Positions 1 to 62,415 of a DNA stretch of 62,415 nucleotides are shown here, in pieces. This stretch comes from a virus (taxonomy: Duplodnaviria; Caudoviricetes): positions 1 to 62,415 of IMG/VR virus record IMGVR_UViG_3300042314_001286; one strand, given 5' to 3'. The notes below the pieces were generated by a model, which saw only the letters and a list, made by a program, of their open reading frames with translations, had not been told where the DNA came from and did no database searches. Each line of letters starts with the position of its first letter. Position 1 is the stretch's first letter. Both the position numbers and the translations under genes were made by a program.

Positions 1-81
1 GCTAATTCATATTGATATTCGTCTTCGCCTTCCTGCGTGGCAGTATAGTCTTCGCGTTCCGGCGCATTGTAGTTACCCATA
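1..81. repeat. 81-bp terminal direct repeat (copy 1); circular-assembly overlap
   Basis: Identical to 62335-62415. Confidence 0.97.
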
Positions 82-200
82 ACATCTTCCATTCCTTCCA
101 ATGGTAGTTGCGAAAACCATGCGTTTAGGTACAAATGTAATTCGTCTGCTTGCTGTTGTATTTTGTTCAACACTAGCGATACTTTTTCCGTATTTTCCAT
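1..200 (-). CDS. 5' part of a hypothetical early protein spanning the circular junction (continues to 62184; about 116 aa, MENTEKVSLVL...MGNYNAPER...)
   Basis: Open frame from ATG at 200 runs in frame into ORF 62184..62414; TAAATTTG box at 228-235 upstream. Confidence 0.8.
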   Translation of the reverse strand, partial: MENTEKVSLVLNKIQQQADELHLYLNAWFSQLPLEGMEDVMGNYNAPEREDYTATQEGEDEYQYEL

Positions 201-294
201 ATGATATTTTTGATTGATTGGTTTAAACAAATTTAATAATTAGGTGATAAGTGGCAGTAAATACGCGACGAATCACCCAATTGTGTAGACGAAA

Positions 295-693
295 CTATCC
301 GTACACGACTTCGCCCATGGTAGCCAATTGAAAAAATACGTCGTCGTCGTCCGCGTCATTCTCTTCAGCTAGTATACGCTCCAGAAATTCCGGGTATTTT
401 TCCGCCATTAACTCGAGCGCCTTAAGCATTGACGCCTGTGTGACGTCCCCTAGGAAGTCCATTTCTTCCGGATCTTCGGCGCTTTCTATATCGTAAATAG
501 GTAGCTTAAATTCTGTATTCGTGTAGAGTTGTTCGGCTATGTTCTCCGCCATTGAAATGCCCCGACGGAAGTTTGTTTTGTCCAAATCTCCAATGCAGTA
601 CCAATAATTTGAACCGCCTTCTAGGGCTCCGATGATAACGTTTTCAAAAATGTTTTGCTTGATTTCGATTGTTTTATTAATTGTGATTTCCAT
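295..693 (-). CDS. hypothetical acidic early protein
   Basis: 132-aa ORF; GALEGGSNYW and DVFFQLATMGEVVYG motifs; co-oriented with neighbours. Confidence 0.75.
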   Translation of the reverse strand: MEITINKTIEIKQNIFENVIIGALEGGSNYWYCIGDLDKTNFRRGISMAENIAEQLYTNTEFKLPIYDIESAEDPEEMDFLGDVTQASMLKALELMAEKYPEFLERILAEENDADDDDVFFQLATMGEVVYG

Positions 694-737
694 AAATAAT
701 TTAATTTAAAAAGTTAGGGCCGTTATGGCAGTTTGTT

Positions 738-995
738 TTAAAATCCGTCTTCGCGTTTGCGTTCTATTGCTTGTATTATTTCCGCTTCGCTCCAACCTTT
801 GGCGATTAATTCCGTACGATATTGTTCGTCCGTCATAATATCCAAGTCTTCGACGCCTATTATTTTCGTGCCGTATGCGTCGCCGGCTGTTACTTTCTTA
901 TACCAATTCGAAAAATGCCTTTCGTCTTCGAATGATTTCGTGAACGTCTTATATCTGTTTAGATATCCTCGCGTCGTAATGCTTTTATGTATCAT
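738..995 (-). CDS. hypothetical early protein
   Basis: 85-aa ORF overlapping the upstream gene by 4 nt. Confidence 0.65.
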   Translation of the reverse strand: MIHKSITTRGYLNRYKTFTKSFEDERHFSNWYKKVTAGDAYGTKIIGVEDLDIMTDEQYRTELIAKGWSEAEIIQAIERKREDGF

Positions 996-1300
996 TTTAC
1001 TAGGTAGTTTAATTCGTTTAGGATTGGTGCTATGTATTCCTGTAGCGTAAATAGTACGTCCGTTGGCGTGCTCAATTCTTCGGCTACATCTTCGCCGGCT
1101 TCCTCTATATCAAGTTGGGCCAATACAGAACGATTATAGTACACGTCACCTATTTGCCACGCTTCGTCTTCGTCGTCGCCGGCGTCGGAATAGTTCCCGA
1201 AATCTGTGTTTTCCACTAATTCGCCTATTAATACTTTTAGCTTCTCTTCGCGTAATTTGTACGCGTTTAGTTCGTCTTTTAATTGCTGTAAATTTTCCAT
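992..1300 (-). CDS. hypothetical acidic early protein
   Basis: 102-aa ORF, tightly packed. Confidence 0.7.
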   Translation of the reverse strand: MENLQQLKDELNAYKLREEKLKVLIGELVENTDFGNYSDAGDDEDEAWQIGDVYYNRSVLAQLDIEEAGEDVAEELSTPTDVLFTLQEYIAPILNELNYLVK

Positions 1301-1305
1301 ATGAT

Positions 1306-1578
1306 TTATTTTTTTAAGGTTTTATAGTTAAATAGTAAAGATTCAATAGTTAAAAATATATTAGTTAAATCGTCCCAATTATTATGCTTCACGTCGTCAA
1401 AATCTTCTAGTATTACGACGCTTCTAGTGTGGTACAAATCCGGCTCCCATGCATCTACCATATTTTTAGATAGCTTCGCTTCCATTTGCCTAACTTCTTT
1501 TTTCAGTAGCTTGATTCCGGCGTTTTGGTTTTCAATGTACTTTTGTAATTCCTCAATTTTGTTTTGTAAATTTTCCAT
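1306..1578 (-). CDS. hypothetical coiled-coil early protein (likely start MENLQNK)
   Basis: N-terminus resembles that of 992..1300 (MENLQQL). Confidence 0.65.
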   Translation of the reverse strand: MENLQNKIEELQKYIENQNAGIKLLKKEVRQMEAKLSKNMVDAWEPDLYHTRSVVILEDFDDVKHNNWDDLTNIFLTIESLLFNYKTLKK

Positions 1579-1622
1579 TTTATAAAAGTTTAGCGCCGGG
1601 AATTTCACCCGGCTTGATTAGA

Positions 1623-2363
1623 TTATTTTACTACGAATTTGCTCGCGCTCTTCTTTGCTTTACCTTTTGCTTTTAAGCCTAGGATTTTACCGGCTTCCAA
1701 TGTTAGCATAATATCGTCGGCTTCGTCTCCATTAATTACCGGCGCTCCTAGGTACGTTTCCGGGAATGGCTTCGCTTCGTCAAATACTACAGATATAGGG
1801 CCGTATTTAAGCGCTTCAATGCATTCCGCTTCATTATCTTCTGAACGTGAAAACGTTAATTTGTAACGGGTGCCGGCGTACTTTTTTACTTTGCCTAAAA
1901 TCTTCGTGTAGTCATAAAATTCTAGGTTTGTAAACGCTTCCAATACGTCGACGCTAAACCGGTTTTTTAATATGGCGATAAAATCTAAATCTGAAGTACC
2001 ATTTAAACGAACTGCAATTTTAGAATTTTGGCGCTTTGCTTTTTTGTCTAGGCGCGTTAATTCATTCATTAACATATTTAAAAATCCGTTTCTATCATGC
2101 AAGTAAAATTCTGTTCGTCGCGTCCGTCCGGCTTGTACGGGTGCCATAACTCCGCGTCCGCTAGTGTAAAGGCATAATTTAGTACATTCAATCGATGCCT
2201 TTGGACAAAGATTTTTGCCTAGGCTGTTTTGATTAAATGGATTTAAATACAGGATATAACTTTCCAAAAAGTTTTTAGCTAGTTTGGCGTTACTGTCTCC
2301 TTTGCTTAAAAGGTTTTTAGCTATTTCTAAAATTTGTCCGTTTGAAGTTTTAATTGTTTTCAT
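1623..2363 (-). CDS. GP88-family (radical-SAM-like, Cys-motif) protein
   Basis: CPKASIECTKLCL, VRLNGTSD, FYDYTK, LTFSRSE and GLKAKG motifs match my recollection of the phage GP88 family. Confidence 0.75.
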   Translation of the reverse strand: MKTIKTSNGQILEIAKNLLSKGDSNAKLAKNFLESYILYLNPFNQNSLGKNLCPKASIECTKLCLYTSGRGVMAPVQAGRTRRTEFYLHDRNGFLNMLMNELTRLDKKAKRQNSKIAVRLNGTSDLDFIAILKNRFSVDVLEAFTNLEFYDYTKILGKVKKYAGTRYKLTFSRSEDNEAECIEALKYGPISVVFDEAKPFPETYLGAPVINGDEADDIMLTLEAGKILGLKAKGKAKKSASKFVVK

Positions 2364-2407
2364 GATTGATTTGATTGATTGATTTGATTAAATATTGATT
2401 GATTGAA

Positions 2408-2593
2408 TTATTTTTTAATTAATAAACTCCCGGAAAAAATAAATGATAATAAAACCGGAAGCGTGAAGACTAAAATAGCTACTAAATTTTCCGTCGGATA
2501 AGTTTCTGTATTCAATTGATATCCGATAACAGATAAAGCAAGTAAAGACGTAATAAATAAAATCGTTTGGAATACTGTTTGAAGCGTTTTCAT
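2408..2593 (-). CDS. small two-TM membrane protein, first gene of leftward early unit
   Basis: Two hydrophobic segments; likely start MKTLQT. Confidence 0.55.
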   Translation of the reverse strand: MKTLQTVFQTILFITSLLALSVIGYQLNTETYPTENLVAILVFTLPVLLSFIFSGSLLIKK

Positions 2594-3110
2594 ATTGTTT
2601 TGTTTAATTGTGTGCCACAAAGTAAAGCAATAGGTTTATACTATGCAAGCATTTTAATACTAAAAATTATTTAACGGTATGTTTTTTTTATGCAATGTTT
2701 GTTTAAATAATGTATGGCGCATTTTACTTTTTTAAATATTTTAGAAAGGGAAGAAGATTTGAGGCGGATAATAGTCTTCGCGCCTTGCCTTGCTTTGCAT
2801 AATATTTTCGCGAAGTCAAACCGAAATAGGGTTTTCCTTTTTGGTTTATGGTGCCAAAAAAAATAGTGTTTATCGATCATTATATTTTTCAGGAAATTAT
2901 GTTTAAACGTACCTATTTTAGCCGGCTTGAATTTTGGAATTTGAATTTAAGAAAGGAAAGGTACCCGGTTTGAAATTTGCGTTTCACTATCTGTAGCGCC
3001 GGGGCCGGCAGAAAATCTATAACCTTCTTTACACAACCGCACGCAACTTTTTTTTGTTAATTAGGGTTTTTTAGTATAACTTTAGGTTGATAAACCAGAC
3101 AATAACAAAT

Positions 3111-3752
3111 ATGCTTAGTTACGACATCAGTCAGGCGTCGCCTAATACAGTCATTGTAGAGGTAGGTAAATCCCTCGAGGATACAGTTACTTTTGGAGGA
3201 ATGACTCTTCACATAGATCCCGAATTCAACCCCACCCATCACGCTAGAATATACGGTAGAGTGGTGGCAATACCTGCGGGAAATATATACGACTTTAACG
3301 GCAATCAGATCCACGAAGAGGTTCGTGTTGGGGACTTAGTATACTTTCATTATTTAACGACGTCAGATGAGAGCAATTGCATTTATGGGAATTATTATAG
3401 AGTCCCTTATTGTTGGATTTTTTGTACTATCAGGGATGGCTTTATTCTACCTGTTGGCGGGTGGACTTTATGTGATCAGGTTGTTGAAGAAAAATTTGAT
3501 GAGGTTGAAGTTGATGGTTCAAAAATTAGTGCGGTACTAAGTGAATCTGGATTGGTGGTAGGTTTGAACAAAAAATCTTCAGTAAAATATGCAACATTAG
3601 CTCATATTGGGAAGCCATTTGTTGGAGTTGATGAGTTAGGAATAGAATCTGGGGACAAAATTATCCTTGCCAAAAATTCCAACTTTGTCAATAAGATTGA
3701 AGGAATCGATTATTATACGGTAAGGCAAGAGGATATACTTGGCAAAGTATAG
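3111..3752 (+). CDS. tandem GroES-like co-chaperonin
   Basis: GRVVAIP...EVRVGDLVYFHY and SESGLVV...GIESGDKIIL...YYTVRQEDILGKV both resemble Cpn10 folds; likely start MLSYD. Confidence 0.7.
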   Translation: MLSYDISQASPNTVIVEVGKSLEDTVTFGGMTLHIDPEFNPTHHARIYGRVVAIPAGNIYDFNGNQIHEEVRVGDLVYFHYLTTSDESNCIYGNYYRVPYCWIFCTIRDGFILPVGGWTLCDQVVEEKFDEVEVDGSKISAVLSESGLVVGLNKKSSVKYATLAHIGKPFVGVDELGIESGDKIILAKNSNFVNKIEGIDYYTVRQEDILGKV

Positions 3753-3975
3753 GTACCCCCTGCTAGATTCTAGAGGGAGGGGGTATGCTAGATTTGTGGG
3801 GGAGGGGGGTATGCCAGATTTCAGAGGGGGGTATGCTAGATTTGTGACCCCCCCCTGCCAGATTTCTGGCACATATAATTAAATATATAATAAGAGTTAA
3901 TAATAAAAAATATATTGCAAATTATTTTCAAATTATTTTCAGTTATTTTTTCAGAGTAGAAACGAAGTTTCTGCT
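3753..3975 (+). repeat. origin-like iteron array (5 direct TGCYAGATT plus 1 inverted half), AT-rich tract and GAA-loop hairpin; second copy of the initiator-gene origin
   Basis: TGCYAGATT at 3761, 3786, 3812, 3834, 3856; shares TGCYAGATTTGTGGGGGAGGGGGG and the CTGGCACATATAAT flank with 59960-60091. Confidence 0.85.
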
Positions 3976-4041
3976 AGTAGCCAAAAAAGAAAAAAATGGG
4001 TAGGACGCCGCGCGCCGATGCCCGCCAAACAATTAAATACT

Positions 4042-4602
4042 ATGGCAATATTTTCGGATAGCGAGTTTGATAACTTAGCATTACCCATTAGAGAAAAGGA
4101 TCTTCATAAGCACCCTACTACAAAGCATATTTTTGGGAGCATTACTGCTTCAGAGGTGCCTGTTATAAAGTACGTTGCTTTGTTATATGATGTTAAGAGT
4201 CCGATGCGACTAAAGATTCCTGATGTGGATATGCGTAAGGAGGAGTGTGCTGAGATGTCAGAGTTAAAAGATGGCAAAGAGGATATCTTTAATCTAAGCA
4301 ACGATAAAATACTGGGCTATATAAACTCCTATCTTAAGTTCCAATCGTCTAAGGTGTGGGCAGTATTGACGGCTAACGAGGAGGTGTTATGGCAGTATCA
4401 GCAAGAGTTGTTAACTCCTATCAAAGACTTTAAGAATGATAAGGATAAGTTACAGGCTTTGGATATGAAGAGTAAGTTAATGAATGAATGTGATTCTATT
4501 ATTCGCAGGATTGAATCTTATGAGGAGAAGTTGTTTGGTGACAATCATCAAGAGAAGGATAAGATTATAAACTACACACCAGAAACAATTGCTAATATAT
4601 AG
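4042..4602 (+). CDS. putative terminase small subunit
   Basis: Directly upstream of the large terminase; helical with coiled-coil C-terminus; positional inference only. Confidence 0.5.
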   Translation: MAIFSDSEFDNLALPIREKDLHKHPTTKHIFGSITASEVPVIKYVALLYDVKSPMRLKIPDVDMRKEECAEMSELKDGKEDIFNLSNDKILGYINSYLKFQSSKVWAVLTANEEVLWQYQQELLTPIKDFKNDKDKLQALDMKSKLMNECDSIIRRIESYEEKLFGDNHQEKDKIINYTPETIANI

Positions 4603-4605
4603 GTT

Positions 4606-6615
4606 ATGTACAGAAAGCATAAAAGAAATAGGGAGTTGTTGATTAATGGCATTACGGTAAACTTGCCACCTAATGGTGTTGTATGGAATGTAATGACTAA
4701 TCAATGGGAAGAAAGGGAGATTGCTAGGCGTAGTGCTAAACCGGCATACTGTTACTGGGAACGTCCTTCGCCGCCGGCTGACTACGAGACAAAGCGTAAG
4801 AAGGAGATCGCGGCGCAGAGAACTAATCCCGAGCATTATAATCCGGAGCTACAAGCGTACAGGAATCAGGAGTGGGACAGAAGGCTTAATGGATTTTGGT
4901 TTATGAATAATAATAGTGGGGTTTATATTACCGGGCTTCATTATTTTTATTTAACTCATTGGAAGCTAGATGTTGGATATCCTGAGTTTAGAGCAACTGA
5001 TAGGGATTTCTTTTATTTCCTAGAGTACGTTGTTCAGGATCCTAATTGTTTAGGAATGGTTGAGGTGACTAAGCGTCGCCAAGGAAAGACAATGCGGGCT
5101 GGATGTTTCCTATACGACTTGCCTTCTAGAAGCAAGAATAAGAATGCGGGTATCCAGTCAAAGACAGAGTCGGATGCTAAAGATAACGTATTTGCTAAGG
5201 GGGTGATTATGCCATTTAAGTACCTACCCGATTTTTTTGTTCCAATTTACGATACGGAAAAAGGACTCACCCCCAAATCAGAATTGCGTTTTTTTAAGAC
5301 AAACAAGAGGGGTGCCATAGAAGACATCTTTGAAAATAAAATTGAGCTAGAAAGCTCTATTGGTTTTAGGGGTTCTGATAAATTTTCTTATGATGGATTG
5401 AAACTTCATAGATATGTAGGTGATGAGGTTGGTAAAACGATTAACGTTAACGTATATGAAAGGCATCAAGTCGTGCAATTCTGTTTACAACAGGAAGAGA
5501 ACATTATTGGCAAAGCTCTTTATACTACAACCGTTGAAGAAATGGAAAACGGTGGGGAGCACTTCAAAGAATTATGGATGGCGTCAGATCAAAAAAAGAA
5601 AAATGCTAACGGACGTACAAAGACTGGTTTGTATCAGTATTTTACTCCGGCGTATAAAACGCTTTTCTATGATAAGTATGGTTATGCCGATGAGGATAAA
5701 GCCAAGACGTTTTACTTGGAAGAACGTAAAGCCTTAGAAGACGATCCCCGCGCGCTGGCTTCTTATATAAGAAAGAATCCATTTACAATTGAGGAGGCAT
5801 TCTTCTCTGAAGGAGAGACTTGTTTGTATGATGCTATGAAAATCAACAAACAAATGGAAACCATTACTTGGATTGATCAAAAAGAGTTATATTTGCGCGG
5901 TGAATTCATTTGGGAAAATGGAGAGCGCGACAGTAGGGTAATTTTTAAGGAGACATCTAATGGCAAGTTTTTAGTTCACGCTAAATGCAACCCACACGAT
6001 CATAACTTTTACAATCAAGTAAGGGAGTATGGGACAAAGAAGGTGCCTGATGCGAATAAAAAATATGCAATAGCTGTCGATCCATTTGATCATAATATTA
6101 CATCTTCTAAGGAACGCTCTGACGGGGCGGCATATGTGTATAGAAGATTTGATGCAATGGATGCAATGAGTGAAACATTCTTAGTAGAATATATTAACCG
6201 CCCAGATAAAGCGGAGATATTCTATGAAGATATGATTAAGTTGGTTCATTTCTTTGGATGCGAAATACTTTCCGAGGATAATAAAGTTGGACTTATAAAA
6301 TATTTTGAGTATCGTGGCTACGATAAATTCCTAACAAGAATGCCGGGGGCAACCAAGTATGGGATCTCTGCTACGACAAAAACGCACCAACAGATAGCTG
6401 AACAAACAGAAACTTACATAGAGGAAAATATACACAAGGTTGTGTTTAAAAATCTTTTACAGGATTGGTTGCTGTTTGATATAAATAAAACCACTAAATT
6501 TGATGCGGCGATGGCAAGTGGCTATACTTTGATTGCGGCAAGTAACTCAAAGTTTGCACAGAAAGTCGAACAAAAAACAAACTTATATGAAATACGAGAT
6601 GTATTTCCTTTTTAA
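4606..6615 (+). CDS. terL: terminase large subunit
   Basis: Walker A-like KRRQGKT, Walker B YVGDEVGK, nuclease motifs IAVDPFD, SDGA, FDAAMASG; followed by portal. Confidence 0.92.
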   Translation: MYRKHKRNRELLINGITVNLPPNGVVWNVMTNQWEEREIARRSAKPAYCYWERPSPPADYETKRKKEIAAQRTNPEHYNPELQAYRNQEWDRRLNGFWFMNNNSGVYITGLHYFYLTHWKLDVGYPEFRATDRDFFYFLEYVVQDPNCLGMVEVTKRRQGKTMRAGCFLYDLPSRSKNKNAGIQSKTESDAKDNVFAKGVIMPFKYLPDFFVPIYDTEKGLTPKSELRFFKTNKRGAIEDIFENKIELESSIGFRGSDKFSYDGLKLHRYVGDEVGKTINVNVYERHQVVQFCLQQEENIIGKALYTTTVEEMENGGEHFKELWMASDQKKKNANGRTKTGLYQYFTPAYKTLFYDKYGYADEDKAKTFYLEERKALEDDPRALASYIRKNPFTIEEAFFSEGETCLYDAMKINKQMETITWIDQKELYLRGEFIWENGERDSRVIFKETSNGKFLVHAKCNPHDHNFYNQVREYGTKKVPDANKKYAIAVDPFDHNITSSKERSDGAAYVYRRFDAMDAMSETFLVEYINRPDKAEIFYEDMIKLVHFFGCEILSEDNKVGLIKYFEYRGYDKFLTRMPGATKYGISATTKTHQQIAEQTETYIEENIHKVVFKNLLQDWLLFDINKTTKFDAAMASGYTLIAASNSKFAQKVEQKTNLYEIRDVFPF

Positions 6616-6618
6616 GAT

Positions 6619-8919
6619 ATGGATACTAACAATGTAGATTTGCTTCACGGCTTTCCCAGCCACACTATTGACAACTCGCTAAAGAACAAAGCTTGGATCG
6701 CCCAGTATATTAAATCCGCTTGGCAAGACTACAACAAGTATTATCCAAATCAGCTATACAACGGACGTGATAATTACCACGAGGTTAAGTTGTATATGTT
6801 AGGAAAGCAGTCTATTACGCCATATCGTAAGTTATTGCACCCTAGAGACACCGCTAACGCAGATTCTTCGTGGGCCAACATATCGTGGGACATCCTCCCT
6901 ATTATTCCAAAATTTAGACGTATTGCTATTGCAACGTTAGCTAAGGCTGATTATAACATCTCTATTGATGCAATTGATCCTTTAGCACAAGACGATAAAG
7001 CTTCTTTCTATAAAGAAAACGCGGCAAGAATTATTGTAAGAAATGAACTTGCAACTCAAGGACTTGATCCTGAACTTGTTCCTGAGCCAGAAGTGGAAGC
7101 AGAAACAATTAAGGAGCTTGATATGTATATGGAGTATTCCTATAAGCATAGAATGGCTGTAGAGATGGAGCAGGCTTTAAAATTGATTATGAATGTTAAT
7201 CAGTTTGAACAAGAAGCTGCTCTTACTATCGAAGACTTACATGATCATGGTATTGCTGGTTTCAAAGAATACTTTGATGCAGGAGGAAACATTAAGATTC
7301 GTCGCGTTAACGTAAACAATCTTGTTACTTCTTATTCTAACTCACCTACCTTTGACGACGTGCAATATGTTGGAGAGGTTCTTGAGATGACAATTGCTGA
7401 TTTAAAAGAGATTGCCGGCGACGAAATTACGCAAGCGCAATACGAAATGATTGCAGAAAAGTACACAACAAAACTTAGCAATCCAGCATCTGTTAAGATG
7501 GATAACTCTAATCAAAATAGAAACGTTGACGGATTCCGTATACGCGTTCTAGATCTTGAGTTTTATTCAATTAACAGCATGATTCTTGAGGAAAGAGTTA
7601 ACTCAAAAGGAAACAAAGTTGTGGGCCGCGCTAGTAAGTTGAAGCAAAACAAGAGCGGTAAAGAATATTCAAAGACAGATTATAAAGTAGTTTATCAAGG
7701 TAAGTGGGTTATTGACAGCGATATATTCTTTGATTGCAAATTGCAAACAAATATGAAGCGCGCAAAGTCTTCTTTAACGGATACTAAGTTAAGCTACCAT
7801 ATTGTTGCTCCTAATGTTTACCAAATGAGTACATACTCTATTGGTGAGCAAATGAAGCCTATTGCCGATCAGATTCAATTAGCTTGGTACAAGTTGCAGA
7901 ACGTTATGTTGCGCGCACGTCCAAGAGGTATTATGATTGAGTTGGGTGCGTTAGAAAACGTACCGTTAGGACGTGGAGGAAAGGCACTTAAGCCTATGGA
8001 TATTATTGACTTGTACAACCAGACGGGTAACTTAGTTTACCGCCGTCTAGATGATGCAGGACAAGCAAGTAATTACAAACCAATTGAAGAGTTAGATAAT
8101 GGTATTGGTAACGAGGCGACTCAATACTTTAATATCATTAATCAAAATATACAGATGCTTCGTGAGATCTTAGGATTCAATGAAGTAACTGACGGATCAA
8201 CACCAGATCCTCGTATGTTGAATGGAGTAGCTAAGTTAGCATCTGAGTCAACAAACAACTCATTAGACTATATCAAACGTGCGCAAAGAAACTTGATCGA
8301 ACGTTTATGCTATAACTTGACTCTTCGTATTCAGGATGCTGCACTTAACGGAAAGATCGAAGGGTATACGCGCGCGCTAGGAAGTAACTCAGTAAACTTC
8401 TTTAAGTTAGATCCAAATGTATCTGCTTATGAATGTGGCTTAGTGGTTACGCAAAAGCCTAATGAGTTTGAAAAAGAAAAACTTGCAAGACGTATTGACT
8501 TGGCAATTCAATCTAATCAGATCACCTTAGCAGATGCTATGATGATTGAGAATGTTGAGAATGTTAAGTACGCCGAAGTTCTTTTGGGCCACAAGATCAA
8601 AAAGAACCTAGAGGAGGCAGACAAGCGTTCAATGATGCAACAACAAATGAATGCTCAAGTACAACAGCAATCCGCAATGGTTGCAGAGCAAGCTAAACAA
8701 CAGACAATCCAGATTGAAACACAATCTAAGATGCAGTTGATTCAGCTTGAGAAAGAACTTGATGCGCAATTAATTACTACCAAATTACAACTTGAAGCAC
8801 AAATTCAACAAATGGTAGTAGAAGGTAAAATTAATATGAGTCAAATTGAGGCTTCTAGCCGCGAATATATCGCTCAAATTAAAAAAGCTGAAACTAGAAT
8901 TAAAGAATCTAAGAAATAG
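6619..8919 (+). CDS. portal protein (podovirus-type, long coiled-coil C-terminal barrel)
   Basis: 766 aa after terL; LPIIPKF and ILGFNEVTDGSTP motifs; Gln-rich helical C-terminus. Confidence 0.85.
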   Translation: MDTNNVDLLHGFPSHTIDNSLKNKAWIAQYIKSAWQDYNKYYPNQLYNGRDNYHEVKLYMLGKQSITPYRKLLHPRDTANADSSWANISWDILPIIPKFRRIAIATLAKADYNISIDAIDPLAQDDKASFYKENAARIIVRNELATQGLDPELVPEPEVEAETIKELDMYMEYSYKHRMAVEMEQALKLIMNVNQFEQEAALTIEDLHDHGIAGFKEYFDAGGNIKIRRVNVNNLVTSYSNSPTFDDVQYVGEVLEMTIADLKEIAGDEITQAQYEMIAEKYTTKLSNPASVKMDNSNQNRNVDGFRIRVLDLEFYSINSMILEERVNSKGNKVVGRASKLKQNKSGKEYSKTDYKVVYQGKWVIDSDIFFDCKLQTNMKRAKSSLTDTKLSYHIVAPNVYQMSTYSIGEQMKPIADQIQLAWYKLQNVMLRARPRGIMIELGALENVPLGRGGKALKPMDIIDLYNQTGNLVYRRLDDAGQASNYKPIEELDNGIGNEATQYFNIINQNIQMLREILGFNEVTDGSTPDPRMLNGVAKLASESTNNSLDYIKRAQRNLIERLCYNLTLRIQDAALNGKIEGYTRALGSNSVNFFKLDPNVSAYECGLVVTQKPNEFEKEKLARRIDLAIQSNQITLADAMMIENVENVKYAEVLLGHKIKKNLEEADKRSMMQQQMNAQVQQQSAMVAEQAKQQTIQIETQSKMQLIQLEKELDAQLITTKLQLEAQIQQMVVEGKINMSQIEASSREYIAQIKKAETRIKESKK

Positions 8920-8923
8920 TTTT

Positions 8924-8931
8924 TAGATTTG
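8924..8931 (+). promoter_or_regulatory. Bacteroidota -7 promoter box TAGATTTG
   Basis: Matches TAnnTTTG; intergenic, 20 nt upstream of ATG 8952. Confidence 0.6.
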
Positions 8932-8951
8932 CACCAACCAAACAATTAACA

Positions 8952-10028
8952 ATGGAAGAGAACAGTATAAACTTAGACGAATTATTACCAGATAATAACG
9001 TTGAACAAAGCGAGCCAAGAGATATCACGCCGACGTCAGAACAAGTTGCTAACGAAGATGTTACGACTGAAGACGAAGGAATTGATGATACTGTTGAAAA
9101 TGAGATTCCTAACGAGGAATCTATTATAGATGAAGATATTACAGAAGGCTTAGGTGAAACTACCGAAGTTACTGAGGAATTTATCCCAGAAGAGGAGACT
9201 CCTTATGTTCCAGAAGAAAGCACAGCGCCTGAGCCGACTGAATATAAATTTAAGGATGACTTCATTAAGAAGGCTGTAGACTATTACGAGACGTACGGTA
9301 CACTACAACCATACTTAGAAGCGACGAAAGTCAATTATGACGAAGTTGACGATTTGGAAGTATTGAAAATGAATTTCGATAAAGAAAATTCAGATTTAAG
9401 TCCAAAGGTTAAACAACGTCTTTTTGAAAAACAAATCGAGAAGTACAACCTTGATGCATTTGATGAGGACGATTTAGAAGTTGGGCAAGCATTGTTGAAG
9501 CGAGATGCAAACAAGCTTAGATCTAATTTAAAGGAAGAGCAAAAGCAATTCCTAGAAAGTATCCAGCCTAATCAAACGGCGTCACAACCACAGTATTCAC
9601 AAGAAGAGCTAGAAGCCGAAATGGAGATTAGCAGAAAGATTGTGGAAAATGGAGTATCTGGTGTTATAAAAGACAACCTAATTAAAATAGAGGCAAACGG
9701 AGAAGGTATTAACTACCAGATTCCAAACGCCAACAAGGTTGTTGATTATGCATTAGACTCAACAAAGTTTTTATCGACATTTGCTGGCGCAGATGGACAG
9801 ATTAATTGGGATAAATGGACAAAAGTAGTTGCATTCGCTGAGAATCCAACTTTATTTATAAGTGAACTAATTAAGCATGGCAAATCGCTAGGCAGAAAAA
9901 CGATGGAGGCTGAGTTGAAAAACGTAGCCCCTATGGCAAAGTCTAAAGACATTATCGAAACAACAGGATCTGATAGTCCTTATGATAATCCGGTAGACTT
10001 TTTAAGAGGGATGACTGTAAGAAAATAA
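8952..10028 (+). CDS. putative capsid scaffolding protein
   Basis: Very acidic, low-complexity N-terminus; lies between portal and major capsid gene. Confidence 0.65.
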   Translation: MEENSINLDELLPDNNVEQSEPRDITPTSEQVANEDVTTEDEGIDDTVENEIPNEESIIDEDITEGLGETTEVTEEFIPEEETPYVPEESTAPEPTEYKFKDDFIKKAVDYYETYGTLQPYLEATKVNYDEVDDLEVLKMNFDKENSDLSPKVKQRLFEKQIEKYNLDAFDEDDLEVGQALLKRDANKLRSNLKEEQKQFLESIQPNQTASQPQYSQEELEAEMEISRKIVENGVSGVIKDNLIKIEANGEGINYQIPNANKVVDYALDSTKFLSTFAGADGQINWDKWTKVVAFAENPTLFISELIKHGKSLGRKTMEAELKNVAPMAKSKDIIETTGSDSPYDNPVDFLRGMTVRK

Positions 10029-10056
10029 GTTATTCACAAGTTAAATTTTATTAAAT

Positions 10057-11388
10057 ATGGCTATTGCAGCAGGTAATATCGATCGTACCTTTTTATCGAC
10101 GGTATCTTTCACAAACACGCTAGAGCAGCGTGAAATTTTAAAGGACGTTCTTGACATCTATGATGAGGAAGCGTCTATGCTTGACGTATTAGACTGGACT
10201 GGCAAATCTAAAGCTACAGCTCAGACTGAATACTTTACTGTACAAAACAACTTCTTGTATGCTACTGCTACAGTTAAGACTCCGGGTACTTCTGCGGGTT
10301 CTGCTGGTGCTTCTGTAGACATCACTTGCGTTGGCGCAACTTCTGTTAAGCCTGTAGTAGGTGAATTGATGTTGTTCGCTAACGGTGTTGTAGGTTATGT
10401 ATCAGCTGTTTCTAACGCAACTGACTTTGTTATTACTGTTAAGCCTGTTAACTCTGCTGACGCAATCCCTGCGGCTGCAACTGGAGCGAAATTATCTTTC
10501 TTCTCTAATGCATATGCTGAAGGTACTGGTTCTAACCAAATGCGTAAGTCTGATTTGATCAAGCGTTCTAACAAGCTTCAAATCTTCAAAACTAAGACTT
10601 CTGTTACAGATATCGCTTACGGTTCTAAGATTGAGGTTGAATTCAAAGGCAAGCCTTACTACTTCTTAAAGCAGCAGCATGATGCGTATTTGAAGCACCG
10701 TATGGATATCCTTTACTCTGTATTGTTTGGACGTGAGTCAGCTGGTTTGACTGATGCTTCTGGTAACGCTATCAACACAACTCGTGGTTTACGCGATACT
10801 ATCATCAACGCAGGTGGTATTACTTCTTCTACTGCTACTGGTGGTACTTTGTTATTGTCTGACTTAGCTGCATTATCTCGCTTGATGGATGCTAACCGTT
10901 GCCCTTCAGAATACCAATTGTGGGCTGGTGCTGACTTTGATAACTCTTTTGACACTCAAATCACAGGAGCTACTCAATTCATCAATGGTGCTGTTAACTA
11001 TGCTTCTTACGGTGGTAAGAAAGACGTAGCTATCGCTATGGGAGTTCAATCTCTATCTGCTTTCGGACGTACTTTCCACAAGAAGCGTCTTAACGCATTG
11101 TCTCATCCACAAATTACTTCTACTGCAACTAACGTAAACTACACTAAAGAAGCTTACTTAGTTCCTGCTGGAAAGATCAAGGTTGAGCAAGGTGGTGGAC
11201 AAGTAGATCGTATGATGTTACGTTACTTAGAAATGCCAGATGGCTTAAACAGCCGTTTCCGCGAGAAATTATTGGGTGGACTTGCTCCAACTCCAACTTC
11301 AGATACTGATACACTTGATATCGTGTACAGCTCAATCGAAGGTTTGGAGACTGTGGGTAATGAGCACTTCATTAAGTACAATATCTAA
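10057..11388 (+). CDS. major capsid protein
   Basis: 443 aa; strongly biased high-expression codon usage; AYAEGT, NKLQIFK, LFG and TTRGL motifs of HK97-fold capsids; followed by a terminator. Confidence 0.88.
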   Translation: MAIAAGNIDRTFLSTVSFTNTLEQREILKDVLDIYDEEASMLDVLDWTGKSKATAQTEYFTVQNNFLYATATVKTPGTSAGSAGASVDITCVGATSVKPVVGELMLFANGVVGYVSAVSNATDFVITVKPVNSADAIPAAATGAKLSFFSNAYAEGTGSNQMRKSDLIKRSNKLQIFKTKTSVTDIAYGSKIEVEFKGKPYYFLKQQHDAYLKHRMDILYSVLFGRESAGLTDASGNAINTTRGLRDTIINAGGITSSTATGGTLLLSDLAALSRLMDANRCPSEYQLWAGADFDNSFDTQITGATQFINGAVNYASYGGKKDVAIAMGVQSLSAFGRTFHKKRLNALSHPQITSTATNVNYTKEAYLVPAGKIKVEQGGGQVDRMMLRYLEMPDGLNSRFREKLLGGLAPTPTSDTDTLDIVYSSIEGLETVGNEHFIKYNI

Positions 11389-11404
11389 TTTTTTGTTGTT
11401 CAAG

Positions 11405-11435
11405 AAAAGGGGAGGAGAAATTCTCCCTTTTTTTT
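11405..11435 (+). terminator. intrinsic terminator after capsid gene
   Basis: AAAAGGGGAG...CTCCCTTTT stem followed by a T run. Confidence 0.8.
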
Positions 11436-11452
11436 GTTTAATATTTTTTATA

Positions 11453-11460
11453 TACATTTG
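11453..11460 (+). promoter_or_regulatory. Bacteroidota -7 promoter box TACATTTG
   Basis: TAnnTTTG immediately after the terminator, 20 nt before ATG 11481. Confidence 0.6.
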
Positions 11461-11480
11461 CGTAACCAAACAATAATAAA

Positions 11481-12296
11481 ATGAAAGCATCAGAATACAA
11501 TCAGTTGTCCGACGAAATGGTTCGGAAACTAAAGCATGATGAGCGTGCAACTTATAGAATTTTAAATGTACGCCCTGATCCAGATAACTACGGCAAGTTT
11601 TTACTTCCGGCAGCATACCAGATTCCATCGACGGACATCGTTTACGACAAAGGAAAAGGAGATTTTGTCACTATTGCAGCGATCGAGCGTCAAGATAATG
11701 AAGGGAATGCTGTTTTCTTAAATATTGTCTTTACTGCTAATAATCTTGGATATATGTTTTTGGACGGCAAGAATCCTGCACACCAAAAGATCTACCAATT
11801 CTTAGAGTTAAGTAATTTCAATCAATCTAACCCTAATAGAAACACAGATAACGAGGCTGTATTTTATCGTGTGGATAGCAAAAAAGAGGCTCAAGTTGAG
11901 CGTTCTACTCGTAAGTTAATTGTTCGCGCGGTTAATTTGGCTATTGAGTTAGATGATAAGAAAGCTCGTGAAGTAGCAATGGCTTTAGGTATTGAAGCTG
12001 AAAGCATTGATGAGACGCGTAATGCTTTAGAGGATTATGCAGAAGACAATCCAGAAGAGTTTTTGGATGTTGTGGATCGCGCAAGTTTAGCAAATGAAAC
12101 AATGTTGAAGGATGCTGTTAAGAAAGGTATCATTAAAAACAACATTGGTGCAAGCCAATTTGAGTGGGCCGAAACTGGTAAAGAAATTTTCAAATACAAA
12201 AAAGCTCCGAACAAGAATTACTTTAAGGAGTTAGCGGAATACCTCGAAGAAAACAATCTAGATGAGCTTAATGCCATCAAGAGTCGCATAGACTAG
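11481..12296 (+). CDS. conserved virion/assembly protein downstream of capsid gene
   Basis: 271-aa ORF with its own promoter box and terminator. Confidence 0.6.
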   Translation: MKASEYNQLSDEMVRKLKHDERATYRILNVRPDPDNYGKFLLPAAYQIPSTDIVYDKGKGDFVTIAAIERQDNEGNAVFLNIVFTANNLGYMFLDGKNPAHQKIYQFLELSNFNQSNPNRNTDNEAVFYRVDSKKEAQVERSTRKLIVRAVNLAIELDDKKAREVAMALGIEAESIDETRNALEDYAEDNPEEFLDVVDRASLANETMLKDAVKKGIIKNNIGASQFEWAETGKEIFKYKKAPNKNYFKELAEYLEENNLDELNAIKSRID

Positions 12297-12335
12297 ATCC
12301 GTCACAGGATTGATTGTTTGGTTGAGGTTGTAAAG

Positions 12336-12367
12336 AAGGAGAGCATATTGTTCTCCTTTCTTTTTTT
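12336..12367 (+). terminator. intrinsic terminator
   Basis: AAGGAGAGCA-TAT-TGTTCTCCTT followed by a T run. Confidence 0.75.
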
Positions 12368-12381
12368 ATGAGAAAAATAAC

Positions 12382-12389
12382 TATCTTTG
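12382..12389 (+). promoter_or_regulatory. Bacteroidota -7 promoter box TATCTTTG
   Basis: TAnnTTTG upstream of ATG 12414. Confidence 0.55.
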
Positions 12390-12413
12390 AGGCAAAACTA
12401 TTCTCGCTTTAAA

Positions 12414-15400
12414 ATGGCAGTTAACTTTAGCGTTCAATTCAGGATAAACGAAAAAACTCAATCACGAGTTTTACGCCTTACAGATACTTCAACTGGGTTT
12501 ACTTTTGGAAAAGGTAACTTCTCGGTTACATTCTCAGATGGTTCTACTCGAATCAAGACTGACTTTTCTACGCCTGATATTTCTGCTTCTGGCGGATTTG
12601 TAGATATCAATCTGGTGACAGATAGTGCAGGAGTAGTTAATACAGGCACCTACAAGGTAGACTATGTTGCGCTAGACACTTCTTTAGCAGGATATTCTTT
12701 ATCAAGAACTTTCGACTTTAACTGGGTTAAGCCAACTAAGAATATTGTTAGCGGAACTGATGTTTTAGTGCCTGAAGTTAAATTCTTAGATAACACATCT
12801 TACTCGCCGGCAGGCAGCTTTACTGGAACATTAACCCGTACTTTTAGTACATTAATGCCTAGTAATACGCCACAATCTGGCACAAACGTTATTGGTGTAG
12901 GCAACTTAATTGACCCAATATTTGCGGGAAAATACTACGAAGGGATATATACTGCCAAGTCAGATGTTTCTGTTAGCTACACACATACAAGCAACTCTTG
13001 GTTAACAGTATTTTATACAGACTTACTGCAAGAGATTATTGACGTTAGACGCGCCCCTACGCAGACGCAGTTAATTGGGTTTATGAATACTTATCACGCT
13101 ATTATTACGGCGTATGAAGATAATAATGATACTCAATTTAATTTATTAAATGAGCAATACGACTTAGTAGTTTCATTATACTCGCATCTTATTGCAAGAT
13201 ATGAATCTGGCACATTAGATGGTTCTGAGCCATTGCTCAGTCAGTTAATTGACATTTTGCGTCCATATAATACACATACTTACACGGCAGTTCCTTTGGC
13301 TCCGTTTACTTTAGATGCAATCGGTACAGCTGGCTTTTTATTATCAGATGGCACTATTACGGATAACTTTTTCCTAGGGGAAACATTAAGATTTGCATCT
13401 AATAGTACAGCATTAACTCCTGTTGTTACGAATAACTCTGTTTCGTTTAATCCTACTTTTGGGGTTACACCTAACACGTTTGCTTCTGGTAGCGATAGTC
13501 GTTTCCATGACCCTGTAACATTAGGTATTAATCAAAACGGCTTATCTCTTTCTACGCAGCAATTATCATTGGCCTTAGCTACGACAAGTACTGCTGGTTC
13601 AATGAGCCCTGTTGATAAAGCTAAATTAGATACTGTTGCTCCCGGCGCACAAATTGGTACAGTTACAAGTATTGGCATTAGTATGCCATCTGCGTTTACT
13701 GTTAGCAACTCTCCAGTAGCAACTTCTGGAACAATTGCAATTACAGCAAATGGTTTGTCTACGGAATTTATTCGAGGAGATGGCGCTACAGGGAACTTTA
13801 ATTCAGTTGCTAGAACAGCTATTAGCTTAACTACTACTGGAACGGCTGGTGCTGCTACATATAATTCTACTACGGGTGTTTTAAATATTCCTCAATATGT
13901 AGGCGGCGTCACAAGTTTTAATACTAGAACAGGTGCTATTACACTTACTTCTGGCGATGTAACTACCGCTTTAACATTTACCCCTTATAATGCGACTAAT
14001 CCTAGTAATTTTATTGCATTAACAGCTTTATCCGCAGGAACAGGTATATCTTATAACAACACTACAGGTGTTATTACAAATACAATTACTCAGTACACAG
14101 ATGCGTTAGCAAGACTTGCGATATCATTAACTACTACTGGAGTATCTGGTGCGGCCACATATAATTCCACTACAGGGGTTTTAAATATACCTATATACGA
14201 AGGTGGAGTTACAAGTTTTAACACTCGCACGGGCGCTATTGTATTAACATCAGGTGACGTTACAGGGGCGTTAGGATTTACCCCTTACAACGCAACTAAC
14301 CCTGCTGGATACACTACAAATGTAGGGACTGTTACATCTGTTGGTGGAACAGGAACCGTTAGTGGATTAACTTTAACAGGGACAGTAACTACCTCAGGAG
14401 ACTTAACGCTAGGAGGCACTTTATCTTTAACGTCAGGCAATATTACAAGCGGATTAGGGTTCACACCTGAAGACGCAAATAATAAGGGCGTAGCGGGCGG
14501 TTATGCAAGCCTAGATGGCAGCGGATTGGTTCCGTCTACACAACTTCCTTCTTATGTAGATGATGTATTAGAATATACTAACTTAGCTGGCTTTCCTGCA
14601 ACAGGTGCTACTGGAAAAATTTACGTTGCATTAGATAATAATAAAATATATCGTTGGAGTGGTTCTGCTTACATAGAAGTTTCTCCTACAGTTGGGACTA
14701 TCTGGGGTGGCATTACGGGTACGCTTGCTAATCAAACTGACTTGCAGTCGGCTTTAGATGCAAAGCAAGATGATATTACATTAACTACTACAGGAACAAG
14801 TGGAGCTGCTACATTTATTGGCAACACATTAAATATCCCTCAGTATCAAGGCGGAGTTACAAGCTTTAATACTAGAACTGGTGCAATTACGTTGTCATCT
14901 ACAGATATTACAGATGCTTTAACATTCACTCCTTACAACGCAACTAACCCTAGCGCATATATTGCTTTAACAGCCCTAAGCGCAGGAACTGGAATATCTT
15001 ACAATAATACTACTGGTGTAATAAGCTCTACGATTACTCAATATACAGACGCGTTATCAAGAGCTGCAATAAGTTTAACTACTACAGGAACATCTGGATC
15101 GGCAACTTATAATTCAAGCACAGGTGTACTAAATATTCCTTCTTATGAAGGTGGGGTTGCAAGCTTTAATACTAGGACAGGAGCGGTTACGCTTACTAGC
15201 TCTGATGTTACTACTGCGTTAACATTTACTCCTTATAATGCTACTAACCCTAGCAACTATATTGCTTTATCAGCTCTGTCTGCTTCCGCTCCATTGTCAT
15301 ATAACAATACTACAGGAGCATTTAGTATAGCACAAGCTAACGGATCAACTAACGGATTCTTATCTTCTACTGATTGGACAACCTTTAATAGCAAGCAAAA

Positions 15401-17579
15401 TGCTTTGACTTTAGGTAATGTTAGCGAGGTTTCAAGTAATGTTTTAATGTTCCCTGACGGAGGTACAGGAAAGACTATTGGAAACTTAACTATTCAAGTT
15501 GTACAAGCAGGAGCCTCTACTAATGGTTATTTAAGTTCTACAGATTGGACTACGTTTAATAATAAACAAGGTGCAATAACATTAACAACGACAGGAACAA
15601 CTGGTGCTGCAACGCTTACTGGAAACACATTGAACATTCCTGAATATCAAGGAGGTGTTTCAAGCTTTAATACCAGAACTGGCGCAATTACACTTACTAG
15701 CTCAGATGTTACAACAGCTTTAGGCTACACTCCTGTTACGAATGCTCGGACGTTAACAATTAACGGTACAACATACGACTTAACAGCAAATAGAAGCTGG
15801 ACGGTTGCAGGTTCTATGCCTTCTGGCGGAACTGCTGGACAGATTCTTTCTAAGATAGATGCTACTGATTACAATACTATCTGGATTGACAATTACGCTA
15901 GTCAATTAAAGCATGAAGTTAAATTAGGCGCTACGATTACTAAAGGCAAGGCAGTTTATGTTTCAAGTGCTGATGGTACAAATATGATTGTCTTAGCGGC
16001 ATCTAATGCTTCAGAGTCAACATCTTCTAAGACACTTGGATTATTAGAAACGGGTGGAGTTTTAAATGATCTTGTAAAGGTTGTTACTGAAGGATTACTT
16101 GCTGGATTAGATACTTCTACGGCAACTGCTGGAGACCCAGTTTGGTTAGGAACAAATGGAGACTTAATCTTTGGTTTAGCAAATAAGCCTGTAGCACCTG
16201 CGCATCTAGTATTCATTGGTATTGTAACTCGCGTACAATCTAATAACGGAGAAATATTTGTTAAGGTACAGAATGGCTTTGAGCTAAATGAGATTCACGA
16301 TGTATTAGTTGGCTCTTATGGAACTAAAGATGTATTGTATCGTGATACAACTACTAACCTTTGGAAGAATGGTTCTGTCGCATCTGTACTTGGATTCACT
16401 CCTTATGATGCAGCTAATCCTAGTAATTATATTGCTCTAACAGCTCTATCTTCTACGGCTACTGGTTTAACATACACCAACACAACAGGTGTGTTTAGCT
16501 TGACTTCTGGATATGTTATCCCGACAACAAGTTCTGCTACAAATTGGGATACTGCTTATACAAATAGAATTACAAGTTTAACTACTACGGGAAGTTCAGG
16601 TGCTGCGACATTAACAAGCAACACATTAAACATCCCAACGTATACACTTGCTGGATTAGGCGGTGTTCCAACGTCTCGCACGATTACGATTAACGGAACA
16701 GCGTATGACTTGTCAGCTGACAGAAGTTGGACTATTTCTGCGGCCACCGGGACAGTAACTTCTGTAAGCGGTACTGGAACAGTATCTGGTTTGACGCTAA
16801 GTGGAACAGTTACTTCGAGTGGATCGTTGACGTTGGGTGGCACCCTATCTCTGACTTCTGGAAATGTAACCGCAGCTTTAGGCTTTACTCCTGTAACTCT
16901 TTCTTCTGCAATTACAGGGTATTCTGTTGGTAGTAATACAGCGTTAGCTGCTACTGATTCTATATTAACAGCTTTTAATAAGATTCAGGGGCAAATAAAT
17001 GCTAGACTGACATCTTATAGTGAAACTAGTACGTTTGCTAACGTTACAGCCAGAGGAGCGACAAGTAATGGCAGTATTACTGTTAATGGCTATCTTACAG
17101 TAAGAGGTGCAGGTTCATCTAGCTCAATATATATGTCAGATGACGATGAGGGGCAACGCGAAATGCATTGTAATTCACATCGTATTGGATTCCTAACACA
17201 AGGTGGTGGATGGGGTTCATACTGTAATGATGATGGTAGCTGGGTTTCTGTAAGTGATATTACGGCTTACTCAGATGCACGAACCAAAGAAAACGTAATT
17301 ACCGTTAATAATGCTTTAGATAAAGTGTTGCAACTTCGCGGAGTTTACTATAATCGTATCGGAGAAGCCAAAACTTCTCTAGGGGTTATTGCTCAGGAAA
17401 TACAAGAAGTTGTCCCAGAAATAGTTAAAGAACAGAACGACGGAATACTTAGTGTCGCCTACGGCAATATGGCAGGTTTGTTTATAGAAGCATTTAAAGA
17501 ACAACAAGCTCAGATTGCATCTCAAGGTGCACAAATTACAGAATTGCTAGAAATAGTAAAAACGTTAAAAGGAGTATAA
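12414..17579 (+). CDS. long tail fibre 1 with repeated shaft modules and C-terminal intramolecular chaperone (peptidase S74-like)
   Basis: Repeats of LTTTGTSGAAT...LNIPxYxGGVTSFNTRTGAITLT; C-terminal SDARTKENV...LGVIAQE...AYG; likely start MAVNF. Confidence 0.88.
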   Translation: MAVNFSVQFRINEKTQSRVLRLTDTSTGFTFGKGNFSVTFSDGSTRIKTDFSTPDISASGGFVDINLVTDSAGVVNTGTYKVDYVALDTSLAGYSLSRTFDFNWVKPTKNIVSGTDVLVPEVKFLDNTSYSPAGSFTGTLTRTFSTLMPSNTPQSGTNVIGVGNLIDPIFAGKYYEGIYTAKSDVSVSYTHTSNSWLTVFYTDLLQEIIDVRRAPTQTQLIGFMNTYHAIITAYEDNNDTQFNLLNEQYDLVVSLYSHLIARYESGTLDGSEPLLSQLIDILRPYNTHTYTAVPLAPFTLDAIGTAGFLLSDGTITDNFFLGETLRFASNSTALTPVVTNNSVSFNPTFGVTPNTFASGSDSRFHDPVTLGINQNGLSLSTQQLSLALATTSTAGSMSPVDKAKLDTVAPGAQIGTVTSIGISMPSAFTVSNSPVATSGTIAITANGLSTEFIRGDGATGNFNSVARTAISLTTTGTAGAATYNSTTGVLNIPQYVGGVTSFNTRTGAITLTSGDVTTALTFTPYNATNPSNFIALTALSAGTGISYNNTTGVITNTITQYTDALARLAISLTTTGVSGAATYNSTTGVLNIPIYEGGVTSFNTRTGAIVLTSGDVTGALGFTPYNATNPAGYTTNVGTVTSVGGTGTVSGLTLTGTVTTSGDLTLGGTLSLTSGNITSGLGFTPEDANNKGVAGGYASLDGSGLVPSTQLPSYVDDVLEYTNLAGFPATGATGKIYVALDNNKIYRWSGSAYIEVSPTVGTIWGGITGTLANQTDLQSALDAKQDDITLTTTGTSGAATFIGNTLNIPQYQGGVTSFNTRTGAITLSSTDITDALTFTPYNATNPSAYIALTALSAGTGISYNNTTGVISSTITQYTDALSRAAISLTTTGTSGSATYNSSTGVLNIPSYEGGVASFNTRTGAVTLTSSDVTTALTFTPYNATNPSNYIALSALSASAPLSYNNTTGAFSIAQANGSTNGFLSSTDWTTFNSKQNALTLGNVSEVSSNVLMFPDGGTGKTIGNLTIQVVQAGASTNGYLSSTDWTTFNNKQGAITLTTTGTTGAATLTGNTLNIPEYQGGVSSFNTRTGAITLTSSDVTTALGYTPVTNARTLTINGTTYDLTANRSWTVAGSMPSGGTAGQILSKIDATDYNTIWIDNYASQLKHEVKLGATITKGKAVYVSSADGTNMIVLAASNASESTSSKTLGLLETGGVLNDLVKVVTEGLLAGLDTSTATAGDPVWLGTNGDLIFGLANKPVAPAHLVFIGIVTRVQSNNGEIFVKVQNGFELNEIHDVLVGSYGTKDVLYRDTTTNLWKNGSVASVLGFTPYDAANPSNYIALTALSSTATGLTYTNTTGVFSLTSGYVIPTTSSATNWDTAYTNRITSLTTTGSSGAATLTSNTLNIPTYTLAGLGGVPTSRTITINGTAYDLSADRSWTISAATGTVTSVSGTGTVSGLTLSGTVTSSGSLTLGGTLSLTSGNVTAALGFTPVTLSSAITGYSVGSNTALAATDSILTAFNKIQGQINARLTSYSETSTFANVTARGATSNGSITVNGYLTVRGAGSSSSIYMSDDDEGQREMHCNSHRIGFLTQGGGWGSYCNDDGSWVSVSDITAYSDARTKENVITVNNALDKVLQLRGVYYNRIGEAKTSLGVIAQEIQEVVPEIVKEQNDGILSVAYGNMAGLFIEAFKEQQAQIASQGAQITELLEIVKTLKGV

Positions 17580-17580
17580 G

Positions 17581-18555
17581 ATGCCATTACAGACTTCAGG
17601 TGCTATAACTATTAACCAAATTCGAATCGAACTAAGCTCGGGTTCTTATTCCCTTCGTACATTAAGTGCGGCAGCAGGAAAAGGTACGCCCGATTCCATG
17701 AGTGAATTCTACGGATTTGCCAACACAATGACAATCTCTTTACTTGTACAAGCTGCTGGAGGAGGCGGTGGTGGCGGTTGGCCCGGAGGAGGAGGAGGAG
17801 GAGGCGCTGGCGCCCATTATCACGCTTCTTCTTACACAATAAACAGAGGAACATCTTACGGTATTTCTGTAGGAGGAGGTGGGGCTACTATTGGTTCGGC
17901 TTGGGTTGATGATGATTACAGAGGTGCAAATGGGGGTAATTCAACTTTTGGTGGAATTACAATGTATGGTGGCGGAGGAGGTGGCTCAGGAGAAGGTAGT
18001 TTTGCTGCTTCAAATTTTGGGTATGCTTCATCTGGAGGATGTGGTGGAGGTGGAGGAATTAATCAAAACCAAGGAAATAATGGTGGTGCAGCAGTACCTA
18101 ATGGAGGAAATGGAAGAAACGGAGGACACGCAACTACCCAACAAGGAGGCGGTGGAGGTGGAGGAACCGGACTAGAGGGAGCTCCTTCAGACTTCGAAAA
18201 AGGAGGTTGGGGTGGAAATGGTAGACAAATTGGTGAATTTGGAAACGAGTATTATGGAGGCGGTGGAGCTGGAGGAACTTGGACGTGGGCCTATTCTAAT
18301 ACAGGAGGAGTTGGCGGCGGTGGTGCTGGTGGAGGAGGAGAAACTATTGCCTCTCAACCGGGTGTCGCAGGATACGGCGGTGGCGGTGGCGGTATTGGAC
18401 ACGTTGGAGGATGTTGCCGTAACGGTAATGGAGGCTCTGGTTCGGTACGGATTAGATATGCTGGAGGGCAAGTGCTTTCAGGAGGTAATAGTGTTTACGG
18501 TAGCGGAGGGTATACATATCACATTTTTACAAGTTCAGGAACTTTATATACATAA
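17581..18555 (+). CDS. glycine-rich fibre-tip adhesin (gp38-like)
   Basis: Follows an S74-bearing fibre; polyglycine tracts separated by variable loops; MPLQTSGAITINQIRIEL...MSEFYG N-terminus. Confidence 0.7.
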   Translation: MPLQTSGAITINQIRIELSSGSYSLRTLSAAAGKGTPDSMSEFYGFANTMTISLLVQAAGGGGGGGWPGGGGGGGAGAHYHASSYTINRGTSYGISVGGGGATIGSAWVDDDYRGANGGNSTFGGITMYGGGGGGSGEGSFAASNFGYASSGGCGGGGGINQNQGNNGGAAVPNGGNGRNGGHATTQQGGGGGGGTGLEGAPSDFEKGGWGGNGRQIGEFGNEYYGGGGAGGTWTWAYSNTGGVGGGGAGGGGETIASQPGVAGYGGGGGGIGHVGGCCRNGNGGSGSVRIRYAGGQVLSGGNSVYGSGGYTYHIFTSSGTLYT

Positions 18556-18556
18556 T

Positions 18557-18976
18557 ATGGCTCATTTTGCAAAAATTGACGAGAATAATATTGTAATAGA
18601 TATAGTCAGAGTCCCTGATGATCAGGAGAATCGTGGGTCAGAATATATGCACGAAATAGGATTCCCGGGTAGATATATTCAGACTTCCTATAATACTTAT
18701 GGTAATACACACCTGTATGGAGATATCCCGCTCAGGGGAAATTATGCAGCCATAGGTGGTATATACGATCCTGAATTAGATGTTTTTTACAGCAAGCGTC
18801 CTAATGAGGATATGATATTAAATCTAAGTACATATCAATGGGAGTACCCAATACCTGTACCTGATAACTTATCTTATACACAAATTCCAAAATGGAATAA
18901 ACAAACCAAAAGCTGGGATATTTTGGACATGAAGGATCTACTTACAGAGTTACCAACACCCCAAGGAATACAATAG
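18557..18976 (+). CDS. conserved phage protein (MAHFA...QTSYN...RGNYAAIGGIYD) typical beside glycine-rich tail proteins
   Basis: ATG 1 nt after the upstream stop; recognisable motif set. Confidence 0.7.
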   Translation: MAHFAKIDENNIVIDIVRVPDDQENRGSEYMHEIGFPGRYIQTSYNTYGNTHLYGDIPLRGNYAAIGGIYDPELDVFYSKRPNEDMILNLSTYQWEYPIPVPDNLSYTQIPKWNKQTKSWDILDMKDLLTELPTPQGIQ

Positions 18977-18996
18977 TTATATAAAACCAACATTCT

Positions 18997-20559
18997 ATGT
19001 TACCTTTTAAATATACAGTAGTAGGATCTGGTACTGCCGGATGGCTTACCGCACTATACCTACAACACTACTATCCATTTGCTCGCATAGAAGTAATTGC
19101 GAGCTCGGATATTGGTATACTTGGAGCAGGAGAAGGTACAACCCCAAACGTATTAGCGGCATTAAGAAAACTTGGTATACCATTAGAAGGATTAGTTAGA
19201 CACGCTTCTGCTACCATGAAAAATGGTATTAAATTTACTAATTGGAACGGGGATGATACTTCTTACTTTCATGGATTTGCTAATCAAAACAGTTTTAATC
19301 CATTTAAGTTTAAGAACGATACAGGAAACGGATTGCCTATTTTAGCACTTGAGCAAATCTTTGACGGAAATAATTTAGACGCTATCTTAATAGACGCACA
19401 CCTAGCAGAAACTAATCGTGTCAAATACTTTCCAAACCAAGGGTTACAAAGCAAGATGGATAATGCGTTCAATCATTTTGAACAGATGGGCGCCGACTCT
19501 ATTCATTTCAACGCAGCTCAATTGGCTGAATATCTAAAAAGTGTTGCTATAGAAAGAGAGGTAAAATATATTGATCAAGAAGTGACTGGATTTGAGCAAG
19601 ACGATCAGGGATACATTACTGGAGTTGTCACAAAAGATCAGACACACTATAGTAACTTTGTGTTCGACTGTAGCGGTTTTCACAGGCTTATCATAGGTAA
19701 ACTGTATCAATCCGAGTGGGTTTCATACAAAGAGCATTTGCCTATGAAAAAAGCAATTGGCTTTTTTATGGATCAAGATGATTATGATGAGCTCCCTTCT
19801 TATACAGAATCTATTGCCATGGACTACGGATGGGCGTGGAAAATTCCAGTACAAGATCGATTCGGGTGTGGATATGTGTATGACTCGGATTATATTACAG
19901 AAGAACAAGCAAAAGAAGAAATCATTCAAAAGTTTGGCGAAAATGTTAAGTTCGGCAAGAGCTTCTCGTTTGAGGCGGGGCACTATAAAACTCCGTGGGT
20001 TAAAAATTGTATTGCTATCGGATTAGCATCTGGATTTATTGAGCCTTTAGAAGCAACTTCTATAATGATCCAAGTAATTGCCTTGGATTCGTATCTAGAT
20101 AACAATTTGGGAATTATTAAAAAAGATCCTTTTTATATTAATCGCTACAACCAGCGTATGAGTGAGGTGAACTCAGAAAACATGGAGTTTATTTACACAC
20201 ATTACTTAACACAGAGAAAAGACACTCCTTTTTGGGAGGAATTTAGAGAAAAGAATAAAACTCCTCAGCGGGTAGAAGAATTATTAGAAGAGTGTAAGCA
20301 CACTATGCCTGATGATATGTTTTTGACTTCTAGGCGAAAGGAGGTACTGTATACTATTCCAAGTTGGTATTCTATTATGGCAGGGATTAAGTTATTTAAC
20401 CCAACTATTGCTAGAGAATTAATAGACGCCGCAACCTCAGACTTCCGCAGAGAAGACTTGATGTTACACAGAACAAAGTTTAGGGTAAACTTATTATTAA
20501 ACAAGGACACATTCATAAAGCACCGGGTGTTTTTAGATTATTTAGCTGCTATAGGATGA
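18997..20559 (+). CDS. flavin-dependent (tryptophan-type) halogenase
   Basis: GSGTAG FAD motif, GAGEGT, ATMKNGI (catalytic Lys position), DCSGF, WAWKIP, FIEPLEATSI. Confidence 0.92.
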   Translation: MLPFKYTVVGSGTAGWLTALYLQHYYPFARIEVIASSDIGILGAGEGTTPNVLAALRKLGIPLEGLVRHASATMKNGIKFTNWNGDDTSYFHGFANQNSFNPFKFKNDTGNGLPILALEQIFDGNNLDAILIDAHLAETNRVKYFPNQGLQSKMDNAFNHFEQMGADSIHFNAAQLAEYLKSVAIEREVKYIDQEVTGFEQDDQGYITGVVTKDQTHYSNFVFDCSGFHRLIIGKLYQSEWVSYKEHLPMKKAIGFFMDQDDYDELPSYTESIAMDYGWAWKIPVQDRFGCGYVYDSDYITEEQAKEEIIQKFGENVKFGKSFSFEAGHYKTPWVKNCIAIGLASGFIEPLEATSIMIQVIALDSYLDNNLGIIKKDPFYINRYNQRMSEVNSENMEFIYTHYLTQRKDTPFWEEFREKNKTPQRVEELLEECKHTMPDDMFLTSRRKEVLYTIPSWYSIMAGIKLFNPTIARELIDAATSDFRREDLMLHRTKFRVNLLLNKDTFIKHRVFLDYLAAIG

Positions 20560-20900
20560 TGATATACCCAATTGTATTTATTATTTATCTGGCTATAATG
20601 TATATCATAGTTGGCCCTGAGCTTATTATAAGCAAGTTTCGGATGTATCTTAATCCAAACTATTGGACAAACTATAATATTATTGAGTTTGCAAGCTGGA
20701 TAGCAAAAGCTGTTATTATTATTCCGGGGCTGATATTTGGTATTGAACTTTGGTATATGCACCTTATAACACTAGTTACTTCATCTCTTCTTATATGGGC
20801 TAGTATGAAGAAAAGTTTGCCTACTCTTATATTATTTAATTCTATTTGGATATGTATATCTTTGACTATTATTCTTAAACACTTAGCAAAATGGCTTTAA
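20556..20900 (+). CDS. small multi-pass membrane protein
   Basis: About 4 hydrophobic segments; overlaps both neighbours. Confidence 0.7.
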   Translation: MMIYPIVFIIYLAIMYIIVGPELIISKFRMYLNPNYWTNYNIIEFASWIAKAVIIIPGLIFGIELWYMHLITLVTSSLLIWASMKKSLPTLILFNSIWICISLTIILKHLAKWL

Positions 20901-21409
20901 AAATTACAGTACCTATTGGTACAGATCGCGGAATTACTTCAGAAGCGTATGTGCGCATTGCTGATTACAATATTTCAAAATATGGAAATGCCGCATTCCG
21001 TTTAGAACTTTTTCAGTCTCAGGAGGCTGCTGCTGATGCTTCTTCCGTTGCAACACCAGCTGATAGAGTAGGGTTTATTTCCCGCAACAGTCAAATCGGA
21101 GATGTTCTCAACGTTTCTTTGATGGTTGAAAAACAAATCAAGGTTCCAACTGTCAGCTCTACTGTAGTGTATGAGCCTGTAGAAAGAGAATTTCCTGAAA
21201 CAAAGGATGAAAACGGGAATGCCTTGACATTCAAGACTGTTACAGTAGTAGAGCAGAAAGTTCAAACTAAAACTGTAGAAGAGGTATCAACAATAAAAGT
21301 TCCTGATCTTTCTTCTTTAGAGGGTGTGGATATTTTTAGTTATGCTTATTCGAAGTTGAAAACTAAATTGAGTCAACTTTTTGGTTCCGAAAATATTGTA
21401 GATTGCTAA
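20891..21409 (+). CDS. tail-fibre-associated hypothetical protein
   Basis: 172-aa ORF; MALKIT...EAYVRI...YAYSKLK pattern; last gene of fibre-1 unit. Confidence 0.6.
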   Translation: MALKITVPIGTDRGITSEAYVRIADYNISKYGNAAFRLELFQSQEAAADASSVATPADRVGFISRNSQIGDVLNVSLMVEKQIKVPTVSSTVVYEPVEREFPETKDENGNALTFKTVTVVEQKVQTKTVEEVSTIKVPDLSSLEGVDIFSYAYSKLKTKLSQLFGSENIVDC

Positions 21410-21462
21410 CTTGTTTACAAGGTATTGGGATTTTCAGAATTTATTACCTAGATAATAAGTTG

Positions 21463-21470
21463 TACATTTG
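21463..21470 (+). promoter_or_regulatory. Bacteroidota -7 promoter box TACATTTG
   Basis: TAnnTTTG 21 nt upstream of ATG 21492. Confidence 0.55.
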
Positions 21471-21491
21471 CAATGTATAAATAATTGACTA

Positions 21492-23780
21492 ATGGCATTA
21501 CCATCTAATGTAGTGGGATTAATGGGTATTGATAATAGCGGAAACGTTGTTACAATACCAGCTGATTCTTTCACTACTACGCAAACTTCCGTTCCTAATG
21601 TTGCTGCCGTAGCACCTGTTCAGCCGAGCAGAGCTGCTGCAACGAATATTGTTACGAATACTACAACAGAAACGGTTGCGTTAGAGATTGATGCTGATGA
21701 AAACTATCTTGTTAAGGTTAACTCTACAAGAGATAACTTTGATAACTCTATTCTATACGAAAGCAATAAAAAGATAGGCTTAAATACAAAGTCTCCCAAG
21801 TTTGCTTTTGATGTGAATCTTAATAGCATCAACATTAGTAATCTAGCATCTAGCTTTGGATACAAGTTAAATGGCAGAAACTTTGCTTATACAATAGGCG
21901 ATTCAACATCAACTAAATATGGGAATATCTATTTAGGAGACGCAATTCTACAAACTATTGTTGTGCCTTATTTAGTTATTACTAAAACTGCAATAACGCC
22001 CACTCCTTCCATTATCTACAAGCGTCCGCTATATGTTGATGATACTGGATTAGTAGATGCTTATGCTGCATTTACGGAGGGATCAATCATATTTAGTTCA
22101 GAGACTCAGTTAACACAGAATAACGCTAAGCTATTTTGGGACAATACTAATTTTAGATTAGGGGTTATGACTAATGCTCCCGCTTACTCATTTGATGTAA
22201 ACGGAACCGCTAGAATACAGACATCTTTAATTACGCCAACTATTGGCAATACATTAGGCGTTGCGGCAAATAACACTTGGACGTTTGCATCTAACGTTAA
22301 TGTCCCATTAATGCCAGTAGATGCGACTCACGCTGCCTCAAAGCAGTATGTAGATAATGTTGCATTAACAGGATTAAAAATTGGAGCAGCAGTTAAGACA
22401 GTTGCTATATCAAACGTAGGATTAAGCGGGCTTGCTACTATTAGTGGATATACTCCTGTAGCAGGCGATAGAATATTAGTTATTGGGCAGTCTACCCAAA
22501 CAGAAAATGGTGTTTACGATGCAGATTCTGGAGGGTGGACTCGTTCGACAGATTCAGATTCCGACATGGAATTGCGCGGATATCAATATCTAATCACCGC
22601 GGGAACTTATAACAATGCAAGATACGGCAATACAAACCAATCTGTTATCACTATTGGTACAACCGCTATTACATATCAAACTATTTCAGCTAGTGAATCA
22701 GACCCAATTTTTACGGCATCTCCTTCATTTGGAATCACAACTACAAATATTTCTAATTGGACAACTGCTTATAATCGCTCTATTGTATCTTCTGCTTTTT
22801 CGGGAACAGATACGCAGACGTTAACTTTAACAAAGCAAGACGGCGGAACTTTAACTAGCTCATTTACTTTCCCTGTAACGAGTGTTTTTGGGCGAACTGG
22901 AGTAATTACACTAACTAGCGGAGATGTTACGTCAGCGCTAGGATATACCCCATACAACGGAGCGACAAACTCTAACGGATATATAAGTTCAATCAATTCA
23001 GGTGCAGTTACCGCGGCCCTAGGATACACTCCTGTATCAACGACTAGAACAATAACGATTAATGGTTTAGCACAAGACTTGTCTCAAGATAGAACTTGGA
23101 CAATTGCCGCTGGTATAACATCCTTTAACGGAGCTACTGGCGCTATTACTTATGGATACTCTCAGATTGTAGGCGCAGGTGGATTGAACTTTGTGCCAGC
23201 AAATTCTGCGACAACTATTACCATTAACGGCACAGCACGTCCTTTGTCGGCGAATGCATCCTTTACTACAGTATCTACTATCTCGACAACTTCAGGAAAC
23301 GGCATATCGTCAGTAGTAACAAATGCTTCCACTACCCCTAATATAGCAATCGGAGCAACAACAGATAATGTTCAATTTGGCTCAATTAAAGTAGGAACAT
23401 TTGCAACGGCTCCTCCTAACACAAGTGGTAACATTTATGCTTCTGGAACAATTACGGCTGTTGGGGATATCATTGGATATAGCACATCTGATGAAAGATT
23501 AAAGGACAACATAGCTGTTATTGACAATGCTATTGATAAGATATCTAAACTTCGTGGCGTAACATTTAGCTGGACAGAGAATGCTGGAGAAATGTATGGC
23601 TTAGAAGGAGATGATATGGGATTAATTGCGCAAGAAGTACAAAGTGTTGCACCTTTAGCTGTACAAGAAAGAGAATCTGGCTATCTTGCAGTTCGTTATG
23701 AAAAAATAATTGGATTGCTAGTTGCTGGTATGAATGAGCAAGAGATAAGAATTAAGGAGTTAGAAAATAAATTGAAGTAA
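21492..23780 (+). CDS. tail fibre 2 with C-terminal peptidase S74-like chaperone
   Basis: HAASKQYVD, GDRILVIGQSTQTENGVY, shaft repeats shared with fibre 1; SDERLKDNI...GLIAQEV...VRYEK. Confidence 0.88.
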   Translation: MALPSNVVGLMGIDNSGNVVTIPADSFTTTQTSVPNVAAVAPVQPSRAAATNIVTNTTTETVALEIDADENYLVKVNSTRDNFDNSILYESNKKIGLNTKSPKFAFDVNLNSINISNLASSFGYKLNGRNFAYTIGDSTSTKYGNIYLGDAILQTIVVPYLVITKTAITPTPSIIYKRPLYVDDTGLVDAYAAFTEGSIIFSSETQLTQNNAKLFWDNTNFRLGVMTNAPAYSFDVNGTARIQTSLITPTIGNTLGVAANNTWTFASNVNVPLMPVDATHAASKQYVDNVALTGLKIGAAVKTVAISNVGLSGLATISGYTPVAGDRILVIGQSTQTENGVYDADSGGWTRSTDSDSDMELRGYQYLITAGTYNNARYGNTNQSVITIGTTAITYQTISASESDPIFTASPSFGITTTNISNWTTAYNRSIVSSAFSGTDTQTLTLTKQDGGTLTSSFTFPVTSVFGRTGVITLTSGDVTSALGYTPYNGATNSNGYISSINSGAVTAALGYTPVSTTRTITINGLAQDLSQDRTWTIAAGITSFNGATGAITYGYSQIVGAGGLNFVPANSATTITINGTARPLSANASFTTVSTISTTSGNGISSVVTNASTTPNIAIGATTDNVQFGSIKVGTFATAPPNTSGNIYASGTITAVGDIIGYSTSDERLKDNIAVIDNAIDKISKLRGVTFSWTENAGEMYGLEGDDMGLIAQEVQSVAPLAVQERESGYLAVRYEKIIGLLVAGMNEQEIRIKELENKLK

Positions 23781-23781
23781 T

Positions 23782-24693
23782 ATGGCAATTTCTCCAGCTG
23801 GTTCTCCTATATCATTGAATACCATTAGGGCTGAATTAGGCATATTGGCTGAATCTAACTTGTCTTTAAATACTGCTGAAGATGGGCTTTATGTCCCAAT
23901 TAATCCGTGTAGTACATTTAAACCTGCTGTACCGAATCCAGCCGCAATAAGCGAATGGTATGGGTACAACCATACTCAGCCGTGTGTTTCTTACAGATAT
24001 AATTCTGTTAGCTGTGAAACTAGTACAGGTATATGCAATGTGCCTTTTAGCCCTAGTCAAGCAAACTCAAACGTCGTAATGAAACCTAATTTTGTATTTT
24101 ATCCAATACCAGACGGGTTCCCAAATACTTGGTTAATTGAAAATGCAGAATTATTCCCTAATGCAAGATTTAGGGTTGGAGTATCTTATGGTTCTTCATT
24201 TATCAATGAAGTAGTATATGATTATACGGGCCCTTATGTCCCTTGGAATGGAATTGCTAATGTTGGCTCGCTTTCTGGGCAAAAAGTTCCTGCGTCTATA
24301 ATTACCGGAGCTATTGCATATTATTTTAGAATTGATTATAATGATGGAAGTGGAAGAATATTAGGCGACTTAAGCATTAATACGCCATCCTTTCTTTATA
24401 TATTTTACCCTACATTTATTCCTGTTGGGCCGGGGCCAGATCCCGGTGGATATTACGATCCATCAAGGTGGACTTCTCCGTTTTCTTATAGTGCAACAAG
24501 TCAAGCTTTAGCTTGCTCTGGGACTTCTTATGAGAATTTTACATTTAATTATCCATTATCAAGCTCTAGTATATTAATGTATCCAGATGAATCTTTAGTA
24601 ACAGGTAAGGCAGGTTATTATAAGATAAGAAGTAATTCAACTTGGATATACATTAATAATGATGGACTAGTAGTATCAAGAGGAATTTGCTAA
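23782..24693 (+). CDS. putative fibre-tip adhesin with internal T9SS type-B (CHU_C-like) domain
   Basis: N-terminus homologous to 17581..18555; aa ~101-200 PNFVFYPIPDGFPNTWLIENAELFPNA...WNG...YYFRIDYNDG. Confidence 0.65.
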   Translation: MAISPAGSPISLNTIRAELGILAESNLSLNTAEDGLYVPINPCSTFKPAVPNPAAISEWYGYNHTQPCVSYRYNSVSCETSTGICNVPFSPSQANSNVVMKPNFVFYPIPDGFPNTWLIENAELFPNARFRVGVSYGSSFINEVVYDYTGPYVPWNGIANVGSLSGQKVPASIITGAIAYYFRIDYNDGSGRILGDLSINTPSFLYIFYPTFIPVGPGPDPGGYYDPSRWTSPFSYSATSQALACSGTSYENFTFNYPLSSSSILMYPDESLVTGKAGYYKIRSNSTWIYINNDGLVVSRGIC

Positions 24694-24694
24694 T

Positions 24695-25984
24695 ATGACT
24701 TGTATATCAAAATATATTTATTCAAACTGTACAACACTAGCTGTTGGGTGTACGCTGTATTCTGACAATTCTCTGCAAACAAAATTGGGTGCTGGATTTC
24801 ATAAGATACCTGTTGGTACGGGGCAAAAAACATTTACAACAAACTCAAACGGAGTAATAACAGCGGAGTCAGTTTGCTCTTGGGCTTCTAATATACAGCC
24901 GTATGCTCCATTATTTACTTCTAATAAAAATGACTGCGTAGGCGGAACTTCTTGTACAGCCGTCGGCAGTACGGTAACACTTAATGACGGAACTCCATCA
25001 AATGATTATTCTCAAAACGTAGGATATGTTTCATTTATATCTCAAGAAGATGCAAATACGCAAGCTCAATTGCTTTCTGAAGCTGCTTTCAACGCAAATA
25101 AACAAGCACAAGTAAACCTACGAGGAAACTGTATTTATACATATACTGCTGGCACAGGAACTTATAGCGCAAACTTTACTAAGAATAACTGTGCATCAAA
25201 TTGCTACGCAAATGGAACCGTAAACTATTCTATAACAAAAACAGGATATTCAGCATCATCTACGGTATCTTGTACTCAAGCAAGTATTGACGCAAACACA
25301 GCTGCTTATAACGCGGCAATTGCAGAAGTTAATGCTGGCGGACAAGCTTATGCTAACGCAAATGGTTCTTGCTGTTGCTGGGTTGCAGACCCTGCTTGTT
25401 ATCTTTGCTATCGCTATGAGGCAAGAGAGATAAACACTTGTACTGGATTGTACAGAAATGATTATCCAACCGATAGCGAATCTTGTTTGTGCGGACAAGG
25501 CTGCAAAGGAACTAACTACGATTATTATGAATGCGTTGGGACATTCGGGCAAGACAAGTTAAAAAAAGAAAGATTCAACTGCCCGCCATATAACTTCACG
25601 GGACAAGAAATTCTTGAAACTTGCGGATGTACAAGTAATACGCCAGACGTTAGAGCATTAGAACCATTAGAGCGAACTTGCATTGATTGTGAATATTGGT
25701 TTATACTTAGAGACTTTGCTGTATGCTCTCCTACTGCTGGGCATTATTTTGCAAAAGGTGTGGATTACGGATTAAATAAGCCATCTACAGCTGCCTGTCC
25801 TAGCCCAAATTATAGTAATTATATTGGGATAAGATGTATTAACTACGCTAATAGTGGGCCAGCAAACTATAATGTATTTGAAAACACAAGTTCGTGCGGA
25901 TTTAGATATCAATTAAATACTATAGACGGAACAGGTAATGTATTTTTAGGCAATGATGCCGGAACATCTTCATATTGTCCATAA
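24695..25984 (+). CDS. cysteine-rich protein with two DUF5977-like repeats
   Basis: FTSNKNDC...SFISQEDAN...QAQVNLRGNC and FTKNNC...GQAYANANGSC; very high Cys content. Confidence 0.65.
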   Translation: MTCISKYIYSNCTTLAVGCTLYSDNSLQTKLGAGFHKIPVGTGQKTFTTNSNGVITAESVCSWASNIQPYAPLFTSNKNDCVGGTSCTAVGSTVTLNDGTPSNDYSQNVGYVSFISQEDANTQAQLLSEAAFNANKQAQVNLRGNCIYTYTAGTGTYSANFTKNNCASNCYANGTVNYSITKTGYSASSTVSCTQASIDANTAAYNAAIAEVNAGGQAYANANGSCCCWVADPACYLCYRYEAREINTCTGLYRNDYPTDSESCLCGQGCKGTNYDYYECVGTFGQDKLKKERFNCPPYNFTGQEILETCGCTSNTPDVRALEPLERTCIDCEYWFILRDFAVCSPTAGHYFAKGVDYGLNKPSTAACPSPNYSNYIGIRCINYANSGPANYNVFENTSSCGFRYQLNTIDGTGNVFLGNDAGTSSYCP

Positions 25985-26028
25985 AAACAAAAACATTTTA
26001 TATATTTGCATAATCAAACAATTTTACA

Positions 26029-26292
26029 ATGAACAAATTCTTAACAATTGCCAAGGCTTGGGGTATCGCAGTTTTTCACACAGATGAACAAAAGAAGCTT
26101 GCAGACGAGCGAATGGAAGTTTGCAATACTTGCCCAATGCTACAAGAAGTTGATGTCAAAAGCATGACAGGCGGATTAATCAATAACTATTTCCTTTGTG
26201 GCGGATGCGGTTGCCCTTTACAGGGTAAAATGTTCACACCTAAAGGTGCGCCGAAAGAACAGAAGTGCCCACAAGGCAAATGGAAGGATTAA
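26029..26292 (+). CDS. small Cys-rich metal-binding protein (DUF6171-like)
   Basis: RMEVCNTCP...CGGCGCPL...CPQGKW; TATATTTG box at 26001-26008. Confidence 0.7.
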   Translation: MNKFLTIAKAWGIAVFHTDEQKKLADERMEVCNTCPMLQEVDVKSMTGGLINNYFLCGGCGCPLQGKMFTPKGAPKEQKCPQGKWKD

Positions 26293-26336
26293 TAATTAAT
26301 TCATTATATTTGCACAAGTTTTAAACCAAACATCCA

Positions 26337-26777
26337 ATGGAAAAAATTACATTAACACTAGGCGAAATTATCACGCTAGAAGCTGAATTAAATGGCTTCG
26401 TCAATCCGGAAACAGGAGAAAAAGTTCTATCAGGTTTATTGAACAGTAAACTTAACCTTGCTAAGAAGTATTGGTTAACAAGACTTGCTGACAAATGTCA
26501 AGCTGAGAAGAAAGTTGTTGACGGATTACGCGAAGAGCTAATCAAGAAGTTTGGTAAAGAAGAAGATGGTAAGATCTTTGTCGAGACTTTTTTAGATAAA
26601 GAGCGCACTCAGGTTAATCCTAGCTTCATTGAATTCCAAGGGGAATATATGAGTTTGCTTAACGAGAAGAAAGAATTAGAATATAAGCCAATTTCTGTAT
26701 CTGATTTAGAGGCAGTAGAGAGCGAAGAGAACTATTCTATCGTATTTAAATTAATCAAAGAAGATGACGGAGAATAA
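26337..26777 (+). CDS. hypothetical helical protein (possible tail assembly factor)
   Basis: 146-aa ORF; TATATTTG box at 26305-26312. Confidence 0.6.
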   Translation: MEKITLTLGEIITLEAELNGFVNPETGEKVLSGLLNSKLNLAKKYWLTRLADKCQAEKKVVDGLREELIKKFGKEEDGKIFVETFLDKERTQVNPSFIEFQGEYMSLLNEKKELEYKPISVSDLEAVESEENYSIVFKLIKEDDGE

Positions 26778-26898
26778 TTTAATTCTCTTTGGTGTAGTGT
26801 TGGGGGCGGTAGAATTATGTTTTATCGCCCTTTGCATTTATATTATTTGGAGAAACAGGGAAGTATTGAATATTACCTACAAAAAGCTTTTGCGATAA
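26764..26898 (+). CDS. 44-aa single-TM peptide (not in ORF track)
   Basis: MTENNLILFGVVLGAVELCFIALCIYIIWRNREVLNITYKKLLR; overlaps the end of the upstream gene. Confidence 0.45.
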   Translation: MTENNLILFGVVLGAVELCFIALCIYIIWRNREVLNITYKKLLR

Positions 26899-26937
26899 AT
26901 TATTTATCCATTATCTTTACTATGTAATATTTATACA

Positions 26938-27129
26938 ATGCACGATACAAGTTCAGAAAATGGTATTTTAGCGGTAGTAACAAGCCTTTTAATGTGGGCG
27001 TTATCGTTGTCTAGCTTATTAATTTATGTACAGATTGGTGCAGGTTGTGTCGCAATCGTATCCGGTATTTTTGCCATAAGATATTACTACCTAAAAGGTA
27101 ATGAAGTCTCAAAAAGAAAGAAGTCTTAA
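26938..27129 (+). CDS. putative holin
   Basis: 63 aa, two TM segments, basic C-terminus, upstream of endolysin. Confidence 0.6.
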   Translation: MHDTSSENGILAVVTSLLMWALSLSSLLIYVQIGAGCVAIVSGIFAIRYYYLKGNEVSKRKKS

Positions 27130-27352
27130 AGACTTTATATCACACAAGGGAGAGTATTCAAGCAGTAGGCTTGTTTTCCTAATAGGCTCTTTCGTTATAT
27201 TATCAGAATTTATTGCTAATCCAGAAAGCATGGGAGTGCAGAACCTTGTTATGGCTATAATGGGATATGCTGCTGCCGCAACAACTGTATCTAAATTTTC
27301 TAAATATGAAGCTGACAGAACATTTGAGTCTAATAGAGGTGACGAGATCTGA
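27101..27352 (+). CDS. putative holin/antiholin
   Basis: GEYSSSRL motif plus two TM segments; overlaps endolysin start. Confidence 0.55.
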   Translation: MKSQKERSLKDFISHKGEYSSSRLVFLIGSFVILSEFIANPESMGVQNLVMAIMGYAAAATTVSKFSKYEADRTFESNRGDEI

Positions 27353-27752
27353 GTACGCTAAAAGAAATGGCATTAATAATATGCCAAATGCAGAGCATAC
27401 AGAGAATCTAATTGAACTTGCTAATAAGATATTTGAACCCATTAGAGTTCATCTTAACAAGCCTGTACATATATCAAGCGGATACAGATGCAAGGCATTA
27501 AACACAGCTATTGGTGGATCTAAAACTTCTCAGCACATGAAAGGAGAAGCTCTTGATATAGATCAGGGAAACAAAAAAGATAACAAGGAAATTTTTGACT
27601 TCATCAAGGATAACTTAGATTTCGATCAATTGATTAACGAGTTTGATTATGATTGGATACACGTTTCTTACAATACAAGTGGTAAGCAAAGAAGAAGCGT
27701 AATAGATGCCATTAAAGAAGGAAGAGCAACCAAATACATCCCACATAAATGA
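27306..27752 (+). CDS. endolysin, peptidase M15 family
   Basis: ISSGYRC, SQHMKGEALDI, WIHVSY zinc-peptidase motifs; likely start MKLTEH. Confidence 0.9.
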   Translation: MKLTEHLSLIEVTRSEYAKRNGINNMPNAEHTENLIELANKIFEPIRVHLNKPVHISSGYRCKALNTAIGGSKTSQHMKGEALDIDQGNKKDNKEIFDFIKDNLDFDQLINEFDYDWIHVSYNTSGKQRRSVIDAIKEGRATKYIPHK

Positions 27753-28216
27753 AAAATTTCAAATATCTATTCGGCATTTTGTCGACTTTGTTTATCATAT
27801 TTCTCAATTCTTGTAGGACAAAGCAAGTTGTTACTCAAACTTTAACGACTACGGTTCACGATACTATTCGTGACACTCGTATTATTGAGAGATATAAGCA
27901 TATTAAAGATACTCTTATTATAGAGAATCCGTGCGACTCTAGTGGCATCCTAAATGACTTTTATAGTAAGATATCCGCTCCACAGGGAACCGTTATTGTT
28001 CGCTCTTATAAAGGTAAGATTCAAGCTACAGTTAACATTGATTCAATTCAATCTGTCTATGAGTCTAAGTACAAGTCATTCGTCAGAAAAAGTGATGCAA
28101 ACACACAAAAGTTCGTACGAATAAATGTAATCCCTACTTGGATTATTATGGTGGTATTATTTGAAACAATGATTATTCTTATATATTTGTATTTCAAATT
28201 CATCTTTCCTAAGTAA
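27749..28216 (+). CDS. putative unimolecular spanin
   Basis: Lipoprotein signal ending LNS-C plus C-terminal TM helix, directly after endolysin. Confidence 0.7.
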   Translation: MKNFKYLFGILSTLFIIFLNSCRTKQVVTQTLTTTVHDTIRDTRIIERYKHIKDTLIIENPCDSSGILNDFYSKISAPQGTVIVRSYKGKIQATVNIDSIQSVYESKYKSFVRKSDANTQKFVRINVIPTWIIMVVLFETMIILIYLYFKFIFPK

Positions 28217-28353
28217 TGGCAAAAGCAATTGCAACATCGAACTTTAAACCGAGAGCAAAGAAAAACAATAAAGGGGTTCACGCTAAGACAAAGTCATCGT
28301 CATCAAAGAATTCCAAAAACTATAAAAAGCCTTATCAAGGGCAAGGGAAATAA
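28216..28353 (+). CDS. 45-aa highly basic peptide ending YQGQGK (not in ORF track)
   Basis: TAATG coupling at both ends; MAKAIATSNFKPRAKKNNKGVHAKTKSSSSKNSKNYKKPYQGQGK. Confidence 0.7.
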   Translation: MAKAIATSNFKPRAKKNNKGVHAKTKSSSSKNSKNYKKPYQGQGK

Positions 28354-28541
28354 TGGAGAACACCATAGAAGTTAATTACAGCAAAGACGAAATGCAGCGG
28401 TTAAAAGATTTTAACCTAAACAACGCAAGACTTAATTCTTTAATGGAAATATTAGAAGTCATAAAAGACTGTGAGATGTCAACGTTTTCCTTGGAAGCCA
28501 AGGTAATAGCAAAGATAGATTCTATTGTAGACGAAATTTAA
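28353..28541 (+). CDS. hypothetical protein
   Basis: 62 aa, coupled to upstream gene, followed by hairpin. Confidence 0.6.
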   Translation: MENTIEVNYSKDEMQRLKDFNLNNARLNSLMEILEVIKDCEMSTFSLEAKVIAKIDSIVDEI

Positions 28542-28563
28542 TTGAAGGTTTGATTGATTAACA

Positions 28564-28592
28564 AATGCCTCGGTTTAATAAGCCGGGGCATT
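28564..28592. terminator. hairpin, probable terminator
   Basis: AATGCCTCGGTTT-AAT-AAGCCGGGGCATT; lacks a long T run on +. Confidence 0.55.
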
Positions 28593-28616
28593 GTCATATA
28601 TAATAAAAAAAATTCA

Positions 28617-28624
28617 TAACTTTG
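28617..28624 (+). promoter_or_regulatory. Bacteroidota -7 promoter box TAACTTTG
   Basis: TAnnTTTG 22 nt upstream of ATG 28647. Confidence 0.55.
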
Positions 28625-28646
28625 GTGCAAATTAAAAATCATTGAA

Positions 28647-29348
28647 ATGGCTATTTCCATAAATGACGCTCATCAGTTTATTCGTCAGCTGCTTAAGAAG
28701 AACAAAGGTGGATTTGTTCCTCCTGCTGATATTGATAGAGCAATAAATAGAGGAGTTTCCGATTGGTTAAGCGCTGTTATAAACAAATATCACAGAACAG
28801 GTAAGTTTGAGTACGATCATTTGTTGGTTAAAAGAGCAAACTTTACCGTTACTCCATCTACAGGAACTCAATCTTTATTGACTAATGCAAGTGATTACAT
28901 TGAAGGATTAACTATATATATTACAGCTAATGGCGGTAATCAAGTTGAAGGAACTATATATTCTTGGGACGAATTTTTAGAGTTACAGAATTCTAGCATA
29001 CTTGCTCCAGATACTTCTTTCCCGGCGGCAACAATTTATATTGTATCTGAAGGAGGCGTAGATGTCCCTAAGATCCAATTCTCTCCAGTACCTCCTTCTG
29101 GATCATATACTTATACATTAGTATATTTAAGAGAGCCTGCTCCAGCTGTTTATGCTTTTACATTCAACTCTTCTACAGGTGAGACTGCATTCAATCCTTC
29201 AGGTAGCGTTGATATAGATGTGTCAGATAGATACTATACTGATATTATTACTCGCGCATTAATGTATCTTGGTATCACAATACGCGATGCAGATATTGTT
29301 GGAATTGAAGGACTAATGGATGCGAATCAAACCCAAGATGAGAAATGA
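28647..29348 (+). CDS. tail ring / head-tail adaptor-like protein
   Basis: KKNKGGFVPPADID...YLREP pattern; first of three similar-size genes before the nozzle gene. Confidence 0.6.
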   Translation: MAISINDAHQFIRQLLKKNKGGFVPPADIDRAINRGVSDWLSAVINKYHRTGKFEYDHLLVKRANFTVTPSTGTQSLLTNASDYIEGLTIYITANGGNQVEGTIYSWDEFLELQNSSILAPDTSFPAATIYIVSEGGVDVPKIQFSPVPPSGSYTYTLVYLREPAPAVYAFTFNSSTGETAFNPSGSVDIDVSDRYYTDIITRALMYLGITIRDADIVGIEGLMDANQTQDEK

Positions 29349-29995
29349 TGACTAAAAATAAATTAGCCGAAGAAATTCAACGTATCTATGCACGGTTTCT
29401 TGATAAAGATAATCCTAGTGACGTAATAGATATTCGTGAGGTAAAGTTGATAGTGGAACAATCTATCAACAAGATCTTAAAGATTCAAGTTGCGGATTCA
29501 TTTAAGGCAGGAATGTACGATGTGCCTAGATGTAACTTAATTCAATATACTTGCGCTGTAACATCTGAATCTGGCAACTCGAGATCTTTTATTACACTCC
29601 CTGCAATTCCATTAACACTACCTATGGATATGGGAATCTGGAGCATTTCTGCTTCAGCCGCGGCATTAACACCTTATATACCAATTCCTGCACAAGATGT
29701 TTTGGTATTTGGAACAATAGCAAACGGCGCTAATTTAAGTTACTTAGAAGGACAAATTGGTTACTATGTTCAGGGTAAAAAAGTTTATTTTACAAAAGAT
29801 ATTACAACTGTTGGAAACGGATCTATATCATCTGTTTTGGTTAATCTTCTTGTAATGGATTTCAGTCAGATTGCTGACAATGAATTGTTGCCTATTAGCC
29901 CAGAAGTTGAGACATCTGTTATTGAAGACGTTTTAACTACGATTAGTAATGGTAAAATTTCGCAATTAGAATTAGCTGCTAAACAGGAAAAATAA
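29345..29995 (+). CDS. tail ring-like structural protein
   Basis: 216 aa; position and size; DIREVK and LPAIPLTLP motifs. Confidence 0.55.
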   Translation: MMTKNKLAEEIQRIYARFLDKDNPSDVIDIREVKLIVEQSINKILKIQVADSFKAGMYDVPRCNLIQYTCAVTSESGNSRSFITLPAIPLTLPMDMGIWSISASAAALTPYIPIPAQDVLVFGTIANGANLSYLEGQIGYYVQGKKVYFTKDITTVGNGSISSVLVNLLVMDFSQIADNELLPISPEVETSVIEDVLTTISNGKISQLELAAKQEK

Positions 29996-30750
29996 TGAAG
30001 ACTAAGTCATTAAATATAATTGTTAGAGATGTTTTGTTAGACTACGGTTTACCATTACATTATTATACTCGTTATCTACAACACGGATTGCGCATCCTAG
30101 ATGAATTGTCTTTAGATTATGATTTAGGAAGTGTTAAGACTGTTGAGCTTGATATTACTTCTTATAATCGCGCTATACTTCCTTCGGACTTTGTTGACTA
30201 TGTAGATGTATCCGCTAAGAGTGGCGAGCGTTTGCTACCTTTAGAAAGAGAGTCTCGTTTAAACAAGATGTATAATTACGATGACGCTGGGAATAAAATT
30301 CCATTTGAAAATGAGGATAACGAATACATCGAGAACTTAAATTACTTTTTAAACAGAGGCTCCTCAATGCTTAATAGCAACGGACAATTTGTTGGTAGAT
30401 ATTATGGACGTGAGCGTCGCGCTTTGTTTACATTTGATATTGACAAATTAAACCAAGAGATTGTTTTCAGTAATAAAACTACTTTTGAAAAGATTGTTTT
30501 AACATATGTTACTTCGGCTGTTTCTAAATCTTCTGCCAATGTTGTTACACCGTATGCTGTAGATACAATATCTAAGTACATGGTTATGATGGCGGCAAAG
30601 GCAAATGGAGCAAGATTGGGTGAGGCGCAAGGTGCTAAGATGGAATTTGAGAACGCAAGAAGAGTATTAAGAGCTAGACTTAATTCAATGGACTACGCGG
30701 AGATTATTGGCGCATTACGTCGCGGTATTCACGCTGGAGTAAAGAATTAA
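29995..30750 (+). CDS. tail tubular (P22 gp4-like) ring protein
   Basis: LPSDFVDYV motif; C-terminal RRVLRARL; precedes nozzle gene. Confidence 0.65.
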   Translation: MKTKSLNIIVRDVLLDYGLPLHYYTRYLQHGLRILDELSLDYDLGSVKTVELDITSYNRAILPSDFVDYVDVSAKSGERLLPLERESRLNKMYNYDDAGNKIPFENEDNEYIENLNYFLNRGSSMLNSNGQFVGRYYGRERRALFTFDIDKLNQEIVFSNKTTFEKIVLTYVTSAVSKSSANVVTPYAVDTISKYMVMMAAKANGARLGEAQGAKMEFENARRVLRARLNSMDYAEIIGALRRGIHAGVKN

Positions 30751-30779
30751 TTCAACTCATCATTTTTAACATTTAACAA

Positions 30780-33700
30780 ATGGCTAAGGTAACTCTCAGA
30801 GCATCAGGAGGTTTAAATAAAGATATCAATCCGAATAATTTACCGGAAGGTGATTATGTTTCAGCGTCTAATATTGTTTTCGATGCTGGTAAAACGGGTG
30901 GTGCTGGAGCATTAAGATTAATGGAATCTTTTGCTTCTTTGGGAATTACTTTATCAGGATCCCCTCGTGTTACATTTCAGAATGTAGATAATCTAATTTA
31001 TGTACTATGTAATAACGCGGGCGGTACAGCTACTATACACAGAATTACACCTGTTGGCGATTCATTTACTTCGACAGCCGTACTAACTTATCCTCATAAT
31101 GCAACAGACGTAGATATGGCTCCTGACTTGAAAGTCATTGGCAATACAATTGTCTGGAATTATGCGGAAGGAGGAACGGTATTATCCTACGATTTAACAG
31201 GCGGAACTGGTGTAACATTTGCCTCCATTGAAGACTTAAAGCTTCAGAAGAAAACTCCTAACAATGTTGTTAAAATTAGAAAGGTAATGGGCTCTTCGCC
31301 TTTAGCTTTGCTAGAAAATACCGACTTCCAGTTTGCTGCTAGATATCAGTATTCAACAAAAGAGTATTCTGTACTAGGGAATTATTCTCAAATGTACAAA
31401 GCAGAAAAGGGTGTACAGAGATATGAGATTCAATACGACTTTACTGGTAAGCCAACATACGCTACAGATATTGAGCTTTATGTTCGCATAGGCAATAATG
31501 GTAATTGGAGAAAAGCTGACGTTCAAAAGATATCAGACTATCCTTCTGGATTTAATGTTGAGTGGACTGGGCAAATGAATGAAAGCTTAGACTTAGTTAC
31601 AGTCGGCAAGCCATTTGATGCTATTCCTGAGAATGTTAAGAATATTGAAATCGCAAAGAATAGATTGTTCTTGGCTAATATTCAAGACGACTATAGCTTA
31701 ACAGAGGCTAATACTAAAATAAATATACAAGTTGATACCGAAACTGCAATGTCAGGCGGTACATATAAAACATACTTAAATGCTGGCGCTTCTGATATTG
31801 AGGTTGATAGTACTGAAGACTCCTATGATGGTTCAGGCTACTCGAAGCCATTTGCAAACAACTCAACCTACGCAATTGGTGTAGCTTATTATGATGCTGC
31901 ATTAAAGACGCGAGGAGTTGAAGCTAAGACGGTTAAGAAGTTTAGCACAGGAAAGTTTGATTATCCGATATTGCCTAACATTACTATTTCGGCAGGTTCA
32001 GGATACGCTAAGCCTTCTTGGGCAAAGTATATACAACTAGTATACTCTAAGAACATATCTAAGTCATATATCTACGAAGGGTACGCTAGTAATATATTTT
32101 TTGAACTAAGTAAGCTAGAAGAGAATCCCGCTACCAAGGTTGTTTCTCGTGTTACAAGTATAAGTCAATCTGTAACAAAAGATGACTTAAAAGACGTCAC
32201 TTACTTTGTAATTGACTTGATGGGTATGTTCTTGGCGGGACAAGTTTACACATTTCAAGAAGGAGACAGAATATCAATTAACATTGGCACTAACGCCTCA
32301 AGAGAAATAATTGACTTACGGATTGTTCAGCAGAACAACAACTTGATTTATTGTGACTATTCAGGCGGGGCATTAACTAACCCAGTTATTCCTATTCCTA
32401 AAGATTTGTTCTTTGAGATATATACTCCTAAGCAGGCCCAAGAAGATGAGTCTTTATTGTTCTATGAGTATGGTAGCTTAATAGATATTTCAGCGGGATT
32501 AGGCTCAATTGTATTAACGGGAACAGGTACCTTAAATAACACTAAGTTAATTGGCGACATGGTATTCAAGAAACTTGAAATACCTGTTTACCAAACTTCT
32601 CCGTTTAAGTATAATTCTACAAAGACTCTACCAAATGTTATTGTAAACAATGTGACTACCGTGATTAACTCAATCACGAGCGAAACGATGCAGAGTTCAA
32701 TAACAAACGAAGGCAAATCAGATGATAGAACTCTAATCCCAACGCTTGCTATTCCGTCTGGAACTAATGGAGATAATGCTACATTGACTTTAGAAAGTGA
32801 CGCATTTATTGTTGCTGGATTTTACGATGTTGGTACCCAATCTCCTAGCTTAAGTAAGCTGAGTATTCAATTTAATTTAAAATCAATAAGTACACTTATA
32901 TTAGATGCTCCAGTAGATCCAACCATTCCTTCAGCTGGAAGTATGACGTATAAGCTTATGGGGCAGGTATTTAAAACGCCTTACGACAATAAGACAAATA
33001 AATACGGAGAAACTAAACCTTTTTCGCGACAATTTACTATTGACGATAAAACATTTTCCGAGACTGGCGCTACTTTAGAAATTAATTACTTAGAATCAAT
33101 TAATTTAAACACAGGAATTAAAGAGGATATTGTAGCTGGAGATAAATTTTCAATAAAGCTTACTTTAGAGTTTTCAGCAACAGGAGCTATTACATCTGCG
33201 ATAACTAATATATCAAAGTCCAATAGCGCGTCTTTTGGATGTGTAATGACTTTTACAGGTAATAGAATAACTCCTAAGTTAGTTACATCCTACAGCCCAG
33301 ATGTTGTATTGGCAACTGCCAATCAAAAGTTTATGATACGTTCTTTTTCTAACGCAGTCGCTAATCAACAATGGAACACGTCCGCCGGTAAGCCGTCTGT
33401 TATAGCGTCTAACGTTTCATATCCTCGTCGGACAAATGCTATTCGCTATTCAGGTAATTATATTGCAGGTACTAGCATAAATAACATTAACTCATTCTTT
33501 GCTTTAGATAGCAATGAAGTACCTATCGAGAATGGAGAAATTGTATCATTGCAACGCGCTTCAAGACTACAAGGTAATGGAGCTATGCTACTTGCGTTAT
33601 GCCCTAGAGAGACAGCTTATGTGTTCTTAGGAGAGCAAGAATTAACACAAGGTAATAACGCTTCTATTCGTGCGCTTACAACCAATATGATTGGTACTAT

Positions 33701-34478
33701 TCGTAATATGGGAGCTGGATTAGGATTACAGAATAAACTTTCTGTAATGAACTACAAGGGTACTATTTGGTGGTGGGATAACTTTACTAAGAAGGTTGTT
33801 AAGTATACTGAAAAAGGAATTGAGATTCCTAGCGATACTTTCATGAGATCTTACTTCTTAAACAAATCTGGGATTGCACGTTTCTCTTACGATCCATTCT
33901 ATAATATGGCTTTCATAGGAATGATAGGTGAATCTACTTCTGTTGGCTATTCAGATAATCTTAAGAGATGGATTGCTGAGTATTCATTTGTGCCTACCTT
34001 TGCTGAAAGCTACGGTGATAAAATGATTCTAATGAGTGGTAGCACTTTGTATAAATCATTACAATCAGGGTTTAATACTTTCTTTGGCGGATCAAATGAT
34101 GGAACAATTTCATTTATTTTGAATAGCCGCAGTACGGTATTCCCTACAAGGGTATCTATCTGGCACGATATGAACGTAATAGATTGGACTCAAAGCAATT
34201 ATGTAAAGAATAATTTATTAACAATAGATATTACTAATGAGAATAATCAAGTGTCTAAGCTAGTAGAAGCTAATTTCTTGATGCAAGACAATAGATTATA
34301 TGCTCATGTTTTAAGAGATAAGAATACGACAGGCTCAATAGTTGAAAGAAACCTTATAGAAGGTAATGCAATTGTTGGGGCGTTAAATGTTTTTTCGTTA
34401 ACTTTAAAGGATAAATCTCAGAATATGAGAATTAATGCTTTGGAGGTTGACGTTGAAGCTTCATCGGGACATAGTTAA
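30780..34478 (+). CDS. tail stabilization/nozzle protein (P22 gp10 / crAss muzzle-like)
   Basis: N-terminal GGLNKDINPNNLPEGDYVSASNI; FQFAARYQY; NRLFLAN; 1232 aa beta-rich. Confidence 0.75.
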   Translation: MAKVTLRASGGLNKDINPNNLPEGDYVSASNIVFDAGKTGGAGALRLMESFASLGITLSGSPRVTFQNVDNLIYVLCNNAGGTATIHRITPVGDSFTSTAVLTYPHNATDVDMAPDLKVIGNTIVWNYAEGGTVLSYDLTGGTGVTFASIEDLKLQKKTPNNVVKIRKVMGSSPLALLENTDFQFAARYQYSTKEYSVLGNYSQMYKAEKGVQRYEIQYDFTGKPTYATDIELYVRIGNNGNWRKADVQKISDYPSGFNVEWTGQMNESLDLVTVGKPFDAIPENVKNIEIAKNRLFLANIQDDYSLTEANTKINIQVDTETAMSGGTYKTYLNAGASDIEVDSTEDSYDGSGYSKPFANNSTYAIGVAYYDAALKTRGVEAKTVKKFSTGKFDYPILPNITISAGSGYAKPSWAKYIQLVYSKNISKSYIYEGYASNIFFELSKLEENPATKVVSRVTSISQSVTKDDLKDVTYFVIDLMGMFLAGQVYTFQEGDRISINIGTNASREIIDLRIVQQNNNLIYCDYSGGALTNPVIPIPKDLFFEIYTPKQAQEDESLLFYEYGSLIDISAGLGSIVLTGTGTLNNTKLIGDMVFKKLEIPVYQTSPFKYNSTKTLPNVIVNNVTTVINSITSETMQSSITNEGKSDDRTLIPTLAIPSGTNGDNATLTLESDAFIVAGFYDVGTQSPSLSKLSIQFNLKSISTLILDAPVDPTIPSAGSMTYKLMGQVFKTPYDNKTNKYGETKPFSRQFTIDDKTFSETGATLEINYLESINLNTGIKEDIVAGDKFSIKLTLEFSATGAITSAITNISKSNSASFGCVMTFTGNRITPKLVTSYSPDVVLATANQKFMIRSFSNAVANQQWNTSAGKPSVIASNVSYPRRTNAIRYSGNYIAGTSINNINSFFALDSNEVPIENGEIVSLQRASRLQGNGAMLLALCPRETAYVFLGEQELTQGNNASIRALTTNMIGTIRNMGAGLGLQNKLSVMNYKGTIWWWDNFTKKVVKYTEKGIEIPSDTFMRSYFLNKSGIARFSYDPFYNMAFIGMIGESTSVGYSDNLKRWIAEYSFVPTFAESYGDKMILMSGSTLYKSLQSGFNTFFGGSNDGTISFILNSRSTVFPTRVSIWHDMNVIDWTQSNYVKNNLLTIDITNENNQVSKLVEANFLMQDNRLYAHVLRDKNTTGSIVERNLIEGNAIVGALNVFSLTLKDKSQNMRINALEVDVEASSGHS

Positions 34479-34497
34479 AATTTAAATATAAAATAAT

Positions 34498-35412
34498 ATG
34501 GGGCCTTTGTTAATAGCAGGTGCTGTTGCATCAGGTGTTGGTTCATTGCTTAAATTGCCCGGAGTCATTGGGCAAAAGAATCAAGCTATTGAGCAACTTC
34601 GTTCATTTGGCGGATACGCTGCTGATCAACGTAATCGATTGAAAACTGGACTTGCTCAGACAAGATCAGAAGCAGAAAACCTTTCTACCTACCAAGGAGA
34701 TATTTCTCGTTTTGAGCAAGCTCAAGCTGAAGCAGCAATGGGTAAGCGTATGGCATCTGGCGGACAAGTTGCTGGCGAAGGTATTCTTCGCGAACAAGCG
34801 CGTCAAACTACTGCCAATACATTAGCCGCCGCACAAAGAGGAGCTGGATCTAGTACAGACTTATTGACTGCCGCTTTAATGGGACAGCAACAAGAAGGAT
34901 CTCAGATGCAAGGTATTGATGCTTTGATACAAAACCAGCGTCAATCAATGATTCAAAATGCGCAACAACAATACTTGGCTTCAATGGGACAGACTGCCTC
35001 GGCATTAGCTAGAGAAAGAGGTTTAGAATTTAGCTCAAAATCTGCAAAAGAAAATGCATTATTAGATTTAACTAAGACTGGATTCCAAGCAGAGATGAAT
35101 CAAGAGGCACAATTATTCCAGCAAGAAATGGCTAGAAAAGCTGCATTAGCTGATACTAGAGCTGCAATTTGGAGTGGAGTAGGGAATATTGGAATGGATA
35201 TTGGTAAGTCATTAATGGCTATGGGCGGCATTCAGGAGCAAACTAATGCGTTTAAGGATCAACTTGAATTAGCAAGAGTTCAAAGAGGAGGAGCTCCAAC
35301 TACCTATTCTGGCGCCGGAACAATGAACAATTCATTAGAAGGATTTAGAAGAGCATCTGATAGAATGTCAAAAACAGGAATTGGGTTTGAATCTACTATA
35401 TTTAATCAATAA
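34498..35412 (+). CDS. putative ejection (internal virion) protein
   Basis: Hydrophobic Gly/Ala N-terminus, Ala/Gln-rich helical body; follows nozzle gene. Confidence 0.65.
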   Translation: MGPLLIAGAVASGVGSLLKLPGVIGQKNQAIEQLRSFGGYAADQRNRLKTGLAQTRSEAENLSTYQGDISRFEQAQAEAAMGKRMASGGQVAGEGILREQARQTTANTLAAAQRGAGSSTDLLTAALMGQQQEGSQMQGIDALIQNQRQSMIQNAQQQYLASMGQTASALARERGLEFSSKSAKENALLDLTKTGFQAEMNQEAQLFQQEMARKAALADTRAAIWSGVGNIGMDIGKSLMAMGGIQEQTNAFKDQLELARVQRGGAPTTYSGAGTMNNSLEGFRRASDRMSKTGIGFESTIFNQ

Positions 35413-35415
35413 ATA

Positions 35416-36870
35416 ATGGCAAACGAATTTGTATATAATCCAGCACAAAACATCAAGCAAGAGTTTGGTGAAATAAGCTCTGGCATTGGAGATATATTTA
35501 AGCAAGTAATTGATCAAAAGCAGAGAGACTATAAGTTAGCTGAAGACGTATATACCAACATCGAAAGTTTAAAAGAGAAGGTAAATATGTATGGGCGACA
35601 AGATGTAACTAACAAAGCTAATCAGCTTGTTGGTTCTTTAGCTGATGCAATTGGGCCTGATGGAAAGGTAAACTCTGCGGCAATTGCTGGAGTTAAAGCT
35701 CAAGTATCCCGTATTAAACAAGAGAAGCAAGCTTGGGAAGATAAGGCTGAATTAAGAAAAGAATATCAAACTAGATTATTGTCGCAAAAAGATCTTGTTC
35801 CAAACATGGAGAAAGCGATGATGGATTTAGATAAGATTACAATGGATTCTAGGGTTTTAAATCCTCAGGATGCTACTAAAGCTTACGAAAAAGCATTTAA
35901 AGATAATCTAGATCCAAAACAATTATTCCATAAAGCATATACGTCATATGTTCGTCAAGAAGGCTCAATTAATGGAATAGTTAAGAATAAAGACAATAGT
36001 GCTATTACGTTTGCCGGAAAGGGATATCAAGGAGATTCTTACGATCCTATTACTAAGAAACGTATTCGTCCAGAAATGACACCAACGATAGATCAGGCTA
36101 CAGGCGCAACTGTTATGCGTCCTACTGCTGATGTCGAATACGAAAGAATGGAGGCGGCAAGCCCATCTACTATTGATTTCTTAGTAGAGCGTGCTGGAGC
36201 GGCTGCACAATTTATTCCAGAATCTCAAAGACGCAAGGCTATATTTAACATGGCTGCCGACGAATTACCTTATGAAGTAAAAGAAACATTTGTTAAGGCT
36301 CCTAAGGTAGCTAAGGGCACAGGAACATCAAATGCTGGGCCAGAATTATTTAAGGGATCTATTTACAAAGATACTATTCCGGGAGTAGGTGATGTGAATA
36401 CATTTTCTTTAGGTAAAAACCTTAAGATTAAAATTGCTCCAACAATTCAAGCTATTGCATCCGAATTAAGTAGATCGTCAGACGGATCTTATTGGGCAAC
36501 GATATTAGTTGACAGTAGCGGAAACCCTTGGCAAGATGAAACTAATTTACAAGGATCAACAACAACTTATAAGAAAGTTGAAATGACTCCAAGACAATTA
36601 AAGTCTATTTTTACTGCAACTGCCGTTAACTCTTATGGAGAGAAAATGAAAGGCGCTGCTGTTAATATGTTTAATAGATTGTCTCCACCTAAGCAAGGGC
36701 CTACTAAACCGCAAGCCCCTGTTGTTCCTGATCCGCCAAAGAATCCTACCGCAGTAGCATTTACCACCAAAAAGGGTGCTAAATTTACAGAGGCTATGGT
36801 TTACTCAGTAATGAAGACTGGTGGCTTTAAGGAGACTAGAGAGCAAGTTATTAAAAGACTTAATAAATAA
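35416..36870 (+). CDS. putative ejection (internal virion) protein
   Basis: 484 aa, between small and giant ejection-type genes. Confidence 0.55.
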   Translation: MANEFVYNPAQNIKQEFGEISSGIGDIFKQVIDQKQRDYKLAEDVYTNIESLKEKVNMYGRQDVTNKANQLVGSLADAIGPDGKVNSAAIAGVKAQVSRIKQEKQAWEDKAELRKEYQTRLLSQKDLVPNMEKAMMDLDKITMDSRVLNPQDATKAYEKAFKDNLDPKQLFHKAYTSYVRQEGSINGIVKNKDNSAITFAGKGYQGDSYDPITKKRIRPEMTPTIDQATGATVMRPTADVEYERMEAASPSTIDFLVERAGAAAQFIPESQRRKAIFNMAADELPYEVKETFVKAPKVAKGTGTSNAGPELFKGSIYKDTIPGVGDVNTFSLGKNLKIKIAPTIQAIASELSRSSDGSYWATILVDSSGNPWQDETNLQGSTTTYKKVEMTPRQLKSIFTATAVNSYGEKMKGAAVNMFNRLSPPKQGPTKPQAPVVPDPPKNPTAVAFTTKKGAKFTEAMVYSVMKTGGFKETREQVIKRLNK

Positions 36871-36886
36871 TTAAAAACCCATTATA

Positions 36887-39800
36887 ATGGCTGAATTAGA
36901 TGCAACACAAATGCCTGAGGATATCATTCCTCAGGAAGTATTAGTTGATACACCAGAAGTAGAGGCAGTCGATCAAGAGGAGCAAGAGAAACCTAAATCT
37001 GGTGGTAAAATTCAAATGGCTACCGAGGAAGCAAAAAAAGAATTAGCAAAAAAGTATATTCCTAGGAAAGTTGTAGTGTCTAATCAGGGGAAAGTAGAAG
37101 CCCCTGCTGTAACTGTTGTAGAAAAAGCAACAACTGAAACGCCTAAACCTGTAGCTCAAAAAGTTAAGGAAACTAAGCAAGGAGATTTGCTTAAGCCGGA
37201 TACTCAAGACGAACAAGCTGATTATAAGAAGAAGTATGAAGAGAAGGAAGTAGCTGCATTAGTTACAGGAAAGAAACCTTCTGCTCCAGTTGACGTTAAA
37301 TTTGAGTTAGATAGATTCTTAGGAGGTAGCCCAAGTTCAATTAACTGGGATGCATACGAGAAGTCTAAACAAGAAGAGATTCGTCGGGCCGCAGCAATTG
37401 CGGTTCAAAACGACGTAGATCCAAATTCGGATCCATCTGGCGTATTAACATTCCTTAGTAGAATAACTCCTAATGCAATCAAGTCTGGAGTTGTTAAAGC
37501 TGAATCAGAGTTAGCTTCATTTGCTGGACAGATATTAAATGAGTTTGAAAAAGCAAAACAAAAACCCGGAGGATTTGCTAAATCTCTTGGTGTTGAACCT
37601 GAGGCTCCTAAACCTTTGGCTCAAGGAGAAATTCCTACATATAAGAATCTATTCGAAATAGGCGCTAAGCTTGCTAAAAGAAGCGAAGACTATATGTTTG
37701 CCGCTGAGATAAATTCTGGTATACAAGAAAAAAACGTAGGGAAGAATGCATCCGATCTACTCTTTTCTTCTAATCCGGGTGACACTTGGGATGGATTAAC
37801 TAAACTTGGTTTATCTGTTACGCAGCAACTTCCTCAGCTTATTGGACTTGCAGCAACATCTAGCAATCCAGCATTAATGAATGCGTTAATGTTTAGTACA
37901 GCAACAGGAGCAGCACTAACAGAAGAATATAAGAAAGATAAAGATATTTCAGATGTTGACGCTATGCAATCTTGGGGAAAAGGACTTGCTTCAACATTGA
38001 TTGAAAAGCTATATTTAGGAGACATTAGGGCTCTTGCTTCTGCTGGCGGGAAAATTGCAAACTTGCAAATGGATGGCGCTAAAAAAGTTTTAAAAGACTT
38101 CTTAGATAAAAATGGGAAAGAGAAACTTAGGGATGAAATTAAAAGAACATATTTTGCCGCATCGAAAGATATAGTAAGAAATAGTTTTGGTGAAGGTGGC
38201 GAAGAAGTCCTAACCGCTATAACAGATTTTGTCGTAGACAGAACAGAAGATGGCAAATGGGATCAAGAAGAATACGATAAATTATTAAGCAATATTAAAG
38301 AGTCTGCTTTAATTGGATTTGCTACAGGATTTGGAGTTTCAGCTCCTTTAATAAAGGCATCTGTTACGCCATTGACAATGGAGCAGAAGCGTAAGATTGC
38401 TAGTTTCCGTCAGGTAGCTAACGATCCTACAGCAAGCAAAGAGATTCGTGAGTCAGCACAAAAACACGCTGATGATATTATTAAATTTAGCGCAGATCAA
38501 GTTGCCAGAAAGTACACAGTAATGGCCTCTCTTCCTTTAGAAAAGAGAAAGGTAGCTATTGATATTGCTGGCAAAATACAGTCGCTAGAGAATGGCAAAG
38601 CCAAGCTTAAAGACGTAGATGCTGAAGCTGTAATTGATAAAGATATTGACAAGCTAAAGCAAGACTGGAGCAAAGTTATTGTTGGGCACGCAATGGAGAC
38701 AGCGGCGAAAGACGAGGCGGCAAGAGTGGAAGCGGCAAAAACAACAGAAGTTACAGCGGAAACTACAACTCCTGAAGTTAAATTATTTAATGATACTCCA
38801 GAAGGAAGAGCATTGATTTCAAATTATAATGCAACATTAAAAGCATTAAACGATAAGGCTAAGATATTAATACATTCCAATGCTTTGGCAATGCAAGCGG
38901 CTTTAATTAAAGGTGGTATGAATCCATCTTTGGCAACAGCTTATGCTAATGGCGGATCTCATAATGGAGTCAACCATTCTGCGTCTTCTGGTTTATTAGC
39001 AACAGAAAATGGCAATCCTGTTATTCACGTTAATGCAGAAACTGCAAACGATTTAACAATTCCTCACGAAATAACTCACGTTGCACTAGCTGACTTAGCA
39101 AAAAACAATCCAGAACAATTTATTGTAATGCGAGATAAATTGCTAAAAGCAATGAGTTCTAGTAATTCAAAGCCATTAGTAGAATTTGCATCACAGTATG
39201 GTAAAGAGGATACAGCAGCAGATGCAGAACAATTGCGCGCTGAAGAGTTTATTACTCAGATGGTTGCAGAGTTGGCTTCTGAAGGAAAGAAAATTGATAT
39301 AAATACATTGCAAGCAATCGCTCAAGCAATCAAGAAATTCTTATTAGATGTTGCTTCTAAGCTTAATAGCCCAATGTTAACTACATTGGTTAACGATGCT
39401 TTTGCAAATACTACATCTAAGCAAGAGCTAGTAGACTTCTTTAATAAGTTTTCAGAAGCATTAGCATCAGGAAGATCTTTGCCTACAAAGACTCCTATGT
39501 TTGATGTGGGAATAAGCCCAACTCGCGCGGCAGAGACTATGTCTAATTATGTTAGACAATCAATTCTTGGCGAAAAAGGTGCGGCTGCATTGGATGAATA
39601 CTACAACGTTAATACTCGTTTAAATAATCTATATCGTGCTAAATCTTTAAGCTTGTTAGGATTAACCCCTGCCGAAGTTAAAATTGCTACAGGGTGGGAA
39701 TTAAGCAAGGTTGATGATATGTGGAGATACGAAATCGAACCTTCGGATATGACTATCCCTCTTGGACTATTATCTAAAGCATTTACTACTGGCGAATTTG

Positions 39801-42800
39801 TCGTTAACATAAACGGCAAATATGTGGTAGATATGCAAAAAGAAAGGGAGTTAAACCCTAATCTTAGAGAAGAAGATTATAAAAAACGTAAAACTTCTTT
39901 TGGGGTAACTATGCCAATTAAACAAATACTTGGCGAATATAATTTATACGATAAAGCTTATCCAGATTTATTTAATAAGATATCTGTTGAATTTAAGAAT
40001 GATCCTAAAGACGACGAGTTTGCTGGTATGTATAATGAAAATACAAAGACTATAACAATTAACCTTGCTAATACTTCAGCTAAGAATATTAAAAGTCTTT
40101 TGATTCATGAAATGCAGCACGCTATACAAGTTGCTGAAGGATTTCCTGTTGGAGCTAATCCGAATGTATTCTTAGGTAACAAAGAGGAATTAAAAGCGGA
40201 AGCTCAAAAAGCTTATGATGCATACAAGGGCTTAGATGCAGAGTCTAAGAAATTGTACCACGAGAAAATTAATATTTCTCCATCATCTATTCCAGAGTTT
40301 AGTCCCTATTTAATAGCTGAAAATGATAGGACTGTTGAAGAGTTAAAGATTGCAGAAGAACAACTAGGTAAACTAGAAGATGCAAATCCTCTTTTTGATG
40401 CAAAGCCATTAATTGATCTAATTAAATCAAAGAGGTTTATATTAGAGAATGGAATTAATACTAAGGCTTATGAAATGAGCGCCGGCGAAGTAGAGGCTAG
40501 AACAGCTCAAGAAAGAGCAGGTATGACTGAAGAGCAGAGAAAGGGTAGCTTGATCTCTGACAATCAAAAGATAGCTCCTGAAGATCAGATTATTATAAGA
40601 AATAGAGTAATTGAAGGTAAGAAGCAGTTTGAAAAACTAGTTGAAGCTGCCGCACAACAAAGTGGGGTTAAGCAACAGATTGCTCCAAATGGTAAGCCCT
40701 CTAAGCTAACTGCTGCCCAATACGAGATGGTAAGAACTCCTGAGTTCAAAGCTTGGTTTGGTGACTGGGAAAATGATCCAGAGAATGCATCTAAGATGGT
40801 TGATGAAAACGGTGAGCCTAGAGTTTATTATCACGGAACATCGAAGGACAAAGATTTTACAGCATTTAAAATGCCAGCTAATGGAGCTTGGTTTACAGAT
40901 TCTCCATCGGTGGCAGGAGATTACGCAATACAAAATGATAGTCAAACATCTAAGTATGATTGGAGTTCAGGAAAGTATATTGACGTAAACACTTCTCCTA
41001 GAGTATTGCCTGTATTTTTAAATATAAAAAATCCGGTAGATTACAATACTACAAACATTCTAACTCCTGAGGACAGAAGTAAGTTGTTTGCCGCTAGAAA
41101 TTACAAAGCTGTTCAAAAAGAACTTTTCAATAAGATTATTTATAGCAAAACACTCGAGGAAAGGCAAGCTGGCTTGGGTGTAGATGGTTTATATTTTGAG
41201 CCGGGAGTAGTTGTTGCGTTAAACAATCCGTCTCAGATTAAATCTGCTACAGGTAATAAAGGGACATTTAATCCTGAGAAATCAGATATTCGTCAGCAAA
41301 TTTTTGGCAAACCAAAAGTTGAGCCGGGAACATCTGCTGCAAAAGAAGCTCAAAAGAAAGCTGAATCTACAACACTTAAAGAAGCTTGGCAAGCAGTTCA
41401 AAAAGAAGCTACTGAGCGTAACGTAAATGTTGCAGATGCATTAAAAGATGCTGATATGTTGCAGACATTCTACAATATGTATAATAAGGCTGGAGCGACA
41501 CCATTTGCTACAAGAATGTTTGCTGATGCTCACGCTGATATATATAATAAGCTAAGCAAAAAAGAGAAGTTATTCTTAGACGATATCATCTTGTTGCAAC
41601 GTACAATTGCTATTGACGACAACTTTGACAATAGAAAAGCCGCTGGCGAGAAAGTTGAGCGTCCGCTACATACATCTTTCAAAGATTATGCTACTAAGAA
41701 AGAGGTTCCTTTGTCTAAAGAAGAAGCTGTAAAGCAATTAGAATTCTTAAGAGACAAATACTTTAGCAATGAAGATTATGCAAAATTATTAGATCGCTCA
41801 AATAAATACTTTAAAGCGTTCTCTGATATATTAAAATACAAACTTGACAATGGCTTAATTGATCAAGGCGAGTATGATATGTACAAGAATTACAACTATC
41901 AGCCTCGTAAATTCTTGAAATTCTTATTAGGGGACACTCCTCAGTCGGCATTCAATACTCGCGGGGTACAAATTACTAAGGAGGAAATTGCAAAGATTGG
42001 CGAAGGGGATACTGGTTATATGATGACTGACTCTGAGAAGCTTCTTAAGATGGGATTTGTTTCTGCGGTAAATAAAGTATTCTCTAATAGGGCTATCTCT
42101 TGGATGGCTGAAGAGATGCAAGGCAAAAACCTGTCTTGGCTGAAGCCTGCTAATGTAGATAAATATGCTGATGGTACAGAAAAATTAAATCCAGACGGTT
42201 CTCCAAAGTTACAGGAGCCTAATGCAGGATTTAGAAATATGTATTATAAGAAAGATGGTAAGCGTTATGCAGTTCAATTAAAAGAATCTTTTGCGCGCGA
42301 ATTCCAAGATGAGGAAATGTGGGATACAAGAAATTGGTTATATCGCACATCAGTAAAGGCACTAGGTGCTAATATTACTTCTGCTATGGCAGTAGGTATC
42401 AACCCTGCATTTATCATCTCCAATATTCCAATTGATATCCTGTCTCAGGTTTATTACAATAACTTGTATTCTAGCAAGTTTGGTGTTATGGGGCAAATGG
42501 GCAAAGGTTTTAGCGGAGCAATTATTAACTCATTGAAGATTGCAAAAGCAAAAACAGGTAAAGGTGACAACTCTGATATATTAAACTTAATTAAAGAGTA
42601 CGGAGAAGCAGGTGGACTAATGAACACGCTTGCTTATGAGACAAATTTCTTAGGAAAGGTTGGGGATGCATTAGGTGCCCTTGGAAATGTTTCTGAGATG
42701 GCATCTAAGTTAACTGCTTACGAAAATAAGCGTAACGACTTAGTTAAAGAGTTTAAAAAGAAAAACGGCTCAGAACCAACCGGAGTAGAGTTTGAAAAGA

Positions 42801-44278
42801 TAAAATCTCAAGCAGCATATGAAGCGCGCGCGGCAATGGATTATCATAGAGGAGGTAGAACATCTAAGTGGCTTAGTGGATTGATTCCTTTCTTCAATGT
42901 AACCACTCAAGTAGGAAAGATATCTGCAACTTACATAAAGAATAACTTCCCTGCGTTCACTAAAAAGATTGCACAATCAGGATCAGCTGTGATGGCTCTT
43001 ACTTTGTACAATATGAAAATGGCTGGCGACGATTGGGAGAACGAAGATTTGAAAAGGGCAAAGCGCAATAAGTTGATTATTATGTCTCCATTTAAAAATG
43101 CAGATGGAACACATTCTTATACGCAAATTCAAGTACCAACTCCTATCAAAGCATTCTGGAATGTATTTCAAACTATGGCTGAGGCTGCTTATTACAAAGG
43201 ATACGCCCCTATGTTAGGCACCAAGGTTCCTCCTGTAGATAAGGATTACGCTAAAGAAATGATGGAATCATTGAAAATGTTTGTGCCGGTTGCTACATCA
43301 CAGATGCCTCCATTAGCTAAATTCTTTTATGAGTATGCTACGAATCAATCACTTTGGAATCAAAGAGCTTTAAGTCAAGATGCATTGAGAGTAATAACAC
43401 AAAGCGAAGAAGGCGAAGAGAATAAAGATGTATTATCTTTCTACAAAACGATAGCTCAAGGAGTATCTAAAATAACAGATGGTTCTATAGAAATTTCTCC
43501 TGAAAGATTCCAAAAAGCTTCTGAAGATGCATTCTTAACAAGCCCAGAGAATCAAGCTTTATTAGCTGGACTATACACTATTGCTGATCAGATGACTGAT
43601 TTGTATGTAGGTGGAGTAAACGAAAAAGTTAGATCTAAATATATTGAAGATGGAGACTTTACTGAAGCCGGGCAAGCTCTATTAAAAACATTTGGTAAGC
43701 GTATTATTGGAACAACAGATAAGACTAAAAACGAATCTTTTTTCGACGCAACAGAGGATAATAAATTCATTGATAAATTAAACCGTCAAACCAATAGCGA
43801 TAGGCAAGACATTGCGTATGAAATTAAGAAAATATTTAAAGCTTATAAAGACAACGATTTGCCATATACCGACGCAAGGCCAGAAATTATGGAATACTTC
43901 AAGTCTTTAAGTGACAGCAAGGATAAAGAATACGCAAGTAATTATATTGAAACTGTAATCGGTAAATCTAAAGTTGAATTGCTTGAGAATATGCCTAAGT
44001 ATTTAACAATAAAATATGGGGCTACTTCAGCAAATACAAAAGCAAGAGCTATCTATAGGATGTTTACTGAAAAAGGACAGGATCCGATGACTAATAGTGT
44101 GTTGCGAAAAGATTTATATAATATTGGATTTCGCGACGAAGTTGCAAAGCAATACAGGATAATTGCTGAAGAAAAAGGAAAGCAAATGGAAAGAGAAAGA
44201 AAAGCCAAAGGTTTGAAGCCTAAAGAAGAAGAAGGATTACCTGAAGGATTTAATCCAGCAGATTACCAACCTAAATAA
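36887..44278 (+). CDS. giant polyvalent ejection protein (zincin metallopeptidase, LPD23-like, ADP-ribosyltransferase-like, LPD38-like)
   Basis: HEITH (39065); TGW...WRYEI...HEMQHAIQ...AGEVEAR; RTPEFKAWFGDW...VDENGEPRVYYHGT...QIKSATGNKGTF; DYHRGG...IPFFN. Confidence 0.8.
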   Translation: MAELDATQMPEDIIPQEVLVDTPEVEAVDQEEQEKPKSGGKIQMATEEAKKELAKKYIPRKVVVSNQGKVEAPAVTVVEKATTETPKPVAQKVKETKQGDLLKPDTQDEQADYKKKYEEKEVAALVTGKKPSAPVDVKFELDRFLGGSPSSINWDAYEKSKQEEIRRAAAIAVQNDVDPNSDPSGVLTFLSRITPNAIKSGVVKAESELASFAGQILNEFEKAKQKPGGFAKSLGVEPEAPKPLAQGEIPTYKNLFEIGAKLAKRSEDYMFAAEINSGIQEKNVGKNASDLLFSSNPGDTWDGLTKLGLSVTQQLPQLIGLAATSSNPALMNALMFSTATGAALTEEYKKDKDISDVDAMQSWGKGLASTLIEKLYLGDIRALASAGGKIANLQMDGAKKVLKDFLDKNGKEKLRDEIKRTYFAASKDIVRNSFGEGGEEVLTAITDFVVDRTEDGKWDQEEYDKLLSNIKESALIGFATGFGVSAPLIKASVTPLTMEQKRKIASFRQVANDPTASKEIRESAQKHADDIIKFSADQVARKYTVMASLPLEKRKVAIDIAGKIQSLENGKAKLKDVDAEAVIDKDIDKLKQDWSKVIVGHAMETAAKDEAARVEAAKTTEVTAETTTPEVKLFNDTPEGRALISNYNATLKALNDKAKILIHSNALAMQAALIKGGMNPSLATAYANGGSHNGVNHSASSGLLATENGNPVIHVNAETANDLTIPHEITHVALADLAKNNPEQFIVMRDKLLKAMSSSNSKPLVEFASQYGKEDTAADAEQLRAEEFITQMVAELASEGKKIDINTLQAIAQAIKKFLLDVASKLNSPMLTTLVNDAFANTTSKQELVDFFNKFSEALASGRSLPTKTPMFDVGISPTRAAETMSNYVRQSILGEKGAAALDEYYNVNTRLNNLYRAKSLSLLGLTPAEVKIATGWELSKVDDMWRYEIEPSDMTIPLGLLSKAFTTGEFVVNINGKYVVDMQKERELNPNLREEDYKKRKTSFGVTMPIKQILGEYNLYDKAYPDLFNKISVEFKNDPKDDEFAGMYNENTKTITINLANTSAKNIKSLLIHEMQHAIQVAEGFPVGANPNVFLGNKEELKAEAQKAYDAYKGLDAESKKLYHEKINISPSSIPEFSPYLIAENDRTVEELKIAEEQLGKLEDANPLFDAKPLIDLIKSKRFILENGINTKAYEMSAGEVEARTAQERAGMTEEQRKGSLISDNQKIAPEDQIIIRNRVIEGKKQFEKLVEAAAQQSGVKQQIAPNGKPSKLTAAQYEMVRTPEFKAWFGDWENDPENASKMVDENGEPRVYYHGTSKDKDFTAFKMPANGAWFTDSPSVAGDYAIQNDSQTSKYDWSSGKYIDVNTSPRVLPVFLNIKNPVDYNTTNILTPEDRSKLFAARNYKAVQKELFNKIIYSKTLEERQAGLGVDGLYFEPGVVVALNNPSQIKSATGNKGTFNPEKSDIRQQIFGKPKVEPGTSAAKEAQKKAESTTLKEAWQAVQKEATERNVNVADALKDADMLQTFYNMYNKAGATPFATRMFADAHADIYNKLSKKEKLFLDDIILLQRTIAIDDNFDNRKAAGEKVERPLHTSFKDYATKKEVPLSKEEAVKQLEFLRDKYFSNEDYAKLLDRSNKYFKAFSDILKYKLDNGLIDQGEYDMYKNYNYQPRKFLKFLLGDTPQSAFNTRGVQITKEEIAKIGEGDTGYMMTDSEKLLKMGFVSAVNKVFSNRAISWMAEEMQGKNLSWLKPANVDKYADGTEKLNPDGSPKLQEPNAGFRNMYYKKDGKRYAVQLKESFAREFQDEEMWDTRNWLYRTSVKALGANITSAMAVGINPAFIISNIPIDILSQVYYNNLYSSKFGVMGQMGKGFSGAIINSLKIAKAKTGKGDNSDILNLIKEYGEAGGLMNTLAYETNFLGKVGDALGALGNVSEMASKLTAYENKRNDLVKEFKKKNGSEPTGVEFEKIKSQAAYEARAAMDYHRGGRTSKWLSGLIPFFNVTTQVGKISATYIKNNFPAFTKKIAQSGSAVMALTLYNMKMAGDDWENEDLKRAKRNKLIIMSPFKNADGTHSYTQIQVPTPIKAFWNVFQTMAEAAYYKGYAPMLGTKVPPVDKDYAKEMMESLKMFVPVATSQMPPLAKFFYEYATNQSLWNQRALSQDALRVITQSEEGEENKDVLSFYKTIAQGVSKITDGSIEISPERFQKASEDAFLTSPENQALLAGLYTIADQMTDLYVGGVNEKVRSKYIEDGDFTEAGQALLKTFGKRIIGTTDKTKNESFFDATEDNKFIDKLNRQTNSDRQDIAYEIKKIFKAYKDNDLPYTDARPEIMEYFKSLSDSKDKEYASNYIETVIGKSKVELLENMPKYLTIKYGATSANTKARAIYRMFTEKGQDPMTNSVLRKDLYNIGFRDEVAKQYRIIAEEKGKQMERERKAKGLKPKEEEGLPEGFNPADYQPK

Positions 44279-44280
44279 AG

Positions 44281-44427
44281 ATGATAAAGAAAACAGCAAA
44301 AGGATACAAAGTGGTATCTAAGACAACAGGGAGGAACCTAGGTGTTTCTCCCACTAAGGCGGGCGCTGAGAAGCGCGAGAAGCAGGTGCAATATTTTAAA
44401 TATTTAGCTTCTAAGAAGAAGAAATAA
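44281..44427 (+). CDS. 48-aa basic peptide (not in ORF track)
   Basis: MIKKTAKGYKVVSKTTGRNLGVSPTKAGAEKREKQVQYFKYLASKKKK; starts 2 nt after upstream stop. Confidence 0.7.
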   Translation: MIKKTAKGYKVVSKTTGRNLGVSPTKAGAEKREKQVQYFKYLASKKKK

Positions 44428-44455
44428 ATTGTAACTTTGAAAAAATAAAAGTATT

Positions 44456-44923
44456 ATGGCTAATCTATATGAAATTCAAAAAGGCGCTATGGTTAAGCAA
44501 GCCTTCGGGAAATTAATGAGCGACTACTCTCAGCCCGAGGGCGAAGACGAATCAAAAGAATCTCCTCAAGAGGAGTTGTTGTGCGAGATGTTAGAAGCTT
44601 CAGCGCAAGCTAAAGTATTTCATTGGCAAACAAGTTCCTTCGCAGAGCATGAGGCAATGGGAGAATTTTATAATGACTTCAATGGTTTGATGGATAAGTT
44701 TATCGAAGCATATCAAGGTTGCTACGGACGTATCATGGCAGGATGTGAAATGGAAGTTAAGCCATATACTATGGAAGCTCCTGTGGCGTTCTTAACAGAA
44801 TTTAAAAACTATATTTCAGGTGAAGCTAGAATGGTAGTGTTGGGTAACTCTGCATTGTCAAATATCTTAGATGAGATTAATGGCTTAGTAGGGCAAACAT
44901 TATACAGATTAACTTTTAAGTAA
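44456..44923 (+). CDS. ferritin/Dps-like protein (DUF5856-like)
   Basis: FHWQTSSFAEHEAMGEFY...DKFIEAYQG...NILDEI...TLYRL; TAACTTTG box at 44432-44439. Confidence 0.8.
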   Translation: MANLYEIQKGAMVKQAFGKLMSDYSQPEGEDESKESPQEELLCEMLEASAQAKVFHWQTSSFAEHEAMGEFYNDFNGLMDKFIEAYQGCYGRIMAGCEMEVKPYTMEAPVAFLTEFKNYISGEARMVVLGNSALSNILDEINGLVGQTLYRLTFK

Positions 44924-44924
44924 T

Positions 44925-45071
44925 ATGAAAAATGGCTTATACGCTAATATTCACGCTAAACGCGAACGAATTAAAGCTGGTTCTGGTGAAACAATGAGAA
45001 AGGTAGGTAGCAAAGGTGCGCCTACTGCAAAGCAATTCAAAGCTGCCGCAAAGACGGCTAAAAAGAAGTAA
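44925..45071 (+). CDS. 48-aa basic peptide (not in ORF track)
   Basis: MKNGLYANIHAKRERIKAGSGETMRKVGSKGAPTAKQFKAAAKTAKKK; 1-nt gaps to both neighbours. Confidence 0.8.
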   Translation: MKNGLYANIHAKRERIKAGSGETMRKVGSKGAPTAKQFKAAAKTAKKK

Positions 45072-45072
45072 T

Positions 45073-45387
45073 ATGTCTATCCGTGATTCAATACAGGCAA
45101 AGCTTGAGAGATACAATCTTTCTGGCGTCAATAAACCTAAGCGAGAAACATCTGGCGGTAAGTCTCACGTCGTATTAGCTAAAGAGGGAGATAAGGTAAA
45201 ACTTATTCGCTTTGGGCAAGCAGGCGTTAAGACGAATCAAACCGTCGGGCAACGTGAGGCATTCAAGTCTCGCCACGCAAAGAATATTTCTAAAGGAAAG
45301 ATGAGTGCAGCTTATTGGGCCAATAAAGTTAAGTGGGCTCCATCTAAGACAGCCTCATCATCTAAAAAATGGGTTAAAGGAAGTTAA
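45073..45387 (+). CDS. basic protein, DUF6321-like
   Basis: KSHVVLAKEGDKVKLIRFGQ...FKSRH...SAAYWA; likely start MSIRD. Confidence 0.75.
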   Translation: MSIRDSIQAKLERYNLSGVNKPKRETSGGKSHVVLAKEGDKVKLIRFGQAGVKTNQTVGQREAFKSRHAKNISKGKMSAAYWANKVKWAPSKTASSSKKWVKGS

Positions 45388-45389
45388 TT

Positions 45390-47864
45390 ATGGCAAGTAT
45401 ATTAGATTATTCGGGTGATCCTAAGAAGAAATATGGGGCTGTCGCTAAGAAGGATACCATTTTTATATCAGATCCCCAAGAGTATAAGCTAAGAAAGCAA
45501 GCATTTGCTGATAGTAGCTATGCTTTTAATAATCTTTCTACAACATTGTCTCCGCAAAAGCAATATCAAGACATCAAAAACTCTCAAGTAGAAGGAGCTG
45601 AAGTTCCGTATAGTAAACCAAAAGATCTAACAGATTCAGATAAAAAGAAATTGTTAAAATCTGGTGTAGGCTATAAAGGTATTGCCCCTGTTAAGGTAAT
45701 GAGATACGACGAAAAGGCTGAAGAAAGAAATGTTCTAAAAGGGCTAGATACTTCTGTTTATACAACAAGCGACAATATGGTTGCCGAAAATCCTTGGTAC
45801 AAGGATCCAACTCAAGTACCCATCTTCCAAGAAAAACCTAATTACATCGATCCTTTTACAATAGCTTCCAAGAAGATTGAGGAAATGCCTATTGATTCTA
45901 AAAGCAGGGTATTGGATCTGCCTGATATTAATTTTATTAATCAGCAAGAGATTGCTATGAATCAGCCTTCTCAGCCTGCTATTACTCCACAAATGAGTAA
46001 ACCTTCAGGCGCTGCTATTCAAGGGCAAAGACGCCCTGATTATGGACGTCAAATACGCAATGCTGAAGGAGAGAAATCTACTCGCGCGAAATTGATTGAC
46101 TTAATCTATGACGAGCAAGGAAATGTAAGGGATAAGAAGATGTACGGCAAGTACAAGAATGAGATTGCCAAGATGAACGCGGACGAGAATTACTTGATGA
46201 ACTTGTCTCCTTTGCCAGATGGTAACTTGACGGATGCTGATTGGAATAAAAATGAAGCTCCTATGCCAGCAACGCAAGAGGTTTCTGTTGAAAAACAACC
46301 TGAGCAAATTGTTCCTGAAAAATCTGTTCCTGAAAGCATTGAAAAAAAGCAAGCTCCTGAGGTAAAAACTCCTGTTAGTCCTAAATTTACTATTCCACCA
46401 ATTACTGAGCTAGATCTTCTTCTAGAGGTAGCAAAGCCAGAGCCTACAATAGAGGAAATGGACGCAGATGAAACATTTAAGAATGATAGCGAAAAAAGAG
46501 AATATGCAAAAAGATTTAAAAAATATAAGGATGAAGAGAGTAAAAGAGTAATTAAGCTCAAAAAATATTTAAATGAAGCAAAAGCCAAAAATGATATTAC
46601 TACAATTGAAAAAGTCTCTGAGGCACTAAATACAATTAAAAAATTTAATGACGACGCAGAAGCTAAAAAACCATTTTGGGTTGACTTGAAAAAGAAAAAC
46701 AAAGCGGCTTTTGAAGCGGCTGAAAAAGCAGAAGAAGATGAGATTCAAAAGTCAAGAGATGAAGAGAATGAAAAATGGGGAGATGTAAAATTGTCGGAAA
46801 ATTTAGATACATATAAGCCTACTTGGTTCCCTAAAAATGAAGTGACTTCTAGGTATGGAGTACCTTCTAAGACAGATAGCCCAGAAGCAAAGAAATTAAG
46901 ACAAGCAGCTAAAAGAGTGCTAAATACAGCAGATCTATCTGCGGACGAACTAAGAGATTGGTTTAGCCGAGGAAAAGGATTTGATATGCTTAAAAAATCT
47001 GTTGCAGAGGATTTAGCTTGGGAAAAAGGTATTGACGTTAAAGACGTTCCTGAAAAAGAAATATATGACGCAACAATGCAAAATATTTCAAATAGAACAT
47101 CTAGATTTCAAAATGCAAAACTTGGGTTTAATGAAAGTGCATCGGCAAAAGATAAATCAAAAACATTGGCTTTTGTAAATAACTATTTTAATGATAAATA
47201 TGAATTAGATGGAATCGGTAAATTAACCAAAGAGATACCGCTAGATAAAAGAAAAGAAGTACTATCCCCGTATTATTACAAGCCTATTGAATACGAAGAT
47301 GCCCCTAGTGCAACTTCTAATAAATTAAGAACTCCTAATTTAAATGTTCCTGAGTCTATTTTGAAATCTAGGTGGTTAGAGGATCCATCTTTCCAAAAAG
47401 CAACAGAAGATTTGATGAATCGTAAAATTTCTCAGGTTGAATTTCTTGAAAAAACCGATAACTTATATTTTAAAGGTGGATCTCAACCGCAAGTTATTAG
47501 ACACGAAGTTCGTCATTTAGCAGATGCTTTTATGCCAAAATCTGATAGACAATTTATACAGAAAATAGTTAGTCAAATAGATCCAAAAGATATTAAGTTA
47601 AATGCAGATGAGATTGTTTACCTTAGTGATCCACTTGAAATAATGGCAAGAATTGATCAGATTAGAAAACACTTTGCAAAAAAGAAAGAAGAGAAAAATG
47701 ATAAAACAGATTTTAAAGAAGCAATGCCTGATGTGCCCAGCGGAGCATATTTTGAATTAAAAGCTTTGGGTATGAAAGATGAGCAAATATTAAAAATAAT
47801 GAATAAGGTTTCAGCTAATCAACCTAAAAAGAAAAAAACTTTAATGGATGTAGCGTCTGCATAA
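45390..47864 (+). CDS. large charged protein with C-terminal zincin-like metallopeptidase motif
   Basis: RHEVRH at 47502 followed by YLSDPLEIMAR. Confidence 0.6.
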   Translation: MASILDYSGDPKKKYGAVAKKDTIFISDPQEYKLRKQAFADSSYAFNNLSTTLSPQKQYQDIKNSQVEGAEVPYSKPKDLTDSDKKKLLKSGVGYKGIAPVKVMRYDEKAEERNVLKGLDTSVYTTSDNMVAENPWYKDPTQVPIFQEKPNYIDPFTIASKKIEEMPIDSKSRVLDLPDINFINQQEIAMNQPSQPAITPQMSKPSGAAIQGQRRPDYGRQIRNAEGEKSTRAKLIDLIYDEQGNVRDKKMYGKYKNEIAKMNADENYLMNLSPLPDGNLTDADWNKNEAPMPATQEVSVEKQPEQIVPEKSVPESIEKKQAPEVKTPVSPKFTIPPITELDLLLEVAKPEPTIEEMDADETFKNDSEKREYAKRFKKYKDEESKRVIKLKKYLNEAKAKNDITTIEKVSEALNTIKKFNDDAEAKKPFWVDLKKKNKAAFEAAEKAEEDEIQKSRDEENEKWGDVKLSENLDTYKPTWFPKNEVTSRYGVPSKTDSPEAKKLRQAAKRVLNTADLSADELRDWFSRGKGFDMLKKSVAEDLAWEKGIDVKDVPEKEIYDATMQNISNRTSRFQNAKLGFNESASAKDKSKTLAFVNNYFNDKYELDGIGKLTKEIPLDKRKEVLSPYYYKPIEYEDAPSATSNKLRTPNLNVPESILKSRWLEDPSFQKATEDLMNRKISQVEFLEKTDNLYFKGGSQPQVIRHEVRHLADAFMPKSDRQFIQKIVSQIDPKDIKLNADEIVYLSDPLEIMARIDQIRKHFAKKKEEKNDKTDFKEAMPDVPSGAYFELKALGMKDEQILKIMNKVSANQPKKKKTLMDVASA

Positions 47865-48334
47865 TGCAACAATCCTCACATATTAAATATTGCCAATCGT
47901 GCGGAGGAGCACAAACTTATACTACAAAAGTTGAACTTAACAGGGCGACGAAGAAAAACACTCTTTGTCGCTCTTGTCGTAATAAGACAGCCTTAGGATT
48001 TAAAGGTAAGTATCGGGAAATACCTATTAGCTGGTTTGAGGAAAAAAGAAGGCGTTCAATTCAACGCGACAAGGAATGGGATATTACAATTGAATACATC
48101 TGGAAAATATACTTAAAGCAAGGTAAGGTGTGTGCATTATCTGGGTTGCCACTAGACTTTGATAAGGAGTCTGAAAACGGTATGGTATCAATCGATCGCA
48201 TTAACAACGATAAAGGATACGTTAAACGCAACGTACAGCTACTCCATAAGAAGGTTAATTTTATGAAGTACGTCTATACCCAGAAAGAGTTCATAGAAAT
48301 TTGTAACTTAGTAGCTTCAAAACATAAATGTTGA
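47864..48334 (+). CDS. HNH-like (His-Me finger) endonuclease
   Basis: CQSC/CRSC Zn motif; CALSG...SIDRINNDKGYVKRNVQLLHKKVNFMK. Confidence 0.75.
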   Translation: MQQSSHIKYCQSCGGAQTYTTKVELNRATKKNTLCRSCRNKTALGFKGKYREIPISWFEEKRRRSIQRDKEWDITIEYIWKIYLKQGKVCALSGLPLDFDKESENGMVSIDRINNDKGYVKRNVQLLHKKVNFMKYVYTQKEFIEICNLVASKHKC

Positions 48335-48341
48335 TAGTGGA

Positions 48342-48605
48342 ATGAAAAAGAGCGCCGCATACTACAAAGCAAATCCTGAGTCAAAAGCTAAGAAGGACGC
48401 ATATAATAAAGAGTTTAACCGCAAGCCAGAGCAACGCGCTAAACGTGCTGAACTTGTTAAGATAAACCGTGAGCGCGGAACATATGGAAACGGTGACGGC
48501 AAGGACGCATCACATACAAGCAAAGGTGTTGTAATGAAAAAAGCCTCCGTTAATAGAGGCTCTAAATCAGATTCTGCCGGCGATCGTCGCGCGCGAGGAA
48601 AGTAG
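48342..48605 (+). CDS. small basic HNH-related protein
   Basis: GDGKDASH...KASVNRG. Confidence 0.6.
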   Translation: MKKSAAYYKANPESKAKKDAYNKEFNRKPEQRAKRAELVKINRERGTYGNGDGKDASHTSKGVVMKKASVNRGSKSDSAGDRRARGK

Positions 48606-49136
48606 TTACTTCAGATCTTCCTCATAAATAACAAACATATTGTATTCAGGATTTCTTGGTGGCTTATACATCCCAAGTAATTCTATTGCCGGCATGAAGT
48701 ATCCGAAGAAGGTAGACTCCTTTGTCAGAGTAACTAACGCGACGAAGTCATTCTCGTCAGGTTTGAATACTATTGGATCTGATGGACGAAATACCCAGCT
48801 GTTACCGTAGCCACTTTCTGAACAAGATTTGACGTGAACCTTAGTGTCTCCGATCATTATATCTGCATCGTAATTCTTCTTGTAAGATTCGTATATGTTG
48901 ATGTCGGGGAATGTAGCGTTCTTCTTTTGCCTGTGCAAGAAATTCCATACAGCAAACTCCGCCATCTTACCTAGGTAAATATCACTTATTAACTTCTCAT
49001 CTTTAACGTTATTCTGCGTGCGGGATTTATACATATTCCCGGATGCACTATTGTAGAATACTTCTTTAGAGAATAGATTCGCTAATGCTTCTTGATATGT
49101 GCTAGGAGCGGTTAGCTTTAGTTTCTTTTGTGGCAT
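48606..49136 (-). CDS. hypothetical PD-(D/E)xK-fold protein
   Basis: GKMAEFAV...DADI...HVKS pattern. Confidence 0.5.
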   Translation of the reverse strand: MPQKKLKLTAPSTYQEALANLFSKEVFYNSASGNMYKSRTQNNVKDEKLISDIYLGKMAEFAVWNFLHRQKKNATFPDINIYESYKKNYDADIMIGDTKVHVKSCSESGYGNSWVFRPSDPIVFKPDENDFVALVTLTKESTFFGYFMPAIELLGMYKPPRNPEYNMFVIYEEDLK

Positions 49137-49491
49137 ATGAAATAATTTGGAATGTCATTCTGTAATGTTTCGCACCCATCTCACTAACTGGTATGATGGT
49201 TACTTTCTTGCAAAACTTCTTGGTGTCGTCTGTTAAGACGTTGATGTGGCGAAGGAAGTCTTCTCCAATCTTGATTAGGATAATAGTATTCGTTGGATCT
49301 AGGCGAGAGTTGTACTCTAGGACAACTTCATACTTATCTACCATCCTATATTTCTTAGTAAGTAATCTACCAAATAATAAATGAAACTGATCTTTAATTT
49401 TATTCCTTATAGTCCAATGCTTTCCGGCAAAAAACTTATTAAGACTAACATCCACACCTTCCCATTCAAACACAATTTCATCGATTATCAT
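49102..49491 (-). CDS. RusA-like Holliday junction resolvase
   Basis: SLNKFF...RLDPTN...KIGEDFL...LTDDT motif spacing. Confidence 0.65.
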   Translation of the reverse strand: MIIDEIVFEWEGVDVSLNKFFAGKHWTIRNKIKDQFHLLFGRLLTKKYRMVDKYEVVLEYNSRLDPTNTIILIKIGEDFLRHINVLTDDTKKFCKKVTIIPVSEMGAKHYRMTFQIISYATKETKANRS

Positions 49492-49669
49492 CTTGTTTTA
49501 TTTTATTCCATTCGGCGCGAACATCTAGCCAATATGCCCTATCGTCAAAATTCTTGAATCGAAACTTTTCACAAATCTCAGTTAAGAAATAATCGACGAT
49601 GAAGGTGTCTTGGCTAAATGTCTTAAGTAGCGCAGCTTTTTCATCTGGAGTATACTGGTTCGGTTGCAT
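49478..49669 (-). CDS. hypothetical protein
   Basis: 63 aa, coupled to neighbours; YWLDV motif. Confidence 0.55.
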   Translation of the reverse strand: MQPNQYTPDEKAALLKTFSQDTFIVDYFLTEICEKFRFKNFDDRAYWLDVRAEWNKIKQDDNR

Positions 49670-49899
49670 TAGTATATTCTGATCTTCTTCTCGTTGATCG
49701 TTAGAGAGATATCTAGTGATGCATCCATTCCATTAGCGGCTAGGTTCCTTACGATCTTTCCTAGCAGATTAAATCCTATCGCGCGTTGATTGTTCTCAAG
49801 CCCTGATATCTGTTGGATTGTAGCAAATCCTGCCGCTTCCGAAAACTGTTTCTGAGTCATTCCCAGTTCAGTTCTAATTTCTTTTATAATGTTTACCAT
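49669..49899 (-). CDS. XRE-family HTH regulator
   Basis: IKEIRTELGMTQKQFSEAAG...ISGLENNQR; TAAATTTG box at 49915-49922. Confidence 0.85.
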   Translation of the reverse strand: MVNIIKEIRTELGMTQKQFSEAAGFATIQQISGLENNQRAIGFNLLGKIVRNLAANGMDASLDISLTINEKKIRIY

Positions 49900-50032
49900 C
49901 TTCTTTTTCTTTAGCAAATTTACGTTTAGCAGTTTCTATTTTATTTCTGTGTGCTAATTGTAATTGGTTATGTATGTTTTCCCAAACTTGGGTAAATGTT
50001 GGTTGATTATTCATTTGAAGATTGATTATGTT

Positions 50033-50503
50033 TTACAATATCGAACATCTAACGGTTTCGCCTGATGACTTAACCGGCGGATAAAATGTTACCGTCTCAC
50101 CTGTTTCTGTATCAACGGTTGTCGTTGTCTCCTTGATAGATTTAATAAACGCTTCAATAGACTTCAATTCCGCCGACTCAGATTCTACCTTAGCCTTTTG
50201 CTTGGCCCAAGCTTCTGATTGAGAAAAGTCATACTTAGTGGGAGTGTTAACCGCCTTTACGGTAACTCCTAATGAATGTGTCTCTTCCTTATCGCAACCA
50301 TGTAACTCAGCCAATACATAAGGCTTTAATCCCTTTTGCAATTCACTTAATAGCAGGATTAACTTCTCGCAGGCAGCCCAATCCTTTGTGGCATCGCCTC
50401 CATTGAAAGCAAAGTTCTCAATGTATTTATCAGCCATACCAATAATAGCCTCCTTGTTAGAAGCTACTATTGGGCTGATATCTAGTTTAGCTAACTCTTG
50501 CAT
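50033..50503 (-). CDS. hypothetical protein (replication/recombination cluster)
   Basis: 156 aa; KYDFS and VDTETGE...YPP motifs. Confidence 0.65.
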   Translation of the reverse strand: MQELAKLDISPIVASNKEAIIGMADKYIENFAFNGGDATKDWAACEKLILLLSELQKGLKPYVLAELHGCDKEETHSLGVTVKAVNTPTKYDFSQSEAWAKQKAKVESESAELKSIEAFIKSIKETTTTVDTETGETVTFYPPVKSSGETVRCSIL

Positions 50504-50504
50504 C

Positions 50505-51206
50505 TTAGAAAGGTAATAAATCTGCTGGATCTTCTACTGGAGCCTCCTCAAATTTACGAGCAGGAACCTCTTCTGCAACTACTTCTTCTACAGGATTTGA
50601 TGCAGATGCTTTTCTTGCTGTAAAATACTTCTGCAATGAATCGTATGCATCCTCAGCACTCTCACTAACAGACTTGTCGATAACACCACCTACAGCCATG
50701 ATAGGAGTAGAGTATTTAACAGATCCTTTCTTAGCATCTAATGCTCCTGTAATTTCAATGTAATTACCCAAAAAAGACTTTCTGTTTTCTTTAGCGAAGT
50801 CACTCCAAGCCATTAATGCGGCGCCTTTGATTGCAAGGTTAACAATCTCTCCATTGAGGTAGAAATATAAACTTGCATGGTAGTCTCCGCCAAGTCCATT
50901 CACCTTTAGCTTGATGTCCTTGTAAAGGCCCTCAGCAATAGTACCACCTTTAAATGCTCTAACCACCAAAGGTTCTGCACCTGTATTCTTAACTTCGTTG
51001 GAATAGATCCCCGAAGAAGATGAATCATGCCATCCCTTGATAGAAGACATATCGTCTAAGTGAACTAATTTGATAGGCAATGCCACCTTTTGATTCTTCT
51101 CAGCGGCTTTGTCCCAGTAAGTGAAACACTTGTCGTTTGAACTCCAAGATAAATATTTTTTTACCGGAGATTCTGTTGTTGTTTTGTACGCGTCAGCTCT
51201 TGACAT
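50505..51206 (-). CDS. putative single-stranded DNA-binding protein
   Basis: Beta-rich core with acidic tail ending DPADLLPF; likely start MSRADAY. Confidence 0.6.
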   Translation of the reverse strand: MSRADAYKTTTESPVKKYLSWSSNDKCFTYWDKAAEKNQKVALPIKLVHLDDMSSIKGWHDSSSSGIYSNEVKNTGAEPLVVRAFKGGTIAEGLYKDIKLKVNGLGGDYHASLYFYLNGEIVNLAIKGAALMAWSDFAKENRKSFLGNYIEITGALDAKKGSVKYSTPIMAVGGVIDKSVSESAEDAYDSLQKYFTARKASASNPVEEVVAEEVPARKFEEAPVEDPADLLPF

Positions 51207-51231
51207 AATAATAATTGTTTGGTTGAAATTG

Positions 51232-51399
51232 TTAAAAAATTGCTTCTTCAAATTGGGTAAGATAAGTAACCTTAAGTACCAATCTGTTTACTTTCTTTTG
51301 AACTCTAGCCCGTAATCTACCGGAGCGTGTTCTGTTTAATGGGTTCTTTACGAGTTCCTCTGCCTTGCAGATAACGTCGTTGTAGCGTTTTTTTCTCAT
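51232..51399 (-). CDS. small basic protein
   Basis: MRKKRYNDVI...; TAACTTTG box at 51420-51427 upstream. Confidence 0.5.
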   Translation of the reverse strand: MRKKRYNDVICKAEELVKNPLNRTRSGRLRARVQKKVNRLVLKVTYLTQFEEAIF

Positions 51400-51478
51400 T
51401 GACTGATTGTTTGTTGGAACAAAGTTAAACAAAATATTTGTAATGCAAAACATTTATGAAAAATATTTTATTATAACA

Positions 51479-51511
51479 TAAAAAAAGTACCCCGTATAAC
51501 AGGATACTTTT
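51479..51511 (-). terminator. intrinsic terminator
   Basis: AAAAGTATCCTG-TTATA-CGGGGTACTTTT plus T run on - strand. Confidence 0.7.
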
Positions 51512-51542
51512 CTGGAAACACAATCAAATCAACAAAATAAGA

Positions 51543-51947
51543 CTACCTATGCCAGTTATATTTTTTTCTTATTATAGGTTCCTCGTCGGTATAAACTTTG
51601 TTTGGTTGAGGCGTCATAGTATATACAAATCCCGTGCCATTTGTTGTAGTAAGGGTAGTTTTTTTTATAGCATCTTCTGTTAACTTATTTTTAATCATTT
51701 GTTGAGTTTTAAATGCTCTAAGCTCTTCCTCTAATAATAGGATATCTTTCTTAAGTCGTGTCAGATAAACCAAGCCATCCATTAATTCCTCACGGAGATG
51801 TTGCGCCCAGTCAGCTACTGATAGATCCGTACGATCCATATCGGTTCCGTACTTATTGTATCCTTTCTCAGCGCGCTCACCAAACTCTTTGATGATTTCA
51901 AATACTATGCTGTCGGTAAATGTTGTTGTGTTATTGCTCGATTCCAT
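51543..51947 (-). CDS. conserved phage protein, all-alpha NTP-pyrophosphatase-like
   Basis: RAEKGYNKYGTDMDRTDL...HLREELMDGLVY. Confidence 0.55.
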   Translation of the reverse strand: MESSNNTTTFTDSIVFEIIKEFGERAEKGYNKYGTDMDRTDLSVADWAQHLREELMDGLVYLTRLKKDILLLEEELRAFKTQQMIKNKLTEDAIKKTTLTTTNGTGFVYTMTPQPNKVYTDEEPIIRKKYNWHR

Positions 51948-52287
51948 ATTCTTTTAGTATGTCTGATATCTTTGTTGCACATTCAATTTTGGTATCTCTC
52001 TCAAGGCTTTCCATCTTAAGGGCCACGTCAAATAGATAGTCTCCCTGCATGGATGCATTAACAAACTGCTCAAGAACCGTCCCTTGACTATCTCCATTCT
52101 CAACCTTCATTAGCACGTCTACTTGCTTCTCAAGTTCGTTGACTAACATATTAGTGTACTGGCGGATCTTATGGTAATGGAAGTTAGATGCAACAACCTT
52201 GTCGTCAATAAAGTCTCTAAGTGATTGGCAATGTGCATAGTAGCGAATCATATCGCGAAGTTCTGCATCGGTTAATAGTCTTTTCAT
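51931..52287 (-). CDS. hypothetical protein
   Basis: 118-aa ORF in operon. Confidence 0.65.
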   Translation of the reverse strand: MKRLLTDAELRDMIRYYAHCQSLRDFIDDKVVASNFHYHKIRQYTNMLVNELEKQVDVLMKVENGDSQGTVLEQFVNASMQGDYLFDVALKMESLERDTKIECATKISDILKEYGIEQ

Positions 52288-52296
52288 TGTTTGATT

Positions 52297-52740
52297 TTAT
52301 TTTAAGTATGTGTATAATGTTGGCTTAGTTATTACTCCCCCATTATCTTTAAAAAAGCGGATGATGTCTACATTTCTTATTCCCATCATCTTTGACTCTA
52401 AATACATATTCTTTCGCGCGGAATTAACCCGTAAATTTTTCCCGCGTACAAAGAATATATTCAATAACTCTTTGTTGCACTTACCAAACTCTTCAGCAAC
52501 ATATTTCTTAGATATATCCATTAGGTATTTGGTTAGCTCCTGATATTCCTTATCCTTATTGTATAGCTTCTGGCACGTCCTCTTTAATGTAATCTTATTA
52601 TTATTAGAAATGTTTACATATAAAGGAACTCCGCATTGATCACAATTGATCCGCGCGTACAAATTATCCAGCGCCAAAGATTTGTCTACCAGATATCCGC
52701 AATTAAAACAATTAAGGTTGTCTACCTTTAGTACCGGCAT
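52297..52740 (-). CDS. zinc-ribbon protein with possible C-terminal DNA-binding helices
   Basis: CFNC...CDQC. Confidence 0.55.
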   Translation of the reverse strand: MPVLKVDNLNCFNCGYLVDKSLALDNLYARINCDQCGVPLYVNISNNNKITLKRTCQKLYNKDKEYQELTKYLMDISKKYVAEEFGKCNKELLNIFFVRGKNLRVNSARKNMYLESKMMGIRNVDIIRFFKDNGGVITKPTLYTYLK

Positions 52741-53000
52741 TAGAAGAAATCTGTATGGATAACAATTGGAGCGTTAGGAATATGTGGCAATGATCGAGCG
52801 GTATTGTACTCGTAGTTATCAATCGCCTCCTCATCTGTCATACCCTCTTCCATGAAGCAATCAACAATATCATTTGCAGAATAAACCAATCGCATCGGAT
52901 CGTGATTAGTATCAACACCAATTACTGCCTTATCTAGTCCGTCCAGAATGACAAACTCTTCGTCAGGAAAATTCTCTAGTATCTGTTCTAGTTTTGTCAT
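52740..53000 (-). CDS. conserved acidic phage protein
   Basis: LDGLDKAVIGV...VYS...MTDEEAIDNYEYN. Confidence 0.7.
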   Translation of the reverse strand: MTKLEQILENFPDEEFVILDGLDKAVIGVDTNHDPMRLVYSANDIVDCFMEEGMTDEEAIDNYEYNTARSLPHIPNAPIVIHTDFF

Positions 53001-53148
53001 AGTCTATAAAGTAAATGCATCCTTCCTCTCCGTCTTCAGGAGTGAACTCAACGTATGCTTGGTAAAATTCATTTGGGATAACAAGAAATCTGTGGCATCT
53101 ATTAGATGATGGGCACGCCTTGTTCTGGCATAATGCTATATCGGGCAT
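52963..53148 (-). CDS. small Cys-rich phage protein
   Basis: MPDIALCQNKACPSSNRCHRF...C. Confidence 0.65.
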   Translation of the reverse strand: MPDIALCQNKACPSSNRCHRFLVIPNEFYQAYVEFTPEDGEEGCIYFIDYDKTRTDTREFS

Positions 53149-53149
53149 C

Positions 53150-53362
53150 TTAGTCTAATATCTTAGAAATAATGCTTCTATCTAACGTATCCTCTTGGTT
53201 GGAAGCGGCACGATTAAAAGCTATCTTAAGTTCTAGCTCCGTGAATAACAACGTGTTGTATTGTCCGTTGTGGTTTAGTATAACAGCATAGTATTCATCC
53301 TTTGCCGTCTTACGCTTGTCTTTGTTGACAACTTTTTTTATTTCACCTACTCTTGCTTTCAT
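53150..53362 (-). CDS. hypothetical protein
   Basis: 70 aa; LLFTELEL...RAASNQED. Confidence 0.6.
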   Translation of the reverse strand: MKARVGEIKKVVNKDKRKTAKDEYYAVILNHNGQYNTLLFTELELKIAFNRAASNQEDTLDRSIISKILD

Positions 53363-53372
53363 TGTTTTTATT

Positions 53373-53573
53373 TTAATTTAGTGAGTCAATAGTTGCGTTA
53401 AAGTCTACAATTTCAATCTTTTTGCCATCAGAAAGTACGCAAGTACCTTCGTTATTACCTTCTTGAGTGATTGAATTTTGAGATAAATAATCAATTTCTT
53501 CAATATTAATCCAACTTCTTAGGATAGCGCCATCTTCACTTCTTCTTGTGGTAATCTTAATGAATTTTTTCAT
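53373..53573 (-). CDS. hypothetical small beta protein
   Basis: Likely start MKKFIKIT. Confidence 0.55.
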   Translation of the reverse strand: MKKFIKITTRRSEDGAILRSWINIEEIDYLSQNSITQEGNNEGTCVLSDGKKIEIVDFNATIDSLN

Positions 53574-53596
53574 TGTTTGTTTGTTTAAAATGTTAG

Positions 53597-53740
53597 TGTA
53601 CCTTATAGGGTACAAATTGTGTCATTTTGTGCATTATAGTACCCTTTAGGGTATCAAAACTTGCAAAGTTTCCGAGTTTTAATATTAAAGTGCAATCAAT
53701 GGCACAAAGTGTTACCTTTTTACATAAATTCTTGTCACAA
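53597..53740. promoter_or_regulatory. array of closely packed imperfect palindromes (operator-like)
   Basis: TGTACCTTATAGGGTACA, TACCCTTTAGGGTA, AAACTTGCAAAGTTT, TTTAATATTAAA, GTGCAATCAATGGCAC, TTGTCACAA. Confidence 0.6.
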
Positions 53741-53788
53741 AATGAGGGATGAGCAGTTCTTATGGTATGCGCACCCCTACTGTTAATT

Positions 53789-53862
53789 AATCAAGTGCTC
53801 GATTCGAACGAACAGTACCCTCAGCCTCGAGGAAGGCGTGTTACCAGTTACACCAACTCGAT
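53789..53862 (-). tRNA. tRNA-like gene with aberrant 9-nt anticodon loop; no encoded CCA
   Basis: Acceptor ATCGAGT/ACTTGAT; D arm GTGT-AACTGGTA-ACAC; T arm GTTCG-TTCGAAT-CGAGC; anticodon arm CCTTC-CTCGAGGCT-GAGGG. Confidence 0.7.
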
Positions 53863-53882
53863 TATTACTCTGTAAAGATATA

Positions 53883-54146
53883 TTAAACCAATTTATTAAG
53901 CAAACCTTTTTCTTTAATTGTTTCGTAGAATTGTTTGAACGCTCTAAGTCTAGCGTAGGATGCGTGAAGTTCAGATCCTTTGGCATTCTTAATCCGCTCG
54001 ATGTTAACCTCTACAAATTGTAAGTCGTTACAAATTGTAACACCTTGCTTGTAGCTAAACTTTCTTGGCTCTTTGTTTTGGCTCAGGTACTCCTTCCCCC
54101 AAGTTATTGCCATCTTGTAGTATTGCTCGTTCTTGCTCGAATCCAT
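53883..54146 (-). CDS. hypothetical protein
   Basis: 87-aa ORF in operon. Confidence 0.55.
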   Translation of the reverse strand: MDSSKNEQYYKMAITWGKEYLSQNKEPRKFSYKQGVTICNDLQFVEVNIERIKNAKGSELHASYARLRAFKQFYETIKEKGLLNKLV

Positions 54147-54354
54147 CCTTTAATTTGTTGAACGTGGTAATGTTAATTTTAATCCATTCTGTGCGCATTA
54201 AGTACGCCTCTATTCTGTCTTCCATAGAACCTAATAGTCTAGTGTATCTGCCATCCTTATTGTAATGATAGACGTGTAGTTCGTTGTAGTCAATCTCTGC
54301 TACTTCAGATGATGACGCGTTGCGGTAGTATTTAATTGATATTTTCTTTTTCAT
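54055..54354 (-). CDS. hypothetical protein
   Basis: 99 aa; 4-nt overlap with upstream gene. Confidence 0.55.
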   Translation of the reverse strand: MKKKISIKYYRNASSSEVAEIDYNELHVYHYNKDGRYTRLLGSMEDRIEAYLMRTEWIKINITTFNKLKDGFEQERAILQDGNNLGEGVPEPKQRAKKV

Positions 54355-54575
54355 ATTAATGTTTCTATTTCGTGTTTAACATCTTGGTAATAATTATACT
54401 CCTCAAGTTTGATTGAACTATTTAATATTTCATCCATAACTATTAAAGCACACTCTCTTGAATAATTTAATTTTCCAAAGTTTTCTATTTGATAGTCTGT
54501 TTCGGTTCGTGCGTACCTATCAAATTTTTTCATTATTTCAATTGCTTTTTCTCTAGGGCTCATATTATTTGCCAT
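54351..54575 (-). CDS. hypothetical protein (SPREKA...CALIVMDEI...YYQDVK motif)
   Basis: Motif resembles 49478..49669 (TPDEKA...YWLDVR). Confidence 0.65.
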   Translation of the reverse strand: MANNMSPREKAIEIMKKFDRYARTETDYQIENFGKLNYSRECALIVMDEILNSSIKLEEYNYYQDVKHEIETLI

Positions 54576-54918
54576 AAGCTAAATTTTTAAACGAATCAAT
54601 TGCTGTAAGCCAAATATCTCTCATAAGTATTATTGTCGCATCGTTCAATGCTACCGAATGAACATTCTCGTCAGAAACAGATTGTATAACCCATTCGTAT
54701 CTAAGTAATGTCTTTTGTCCATCTACGAGTTTAATTCTGCAAGTATAGGAATCGTTCTTGTATTCAATGTTTTTAAATAATTCGAATGCAATTTTTACGT
54801 TCTCATACCCTCTTACTGAATTAATTATTTCTTGTATTTCGTTTATTCTCCAATTCTCAAAAGGAACTATGCCTTTATATGAGGCATAAGATTGTGCGTA
54901 ATCTTCTTTAAAATTCAT
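54565..54918 (-). CDS. hypothetical protein
   Basis: 117-aa ORF. Confidence 0.6.
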   Translation of the reverse strand: MNFKEDYAQSYASYKGIVPFENWRINEIQEIINSVRGYENVKIAFELFKNIEYKNDSYTCRIKLVDGQKTLLRYEWVIQSVSDENVHSVALNDATIILMRDIWLTAIDSFKNLAYGK

Positions 54919-54919
54919 T

Positions 54920-55141
54920 TTATTGTTTGTTATAAGTTTCGTTATAATATTGTTCTGCTCTTTTTATACATCCACCCATTACCGCATCTGCATACTCATC
55001 TGCAAATTTAATTATATGCTCTTTCTCCATTGCTTTGGCTTGTTCAAATAACTCTCGATATTGTGCGCCTCGCCACCTAATTTCTTCATTTTGTGTTATC
55101 TTATCAAATAACCATTCTACTGCTGTTTGTTTAGTTTCCAT
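54920..55141 (-). CDS. hypothetical protein (METKQTAVEWL...EQAKAMEKE...AEQYYNETY)
   Basis: Likely start METKQT. Confidence 0.7.
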   Translation of the reverse strand: METKQTAVEWLFDKITQNEEIRWRGAQYRELFEQAKAMEKEHIIKFADEYADAVMGGCIKRAEQYYNETYNKQ

Positions 55142-55152
55142 TGTCTTGATGT

Positions 55153-55425
55153 TTATAAAAATTCTTTTATGTGCTGAAATACAGATTCTGGGCGTTGCCA
55201 ATTTTTATTTGCAAATTCAACAGATGCTTCAAAATGTTCTTTGAATACACGAACAGCCGATGGGTAATCTTTAAAAAATTTAGCTAACTGTATATAATCT
55301 TGTAGATGATATAATTCACCGCGGGAATTGCTTTTAAATATCCTCTCTTCGTAATCTTCAATATCAAGAATCTTTATAGCTTCTTTAAATGTAATTTGTT
55401 TGGTTTCTGTCTGTTTAGTTTCCAT
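55153..55425 (-). CDS. hypothetical protein
   Basis: 90 aa; starts METKQT like the downstream gene. Confidence 0.65.
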   Translation of the reverse strand: METKQTETKQITFKEAIKILDIEDYEERIFKSNSRGELYHLQDYIQLAKFFKDYPSAVRVFKEHFEASVEFANKNWQRPESVFQHIKEFL

Positions 55426-55615
55426 TGTCTGCCCATTTTTTAAGTTCGTCTAACGTTTTAATCATTTCTTTCATTGATTCATCCCTTTCTTTGAGTTGCC
55501 TTTCAGATAGCAAGCCACTACAATTAAGTAAAAATTCATTCCACCTTTCTTCTTGAGTATATTGATTGGCTTGGATGGCTTTCTGTTTGCGAATAAGTTT
55601 TTTAAGTATGCCCAT
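55415..55615 (-). CDS. hypothetical protein
   Basis: 66 aa, overlaps neighbours. Confidence 0.55.
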   Translation of the reverse strand: MGILKKLIRKQKAIQANQYTQEERWNEFLLNCSGLLSERQLKERDESMKEMIKTLDELKKWADNGN

Positions 55616-55988
55616 TGTCCTGTTGTTTAGCTAATTCAATTAATTTTTCAATACAAGCATTTTCTGCTTCTTCGTATGTTTCAAAACTTAGTAAAGGATA
55701 AAACATATCATCAATAACACATTTCCATTCTTCCCTATCGTGAACACAATGTAATCTGTCTGTTATATAAACACTTAATTTATACTTCTCCCTAAACCAT
55801 CTAAATACTTGGCTTTTTAGGGGCGCAATGTAAGATTGATTATTAGGATATACAGGCGACTTCATATTTCTGTAATGAAAGTCTTTATTACTTGAATACC
55901 AAGCAATATAATCGTCTCCATAGTGTTCTCCATAAAGTAGCTCTTTCAGCGCTACTGCAACCTCGTAGCTTACAAATTCTTTTTCCAT
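55602..55988 (-). CDS. hypothetical protein (MEKEFVSYE...APLKSQVFRWFREKY...TYEEAE)
   Basis: Likely start MEKEFV, 1 nt after upstream stop. Confidence 0.7.
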   Translation of the reverse strand: MEKEFVSYEVAVALKELLYGEHYGDDYIAWYSSNKDFHYRNMKSPVYPNNQSYIAPLKSQVFRWFREKYKLSVYITDRLHCVHDREEWKCVIDDMFYPLLSFETYEEAENACIEKLIELAKQQDNGHT

Positions 55989-55989
55989 G

Positions 55990-56394
55990 TTATTGCTTAT
56001 CCTCGTAAGGGTTAGTTGTTCTAATTTCAATTCCTTTATTATTCCATCTATTATTCCATCCTTGAAAATTTGGGGAAAGATAAGTGCGATACTCATTCCC
56101 CTTTTTTTCAAAGAAATGCCCAATCTCCCATTCGCTTGGGAACTCGCCTCTTGTCCAAACAACCTGTCCTTTCTTAGGTAATTCTTCTGGGCGTTCTTGC
56201 GAGAAGCCTTCGAGCGTGTATTCAGTGAATGATAATAATTTTATATCCCCATCCAATTCCCTAATTACATTTTTTGTATTATCAAATTCAGCCATAACTC
56301 TACCGTAAAAAGTCGCTTCTACGGTACCCCATCCATATTTATGGTGGTAAACCCTATCATTAACTTTGAATATATCGTTTATTTCTATTTTCAT
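55990..56394 (-). CDS. hypothetical SH3/YorP-like protein
   Basis: FKVNDRVYHHKYGWGTV...LSFTEYTLEGFSQERP. Confidence 0.65.
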   Translation of the reverse strand: MKIEINDIFKVNDRVYHHKYGWGTVEATFYGRVMAEFDNTKNVIRELDGDIKLLSFTEYTLEGFSQERPEELPKKGQVVWTRGEFPSEWEIGHFFEKKGNEYRTYLSPNFQGWNNRWNNKGIEIRTTNPYEDKQ

Positions 56395-56395
56395 T

Positions 56396-56656
56396 TTATT
56401 TTCCTTTTAAATATCTTTCTATTGAATTAGTTACTTGATTGTAATCTATTCCGTAAGCTACTTTAATATCGAAGTATCTTCTGTTTTCCATCCAGCCTTG
56501 TGGCATATCATAGAACTGAATTAGCAGGTAATGATGACTTCCTGATGAGCGCAATACTAATATGTTTTCTGTGTCAGGAACTCGTACATAAGGCAGCCCA
56601 TTCTTCTTAAGATATGTTCTAACCTTTGCAATGAATGAGTGTTTAATTTTCTCCAT
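56396..56656 (-). CDS. hypothetical protein (possibly degenerate VRR-NUC-like)
   Basis: VPD...LLIQF spacing; weak. Confidence 0.45.
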   Translation of the reverse strand: MEKIKHSFIAKVRTYLKKNGLPYVRVPDTENILVLRSSGSHHYLLIQFYDMPQGWMENRRYFDIKVAYGIDYNQVTNSIERYLKGK

Positions 56657-56930
56657 CGTCGTAAGTGAGTAAAAAGTTTTTGATTAGTTGTTCTAGATTA
56701 ATTGGTGATTCTACGTTAGGCGATCTATGTACAAAATAAAATTCATCTTCGGCTTTAAATTCGTTGAACTTATTTTTGTAATTAATAAATTTTACTAGCA
56801 TATCTTTCTTACCTTCTAGGACAGCCCTGTTTGTTCTTCCGCCTTTCTCAATGCCTCTTTGATACGCATCTCTGATTGTAATTTCTGCCTCTCCCAGCAG
56901 ATCCTCTAGCACATCTTTGTAATTTTCCAT
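56643..56930 (-). CDS. hypothetical protein
   Basis: 95-aa ORF. Confidence 0.6.
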   Translation of the reverse strand: MENYKDVLEDLLGEAEITIRDAYQRGIEKGGRTNRAVLEGKKDMLVKFINYKNKFNEFKAEDEFYFVHRSPNVESPINLEQLIKNFLLTYDDGEN

Positions 56931-56932
56931 AA

Positions 56933-57712
56933 CTAATTGTTGATAGTGGATTTATGATGTTTGATTAATAGTTCGATAATGTCTTGGTATTCCTTGCATT
57001 GGATGACATTGTACCTTTCCTGCTCCTCATGGATATGCACCAAATAGCATTGCCCAATCTTTAAATTTGTATTCCTTTCAATGATATACTTATACAAATT
57101 CAATTGGATACTATAGGCATTCAATTCACATTCATGCAAGAAATTGATCGGCATAAGCATCTTTTTTTTGTACTTACTGAACTCGGCGATCTCTTTGTTA
57201 GTCTTATAATCCCAGATCTGTAGCTCACCATGCTTCTGATTCCAAAACAAGCAGTCTACCATGCCTCCTATGCCAAGATCTTCGTCACCAACTACTAACT
57301 CCATTGCTACCGGGATTAACGTGTTGCTAGAGTCTGTATAAAAGTCAATAAACATCTTCTTGCAAGCCTCTAATCTCTCTTCCATCACACCTGCGCCGAA
57401 TCTTTCATCGTACTCGGAGTAATCAATTGGAAATACCTTATTCTGCCAATAGTTTTCCGCGAAATTATGTAACAACGTTCCCTTTGTGCGAGATATATCT
57501 CCGCGGTATTCCCAGTCGGCAAGTAATTCCTCCGGCGTAACACCTTTCTTCTTAGCAGACTTCTCTGCTTGGGCCTTAGAGTCAAACTTCTCCTTGAATT
57601 TGCCGATAAACGCCGTACCTGAAATAAGTTCTTGCTCACCTATAAAATACTTATGAGGTTCGTCATGATACTTAACTTTCTTGAACTTAGATAACTCTTT
57701 AAATACATTCAT
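56933..57712 (-). CDS. PD-(D/E)xK exonuclease
   Basis: HKYF, KGTLLH, GGMVDCLF...IWDYKTNK...YSIQLNLY; likely start MNVFKE. Confidence 0.85.
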   Translation of the reverse strand: MNVFKELSKFKKVKYHDEPHKYFIGEQELISGTAFIGKFKEKFDSKAQAEKSAKKKGVTPEELLADWEYRGDISRTKGTLLHNFAENYWQNKVFPIDYSEYDERFGAGVMEERLEACKKMFIDFYTDSSNTLIPVAMELVVGDEDLGIGGMVDCLFWNQKHGELQIWDYKTNKEIAEFSKYKKKMLMPINFLHECELNAYSIQLNLYKYIIERNTNLKIGQCYLVHIHEEQERYNVIQCKEYQDIIELLIKHHKSTINN

Positions 57713-58235
57713 CGTATTGGATTTTCTTAATGTTTCCTCTGTTGCCACCGAAATAACTTTTGTAGAAATTTTCCGGATTGTTTTCGTAAGCGTTGGTTGT
57801 CTTTACCTTTGACAACTCAAATACTTCTATGAACTGAACTTTTTCTAGTCTCTGTAGCTCATTAACCTTAGCTAGTAATGTACGCTGTTCAATTCGTAGT
57901 CCGCGTCGTTCATCTAGGTAGTCAAGTAGCAATTGCATTGCCGACTTACGATCCGCTCTCTCGCTTTTCTTTTTAAATCGTTTCTCTATAGGATCGAACA
58001 CCTTACGATTAACCTTTGCATGTACATTGCGATCGAATCTGGCGCCGTCGGATCTGTATAGCGAAAAGAATCCTAATGCAGTTTGGTTAATCATTGAAGA
58101 CATATTGCATTTAGGACATCTTATATTAGTCTTCTTCCCTCCGCGATCCTTCATTTTCTCGGCAATATTTTCTAATCCTAGATTATGATTGCACCATTTG
58201 CAGTTTGTTTTATGCTCTTTAAGTATTGTTCTCAT
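57699..58235 (-). CDS. zinc-ribbon protein
   Basis: CKWC...CPKC; coupled to dnaB stop. Confidence 0.6.
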   Translation of the reverse strand: MRTILKEHKTNCKWCNHNLGLENIAEKMKDRGGKKTNIRCPKCNMSSMINQTALGFFSLYRSDGARFDRNVHAKVNRKVFDPIEKRFKKKSERADRKSAMQLLLDYLDERRGLRIEQRTLLAKVNELQRLEKVQFIEVFELSKVKTTNAYENNPENFYKSYFGGNRGNIKKIQYDECI

Positions 58236-59671
58236 TAGAATGGTTGGATTGTTACGTTATCAAAATTGTGATTAATTTCATTTATTTTACTAGACTGAAA
58301 GGCTAGTTGCGGTGTTTCAAAACGAAACAATTCGTCTTCCGAATCCGCCACTCGGTTAGTTTTTACATCTACGAATCTACCTACATCGCCAACCTCGCCA
58401 TCTCTATTTTTTAAGATGCAATACTTTAACGTATTGTCCATCGGCGGGATCGCCTGCCCGGTAGTCTTCGCGTCGGTATACTTGTAATAGTCATCGCGAT
58501 ACAAACCAATTACCACAATAGCATCCTGCTCAATGTTACCACTAGAACGTAAGTCTGCTAACTGAGGCTGGCGATTAGTACGCTTCTCAATATCGCGTGA
58601 CAATTGTGATAGGCAAAGTATAGGTATGTGTAGCTTCTTAGTTAACTTCTGAATTTTGTTGCTAACTGAAGACACCTGCGCGAAATCAGATTGCTCTTTA
58701 ATTTGGTTGTCCCGGATCAATTGCATATAGTCAATGACTACAAGATCAATTTTATTCTTACGAACCTCTGACGTTAGTACCATTGATAAGTAATTGATAT
58801 CACGATTGTCTGAATCGTAAAAGTAGATAGGCAACTGCTTAAGTAACTTTGCGTTTGAGTTTAAAATCTTAGTGACGTCTTCCTGCGTGATTCTGTTTGC
58901 CTTTAAGTCTGAATAGTTATACTCAGTCACCTCACTAGATATGTAGCGATACATTAATGAGTCTGTAGGCATTTCCAAAGATAGAAACAATACGCGTGCC
59001 TTTGCCTTTGCGGCTTCCTTTGCGTGCTCCAATCCAACGATCGTTTTACCCATCCCCGGGCGGGCCGCAATGACAATCATTCCCTCTTGCCAGCCACCTA
59101 GGGCGTAATTTAGCTTCCGGCTACCTGTTTCAATTCCGGAGAATTTAAGTACGCCGGCGGTAGCAGACATCTTATTCATTACCCTTTCGTAGATATCTGA
59201 AATGTTCTCTACCTCAGAAGAAATCGCGCCGGAAGTAATTCTCTCTAGGTTGGCGTCTACTATAGATGTTAGCTCCGAAGATGTACTGCCATTCGTTATT
59301 CCCTTCTGAATCTTTAATGAGATATCAGATAAGATTCGCTTGTTTTCAATCTCCTTTAAATCAGAACAAACCTTGGTAATCTCTAGTGGGCGCTTAGGTA
59401 GCATTGAAAGTACCTGTGACGCGTCGATCCCTAATTCCTTTTCTTTTGTTTTAAGGAGTCTAAAAACATCGTAACGATTGAATACCTTGCCGTCAATAGA
59501 TAATTCAACACAGGCAGAATATGACGCCGAAAAAAGACTATCAGTAAACGCTGAAGGTGTGATAATCTTAGACGCCTCCGGAACCGTATGAGAATTCTCT
59601 AACAAGTAAGATACAATGTCTTCTTCTAATAGATAATCAACCAATTCGTTTGTAATTCTTTCTACTGCCAT
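58235..59671 (-). CDS. dnaB: replicative DnaB-like helicase
   Basis: AARPGMGKT, FLSLEM, VIDYMQL, LSQLSR, DLRSSGNIEQDA, KNRDG. Confidence 0.95.
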   Translation of the reverse strand: MAVERITNELVDYLLEEDIVSYLLENSHTVPEASKIITPSAFTDSLFSASYSACVELSIDGKVFNRYDVFRLLKTKEKELGIDASQVLSMLPKRPLEITKVCSDLKEIENKRILSDISLKIQKGITNGSTSSELTSIVDANLERITSGAISSEVENISDIYERVMNKMSATAGVLKFSGIETGSRKLNYALGGWQEGMIVIAARPGMGKTIVGLEHAKEAAKAKARVLFLSLEMPTDSLMYRYISSEVTEYNYSDLKANRITQEDVTKILNSNAKLLKQLPIYFYDSDNRDINYLSMVLTSEVRKNKIDLVVIDYMQLIRDNQIKEQSDFAQVSSVSNKIQKLTKKLHIPILCLSQLSRDIEKRTNRQPQLADLRSSGNIEQDAIVVIGLYRDDYYKYTDAKTTGQAIPPMDNTLKYCILKNRDGEVGDVGRFVDVKTNRVADSEDELFRFETPQLAFQSSKINEINHNFDNVTIQPF

Positions 59672-60357
59672 TCCTTTGGTATGTTTAACTCGAACTGCTT
59701 TTGATTGCTAGGTTCTATTGATTGTTTGGTTTCTAATGTTGATAGTGGAAGCTCATCCTCCCATACTCTGTTACTCAGGTACCTCTCCGGATCTTTTCTG
59801 TAGACTGGATCGGGGCGAGCTATTTTGTATCTAGGTATGGATAATAAGACTTCGTCCTTCTCAGTTTCTTTTAACTTATTCCATTTCATCCTTGTCTTCT
59901 CCTTGCCTACCTTCTTCCCGTATTCATCCCAAAACTTTTCAAATCTTTCTTCGATAATTATTTGTTTATTATTCCCTTTATTATTATCTCTTATTATATG
60001 TGCCAGATTTGTGGGGGAGGGGGGCTTCAAATCTAGCGGGGGGTATGCCAGATCTGTGGGGGAGGGGGGTGTCAAATCTAGCAGGGGGGTAACAACTCTA
60101 ATTTCCCTGATTTCAACCTCTCCGCTAGGTTTTGTCTTAATTATTCGGCTAAGGATATTCAACTGCTCAAGGTTTTTTATGTATGAACGTATCGCACTTT
60201 GTGACACACCCAAACAATCGCCCATATACTGATTACTCGCAAAGCAATGTCCCTCCTTATGAGATAAACTAGTAACCAATCCAACTAATAATTTCTCATT
60301 AGCGGATATATCCTTTCTAGATAAAACTTCTCCCGGAATAATTGCGTACCAACTCAT
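59662..60357 (-). CDS. HTH replication initiator (lambda-O-like organisation) with internal origin
   Basis: YAIIP...CFASNQYMGDCLGVS winged HTH; repeat-coded linker; FEKFWDEYGKKVGK...PERYL...WEDE; upstream of dnaB. Confidence 0.85.
   Translation of the reverse strand: MSWYAIIPGEVLSRKDISANEKLLVGLVTSLSHKEGHCFASNQYMGDCLGVSQSAIRSYIKNLEQLNILSRIIKTKPSGEVEIREIRVVTPLLDLTPPSPTDLAYPPLDLKPPSPTNLAHIIRDNNKGNNKQIIIEERFEKFWDEYGKKVGKEKTRMKWNKLKETEKDEVLLSIPRYKIARPDPVYRKDPERYLSNRVWEDELPLSTLETKQSIEPSNQKQFELNIPKEWQ
59960..60091. repeat. putative replication origin: two 45-bp tandem units, each with inverted GCYAGAT boxes, next to an AT-rich tract
   Basis: Units start at 60001 and 60046; located in the initiator's linker, as in lambdoid origins. 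Confidence 0.8.
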
Positions 60358-60548
60358 ATGCTTCTTAACTCTTTATCTATGTTTTTAATCTTACGCACTA
60401 AATCTTGAATGATAACTAACAACTTATCAAATGCCTCCATATCAGGTTCGGCAAATTTCATTGCGCGCTGGTAGTCTGCTAAGTCTATCTCAAGATGTAC
60501 CTTGCGCACGTTTAATATTGCCCGGTGGGCTTCTTCTTCTAAATTCAT
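60354..60548 (-). CDS. hypothetical protein, first gene of replication operon
   Basis: 64 aa; 4-nt overlap with initiator. Confidence 0.6.
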   Translation of the reverse strand: MNLEEEAHRAILNVRKVHLEIDLADYQRAMKFAEPDMEAFDKLLVIIQDLVRKIKNIDKELRSI

Positions 60549-60553
60549 TGTGC

Positions 60554-60659
60554 AAAAAAATGCCCAAGCGCTTGAGGGAAGACACTTGGGCGATAGGTTT
60601 TAGCCTATTGTTTTGAACCCTACCCCTCAATAGAATTCGAAACACTACTCACAAAGGTA
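60554..60659 (-). promoter_or_regulatory. promoter (TACCTTTG) and leader with terminator and complementary upstream segment (attenuator-like)
   Basis: Stem 60562-60570/60583-60591, U7 tract 60554-60560; loop CCCTCAA complementary to upstream TTGAGGG (60624-60630). Confidence 0.65.
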
Positions 60660-60670
60660 ATACTTTTTAT

Positions 60671-60958
60671 TTATAATCCGATGCGGGTAATAGCATAAAT
60701 ATTCATTGATGGTATTCCCATACTAATCCCGGAGTCATCTAACCTGCTGAAAATGAGCGTCCTAGCATCATCGGTGCAACCAAAGTACCTGCCGAGGGAT
60801 ACTTTCTCCGATCTACCATAGCGGTGAGTAATCTCATACTTGAATCCTTCTCGGAGGTTGTCCGGGTTAAAGACTAAGTCTTCTACTTTGTAAATTAAAA
60901 TTGCCCCTCTTCCGTTTTTTGACTCTAATGTTCTAAGTACTGATCTATTGTTTTTCAT
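60671..60958 (-). CDS. hypothetical protein
   Basis: 95-aa ORF. Confidence 0.6.
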   Translation of the reverse strand: MKNNRSVLRTLESKNGRGAILIYKVEDLVFNPDNLREGFKYEITHRYGRSEKVSLGRYFGCTDDARTLIFSRLDDSGISMGIPSMNIYAITRIGL

Positions 60959-60980
60959 TTTGTATTTAATTTAAATATGA

Positions 60981-61217
60981 TTAATTGTTTGAACCTTCCG
61001 GCTTATATAAAACTCCTTTTGGACTGCGTTTACCCGCCGGCATCATTGATTCATCCCAATGCTCTTCAGAAACTTTCATAGAGAATGCCCTGTAAGGCTC
61101 ATAACTGCCCTGTGTTTGCTTTTCTTTAGATGCAATGTGATAAATGATTGACGTGGCACAAATACTCGCTAAAAATAAAACTCCAATCTTAATAAACTTT
61201 GCTTCTTTGCTACTCAT
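60981..61217 (-). CDS. single-TM membrane protein
   Basis: N-terminal hydrophobic segment. Confidence 0.6.
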   Translation of the reverse strand: MSSKEAKFIKIGVLFLASICATSIIYHIASKEKQTQGSYEPYRAFSMKVSEEHWDESMMPAGKRSPKGVLYKPEGSNN

Positions 61218-61395
61218 GCGTCCCCTCCTTTCTATCTTGATTCTCTAGGCCCACAATATGCGACGCGTAAAGAAAAACTGGGAGACAAATAATAACTAAG
61301 CAAAATAAATCTTCGCTTAAGTTGTAATCTACAACCTGCATTAAAATCATGCATACAATAGAAGTAATTCCGGTAATCGCTTGTAATTTTTTCAT
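61210..61395 (-). CDS. two-TM membrane protein
   Basis: Architecture similar to 2408..2593. Confidence 0.6.
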   Translation of the reverse strand: MKKLQAITGITSIVCMILMQVVDYNLSEDLFCLVIICLPVFLYASHIVGLENQDRKEGTHE

Positions 61396-61495
61396 CTTCT
61401 GTTTGGTTTAGTAAACGACTATTAAATAATATGCTAAGGCGACGAATGCGTAGTAAAAAAAACATTCAATCCATTCGCCAATGGTAGGCTTTCTA

Positions 61496-61768
61496 TTAAA
61501 ACTCATCTAGCGTAGTTAGTTTAAATGATACCGGCATCAACGCTCTCTCTTCAGCGGGTAATACCTCATAAATATTAATCTCTAAATCATGTCCGTAATG
61601 TAGCATTAATTCAAAACGCTTATCGCCCATGTAGAAGTCTTTAAAAAACATCAATAGCGAATTGTATTCTACTACAGCCTCGCACGACAATCCGTCTACC
61701 CTAGCGGATATCAACACCTTGTGTTTAAACGGATTAATAACTGCTTTAAACTTTGTCATTAGATCCAA
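61496..61768 (-). CDS. hypothetical early protein
   Basis: 90-aa ORF. Confidence 0.6.
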   Translation of the reverse strand: MDLMTKFKAVINPFKHKVLISARVDGLSCEAVVEYNSLLMFFKDFYMGDKRFELMLHYGHDLEINIYEVLPAEERALMPVSFKLTTLDEF

Positions 61769-61949
61769 TTTTTAATTGATTGATTGCATTTACTTCGTCG
61801 TATGCGTCGCGCAAAGAATAGATTTCACCTATTAATTCGTCGCGCAATTCCCATTCTTCCATCATTGCGTACGCTTCCATTTGTTCGCAGTCAATAGGTG
61901 ATAAGGAACATTCCTTAATTGCTGTTAAAATTCTAGCTCTTGTATTCAT
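61746..61949 (-). CDS. hypothetical early protein
   Basis: 67-aa ORF overlapping neighbours. Confidence 0.6.
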   Translation of the reverse strand: MNTRARILTAIKECSLSPIDCEQMEAYAMMEEWELRDELIGEIYSLRDAYDEVNAINQLKIGSNDKV

Positions 61950-62181
61950 TTTCTTCTGTTGGTTGAGTTTGTCTGTTTGCTATATCCTGCCAAAAATCAT
62001 TTCCTTCCGGAGTGCTTTCCCAATAAAAAGAAAACAGCATCATATCAAGTAATGATTCCCAATCGGCGTCAAGTAATGTTCCTAGATAACTTTCGCTAGT
62101 GTTATGCTCTAAAACGTTATTGATAAATGCGTCCTGTTCGCCATTTGTCAAGTAATTATTGAGGTAGTCTAATCCCTTCAT
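61933..62181 (-). CDS. hypothetical early protein (FYWESTPEGNDFW motif)
   Basis: Likely start MKGLDY. Confidence 0.65.
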   Translation of the reverse strand: MKGLDYLNNYLTNGEQDAFINNVLEHNTSESYLGTLLDADWESLLDMMLFSFYWESTPEGNDFWQDIANRQTQPTEENEYKS

Positions 62182-62183
62182 TG

Positions 62184-62414
62184 CTATATTATTTTTCGAA
62201 TCCTTGCGTATGCTATAAAGTCCCATGAAGGTGCCATTGTGTCGGCGTATCTGTTAGCGTATACCCGGAAGTCATTCGTCTTAATATCCAAACTAACTTC
62301 TGAGAAATCCCGGTAAAGAGAATCAATGTATTCAGCTAATTCATATTGATATTCGTCTTCGCCTTCCTGCGTGGCAGTATAGTCTTCGCGTTCCGGCGCA
62401 TTGTAGTTACCCAT
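62184..62414 (-). CDS. 3' part of the junction-spanning early protein
   Basis: Continuous with 1..200. Confidence 0.8.
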   Translation of the reverse strand: MGNYNAPEREDYTATQEGEDEYQYELAEYIDSLYRDFSEVSLDIKTNDFRVYANRYADTMAPSWDFIAYARIRKII

Positions 62415-62415
62415 A
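62335..62415. repeat. 81-bp terminal direct repeat (copy 2)
   Basis: Identical to 1-81. Confidence 0.97.

Follow-up and report, generated by a model that had tools for sequence, protein, structure and literature searches.

The stretch between the GroES-like gene and the putative terS gene of this uncultured lake phage (positions 3753-3975 of the window, i.e., of the whole 62,415-nucleotide stretch of DNA that was analyzed) is probably a second, non-coding origin-type site that is bound by the phage's own replication initiator. It most likely corresponds to oriR of the Bacillus phage SPP1, and it would act as a second origin, as a site of fork arrest, or as both. The two-copy origin layout is already known by experiment from SPP1; here it is kept across a clade of relatives. 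The features concerned are the following.

3087-3752, plus strand: GroES-like gene, 221 aa (Pfam Cpn10, E 2.7e-11, residues 152-221; phrog_13932/3188)
3753-3871, plus strand: terS-proximal iteron array, boxes with G/C runs between them, co-varying with the in-gene array in relatives
3872-3954, plus strand: AT-rich flank adjoining the last box, candidate DNA-unwinding element, with homology to the in-gene flank over the first ~45 nt
3955-3975, plus strand: hairpin, 9-bp stem closed by a GAA loop (DNA dG -5.2 kcal/mol, z -2.1)
3976-4041, plus strand: leader module, consisting of an A-rich run, a GC-rich element (3998-4026) and a short leader to the terS-like start
4042-4602, plus strand: terS-like ORF, 186 aa, named by position only, directly upstream of terL
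4606-6615: terL (phrog_6681, E 2.8e-83)
6619-8919: portal gene (phrog_6547, E 1.9e-91)
49102-49491, minus strand: RusA-like Holliday-junction resolvase (phrog_4632, E 2.8e-8)
56933-57748, minus strand: PD-(D/E)XK exonuclease (PF12705, E 7.3e-8; phrog_298, E 6.7e-26)
58235-59671, minus strand: DnaB-type replicative helicase (DnaB_C, E 7e-65; phrog_19, E 3.2e-62), directly downstream of the initiator
59662-60357, minus strand: replication initiator, 231 aa (HTH_36, E 1.5e-9; phrog_270, E 4.4e-27)
59950-60000, minus strand: in-gene AT-rich flank, coding for HIIRDNNKGNNKQII and homologous to 3872-3912
60001-60091, minus strand: in-gene iteron array, four boxes forming two inverted pairs with G-rich spacers, encoding a repeated linker peptide

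Architecture of the terS-proximal array

The TGCYAGATT box is present on the plus strand at 3761, 3786, 3812, 3834 and 3856 (spacing 25/26/22/22). The last of these boxes (3856-3871) is a full palindrome, TGCCAGA-TT-TCTGGCA, so that the inverted half-box corresponds to 3865-3871; positions, spacings and half-box are all as an earlier note on this DNA had given them. The window contains 12 copies of the related word TGCYAGATY where 2.48 ± 1.51 are expected, and none of 100 shuffles reached 12. Five of the 12 copies belong to the terS-proximal array and three to the initiator gene (60001 and 60046 on the plus strand, 60075 on the minus strand); the remaining four (12874, 13204, 21840 and 29568) have no G/C-run context, and their number is compatible with chance. 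The spacer GTGGGGGAGGGGGG, located at 3796-3809 in the terS-proximal array, is found again within the initiator gene at 60011-60024 and 60056-60069.

Downstream of the boxes, the repeats in the AT-rich tract and the C-GAA-G hairpin that the note had described were both found, the former as an 11-nt repeat (3913-3928 and 3924-3939). In relatives, a hairpin of other sequence occupies the same place, as judged from the sequences by eye, and the module of A-run, GC-rich element and leader is kept regardless of box type. An Rfam search of positions 3600-4200 (E <= 1) returned three sub-threshold chance matches only. A G-quadruplex was considered as a conserved feature and dropped, as long G-runs are lineage-specific and many relatives have C2-C4 runs or none.

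Duplex stability was calculated along the whole genome. The AT-rich flank from 3873 is its least stable window at both 60 and 80 nt, and the same place ranks 1-3 for instability in 14 of 15 relatives' loci; the in-gene AT-rich flank comes ninth among the non-overlapping least stable 60-nt windows (top 0.16%). Because the strongest unwinding-prone stretch lies at the terS-proximal copy, these data favor an origin-type site, as does the number of half-sites, which in 15 of 16 lineages is no lower in the non-coding copy than in the gene.

Relation between the two copies

Alignment A1 of the initiators displays a winged-helix domain (HTH_36) at the N-terminus and a conserved domain at the C-terminus; the linker between them, which the iterons encode, is hypervariable. 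Compared with isolated phages, the initiator of the window reaches a best identity of at most ~30% over most of its length. The earlier note had claimed that box and spacer are shared between the terS-proximal array and the initiator gene at 60001-60091 and had asked for a self-alignment, which we ran; the paralogy is real. A blastn search with 3700-4020 against the whole record gave a minus-strand match to 59959-60037 (79%, E 6.5e-11) and plus-strand matches to 60001-60058 and 60039-60091 (82%, E 4e-10 and 3e-9). The homology comprises the boxes and ~45 nt of the AT-rich flank, in inverted orientation, as the peptide-level comparison of the flanks in that note had implied, and the domain-coding parts of the initiator lie outside it.

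The two arrays are ~6.0 kb apart across the record ends and both AT-rich flanks face outwards, in agreement with the earlier reading of flanks that point away from each other across about 6 kb of the circle. Box geometry differs within the window in the manner described before: the terS-proximal boxes are direct repeats versus inverted pairs in the gene (60001-60011, 60028-60037, 60046-60056 and 60073-60083). At either copy, local transcription as read from the sequence runs from the boxes toward the AT-rich tract. GC skew, a check that had also been asked for, tracks the two transcription arms and thus does not separate which site fires.

Record and genomic neighborhood

The record was assembled as circular, its ends overlapping by 81 nt, which leaves a circle of 62,334 bp. 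A misassembly, which had been named as one outcome that would overturn the two-site reading, is ruled out by independent contigs from four lake metagenome runs, which link the array to both of its neighbors. Contigs also break within the repeat (ends at 3778, 3828 and 3833; starts at 3761, 3787, 3813 and 3981, over the four runs), and such contig ends cannot reveal physical DNA ends. Among the sequencing runs listed as containing this phage, all matches were contigs and no RNA run appeared. A search for near-identical DNA with positions 1-20000 against isolated phages gave no match. By terL the nearest isolates are Flavobacterium and Cellulophaga phages at ~32%; from these neighbors and from the lake metagenome runs, the host is probably a freshwater member of the Bacteroidota.

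The GroES-like gene is the first of the rightward arm and the left neighbor of the array in every relative. To the right, the conserved start of the terS-like ORF is at 4042 and not at 4018, with M-A-I/L/T-F in 19 of 19 genomes. The proposal that this ORF is terS holds as to its position before terL; Pfam and PHROG searches found no family match and the Atlas gave leads only (score 0.79), so the assignment stays positional. The PD-(D/E)XK exonuclease and the RusA-like resolvase may be equipment for recombination-dependent restart, by analogy with the SPP1 model, and no annealing protein was recognized among the 19 ORFs scanned.

Conservation and co-variation among relatives

Both copies were present at the same two places in all 24 testable related records, the window included. 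The second copy always adjoins the stop of the GroES-like gene, and it precedes the terS-like start wherever the sequence reaches that far. Upstream flank of 8.4 kb or more was available at 22 loci. In 19 of these, blastn-short detected the second copy (E <= 1e-3); of the three that it missed, L035 was identified by eye and through 10 shared 10-mers, and L029 and L031 from whole records. L013 is an additional record with both copies. As judged by the AT-rich flank, the copies are inverted in the window and in all relatives.

The lineages differ wholly in their box word, which is TGCYAGATT here and GTGAGA-type, TTCGAAAATCGAAC, TGGTGT..ACACCA, TGGTAAAA..TTACCA or TGCTACTATAGTATCA elsewhere. Using shared GC-containing 10-mers and one representative per lineage, the in-gene array was best matched by its own terS-proximal array in 12 of 12 lineages; the diagonal sum was 247, versus a permutation mean of 30.3 and a maximum of 173, and none of 100,000 permutations reached it. 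This test replaced a Smith-Waterman matrix of own versus other pairs because the shared AT-rich flank blurred the latter, in which the own pair came first in 17 of 21 cases, including ties, and second or third among close kin in the remaining ones. The proposal of the earlier note, that one initiator recognizes two sites and that the second is a non-coding copy of the origin, is thereby strengthened at the level of sequence: relatives keep a terS-proximal array that co-varies with their own in-gene iterons.

Pairs of genomes whose terS-like proteins are 90-99% identical but whose initiator N-domains are 55-72% identical hardly share box words (Jaccard 0.01-0.11); for pairs with N-domains at least 96% identical, the box-word Jaccard index is 0.24-0.87. 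Spearman correlations with array similarity were 0.74 for the initiator N-domain, 0.58 for the terS-like and 0.55 for the GroES-like protein, shared ancestry giving every protein some correlation. By these comparisons the arrays track the N-terminal winged-helix domain of the initiator, not the terS-like protein. Gene conversion, rather than selection by one protein, could aid the concerted evolution of the two copies; the retention of box cores while the spacers differ would argue for selection over gene conversion.

A sister clade (terL 61% identical; three records, 87-91% complete) had an initiator of this family in none of the three records and an array in the GroES-terS interval in neither of the two scanned. 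Among more distant members of the initiator family, 14 loci offered 8.8 kb of flank or more, and none had a second copy within +/-10 kb, indicating that initiators of this family do not generally require a second site. A 10-mer cluster scan of these distant loci, used solely to look for a signal there, gave values of 2-8 and no signal under a heavy-tailed null (95th percentile 11, maximum 59).

Proposed function and alternatives

The origin cassette would consist of initiator-binding boxes followed by an AT-rich unwinding tract, with its first copy in the linker-coding part of the initiator gene. On the evidence of co-variation, the N-terminal winged-helix domain of one initiator most likely binds both copies. 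An initiator complex at the terS-proximal copy could open the DNA and load the phage DnaB-type helicase, making the site a second origin. A tight initiator-DNA complex there could also stop the fork arriving from the in-gene origin. Such an arrest would allow the exonuclease and the RusA-type resolvase to switch replication from circles to concatemer synthesis, at a point just before the packaging genes. Any dominance of one of these activities over the other is something that we infer.

A more elaborate joint reading, which we consider rather improbable, is a split origin with two unidirectional forks and/or a fork-arrest break that serves as the entry point of terminase. If the origin were split, each cassette would load helicase for one fork that follows the transcription arm of that cassette, leftward through the early and rightward through the late genes, and the whole genome would be replicated co-directionally with transcription. 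If the fork-arrest break were true, it would lie beside the packaging genes and the conserved GC-rich element, and the switch in replication mode would be physically coupled to the start of packaging.

Co-variation is compatible with any initiator-binding role, among them that of a late-gene switch or insulator, with the initiator-bound array serving as an operator or a roadblock that separates the early rightward transcript from the late packaging and structural operon; late expression would then hinge on initiator level or on fork passage. In every relative, the array does sit precisely where the first rightward gene gives way to the terS-like/terL/portal operon, a conserved leader module (hairpin, A-run, GC-rich element) follows it, and the AT-rich gap before the late operon could be a promoter region. 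We nevertheless regard this as unlikely: an operator requires boxes only, whereas the lineage-specific homology here reaches into the AT-rich flank, the most easily melted stretch of the genome, and neither consensus tried in admittedly weak scans gave a promoter-like site in the gap. A scan for sigma-70-type promoters and terminators found none there (five sites in 2600-4300 versus 6.0 expected), and TTTG..TAnnTTTG, which we take to be the Bacteroidota promoter pattern, had two matches genome-wide versus 2.99 expected and none in the gap. A switch role would be compatible with an origin role. Copy-number control by titration or handcuffing, in which the extra iterons would pair with the in-gene origin via initiator bridges and so limit or time initiation, would account for the joint retention, through many changes of specificity, of two arrays that share their boxes and lie 6-10 kb from each other, and for the half-sites of the non-coding copy equaling or outnumbering those of the in-gene copy in 15 of 16 lineages. 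Yet control iterons are not known to need an unwinding element and this copy has the strongest of the genome, a lytic phage would profit little from curbing its own replication, and the more distant relatives of the initiator have no second copy nearby (0/14); we hold this explanation to be fairly improbable.

The place of the repeats, directly upstream of the terS-like gene, and the conserved GC-rich element between array and ORF also bring to mind a packaging signal, the repeats being binding sites of the small terminase subunit beside a cut site as in lambda cosB/cosN. This is very unlikely, given that nearly identical terS-like proteins (90-99%) adjoin unrelated box words, that the boxes match the iterons of the initiator gene itself, that no such array was seen in the sister clade, although its terL and GroES-like genes are related, and that contig ends in the four runs are scattered within the repeat and not at one place. 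That the site has no function, being either the decaying remnant of an initiator-gene duplication or an artefact of assembling repeats, can draw on a flank that is readable as a peptide resembling the initiator linker. We give this hardly any credence: the homology is limited to boxes and AT-rich flank and never enters the domain-coding parts, all 24 testable records, the window included, retain the site in an unchanged position with its box cores maintained through complete changes of word, and both junctions are bridged by independent contigs.

Implications

In the literature searched, experimental support for a second origin bound by the same initiator comes only from SPP1, and its role there is still a model; we found no description of the present clade in the literature on second phage origins or iterons or on Flavobacterium phage origins. 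The conservation reported above implies that the two-site design is under selection and is not the oddity of a single phage. The clade amounts to a natural experiment, in which one initiator occurs in at least 12 variants of specificity and each variant has its pair of co-evolving sites in fixed places, and it supplies matched pairs of protein and site for specificity swaps; the sister clade, which has neither the initiator nor the site, is a natural negative control. With the second site at the head of the packaging operon, the proposed link between replication mode and packaging would become directly testable once a host is isolated. For annotation, a word of caution follows: repeat arrays in front of terminase genes are not necessarily pac or cos sites.

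Parallels in other replicons

The R-box array of lambda cosB lies beside cosN and immediately upstream of the small-terminase gene. The array described here likewise lies immediately upstream of a small-terminase-like gene, but its box words follow the initiator and not the terS-like protein. Control iterons of plasmids (P1 incA, handcuffing) are extra initiator-binding repeats outside the origin that co-evolve with the origin iterons; these loci, which are not known to have a DNA-unwinding element, damp initiation in stably maintained replicons. The terS-proximal array, in contrast, adjoins the tract that melts most easily in the genome of a phage of lytic type. The satellite phage P4 carries two separated clusters of the same initiator-binding repeats on one small replicon, crr being required in cis with ori; its initiator is the primase-helicase alpha, and we know of no unwinding element at crr. 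Unlike that of P4, the present initiator is of the HTH_36 and not of the primase-helicase type, and the second array has an AT-rich unwinding candidate. Two separated arrays of the same boxes are what the phage shares with P4, for which an ori and a crr are mentioned in the literature (PMC9942202).

As in lambda O, the initiator has an N-terminal winged-helix domain, and iterons and an AT-rich tract lie in the linker-coding region of its gene; G-tracts in the iterons, a hypervariable linker and a specificity module that is swapped between relatives are further likenesses. Lambda is not known to have any distant second copy of its single ori. Unlike in lambda, the helicase is phage-encoded here, and HTH_36 was found in seven of seven aligned initiators while Pfam Phage_rep_O matched only one of them (E 2.8e-4); the initiator of the window had no Phage_rep_O match at E <= 0.1, and the 'O-like' phrog_678 and phrog_391 match it weakly (E 2.6e-5 and 8e-4). 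For lambda O, the published account places iterons and AT-rich tract mid-gene, between the N-terminal DNA-binding and the C-terminal domains (PMC7466680).

The closest parallel is SPP1, which the earlier note had not named. As published accounts describe, its oriL lies inside gene 38 and its non-coding oriR in the late region, both with repeats and an AT-rich DNA-unwinding element; the origin-binding protein gp38 (G38P) binds both, and fork stalling at gp38-oriR is the proposed trigger of the switch to concatemers (PMC6316719, PMC3485210). Differences exist: the copies have inverted orientation here but direct orientation in SPP1; the second copy heads the packaging operon here, whereas its SPP1 counterpart follows terminase and portal, between genes 7 and 8; the distance between copies is 6-10.7 kb here versus ~13 kb; no separate gp39-like loader was identified here; and binding by the initiator is established for SPP1, whereas here it is predicted from the sequence. 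Comparing A1 with gp38 by hhalign gave no significant match (probability 0.8%, E 0.067); the N-terminal parts of both initiators match phrog_428 (E 1.7e-10 here, 1.4e-48 for gp38) and phrog_186 (E 1.8e-6 here, 1.2e-20 for gp38). Applied to SPP1 (NC_004166), our self-match method recovers the known pair, gene 38 nt 395-441 versus 4901-4948 (E 2.8e-5), and there, too, the homology of oriL and oriR continues into the AT-rich flank. Common to both phages are local transcription that runs at each copy from the repeats into the AT-rich tract, a DnaB-type helicase gene immediately behind the initiator gene, and genes for an exonuclease and a junction resolvase. Both have one cassette in the initiator gene and a non-coding second one in the late region, each with repeats followed by an AT-rich tract.

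Genome organization and the duplicated cassette

The virus record that makes up the window is complete and has a circular assembly (IMG/VR class, direct terminal repeats); its ends share an exact 81-nt overlap, giving a unique length of 62,334 bp. The genes form two arms: a leftward early arm running from about 3000 across the record ends to 48606, and a rightward arm that starts with a GroES-like gene and, after a gap of 289 nt, continues with a terS-like ORF (named by its position before terL), terL and portal. The relevant genes are as follows:

3087–3752, rightward arm: GroES-like gene, Cpn10 domain
4042–4602, rightward arm: terS-like ORF, 186 aa
4606–6615, rightward arm: terL
6619–8919, rightward arm: portal
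49102–49491, leftward arm: RusA-like resolvase
56933–57748, leftward arm: PD-(D/E)XK exonuclease
58235–59671, leftward arm: DnaB-type helicase
59662–60357, leftward arm: initiator, HTH_36, phrog_270

The terS-like ORF matched no Pfam or PHROG family; small-terminase families came up only as weak atlas leads (score 0.79). The conserved start lies at 4042, 24 nt into the longest ORF. The GroES-like protein carries approximately 150 N-terminal residues beyond the Cpn10 domain that lack any match. After the helicase gene lies a 178-aa ORF (57699–58235, minus strand) with two CxxC pairs and no family match; two related IMG/VR loci (L022 and L023) have a similar CxxC-bearing ORF, placed a few genes upstream of their initiator.

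An earlier note had proposed a second, non-coding copy of the replication origin ahead of the packaging genes. As it described, the gap opens with five direct copies of the box TGCYAGATT, at 3761, 3786, 3812, 3834 and 3856, the last within the palindrome TGCCAGA-TT-TCTGGCA. In all, 12 copies of the word are present in the window, where 2.48 were expected (0/100 shuffles reached 12): five in the gap, three in the initiator gene and four isolated ones lacking a G/C-run context. Runs such as GGGGGAGGGGGG at 3779–3809 and 60011–60089 are candidate G-quadruplex formers with long loops; they are lineage-specific, many relatives having C2–C4 runs or none. Next to the array comes an AT-rich tract containing an 11-nt repeat, and beyond it a hairpin, an A-run and a GC-rich element:

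3955–3975: hairpin, 9-bp stem, GAA loop, z −2.1
3998–4026: GC-rich element, 16 nt ahead of the terS-like start (genome 35–40% GC)

A self-search of the record with 3700–4020 returned three matches in the initiator gene, the top one (59959–60037, minus strand; 79%, E 6.5e-11) extending over the final boxes and some 45 nt of AT-rich flank. The cassette, boxes followed by an AT-rich tract, therefore exists twice and in inverted orientation, and the homology anticipated in the earlier note extends over both boxes and flank. The geometry that it described was borne out too: the arrays lie about 6.0 kb apart across early genes with their AT-rich sides outward, and the boxes are direct repeats in the gap but two inverted pairs in the initiator gene. 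At both copies local transcription goes from the boxes into the AT-rich tract. The in-gene iterons (59950–60091, minus strand) encode the initiator linker, as they do in the relatives' initiator genes; the linker repeat peptides are lineage-specific (PPSPT.LA in the window; GGATIVS, GGDAIQS, FENR, QTVRK and ENPTL in others) and are followed by an N/K-rich stretch encoded by the AT-rich tract.

Nearest-neighbour duplex energies were calculated over 60- and 80-nt windows, and at both sizes the least stable window of the whole genome starts at 3873; the in-gene flank ranked ninth for instability among non-overlapping 60-nt windows. Among 15 relatives' loci, the terS-proximal flank ranked 1–3 in 14 (first in nine), and the in-gene flank ranked 2–37 in 14 and beyond 40 in one. 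In 15 of the 16 lineages compared, half-sites in the non-coding copy equalled or outnumbered those within the gene; in the other lineage a contig end clips the copy.

Misassembly, which the earlier note had considered, was not the case. Contigs from four lake-water metagenome runs, none flagged as a possible source of the record, independently joined the array to its left neighbour (pieces 3000–3778, 3000–3828 and 3000–3833) and to the terS-like gene (3761–4079, 3787–4976 and 3813–5000), differing from the window by zero or one letter. The contig breaks fall within the repeat, as expected of short-word assembly. The array is not an artefact. One contig, from lake run X10, had an extra C at 3847, in the run of C that separates boxes 4 and 5, a length variation of this homopolymer.

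Conservation and co-variation of the second copy

Relatives were sought with the initiator, terL and an initiator alignment (the best 80 of 162 relatives were taken from the last), yielding at least 95 IMG/VR loci. Among the matches listed, the close clade comprised 22 loci with 8.4 kb or more of sequence upstream of the initiator, and each initiator ORF was searched against the rest of its locus (blastn-short, E ≤ 1e-3). One other match place, 6.7–10 kb upstream of the initiator, was found in 19/22, on the opposite strand in 18; in the remaining locus, L051, the boxes are palindromic and the match is same-strand, the AT-rich flank being nevertheless inverted. Wherever a locus includes both neighbours, this place sits downstream of the GroES-like stop and ahead of the terS-like start; at the edge of the L011, L028 and L032 loci it adjoins the GroES-like stop. 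As for the three misses, L035 has matching boxes that the blastn-short search did not pick up, the copy of L029 is 10.7 kb off, beyond the locus, and that of L031 is at the opposite end of its record. An additional record, L013, in which the N-terminal part of the initiator is unmatched by the window protein, gave a 91-nt match at 87%. The terS-proximal array is kept in all testable close relatives, with both copies in 24/24 records (window counted, 11 close loci with <5 kb flank excluded) among the matches listed.

The sister clade is represented by three records (terL 61% identical, 87–91% complete). An initiator of the window's family was found in 0/3, so these records must rely on another replication module; their GroES-like to terS-like interval contains no array (0/2 scanned) and has extra ORFs. 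In L016 (1520–2570) and L017 (8330–9300), one or two such ORFs replace the cassette. In all relatives the array has the GroES-like gene as its constant left neighbour; the sister clade has the gene without the array. Among distant initiator-family members (≤32% identity, or C-domain only), 0/14 loci with 8.8 kb or more of flanking sequence had a second copy within the locus.

Box words are unrelated across lineages, and within each genome the same word is present at both places.

Box words of the window and related loci
Window: TGCYAGATT
L007: TAGTGAGA..TCTCACTA
L011: CACATTAGCA
L013: TTCGAAAATCGAAC
L014: GTAGGATTTCTGAC
L015: TGCTACTATAGTATCA
L019: TGATGCTATACAATCA
L041: TGGTGT..ACACCA
L042: TGGTAAAA..TTACCA
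L044: TGCCCCT..AGGGACA
L051: TTGGAAAATCCAA

The co-variation that the earlier note suggested checking was evaluated with shared 10-mers in one representative per lineage (n=12), limited to 10-mers with at least three G/C because the common AT-rich flank was to be kept out. The best partner of each in-gene array was its own terS-proximal array in 12/12 lineages, with a diagonal sum of 247; permutations gave a mean of 30.3 and a maximum of 173 (0/100,000). L015 and L019 differ at a few box positions, and within each genome both copies carry the same variant.

Past the AT-rich tract, the remainder of the gap (hairpin, A-run, GC-rich element) stays alike across these box changes; judged by its sequence, the gap thus has two modules, the origin cassette, which is initiator-specific, and a late leader that is conserved. 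The hairpin, which separates the AT-rich tract from the A-run, has no T-run after it on one strand or the other and therefore does not resemble an intrinsic terminator. Judged by eye, a hairpin occupies the same place in L007, L013, L014, L035 and L051, with a stem sequence that varies by lineage. At the position of 3998–4026, relatives have a CCGCC-rich element of about 20–35 nt whatever the box type, near-identical in the closest; this element is a candidate for a packaging cut site, a leader or a late-transcription element.

Across 19 genomes, the strongest correlate of array similarity was the initiator N-domain (Spearman 0.74), ahead of the initiator C-domain (0.62), terS-like (0.58) and GroES-like (0.55) proteins, all four values being inflated by shared ancestry. 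Pairs such as L035/L041, L042/L044 and L041/L042 have terS-like proteins 90–99% identical and initiator N-domains 55–72% identical, and their arrays have almost nothing in common (Jaccard 0.01–0.11); with N-domains at least 96% identical, array Jaccard was 0.24–0.87. Judged by the co-variation, the initiator winged-helix domain probably binds both cassettes.

Function of the second site and comparison with known systems

Two paralogous cassettes, their conservation, co-variation and melting propensity are evident at the sequence level, and the second origin cassette is well supported as real and conserved. We consider it fairly probable that it is an origin-type site, which would fire as a second origin and/or arrest a fork, and whose activity would promote a changeover to concatemers where the packaging operon begins. 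As an alternative reading of the same position, a late-gene operator or insulator is unlikely, and a handcuffing or titration site is rather improbable; a terminase site is very improbable, and the joined contigs and 24/24 retention speak against the last alternative, lack of function or artefact, which we regard as scarcely credible. P4 ori/crr and plasmid control iterons offer analogies to a two-site layout.

In lambdoid phages, iterons and an AT-rich tract are described in the middle of gene O (PMC7466680). For the Bacillus phage SPP1, the accounts place oriL within gene 38, which encodes the origin-binding protein gp38, and oriR about 13 kb off, in an extended non-coding part of the late region; they propose that the oriL fork stalls at gp38-oriR, whereupon exonuclease, recombinase and junction resolvase restart replication in a concatemer-forming mode (PMC6316719, PMC3485210). 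As a positive control, the same self-match was run on SPP1 (NC_004166): gene 38 nt 395–441 matched 4901–4948 on the same strand (87.5%, E 2.8e-5), a site that lies between genes 7 and 8 and 12.9 kb off on the circle, and there too the homology starts in the repeats and continues into the AT-rich tract. The N-terminal parts of gp38 and the window initiator both matched phrog_428 and phrog_186, and a direct profile comparison of the two proteins was not significant.

On the strength of this comparison and of the control, the window pair most likely works like oriL/oriR of SPP1. Both phages have two cassettes of repeats plus an AT-rich tract, one inside the initiator gene. The copies are direct in SPP1 but inverted in the window, whose second site lies directly before the packaging genes, whereas oriR lies between genes 7 and 8; the likely host groups differ, and the window initiator is remote from or unrelated to gp38. 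By analogy, the layout belongs with the SPP1-type dual origins, and its main value lies in the position of the second site at the packaging-operon start and in the clade's many matched initiator/site variants.

Follow-up and report, generated by a model that had tools for sequence, protein, structure and literature searches.

A tail-fibre-linked phage protein with an internal homologue of the T9SS type-B C-terminal domain

We analysed a 62,415 nt stretch of viral DNA (IMG/VR record IMGVR_UViG_3300042314_001286), hereafter called the window. The relevant genes and domains are listed in Table 1. Several PHROG tail-fibre families match fibre 1. Fibre 2 matches 27 PHROG families, the majority of them for tail fibres or other virion structures. 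Each of the two fibres has an S74 domain at its C-terminal end and, in each case, a gene with an N-terminal adaptor motif starts one nucleotide later. The gene studied here, encoding a protein of 303 aa, follows fibre 2. An earlier interpretation made from the letters alone (the sequence-only reading) had placed this gene 1 nt after a tail fibre. Indeed, the fibre 2 stop codon is a TAA at positions 23778–23780, followed by a single nucleotide and then the ATG of the 303-aa gene. The junction between fibre 1 and the glycine-rich gene (TAA-g-ATG) shares this TAA-N-ATG layout.

Synteny of the 303-aa gene is kept in two related loci, L002 and L003. The downstream DUF5977 gene, a member of a conserved three-gene block, is also syntenic there and is 72–73% identical. 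Identity of fibre 2 in the same loci is 77%. In this comparison the 303-aa gene is the most divergent of its block, with 47–49% identity versus 58–93%. For the portal protein, 86 of 87 matching records are named as phages of Flavobacterium, Cellulophaga, Tenacibaculum or Maribacter, with identities of 26–29% in the rows listed. These names suggest a flavobacteria-like host lineage.

Table 1. Fibre genes, their neighbours and the parts of the 303-aa protein.
Feature	Position	Strand	Evidence or remark
Tail fibre 1, 1730 aa; Peptidase_S74 chaperone aa 1629–1681	12387..17579	+	phrog_5668 E = 3.5e-29; PF13884 E = 2.4e-13
Glycine-rich accessory protein, 324 aa	17581..18555	+	PF21722 Gly_rich_2 E = 1.1e-7; phrog_2295 E = 5.8e-17
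Tail fibre 2, 762 aa; Peptidase_S74 chaperone aa 666–724	21492..23780	+	PF13884 E = 2.4e-15
ORF 23782..24693, 303 aa	23782..24693	+	three parts: adaptor, type-B-CTD-like domain, small C-terminal domain
N-terminal adaptor module, aa 1–70	23782..23991	+	best-conserved part of the 303-aa protein
Internal T9SS type-B CTD (CHU_C)-like β-sandwich, aa 95–212	24064..24417	+	homology, model and fold matches
Small C-terminal β domain, aa 228–303, invariant Cys at end	24463..24693	+	pLDDT 79–94
Cys-rich 429-aa protein (DUF5977), 1 nt after the 303-aa gene	24695..25984	+	PF19404 E = 1.4e-8

We found 22 homologues of the 303-aa protein. In the family alignment, mean pairwise identity falls from 72% in the adaptor to 55% in the middle domain and 50% in the C-terminal domain, which is the most variable folded part. 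Modelled alone, the adaptor is disordered (pLDDT <50). The sequence-only reading had proposed structure prediction, alone and in complex. A model of the middle domain by itself is confident (pLDDT 91, pTM 0.85); its N-terminal part is rich in loops and leads into a sheet of ~5 strands. Structural look-alikes of the C-terminal domain (TM 0.70–0.79) came from viral clusters only, with no Pfam family over the aligned part. We suspected that this domain resembles the beginning of the next gene but rejected the idea, since its HMM had no other window match below E = 0.5.

Database searches with the whole protein returned little. No PHROG family was assigned and, in Pfam, there was no family other than a weak match to CHU_C. 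A PDB search by sequence profile found nothing relevant. Likewise, PDB fold searches with the full-length and domain-only models gave nothing at E ≤ 1e-3, and the matches to the β-sandwich were weak, being generic Ig-like and other β-sandwich folds. Among cultured phages (INPHARED, tblastn) there was no match to the 303-aa protein, the sister-clade domain or the adaptor. The glycine-rich protein also had no tblastn match in INPHARED, for which the low-complexity filter may be the cause. Species-representative genome contigs, scanned with the family-alignment profile, contained no relative and thus gave no hint of a copy in a prophage or a cellular genome.

The middle domain was assessed using profile searches. 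The sequence-only reading had recognised a residue order like that of CHU_C and TIGR04131 at aa ~101–200, a segment (24082..24381) that lies inside this domain, and had called for HMM searches. For the window protein, the outcome was marginal. Pfam PF13585 (CHU_C) aligned to aa 103–188, covering profile positions 5–74 of 86, with E = 0.026 and a score of 15.1 bits, below the cut-off of 27. No NCBIfam profile, including TIGR04131, matched the protein alone. When the genome of the phage itself was searched in six frames, CHU_C scored E = 2.1e-4 and 17.3 bits. A CHU_C-like order of residues could arise by chance, without homology, and the score below the Pfam cut-off and the blank NCBIfam search are what this would predict. 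The family as a whole behaves differently. CHU_C and TIGR04131 each match 11 of 15 aligned homologues (best E = 7.6e-11 and 4e-8, respectively), with a match defined as E ≤ 0.01 for Pfam and E ≤ 0.1 for NCBIfam.

A cellular-only CTD model gave a clear result. Built from 73 C-terminal CTDs picked as matches to the phage profile, and hence leaning to phage-like CTDs, this HMM found ORF 23782..24693 as its sole significant match among 488 window ORFs (E = 4.1e-15, 50.3 bits; next-best ORF E = 0.11). The alignment spans profile positions 11–102 of 103 and residues 96–202 of the ORF, or ~aa 94–200 of the protein, and reaches the last strand. All 18 family members are matched, at 44.7–72.2 bits. The window copy misses the curated Pfam cut-off, although family-level and cellular-only profiles match.

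The reciprocal search, with a profile of the phage domain, returned 347 of 1.84 billion proteins at E ≤ 1e-3. From the best 150 of these we set aside five phage-family representatives. We also dropped P0042, an SprB-repeat-like protein matched in seven partial stretches, as a repeat artefact. In 138 of the remaining 144, which are nearly all cellular-type cargo, the domain sits near the C-terminal end (≤20 residues after the match, median 8). The closest cellular match had E = 8.7e-9. Fold searches of BFVD agreed. The full-length model matched three phage proteins automatically named 'Gliding motility-associated, C-terminal domain': two short ones, A0A6J5L8Z9 and A0A6J5NJX2, with probability 0.99–1.00, and A0A7S9STS8 with probability 0.94. 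Six-frame and HMM searches found no second CHU_C-like domain in the window. From these comparisons we conclude that the middle domain (aa ~95–205) is truly homologous to T9SS type-B CTDs and descends from a Bacteroidota sorting domain. The family-level and reciprocal profile matches refute chance resemblance, against which the fold matches also speak, and we now consider it to have negligible probability.

The homology to type-B CTDs of SprB-type cargo extends over the whole ~90 residues and takes in the last strand as well as the W-I-N, PWxG and YYxI blocks. The modelled sheet and loop-rich part also agree with the predicted type-B CTDs described in PMC12618676. However, the context is different. 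The CTD is C-terminal in T9SS cargo, whereas in the phage protein it is internal, with 98 residues after it (80–93 in family representatives). Cargo also has a Sec signal peptide. As a crude test we took the peak Kyte-Doolittle hydropathy, averaged over 10 residues, in the N-terminal region, and found no signal peptide in the window protein (1.11) or in 14 family members (0.19–1.84), compared with 1.99–3.47 in 21 PorP/SprF proteins that have genuine signal peptides. Both the internal position and the missing signal peptide had been noted in the sequence-only reading. Furthermore, a carrier gene is present in 41 of 80 cellular CTD loci; L072 and L059, for instance, have an operon of cargo, PorP_SprF and PorE-like genes. 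No match to PF11751 (PorP/SprF) occurs in the complete phage genome. Unlike T9SS cargo, the phage domain is encoded in a lytic-type structural module.

The phage copies have also changed in sequence. At conserved cellular columns the majority residue is retained at 22 of 37 in the window clade and 24 of 37 in the sister clade. The FNRWG motif of cellular CTDs is missing across the whole phage family and PNGDGxND has become PIPDGFPN in the window clade. Conversely, the loops PWNG and YNDGxGR are invariant throughout the family. According to Paillat et al. 2025 (PMC12618676), secretion of an SprB-CTD reporter was abolished when each of five conserved type-B motifs, A–E, was mutated; FNRWG and PNGDGxND may be among these. 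Given no Sec signal, an internal domain, no carrier gene and two altered conserved motifs, we conclude that the CTD-like domain cannot act as a sorting signal here and is exapted.

The N-terminal adaptor would link the protein to fibres. An adaptor HMM matched only one other ORF in the window, that of the glycine-rich protein (E = 1.2e-4), which begins with a short form of the motif. The likeness covers its first 28 residues only, and BLASTP between the two N-termini detected nothing. The claim of a shared N-terminal motif is therefore upheld, though the brevity of the shared segment counts against an adhesin.

Beyond the window, 634 protein clusters carry the adaptor, with many different C-terminal heads. 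The CHU_C-like family accounts for 14 of the best 120 clusters, and other tails include PF13385, FN3, Cys-rich and Thr-rich examples. Synteny was assessed for 80 viral adaptor genes. In the 73 loci with at least 900 nt upstream, several of which are near-duplicates, the adaptor gene directly follows an S74-ended ORF in 49 and does not in 24. An S74-like domain occurs somewhere in 71 of the 73. This linkage strengthens the idea, already present in the sequence-only reading, of a fibre accessory protein. A search for longer or fused fibre-head forms found none, which is weak as evidence.

With their S74 domains, both phage fibres resemble a described class of tail proteins, fibres as well as tailspikes, that carry Peptidase_S74 as a C-terminal intramolecular chaperone; K1F endosialidase and T5 pb1 are examples. 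This chaperone is normally cleaved off once the fibre is folded. To our knowledge, no described system has a downstream adaptor-plus-head gene coupled to S74 fibres, whereas here it recurs in 49/73 loci. With the adaptor module, phages seem to have a general and as yet undescribed means of fitting fibres with exchangeable heads. This would be useful for host-range prediction from metagenomes and for engineering receptor-binding proteins.

In T2-type phages, gp38 consists of an N-terminal fibre-attachment part and a variable receptor-binding part, and is a modular host-range determinant. The gp38 adhesins of T2/S16-type Straboviridae are the topic of PMC3157838, PMC12032242 and PMC12892980. Judged by architecture, gp38 would be the nearest known analogue of the 303-aa protein. 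Both are small, modular proteins encoded beside a fibre gene, with an attachment part and a more variable part (here, adaptor 72% versus head 50–55%). In addition, gp38 is glycine-rich, as is the product of the sister gene at 17581. There are also differences. PHROG, Pfam and PDB searches detected no sequence or family relationship to gp38, the fibres here bear an S74 intramolecular chaperone, and the head combines a borrowed host secretion domain with a Cys-capped domain.

The fibre linkage, the varied heads and the fast divergence support our preferred interpretation, which is that ORF 23782..24693 probably encodes a modular accessory protein of fibre 2, a gp38-like adhesin. The adaptor, of ~70 residues, would dock the protein onto fibre 2 in the virion. 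The remainder would be a swappable, receptor-binding head made of the exapted CTD-like β-sandwich and the small Cys-capped C-terminal domain. Most likely, the CTD-like domain would be a folded module with a structural or binding role, either displaying the surface that contacts the host or contributing to it. The invariant PWNG and YNDGxGR loops are unlike a hypervariable receptor-binding surface and hint at a conserved partner.

Genes right after fibre genes often encode assembly chaperones and not virion parts. T4 gp38 and Tfa proteins, for example, are fibre assembly helpers that are released afterwards. The 303-aa protein could similarly bind the nascent fibre through its adaptor, aid folding or maturation and then leave, remaining outside the virion. 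Its position directly 3' of the fibre gene, only one nucleotide away, the tight tie between adaptor and fibre genes, and an adaptor that is modelled as disordered when alone are all compatible with such a role. However, an S74 intramolecular chaperone is already built into the fibres, the great diversity of heads extends to adhesin-type domains, and divergence is faster in the gene than in fibre 2, its supposed client (47–49% versus 77% identity). We consider an assembly helper unlikely.

The β-sandwich fold, with its weak and generic Ig-like matches in the PDB, raises another option. Epithelium-binding Ig-like adhesins of phages have been reported (PMC13370021), and the head might be an Ig-like decoration that binds mucus, polysaccharide or particles instead of a specific host receptor, a role already suggested for Ig-like domains of other phages. 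Against this, the gene is linked to fibre genes and not head genes, and fast divergence with head swapping is typical of host-range determinants. We regard environment binding as very unlikely.

The sequence-only reading favoured receptor mimicry. In that scheme the virion would show a captured type-B CTD that docks into PorP/SprF-type carriers or another surface part of the T9SS or gliding machinery, so that recognition between host cargo and carrier would double as the phage–receptor contact. PMC11205867 and PMC12618676 describe type-B CTDs as binding PorP/SprF carriers, which remain at the cell surface. Few receptors of flavobacterial phages are known. PMC9804748 reports that mutations in T9SS and gliding genes confer phage resistance in Flavobacterium, and that two T9SS cargo proteins, SprB and RemA, are presumed phage receptors. 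The phage domain itself fits in some respects. It is a full-length CTD homologue, last strand included, retains 22–24 of 37 conserved columns despite a long separate history, and has family-invariant loops suggestive of a conserved partner. A second viral group (L096–L102, 308 aa) ends in a CTD without a signal peptide, so exaptation is recurrent.

Other observations are hard to reconcile with mimicry. FNRWG is gone from all phage copies, PNGDGxND is rewritten in the window clade and the C-terminus of the domain is not free. Recognition is highly cognate-specific, yet there is no close cellular donor. Carriers were barely detectable and were inferred, in PMC12618676, to be stoichiometric with cargo and not recycled; hence, a phage would meet few unoccupied sites. 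The dependence of phage sensitivity on the T9SS could just as well reflect loss of surface receptors that the system secretes. A complex prediction of the CTD-like domain (aa 95–215) with a stand-in carrier, the mature PorP/SprF protein (aa 27–310) of the Psychroserpens locus L072, covered this pair alone and scored 0.01 against a mark of 0.32; by the rule of the method, this counts neither for nor against binding. Docking of the captured domain into T9SS or gliding components is, in our view, quite unlikely. The broader proposition is a similarly long shot: that Bacteroidota phages have repeatedly made the type-B domain a virion ligand for PorP/SprF carriers or the gliding track, with the adaptor as a general 'click-on' mount on S74-matured fibres.

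With its link to a fibre and an exapted T9SS anchoring domain at its core, the protein is nevertheless a concrete candidate to test, and it should express easily. If mimicry were true, it would explain directly, at the molecular level, why so many phages fail on flavobacteria mutated in the T9SS or gliding. Even with a domain that is no more than a scaffold, the protein is still a clean case of host-to-phage domain capture with changed function.

The sequence-only reading knew of no described case. We likewise found none in the literature, but databases already carry homologues of the 303-aa protein automatically named 'gliding motility-associated-like protein'. Canonical type-B CTD ORFs also occur on viral contigs, at 48 IMG/VR loci. 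These, like the auto-named BFVD proteins, have the same domain and the same fold as the phage protein. However, the domain is C-terminal in 48/48, compared with its internal position in the window protein, and 36 of 47 complete ORFs have a signal-peptide-like start. Hence, they resemble ordinary T9SS cargo. None of the CTD-bearing proteins at the 48 loci carries the adaptor module. At one locus, L104, an adaptor-module ORF is present in a neighbouring gene.

ORF 23782 encodes the 303-residue protein quoted in the sequence-only reading, which had assigned positions 24082..24381 (residues 101-200) to the type-B C-terminal sorting domain (CTD) of Bacteroidota T9SS cargo. Taken alone, the protein gave what we regard as a marginal match to the Pfam model CHU_C (E=0.026; 15.1 bits, cut-off 27; residues 103-188, profile positions 5-74 of 86). 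It matched no NCBIfam or PHROGs model. We identified 22 homologues. Fifteen (14 full-length proteins and a 195-residue fragment, P0015) are homologous over the domain, with 39-100% identity. CHU_C was found in 11 of these 15 (best E=7.6e-11) and TIGR04131 also in 11 (best E=4e-8). Existing annotation of several homologues has PF13585 as a precomputed call, or 'gliding motility-associated-like protein' as the JGI name. In the family alignment, GMSPNGDGINDTWxIxN of the sister clade corresponds to FYPIPDGFPNTWLIEN in the window clade.

A profile of the phage domain alone, made from three sequences, was compared with 1.84 billion representative proteins and recovered 347 at E<=1e-3. Among the best 150 of these 347, five are phage-family representatives, with 80-93 residues past the domain, and one SprB-repeat-like protein with seven partial matches was dropped. 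The other 144 have the layout of classic type-B cargo: 138 end no more than 20 residues past the match (median 8), and 42 have at least 1,000 residues. In reverse, an HMM of only 73 cellular C-termini, biased towards phage-like CTDs by their selection as phage-profile matches, matched ORF 23782 with E=4.1e-15 (profile 11-102 of 103). This was its sole significant match among 488 window ORFs, and all 18 family members matched with 44.7-72.2 bits. Predicted structures agree with CTD homology. For the domain alone, AlphaFold2 placed a sheet of about five strands after a loop-rich part (pLDDT 91.0, pTM 0.85). The full-length model resembled two short viral proteins with the automatic label 'Gliding motility-associated, C-terminal domain' (probability 0.99-1.00; rmsd 3.7-3.8 A, 112-120 columns), a third so labelled, A0A7S9STS8 (probability 0.94), and the unnamed viral protein A0A516MB73 (rmsd 2.7 A, 90 columns). 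A PDB search with the full-length and domain-only models returned no significant match. Family-level profiles, reciprocal profiles and structure models together bear out the assignment, and the homologue is complete and internal. Its capture by the phage family is old, because the closest cellular match to the phage-domain profile reaches only E=8.7e-9, compared with 1e-18 to 6e-60 within the family.

In ORF 23782 the CTD-like domain is not a sorting signal. It lies inside the protein, as first read, with about 100 residues following it. Beyond the cellular end point, the phage proteins add one strand, a variable linker and a 75-residue domain. A signal peptide had been thought absent, and the N-terminus indeed has no hydrophobic core. 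Its crude hydropathy score is 1.11; the family spans 0.19-1.84, compared with 1.99-3.47 in 21 PorP/SprF proteins whose signal peptides are genuine. A search of the whole phage record found no gene for PorP/SprF, the outer-membrane carriers of type-B cargo. Such a gene is present in 41 of 80 cellular CTD loci. In 37 columns, 60% or more of the cellular CTDs share one residue. This majority residue is retained at 24 of the columns in the sister clade and at 22 in the window clade. All phage copies have an insertion in place of the FNRWG block, in which R reaches 81% and G 99% among cellular CTDs. Four of seven conserved PNGDGxND positions are changed in the window clade, where the replacements are fixed. 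According to excerpts of Paillat et al. 2025 (PMC12618676), a SprB-CTD reporter was no longer secreted when any one of five conserved type-B motifs was mutated. Loci L072 (Psychroserpens) and L059 (Winogradskyella) are textbook operons of cargo, PorP_SprF and a PorE-like protein. In both of these Flavobacteriaceae operons the cargo is a DUF7507/DUF11 adhesin with a type-B CTD, and the PorE-like protein is an OmpA protein. Both operons have CTDs that rank with the closest cellular matches to the phage domain (39.9 and 36.8 bits, respectively).

The junctions between fibre 1 and the glycine-rich gene, and between fibre 2 and ORF 23782, share one layout.

Coordinates of the phage genes and of related loci (S74, Peptidase_S74 intramolecular chaperone domain)
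Feature	Sequence	Coordinates	Strand	Remark
Terminase	window	4606		
Portal	window	6619		
Tail fibre 1	window	12387..17579		S74 domain at end
Glycine-rich gene	window	start 17581		TAA-N-ATG junction with fibre 1
Tryptophan halogenase	window	18997..20559	+	
Tail fibre 2	window	21492..23780		S74 domain at end; stop TAA
ORF 23782	window	23782..24693	+	ATG one nucleotide past fibre 2 TAA
Adaptor module	window; loci L132-L211	23782..23991 and 17581..17664 (window)		
Cys-rich gene	window	24695..25984	+	
Polyvalent protein	window	36887..44278	+	
Fibre-like genes	L003	1..3288		
Cargo operon	L072	2..4135		
Cargo operon	L059	1..4877		
308-residue protein	L096-L102	4365..5288	+	

The N-terminal ~70 residues of ORF 23782 also occur on proteins with quite different tails. 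This adaptor has the motif M-x-L-P-x-S-G-x-I-S-x-N-x-I-R-x-E-L ... S-E-W/F-Y-G-Y, and lies outside all Pfam and PHROG models. With a five-sequence profile we recovered 634 clusters (E<=1e-3), nearly all of them unnamed and most of 140-400 residues; the CHU_C-like family makes up 14 of the best 120. The only other window ORF matched by the adaptor HMM is the glycine-rich protein (E=1.2e-4, 28 residues), with which a shared N-terminus had been proposed. BLASTP of the ORF 23782 N-terminus against that protein found nothing. We surveyed 80 viral adaptor loci, 73 of which extend 900 nt or more upstream. An S74-like domain ends the gene directly upstream in 49 of the 73 (gap -16 to +45 nt) and lies somewhere in the locus in 71, although several loci are near-identical and hence the 73 are not independent events. 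The linkage is far above chance for phage genomes that each have one or two S74 genes, and upholds the proposed coupling to tail fibres. A search for longer or fused forms, weak as evidence, found no fused fibre-head form.

Within the family, mean pairwise identity falls from 72% at the N-terminus to 55% in the CTD-like domain and 50% in the C-terminal domain. The related phage loci L002 and L003 keep the gene order fibre, ORF 23782, Cys-rich gene. Compared with them, ORF 23782 is the most divergent gene of the conserved block (47-49% identity; fibre 77%, Cys-rich downstream protein 72-73%, five or six further genes 58-93%). The Cys-rich protein (429 residues; DUF5977, E=1.4e-8), encoded 1 nt downstream of ORF 23782, may also belong to the fibre-tip block, as its third member. 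Upstream of the conserved block, L003 has three more fibre-like genes, two with S74-like tails. This layout, unlike that of the window, suggests fibre-module shuffling.

Given the homology, architecture, fibre-gene linkage and divergence pattern observed for ORF 23782, the best-supported reading, by analogy, is a gp38-like fibre accessory arrangement. Briefly, the conserved adaptor would tie the small protein to the fibre, whose own chaperone domain would be removed once folding is complete. The host-contact surface would then be made or extended by a swappable head, which in the ORF 23782 family would be an old capture of a host type-B CTD plus a small Cys-capped domain. We infer that the product is present in virions, docked to the fibre and binding a receptor. 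The sequence-only reading went further, with the virion displaying its CTD as a ligand of PorP/SprF carriers. We consider this improbable. The carriers do hold type-B CTDs at the cell surface (excerpts of PMC11205867 and PMC12618676), but they are scarce and occupied, and their recognition is strongly cognate-specific. In the excerpts of Paillat et al. 2025 (PMC12618676) they are barely detectable, and the authors infer that they are stoichiometric with cargo and not recycled. Invariant PWNG and YNDGxGR loops throughout the phage family hint at a conserved partner, yet CTD motifs are altered in the phage copies. Flavobacteria with T9SS or gliding mutations are resistant to many phages (excerpts of PMC9804748); the simpler explanation would be that T9SS mutants have just lost secreted receptors. 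Carrier binding, if shown, would sharply raise the interest of the finding.

We class the gp38-like product as a probable modular adhesin of the fibre, one that draws on an already known host domain. The earlier statement that no case had been described stands in part. Our literature search, with most subscription journals outside it, found nothing on phage-encoded type-B CTDs or a T9SS-domain receptor-binding protein, but databases already auto-label some homologues. A scan of IMG/VR for canonical type-B CTDs gave 48 loci (L084-L131). The CTD is C-terminal in all 48, with 0-29 residues after it. A signal-peptide-like start is present in 36 of the 47 ORFs with a complete 5' end, and inspection by eye adds a short one in four others (L086 type). 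No locus has a carrier gene within 5 kb. The proteins range from 107-residue 'mini-cargo' on 148-294 kb contigs to 1059 residues with GEVED and PKD domains. Such ORFs look like ordinary T9SS cargo, phage-carried or on host-derived contigs. Seven near-identical loci (L096-L102) encode a 308-residue protein with no signal peptide and CHU_C at its end (E=1.4e-8), a second phage architecture of the exapted domain. Hence, from the scan and this group, the type-B CTD occurs in phages in three or more architectures, of which the internal, adaptor-linked one is confined to the ORF 23782 family.

The 62,415-bp record is a complete virus bounded by direct terminal repeats. Among the phage records matched by its portal, 86 of 87 are named for Flavobacterium, Cellulophaga, Tenacibaculum or Maribacter, at only 26-29% identity among the matches listed. 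The phage is thus a distant relative of flavobacterial podoviruses. Because the portal matches are almost all flavobacterial phages, a T9SS is very probably present in its host. Between the two tail-fibre modules, an unusual site for an auxiliary enzyme, lies a 520-residue FAD-dependent tryptophan halogenase (PF04820, E=1.1e-97; phrog_2928). A 2463-residue polyvalent protein has an ART-PolyVal ADP-ribosyltransferase domain (residues 1306-1461, E=2e-19) plus LPD23, and is probably an ejected internal virion protein.
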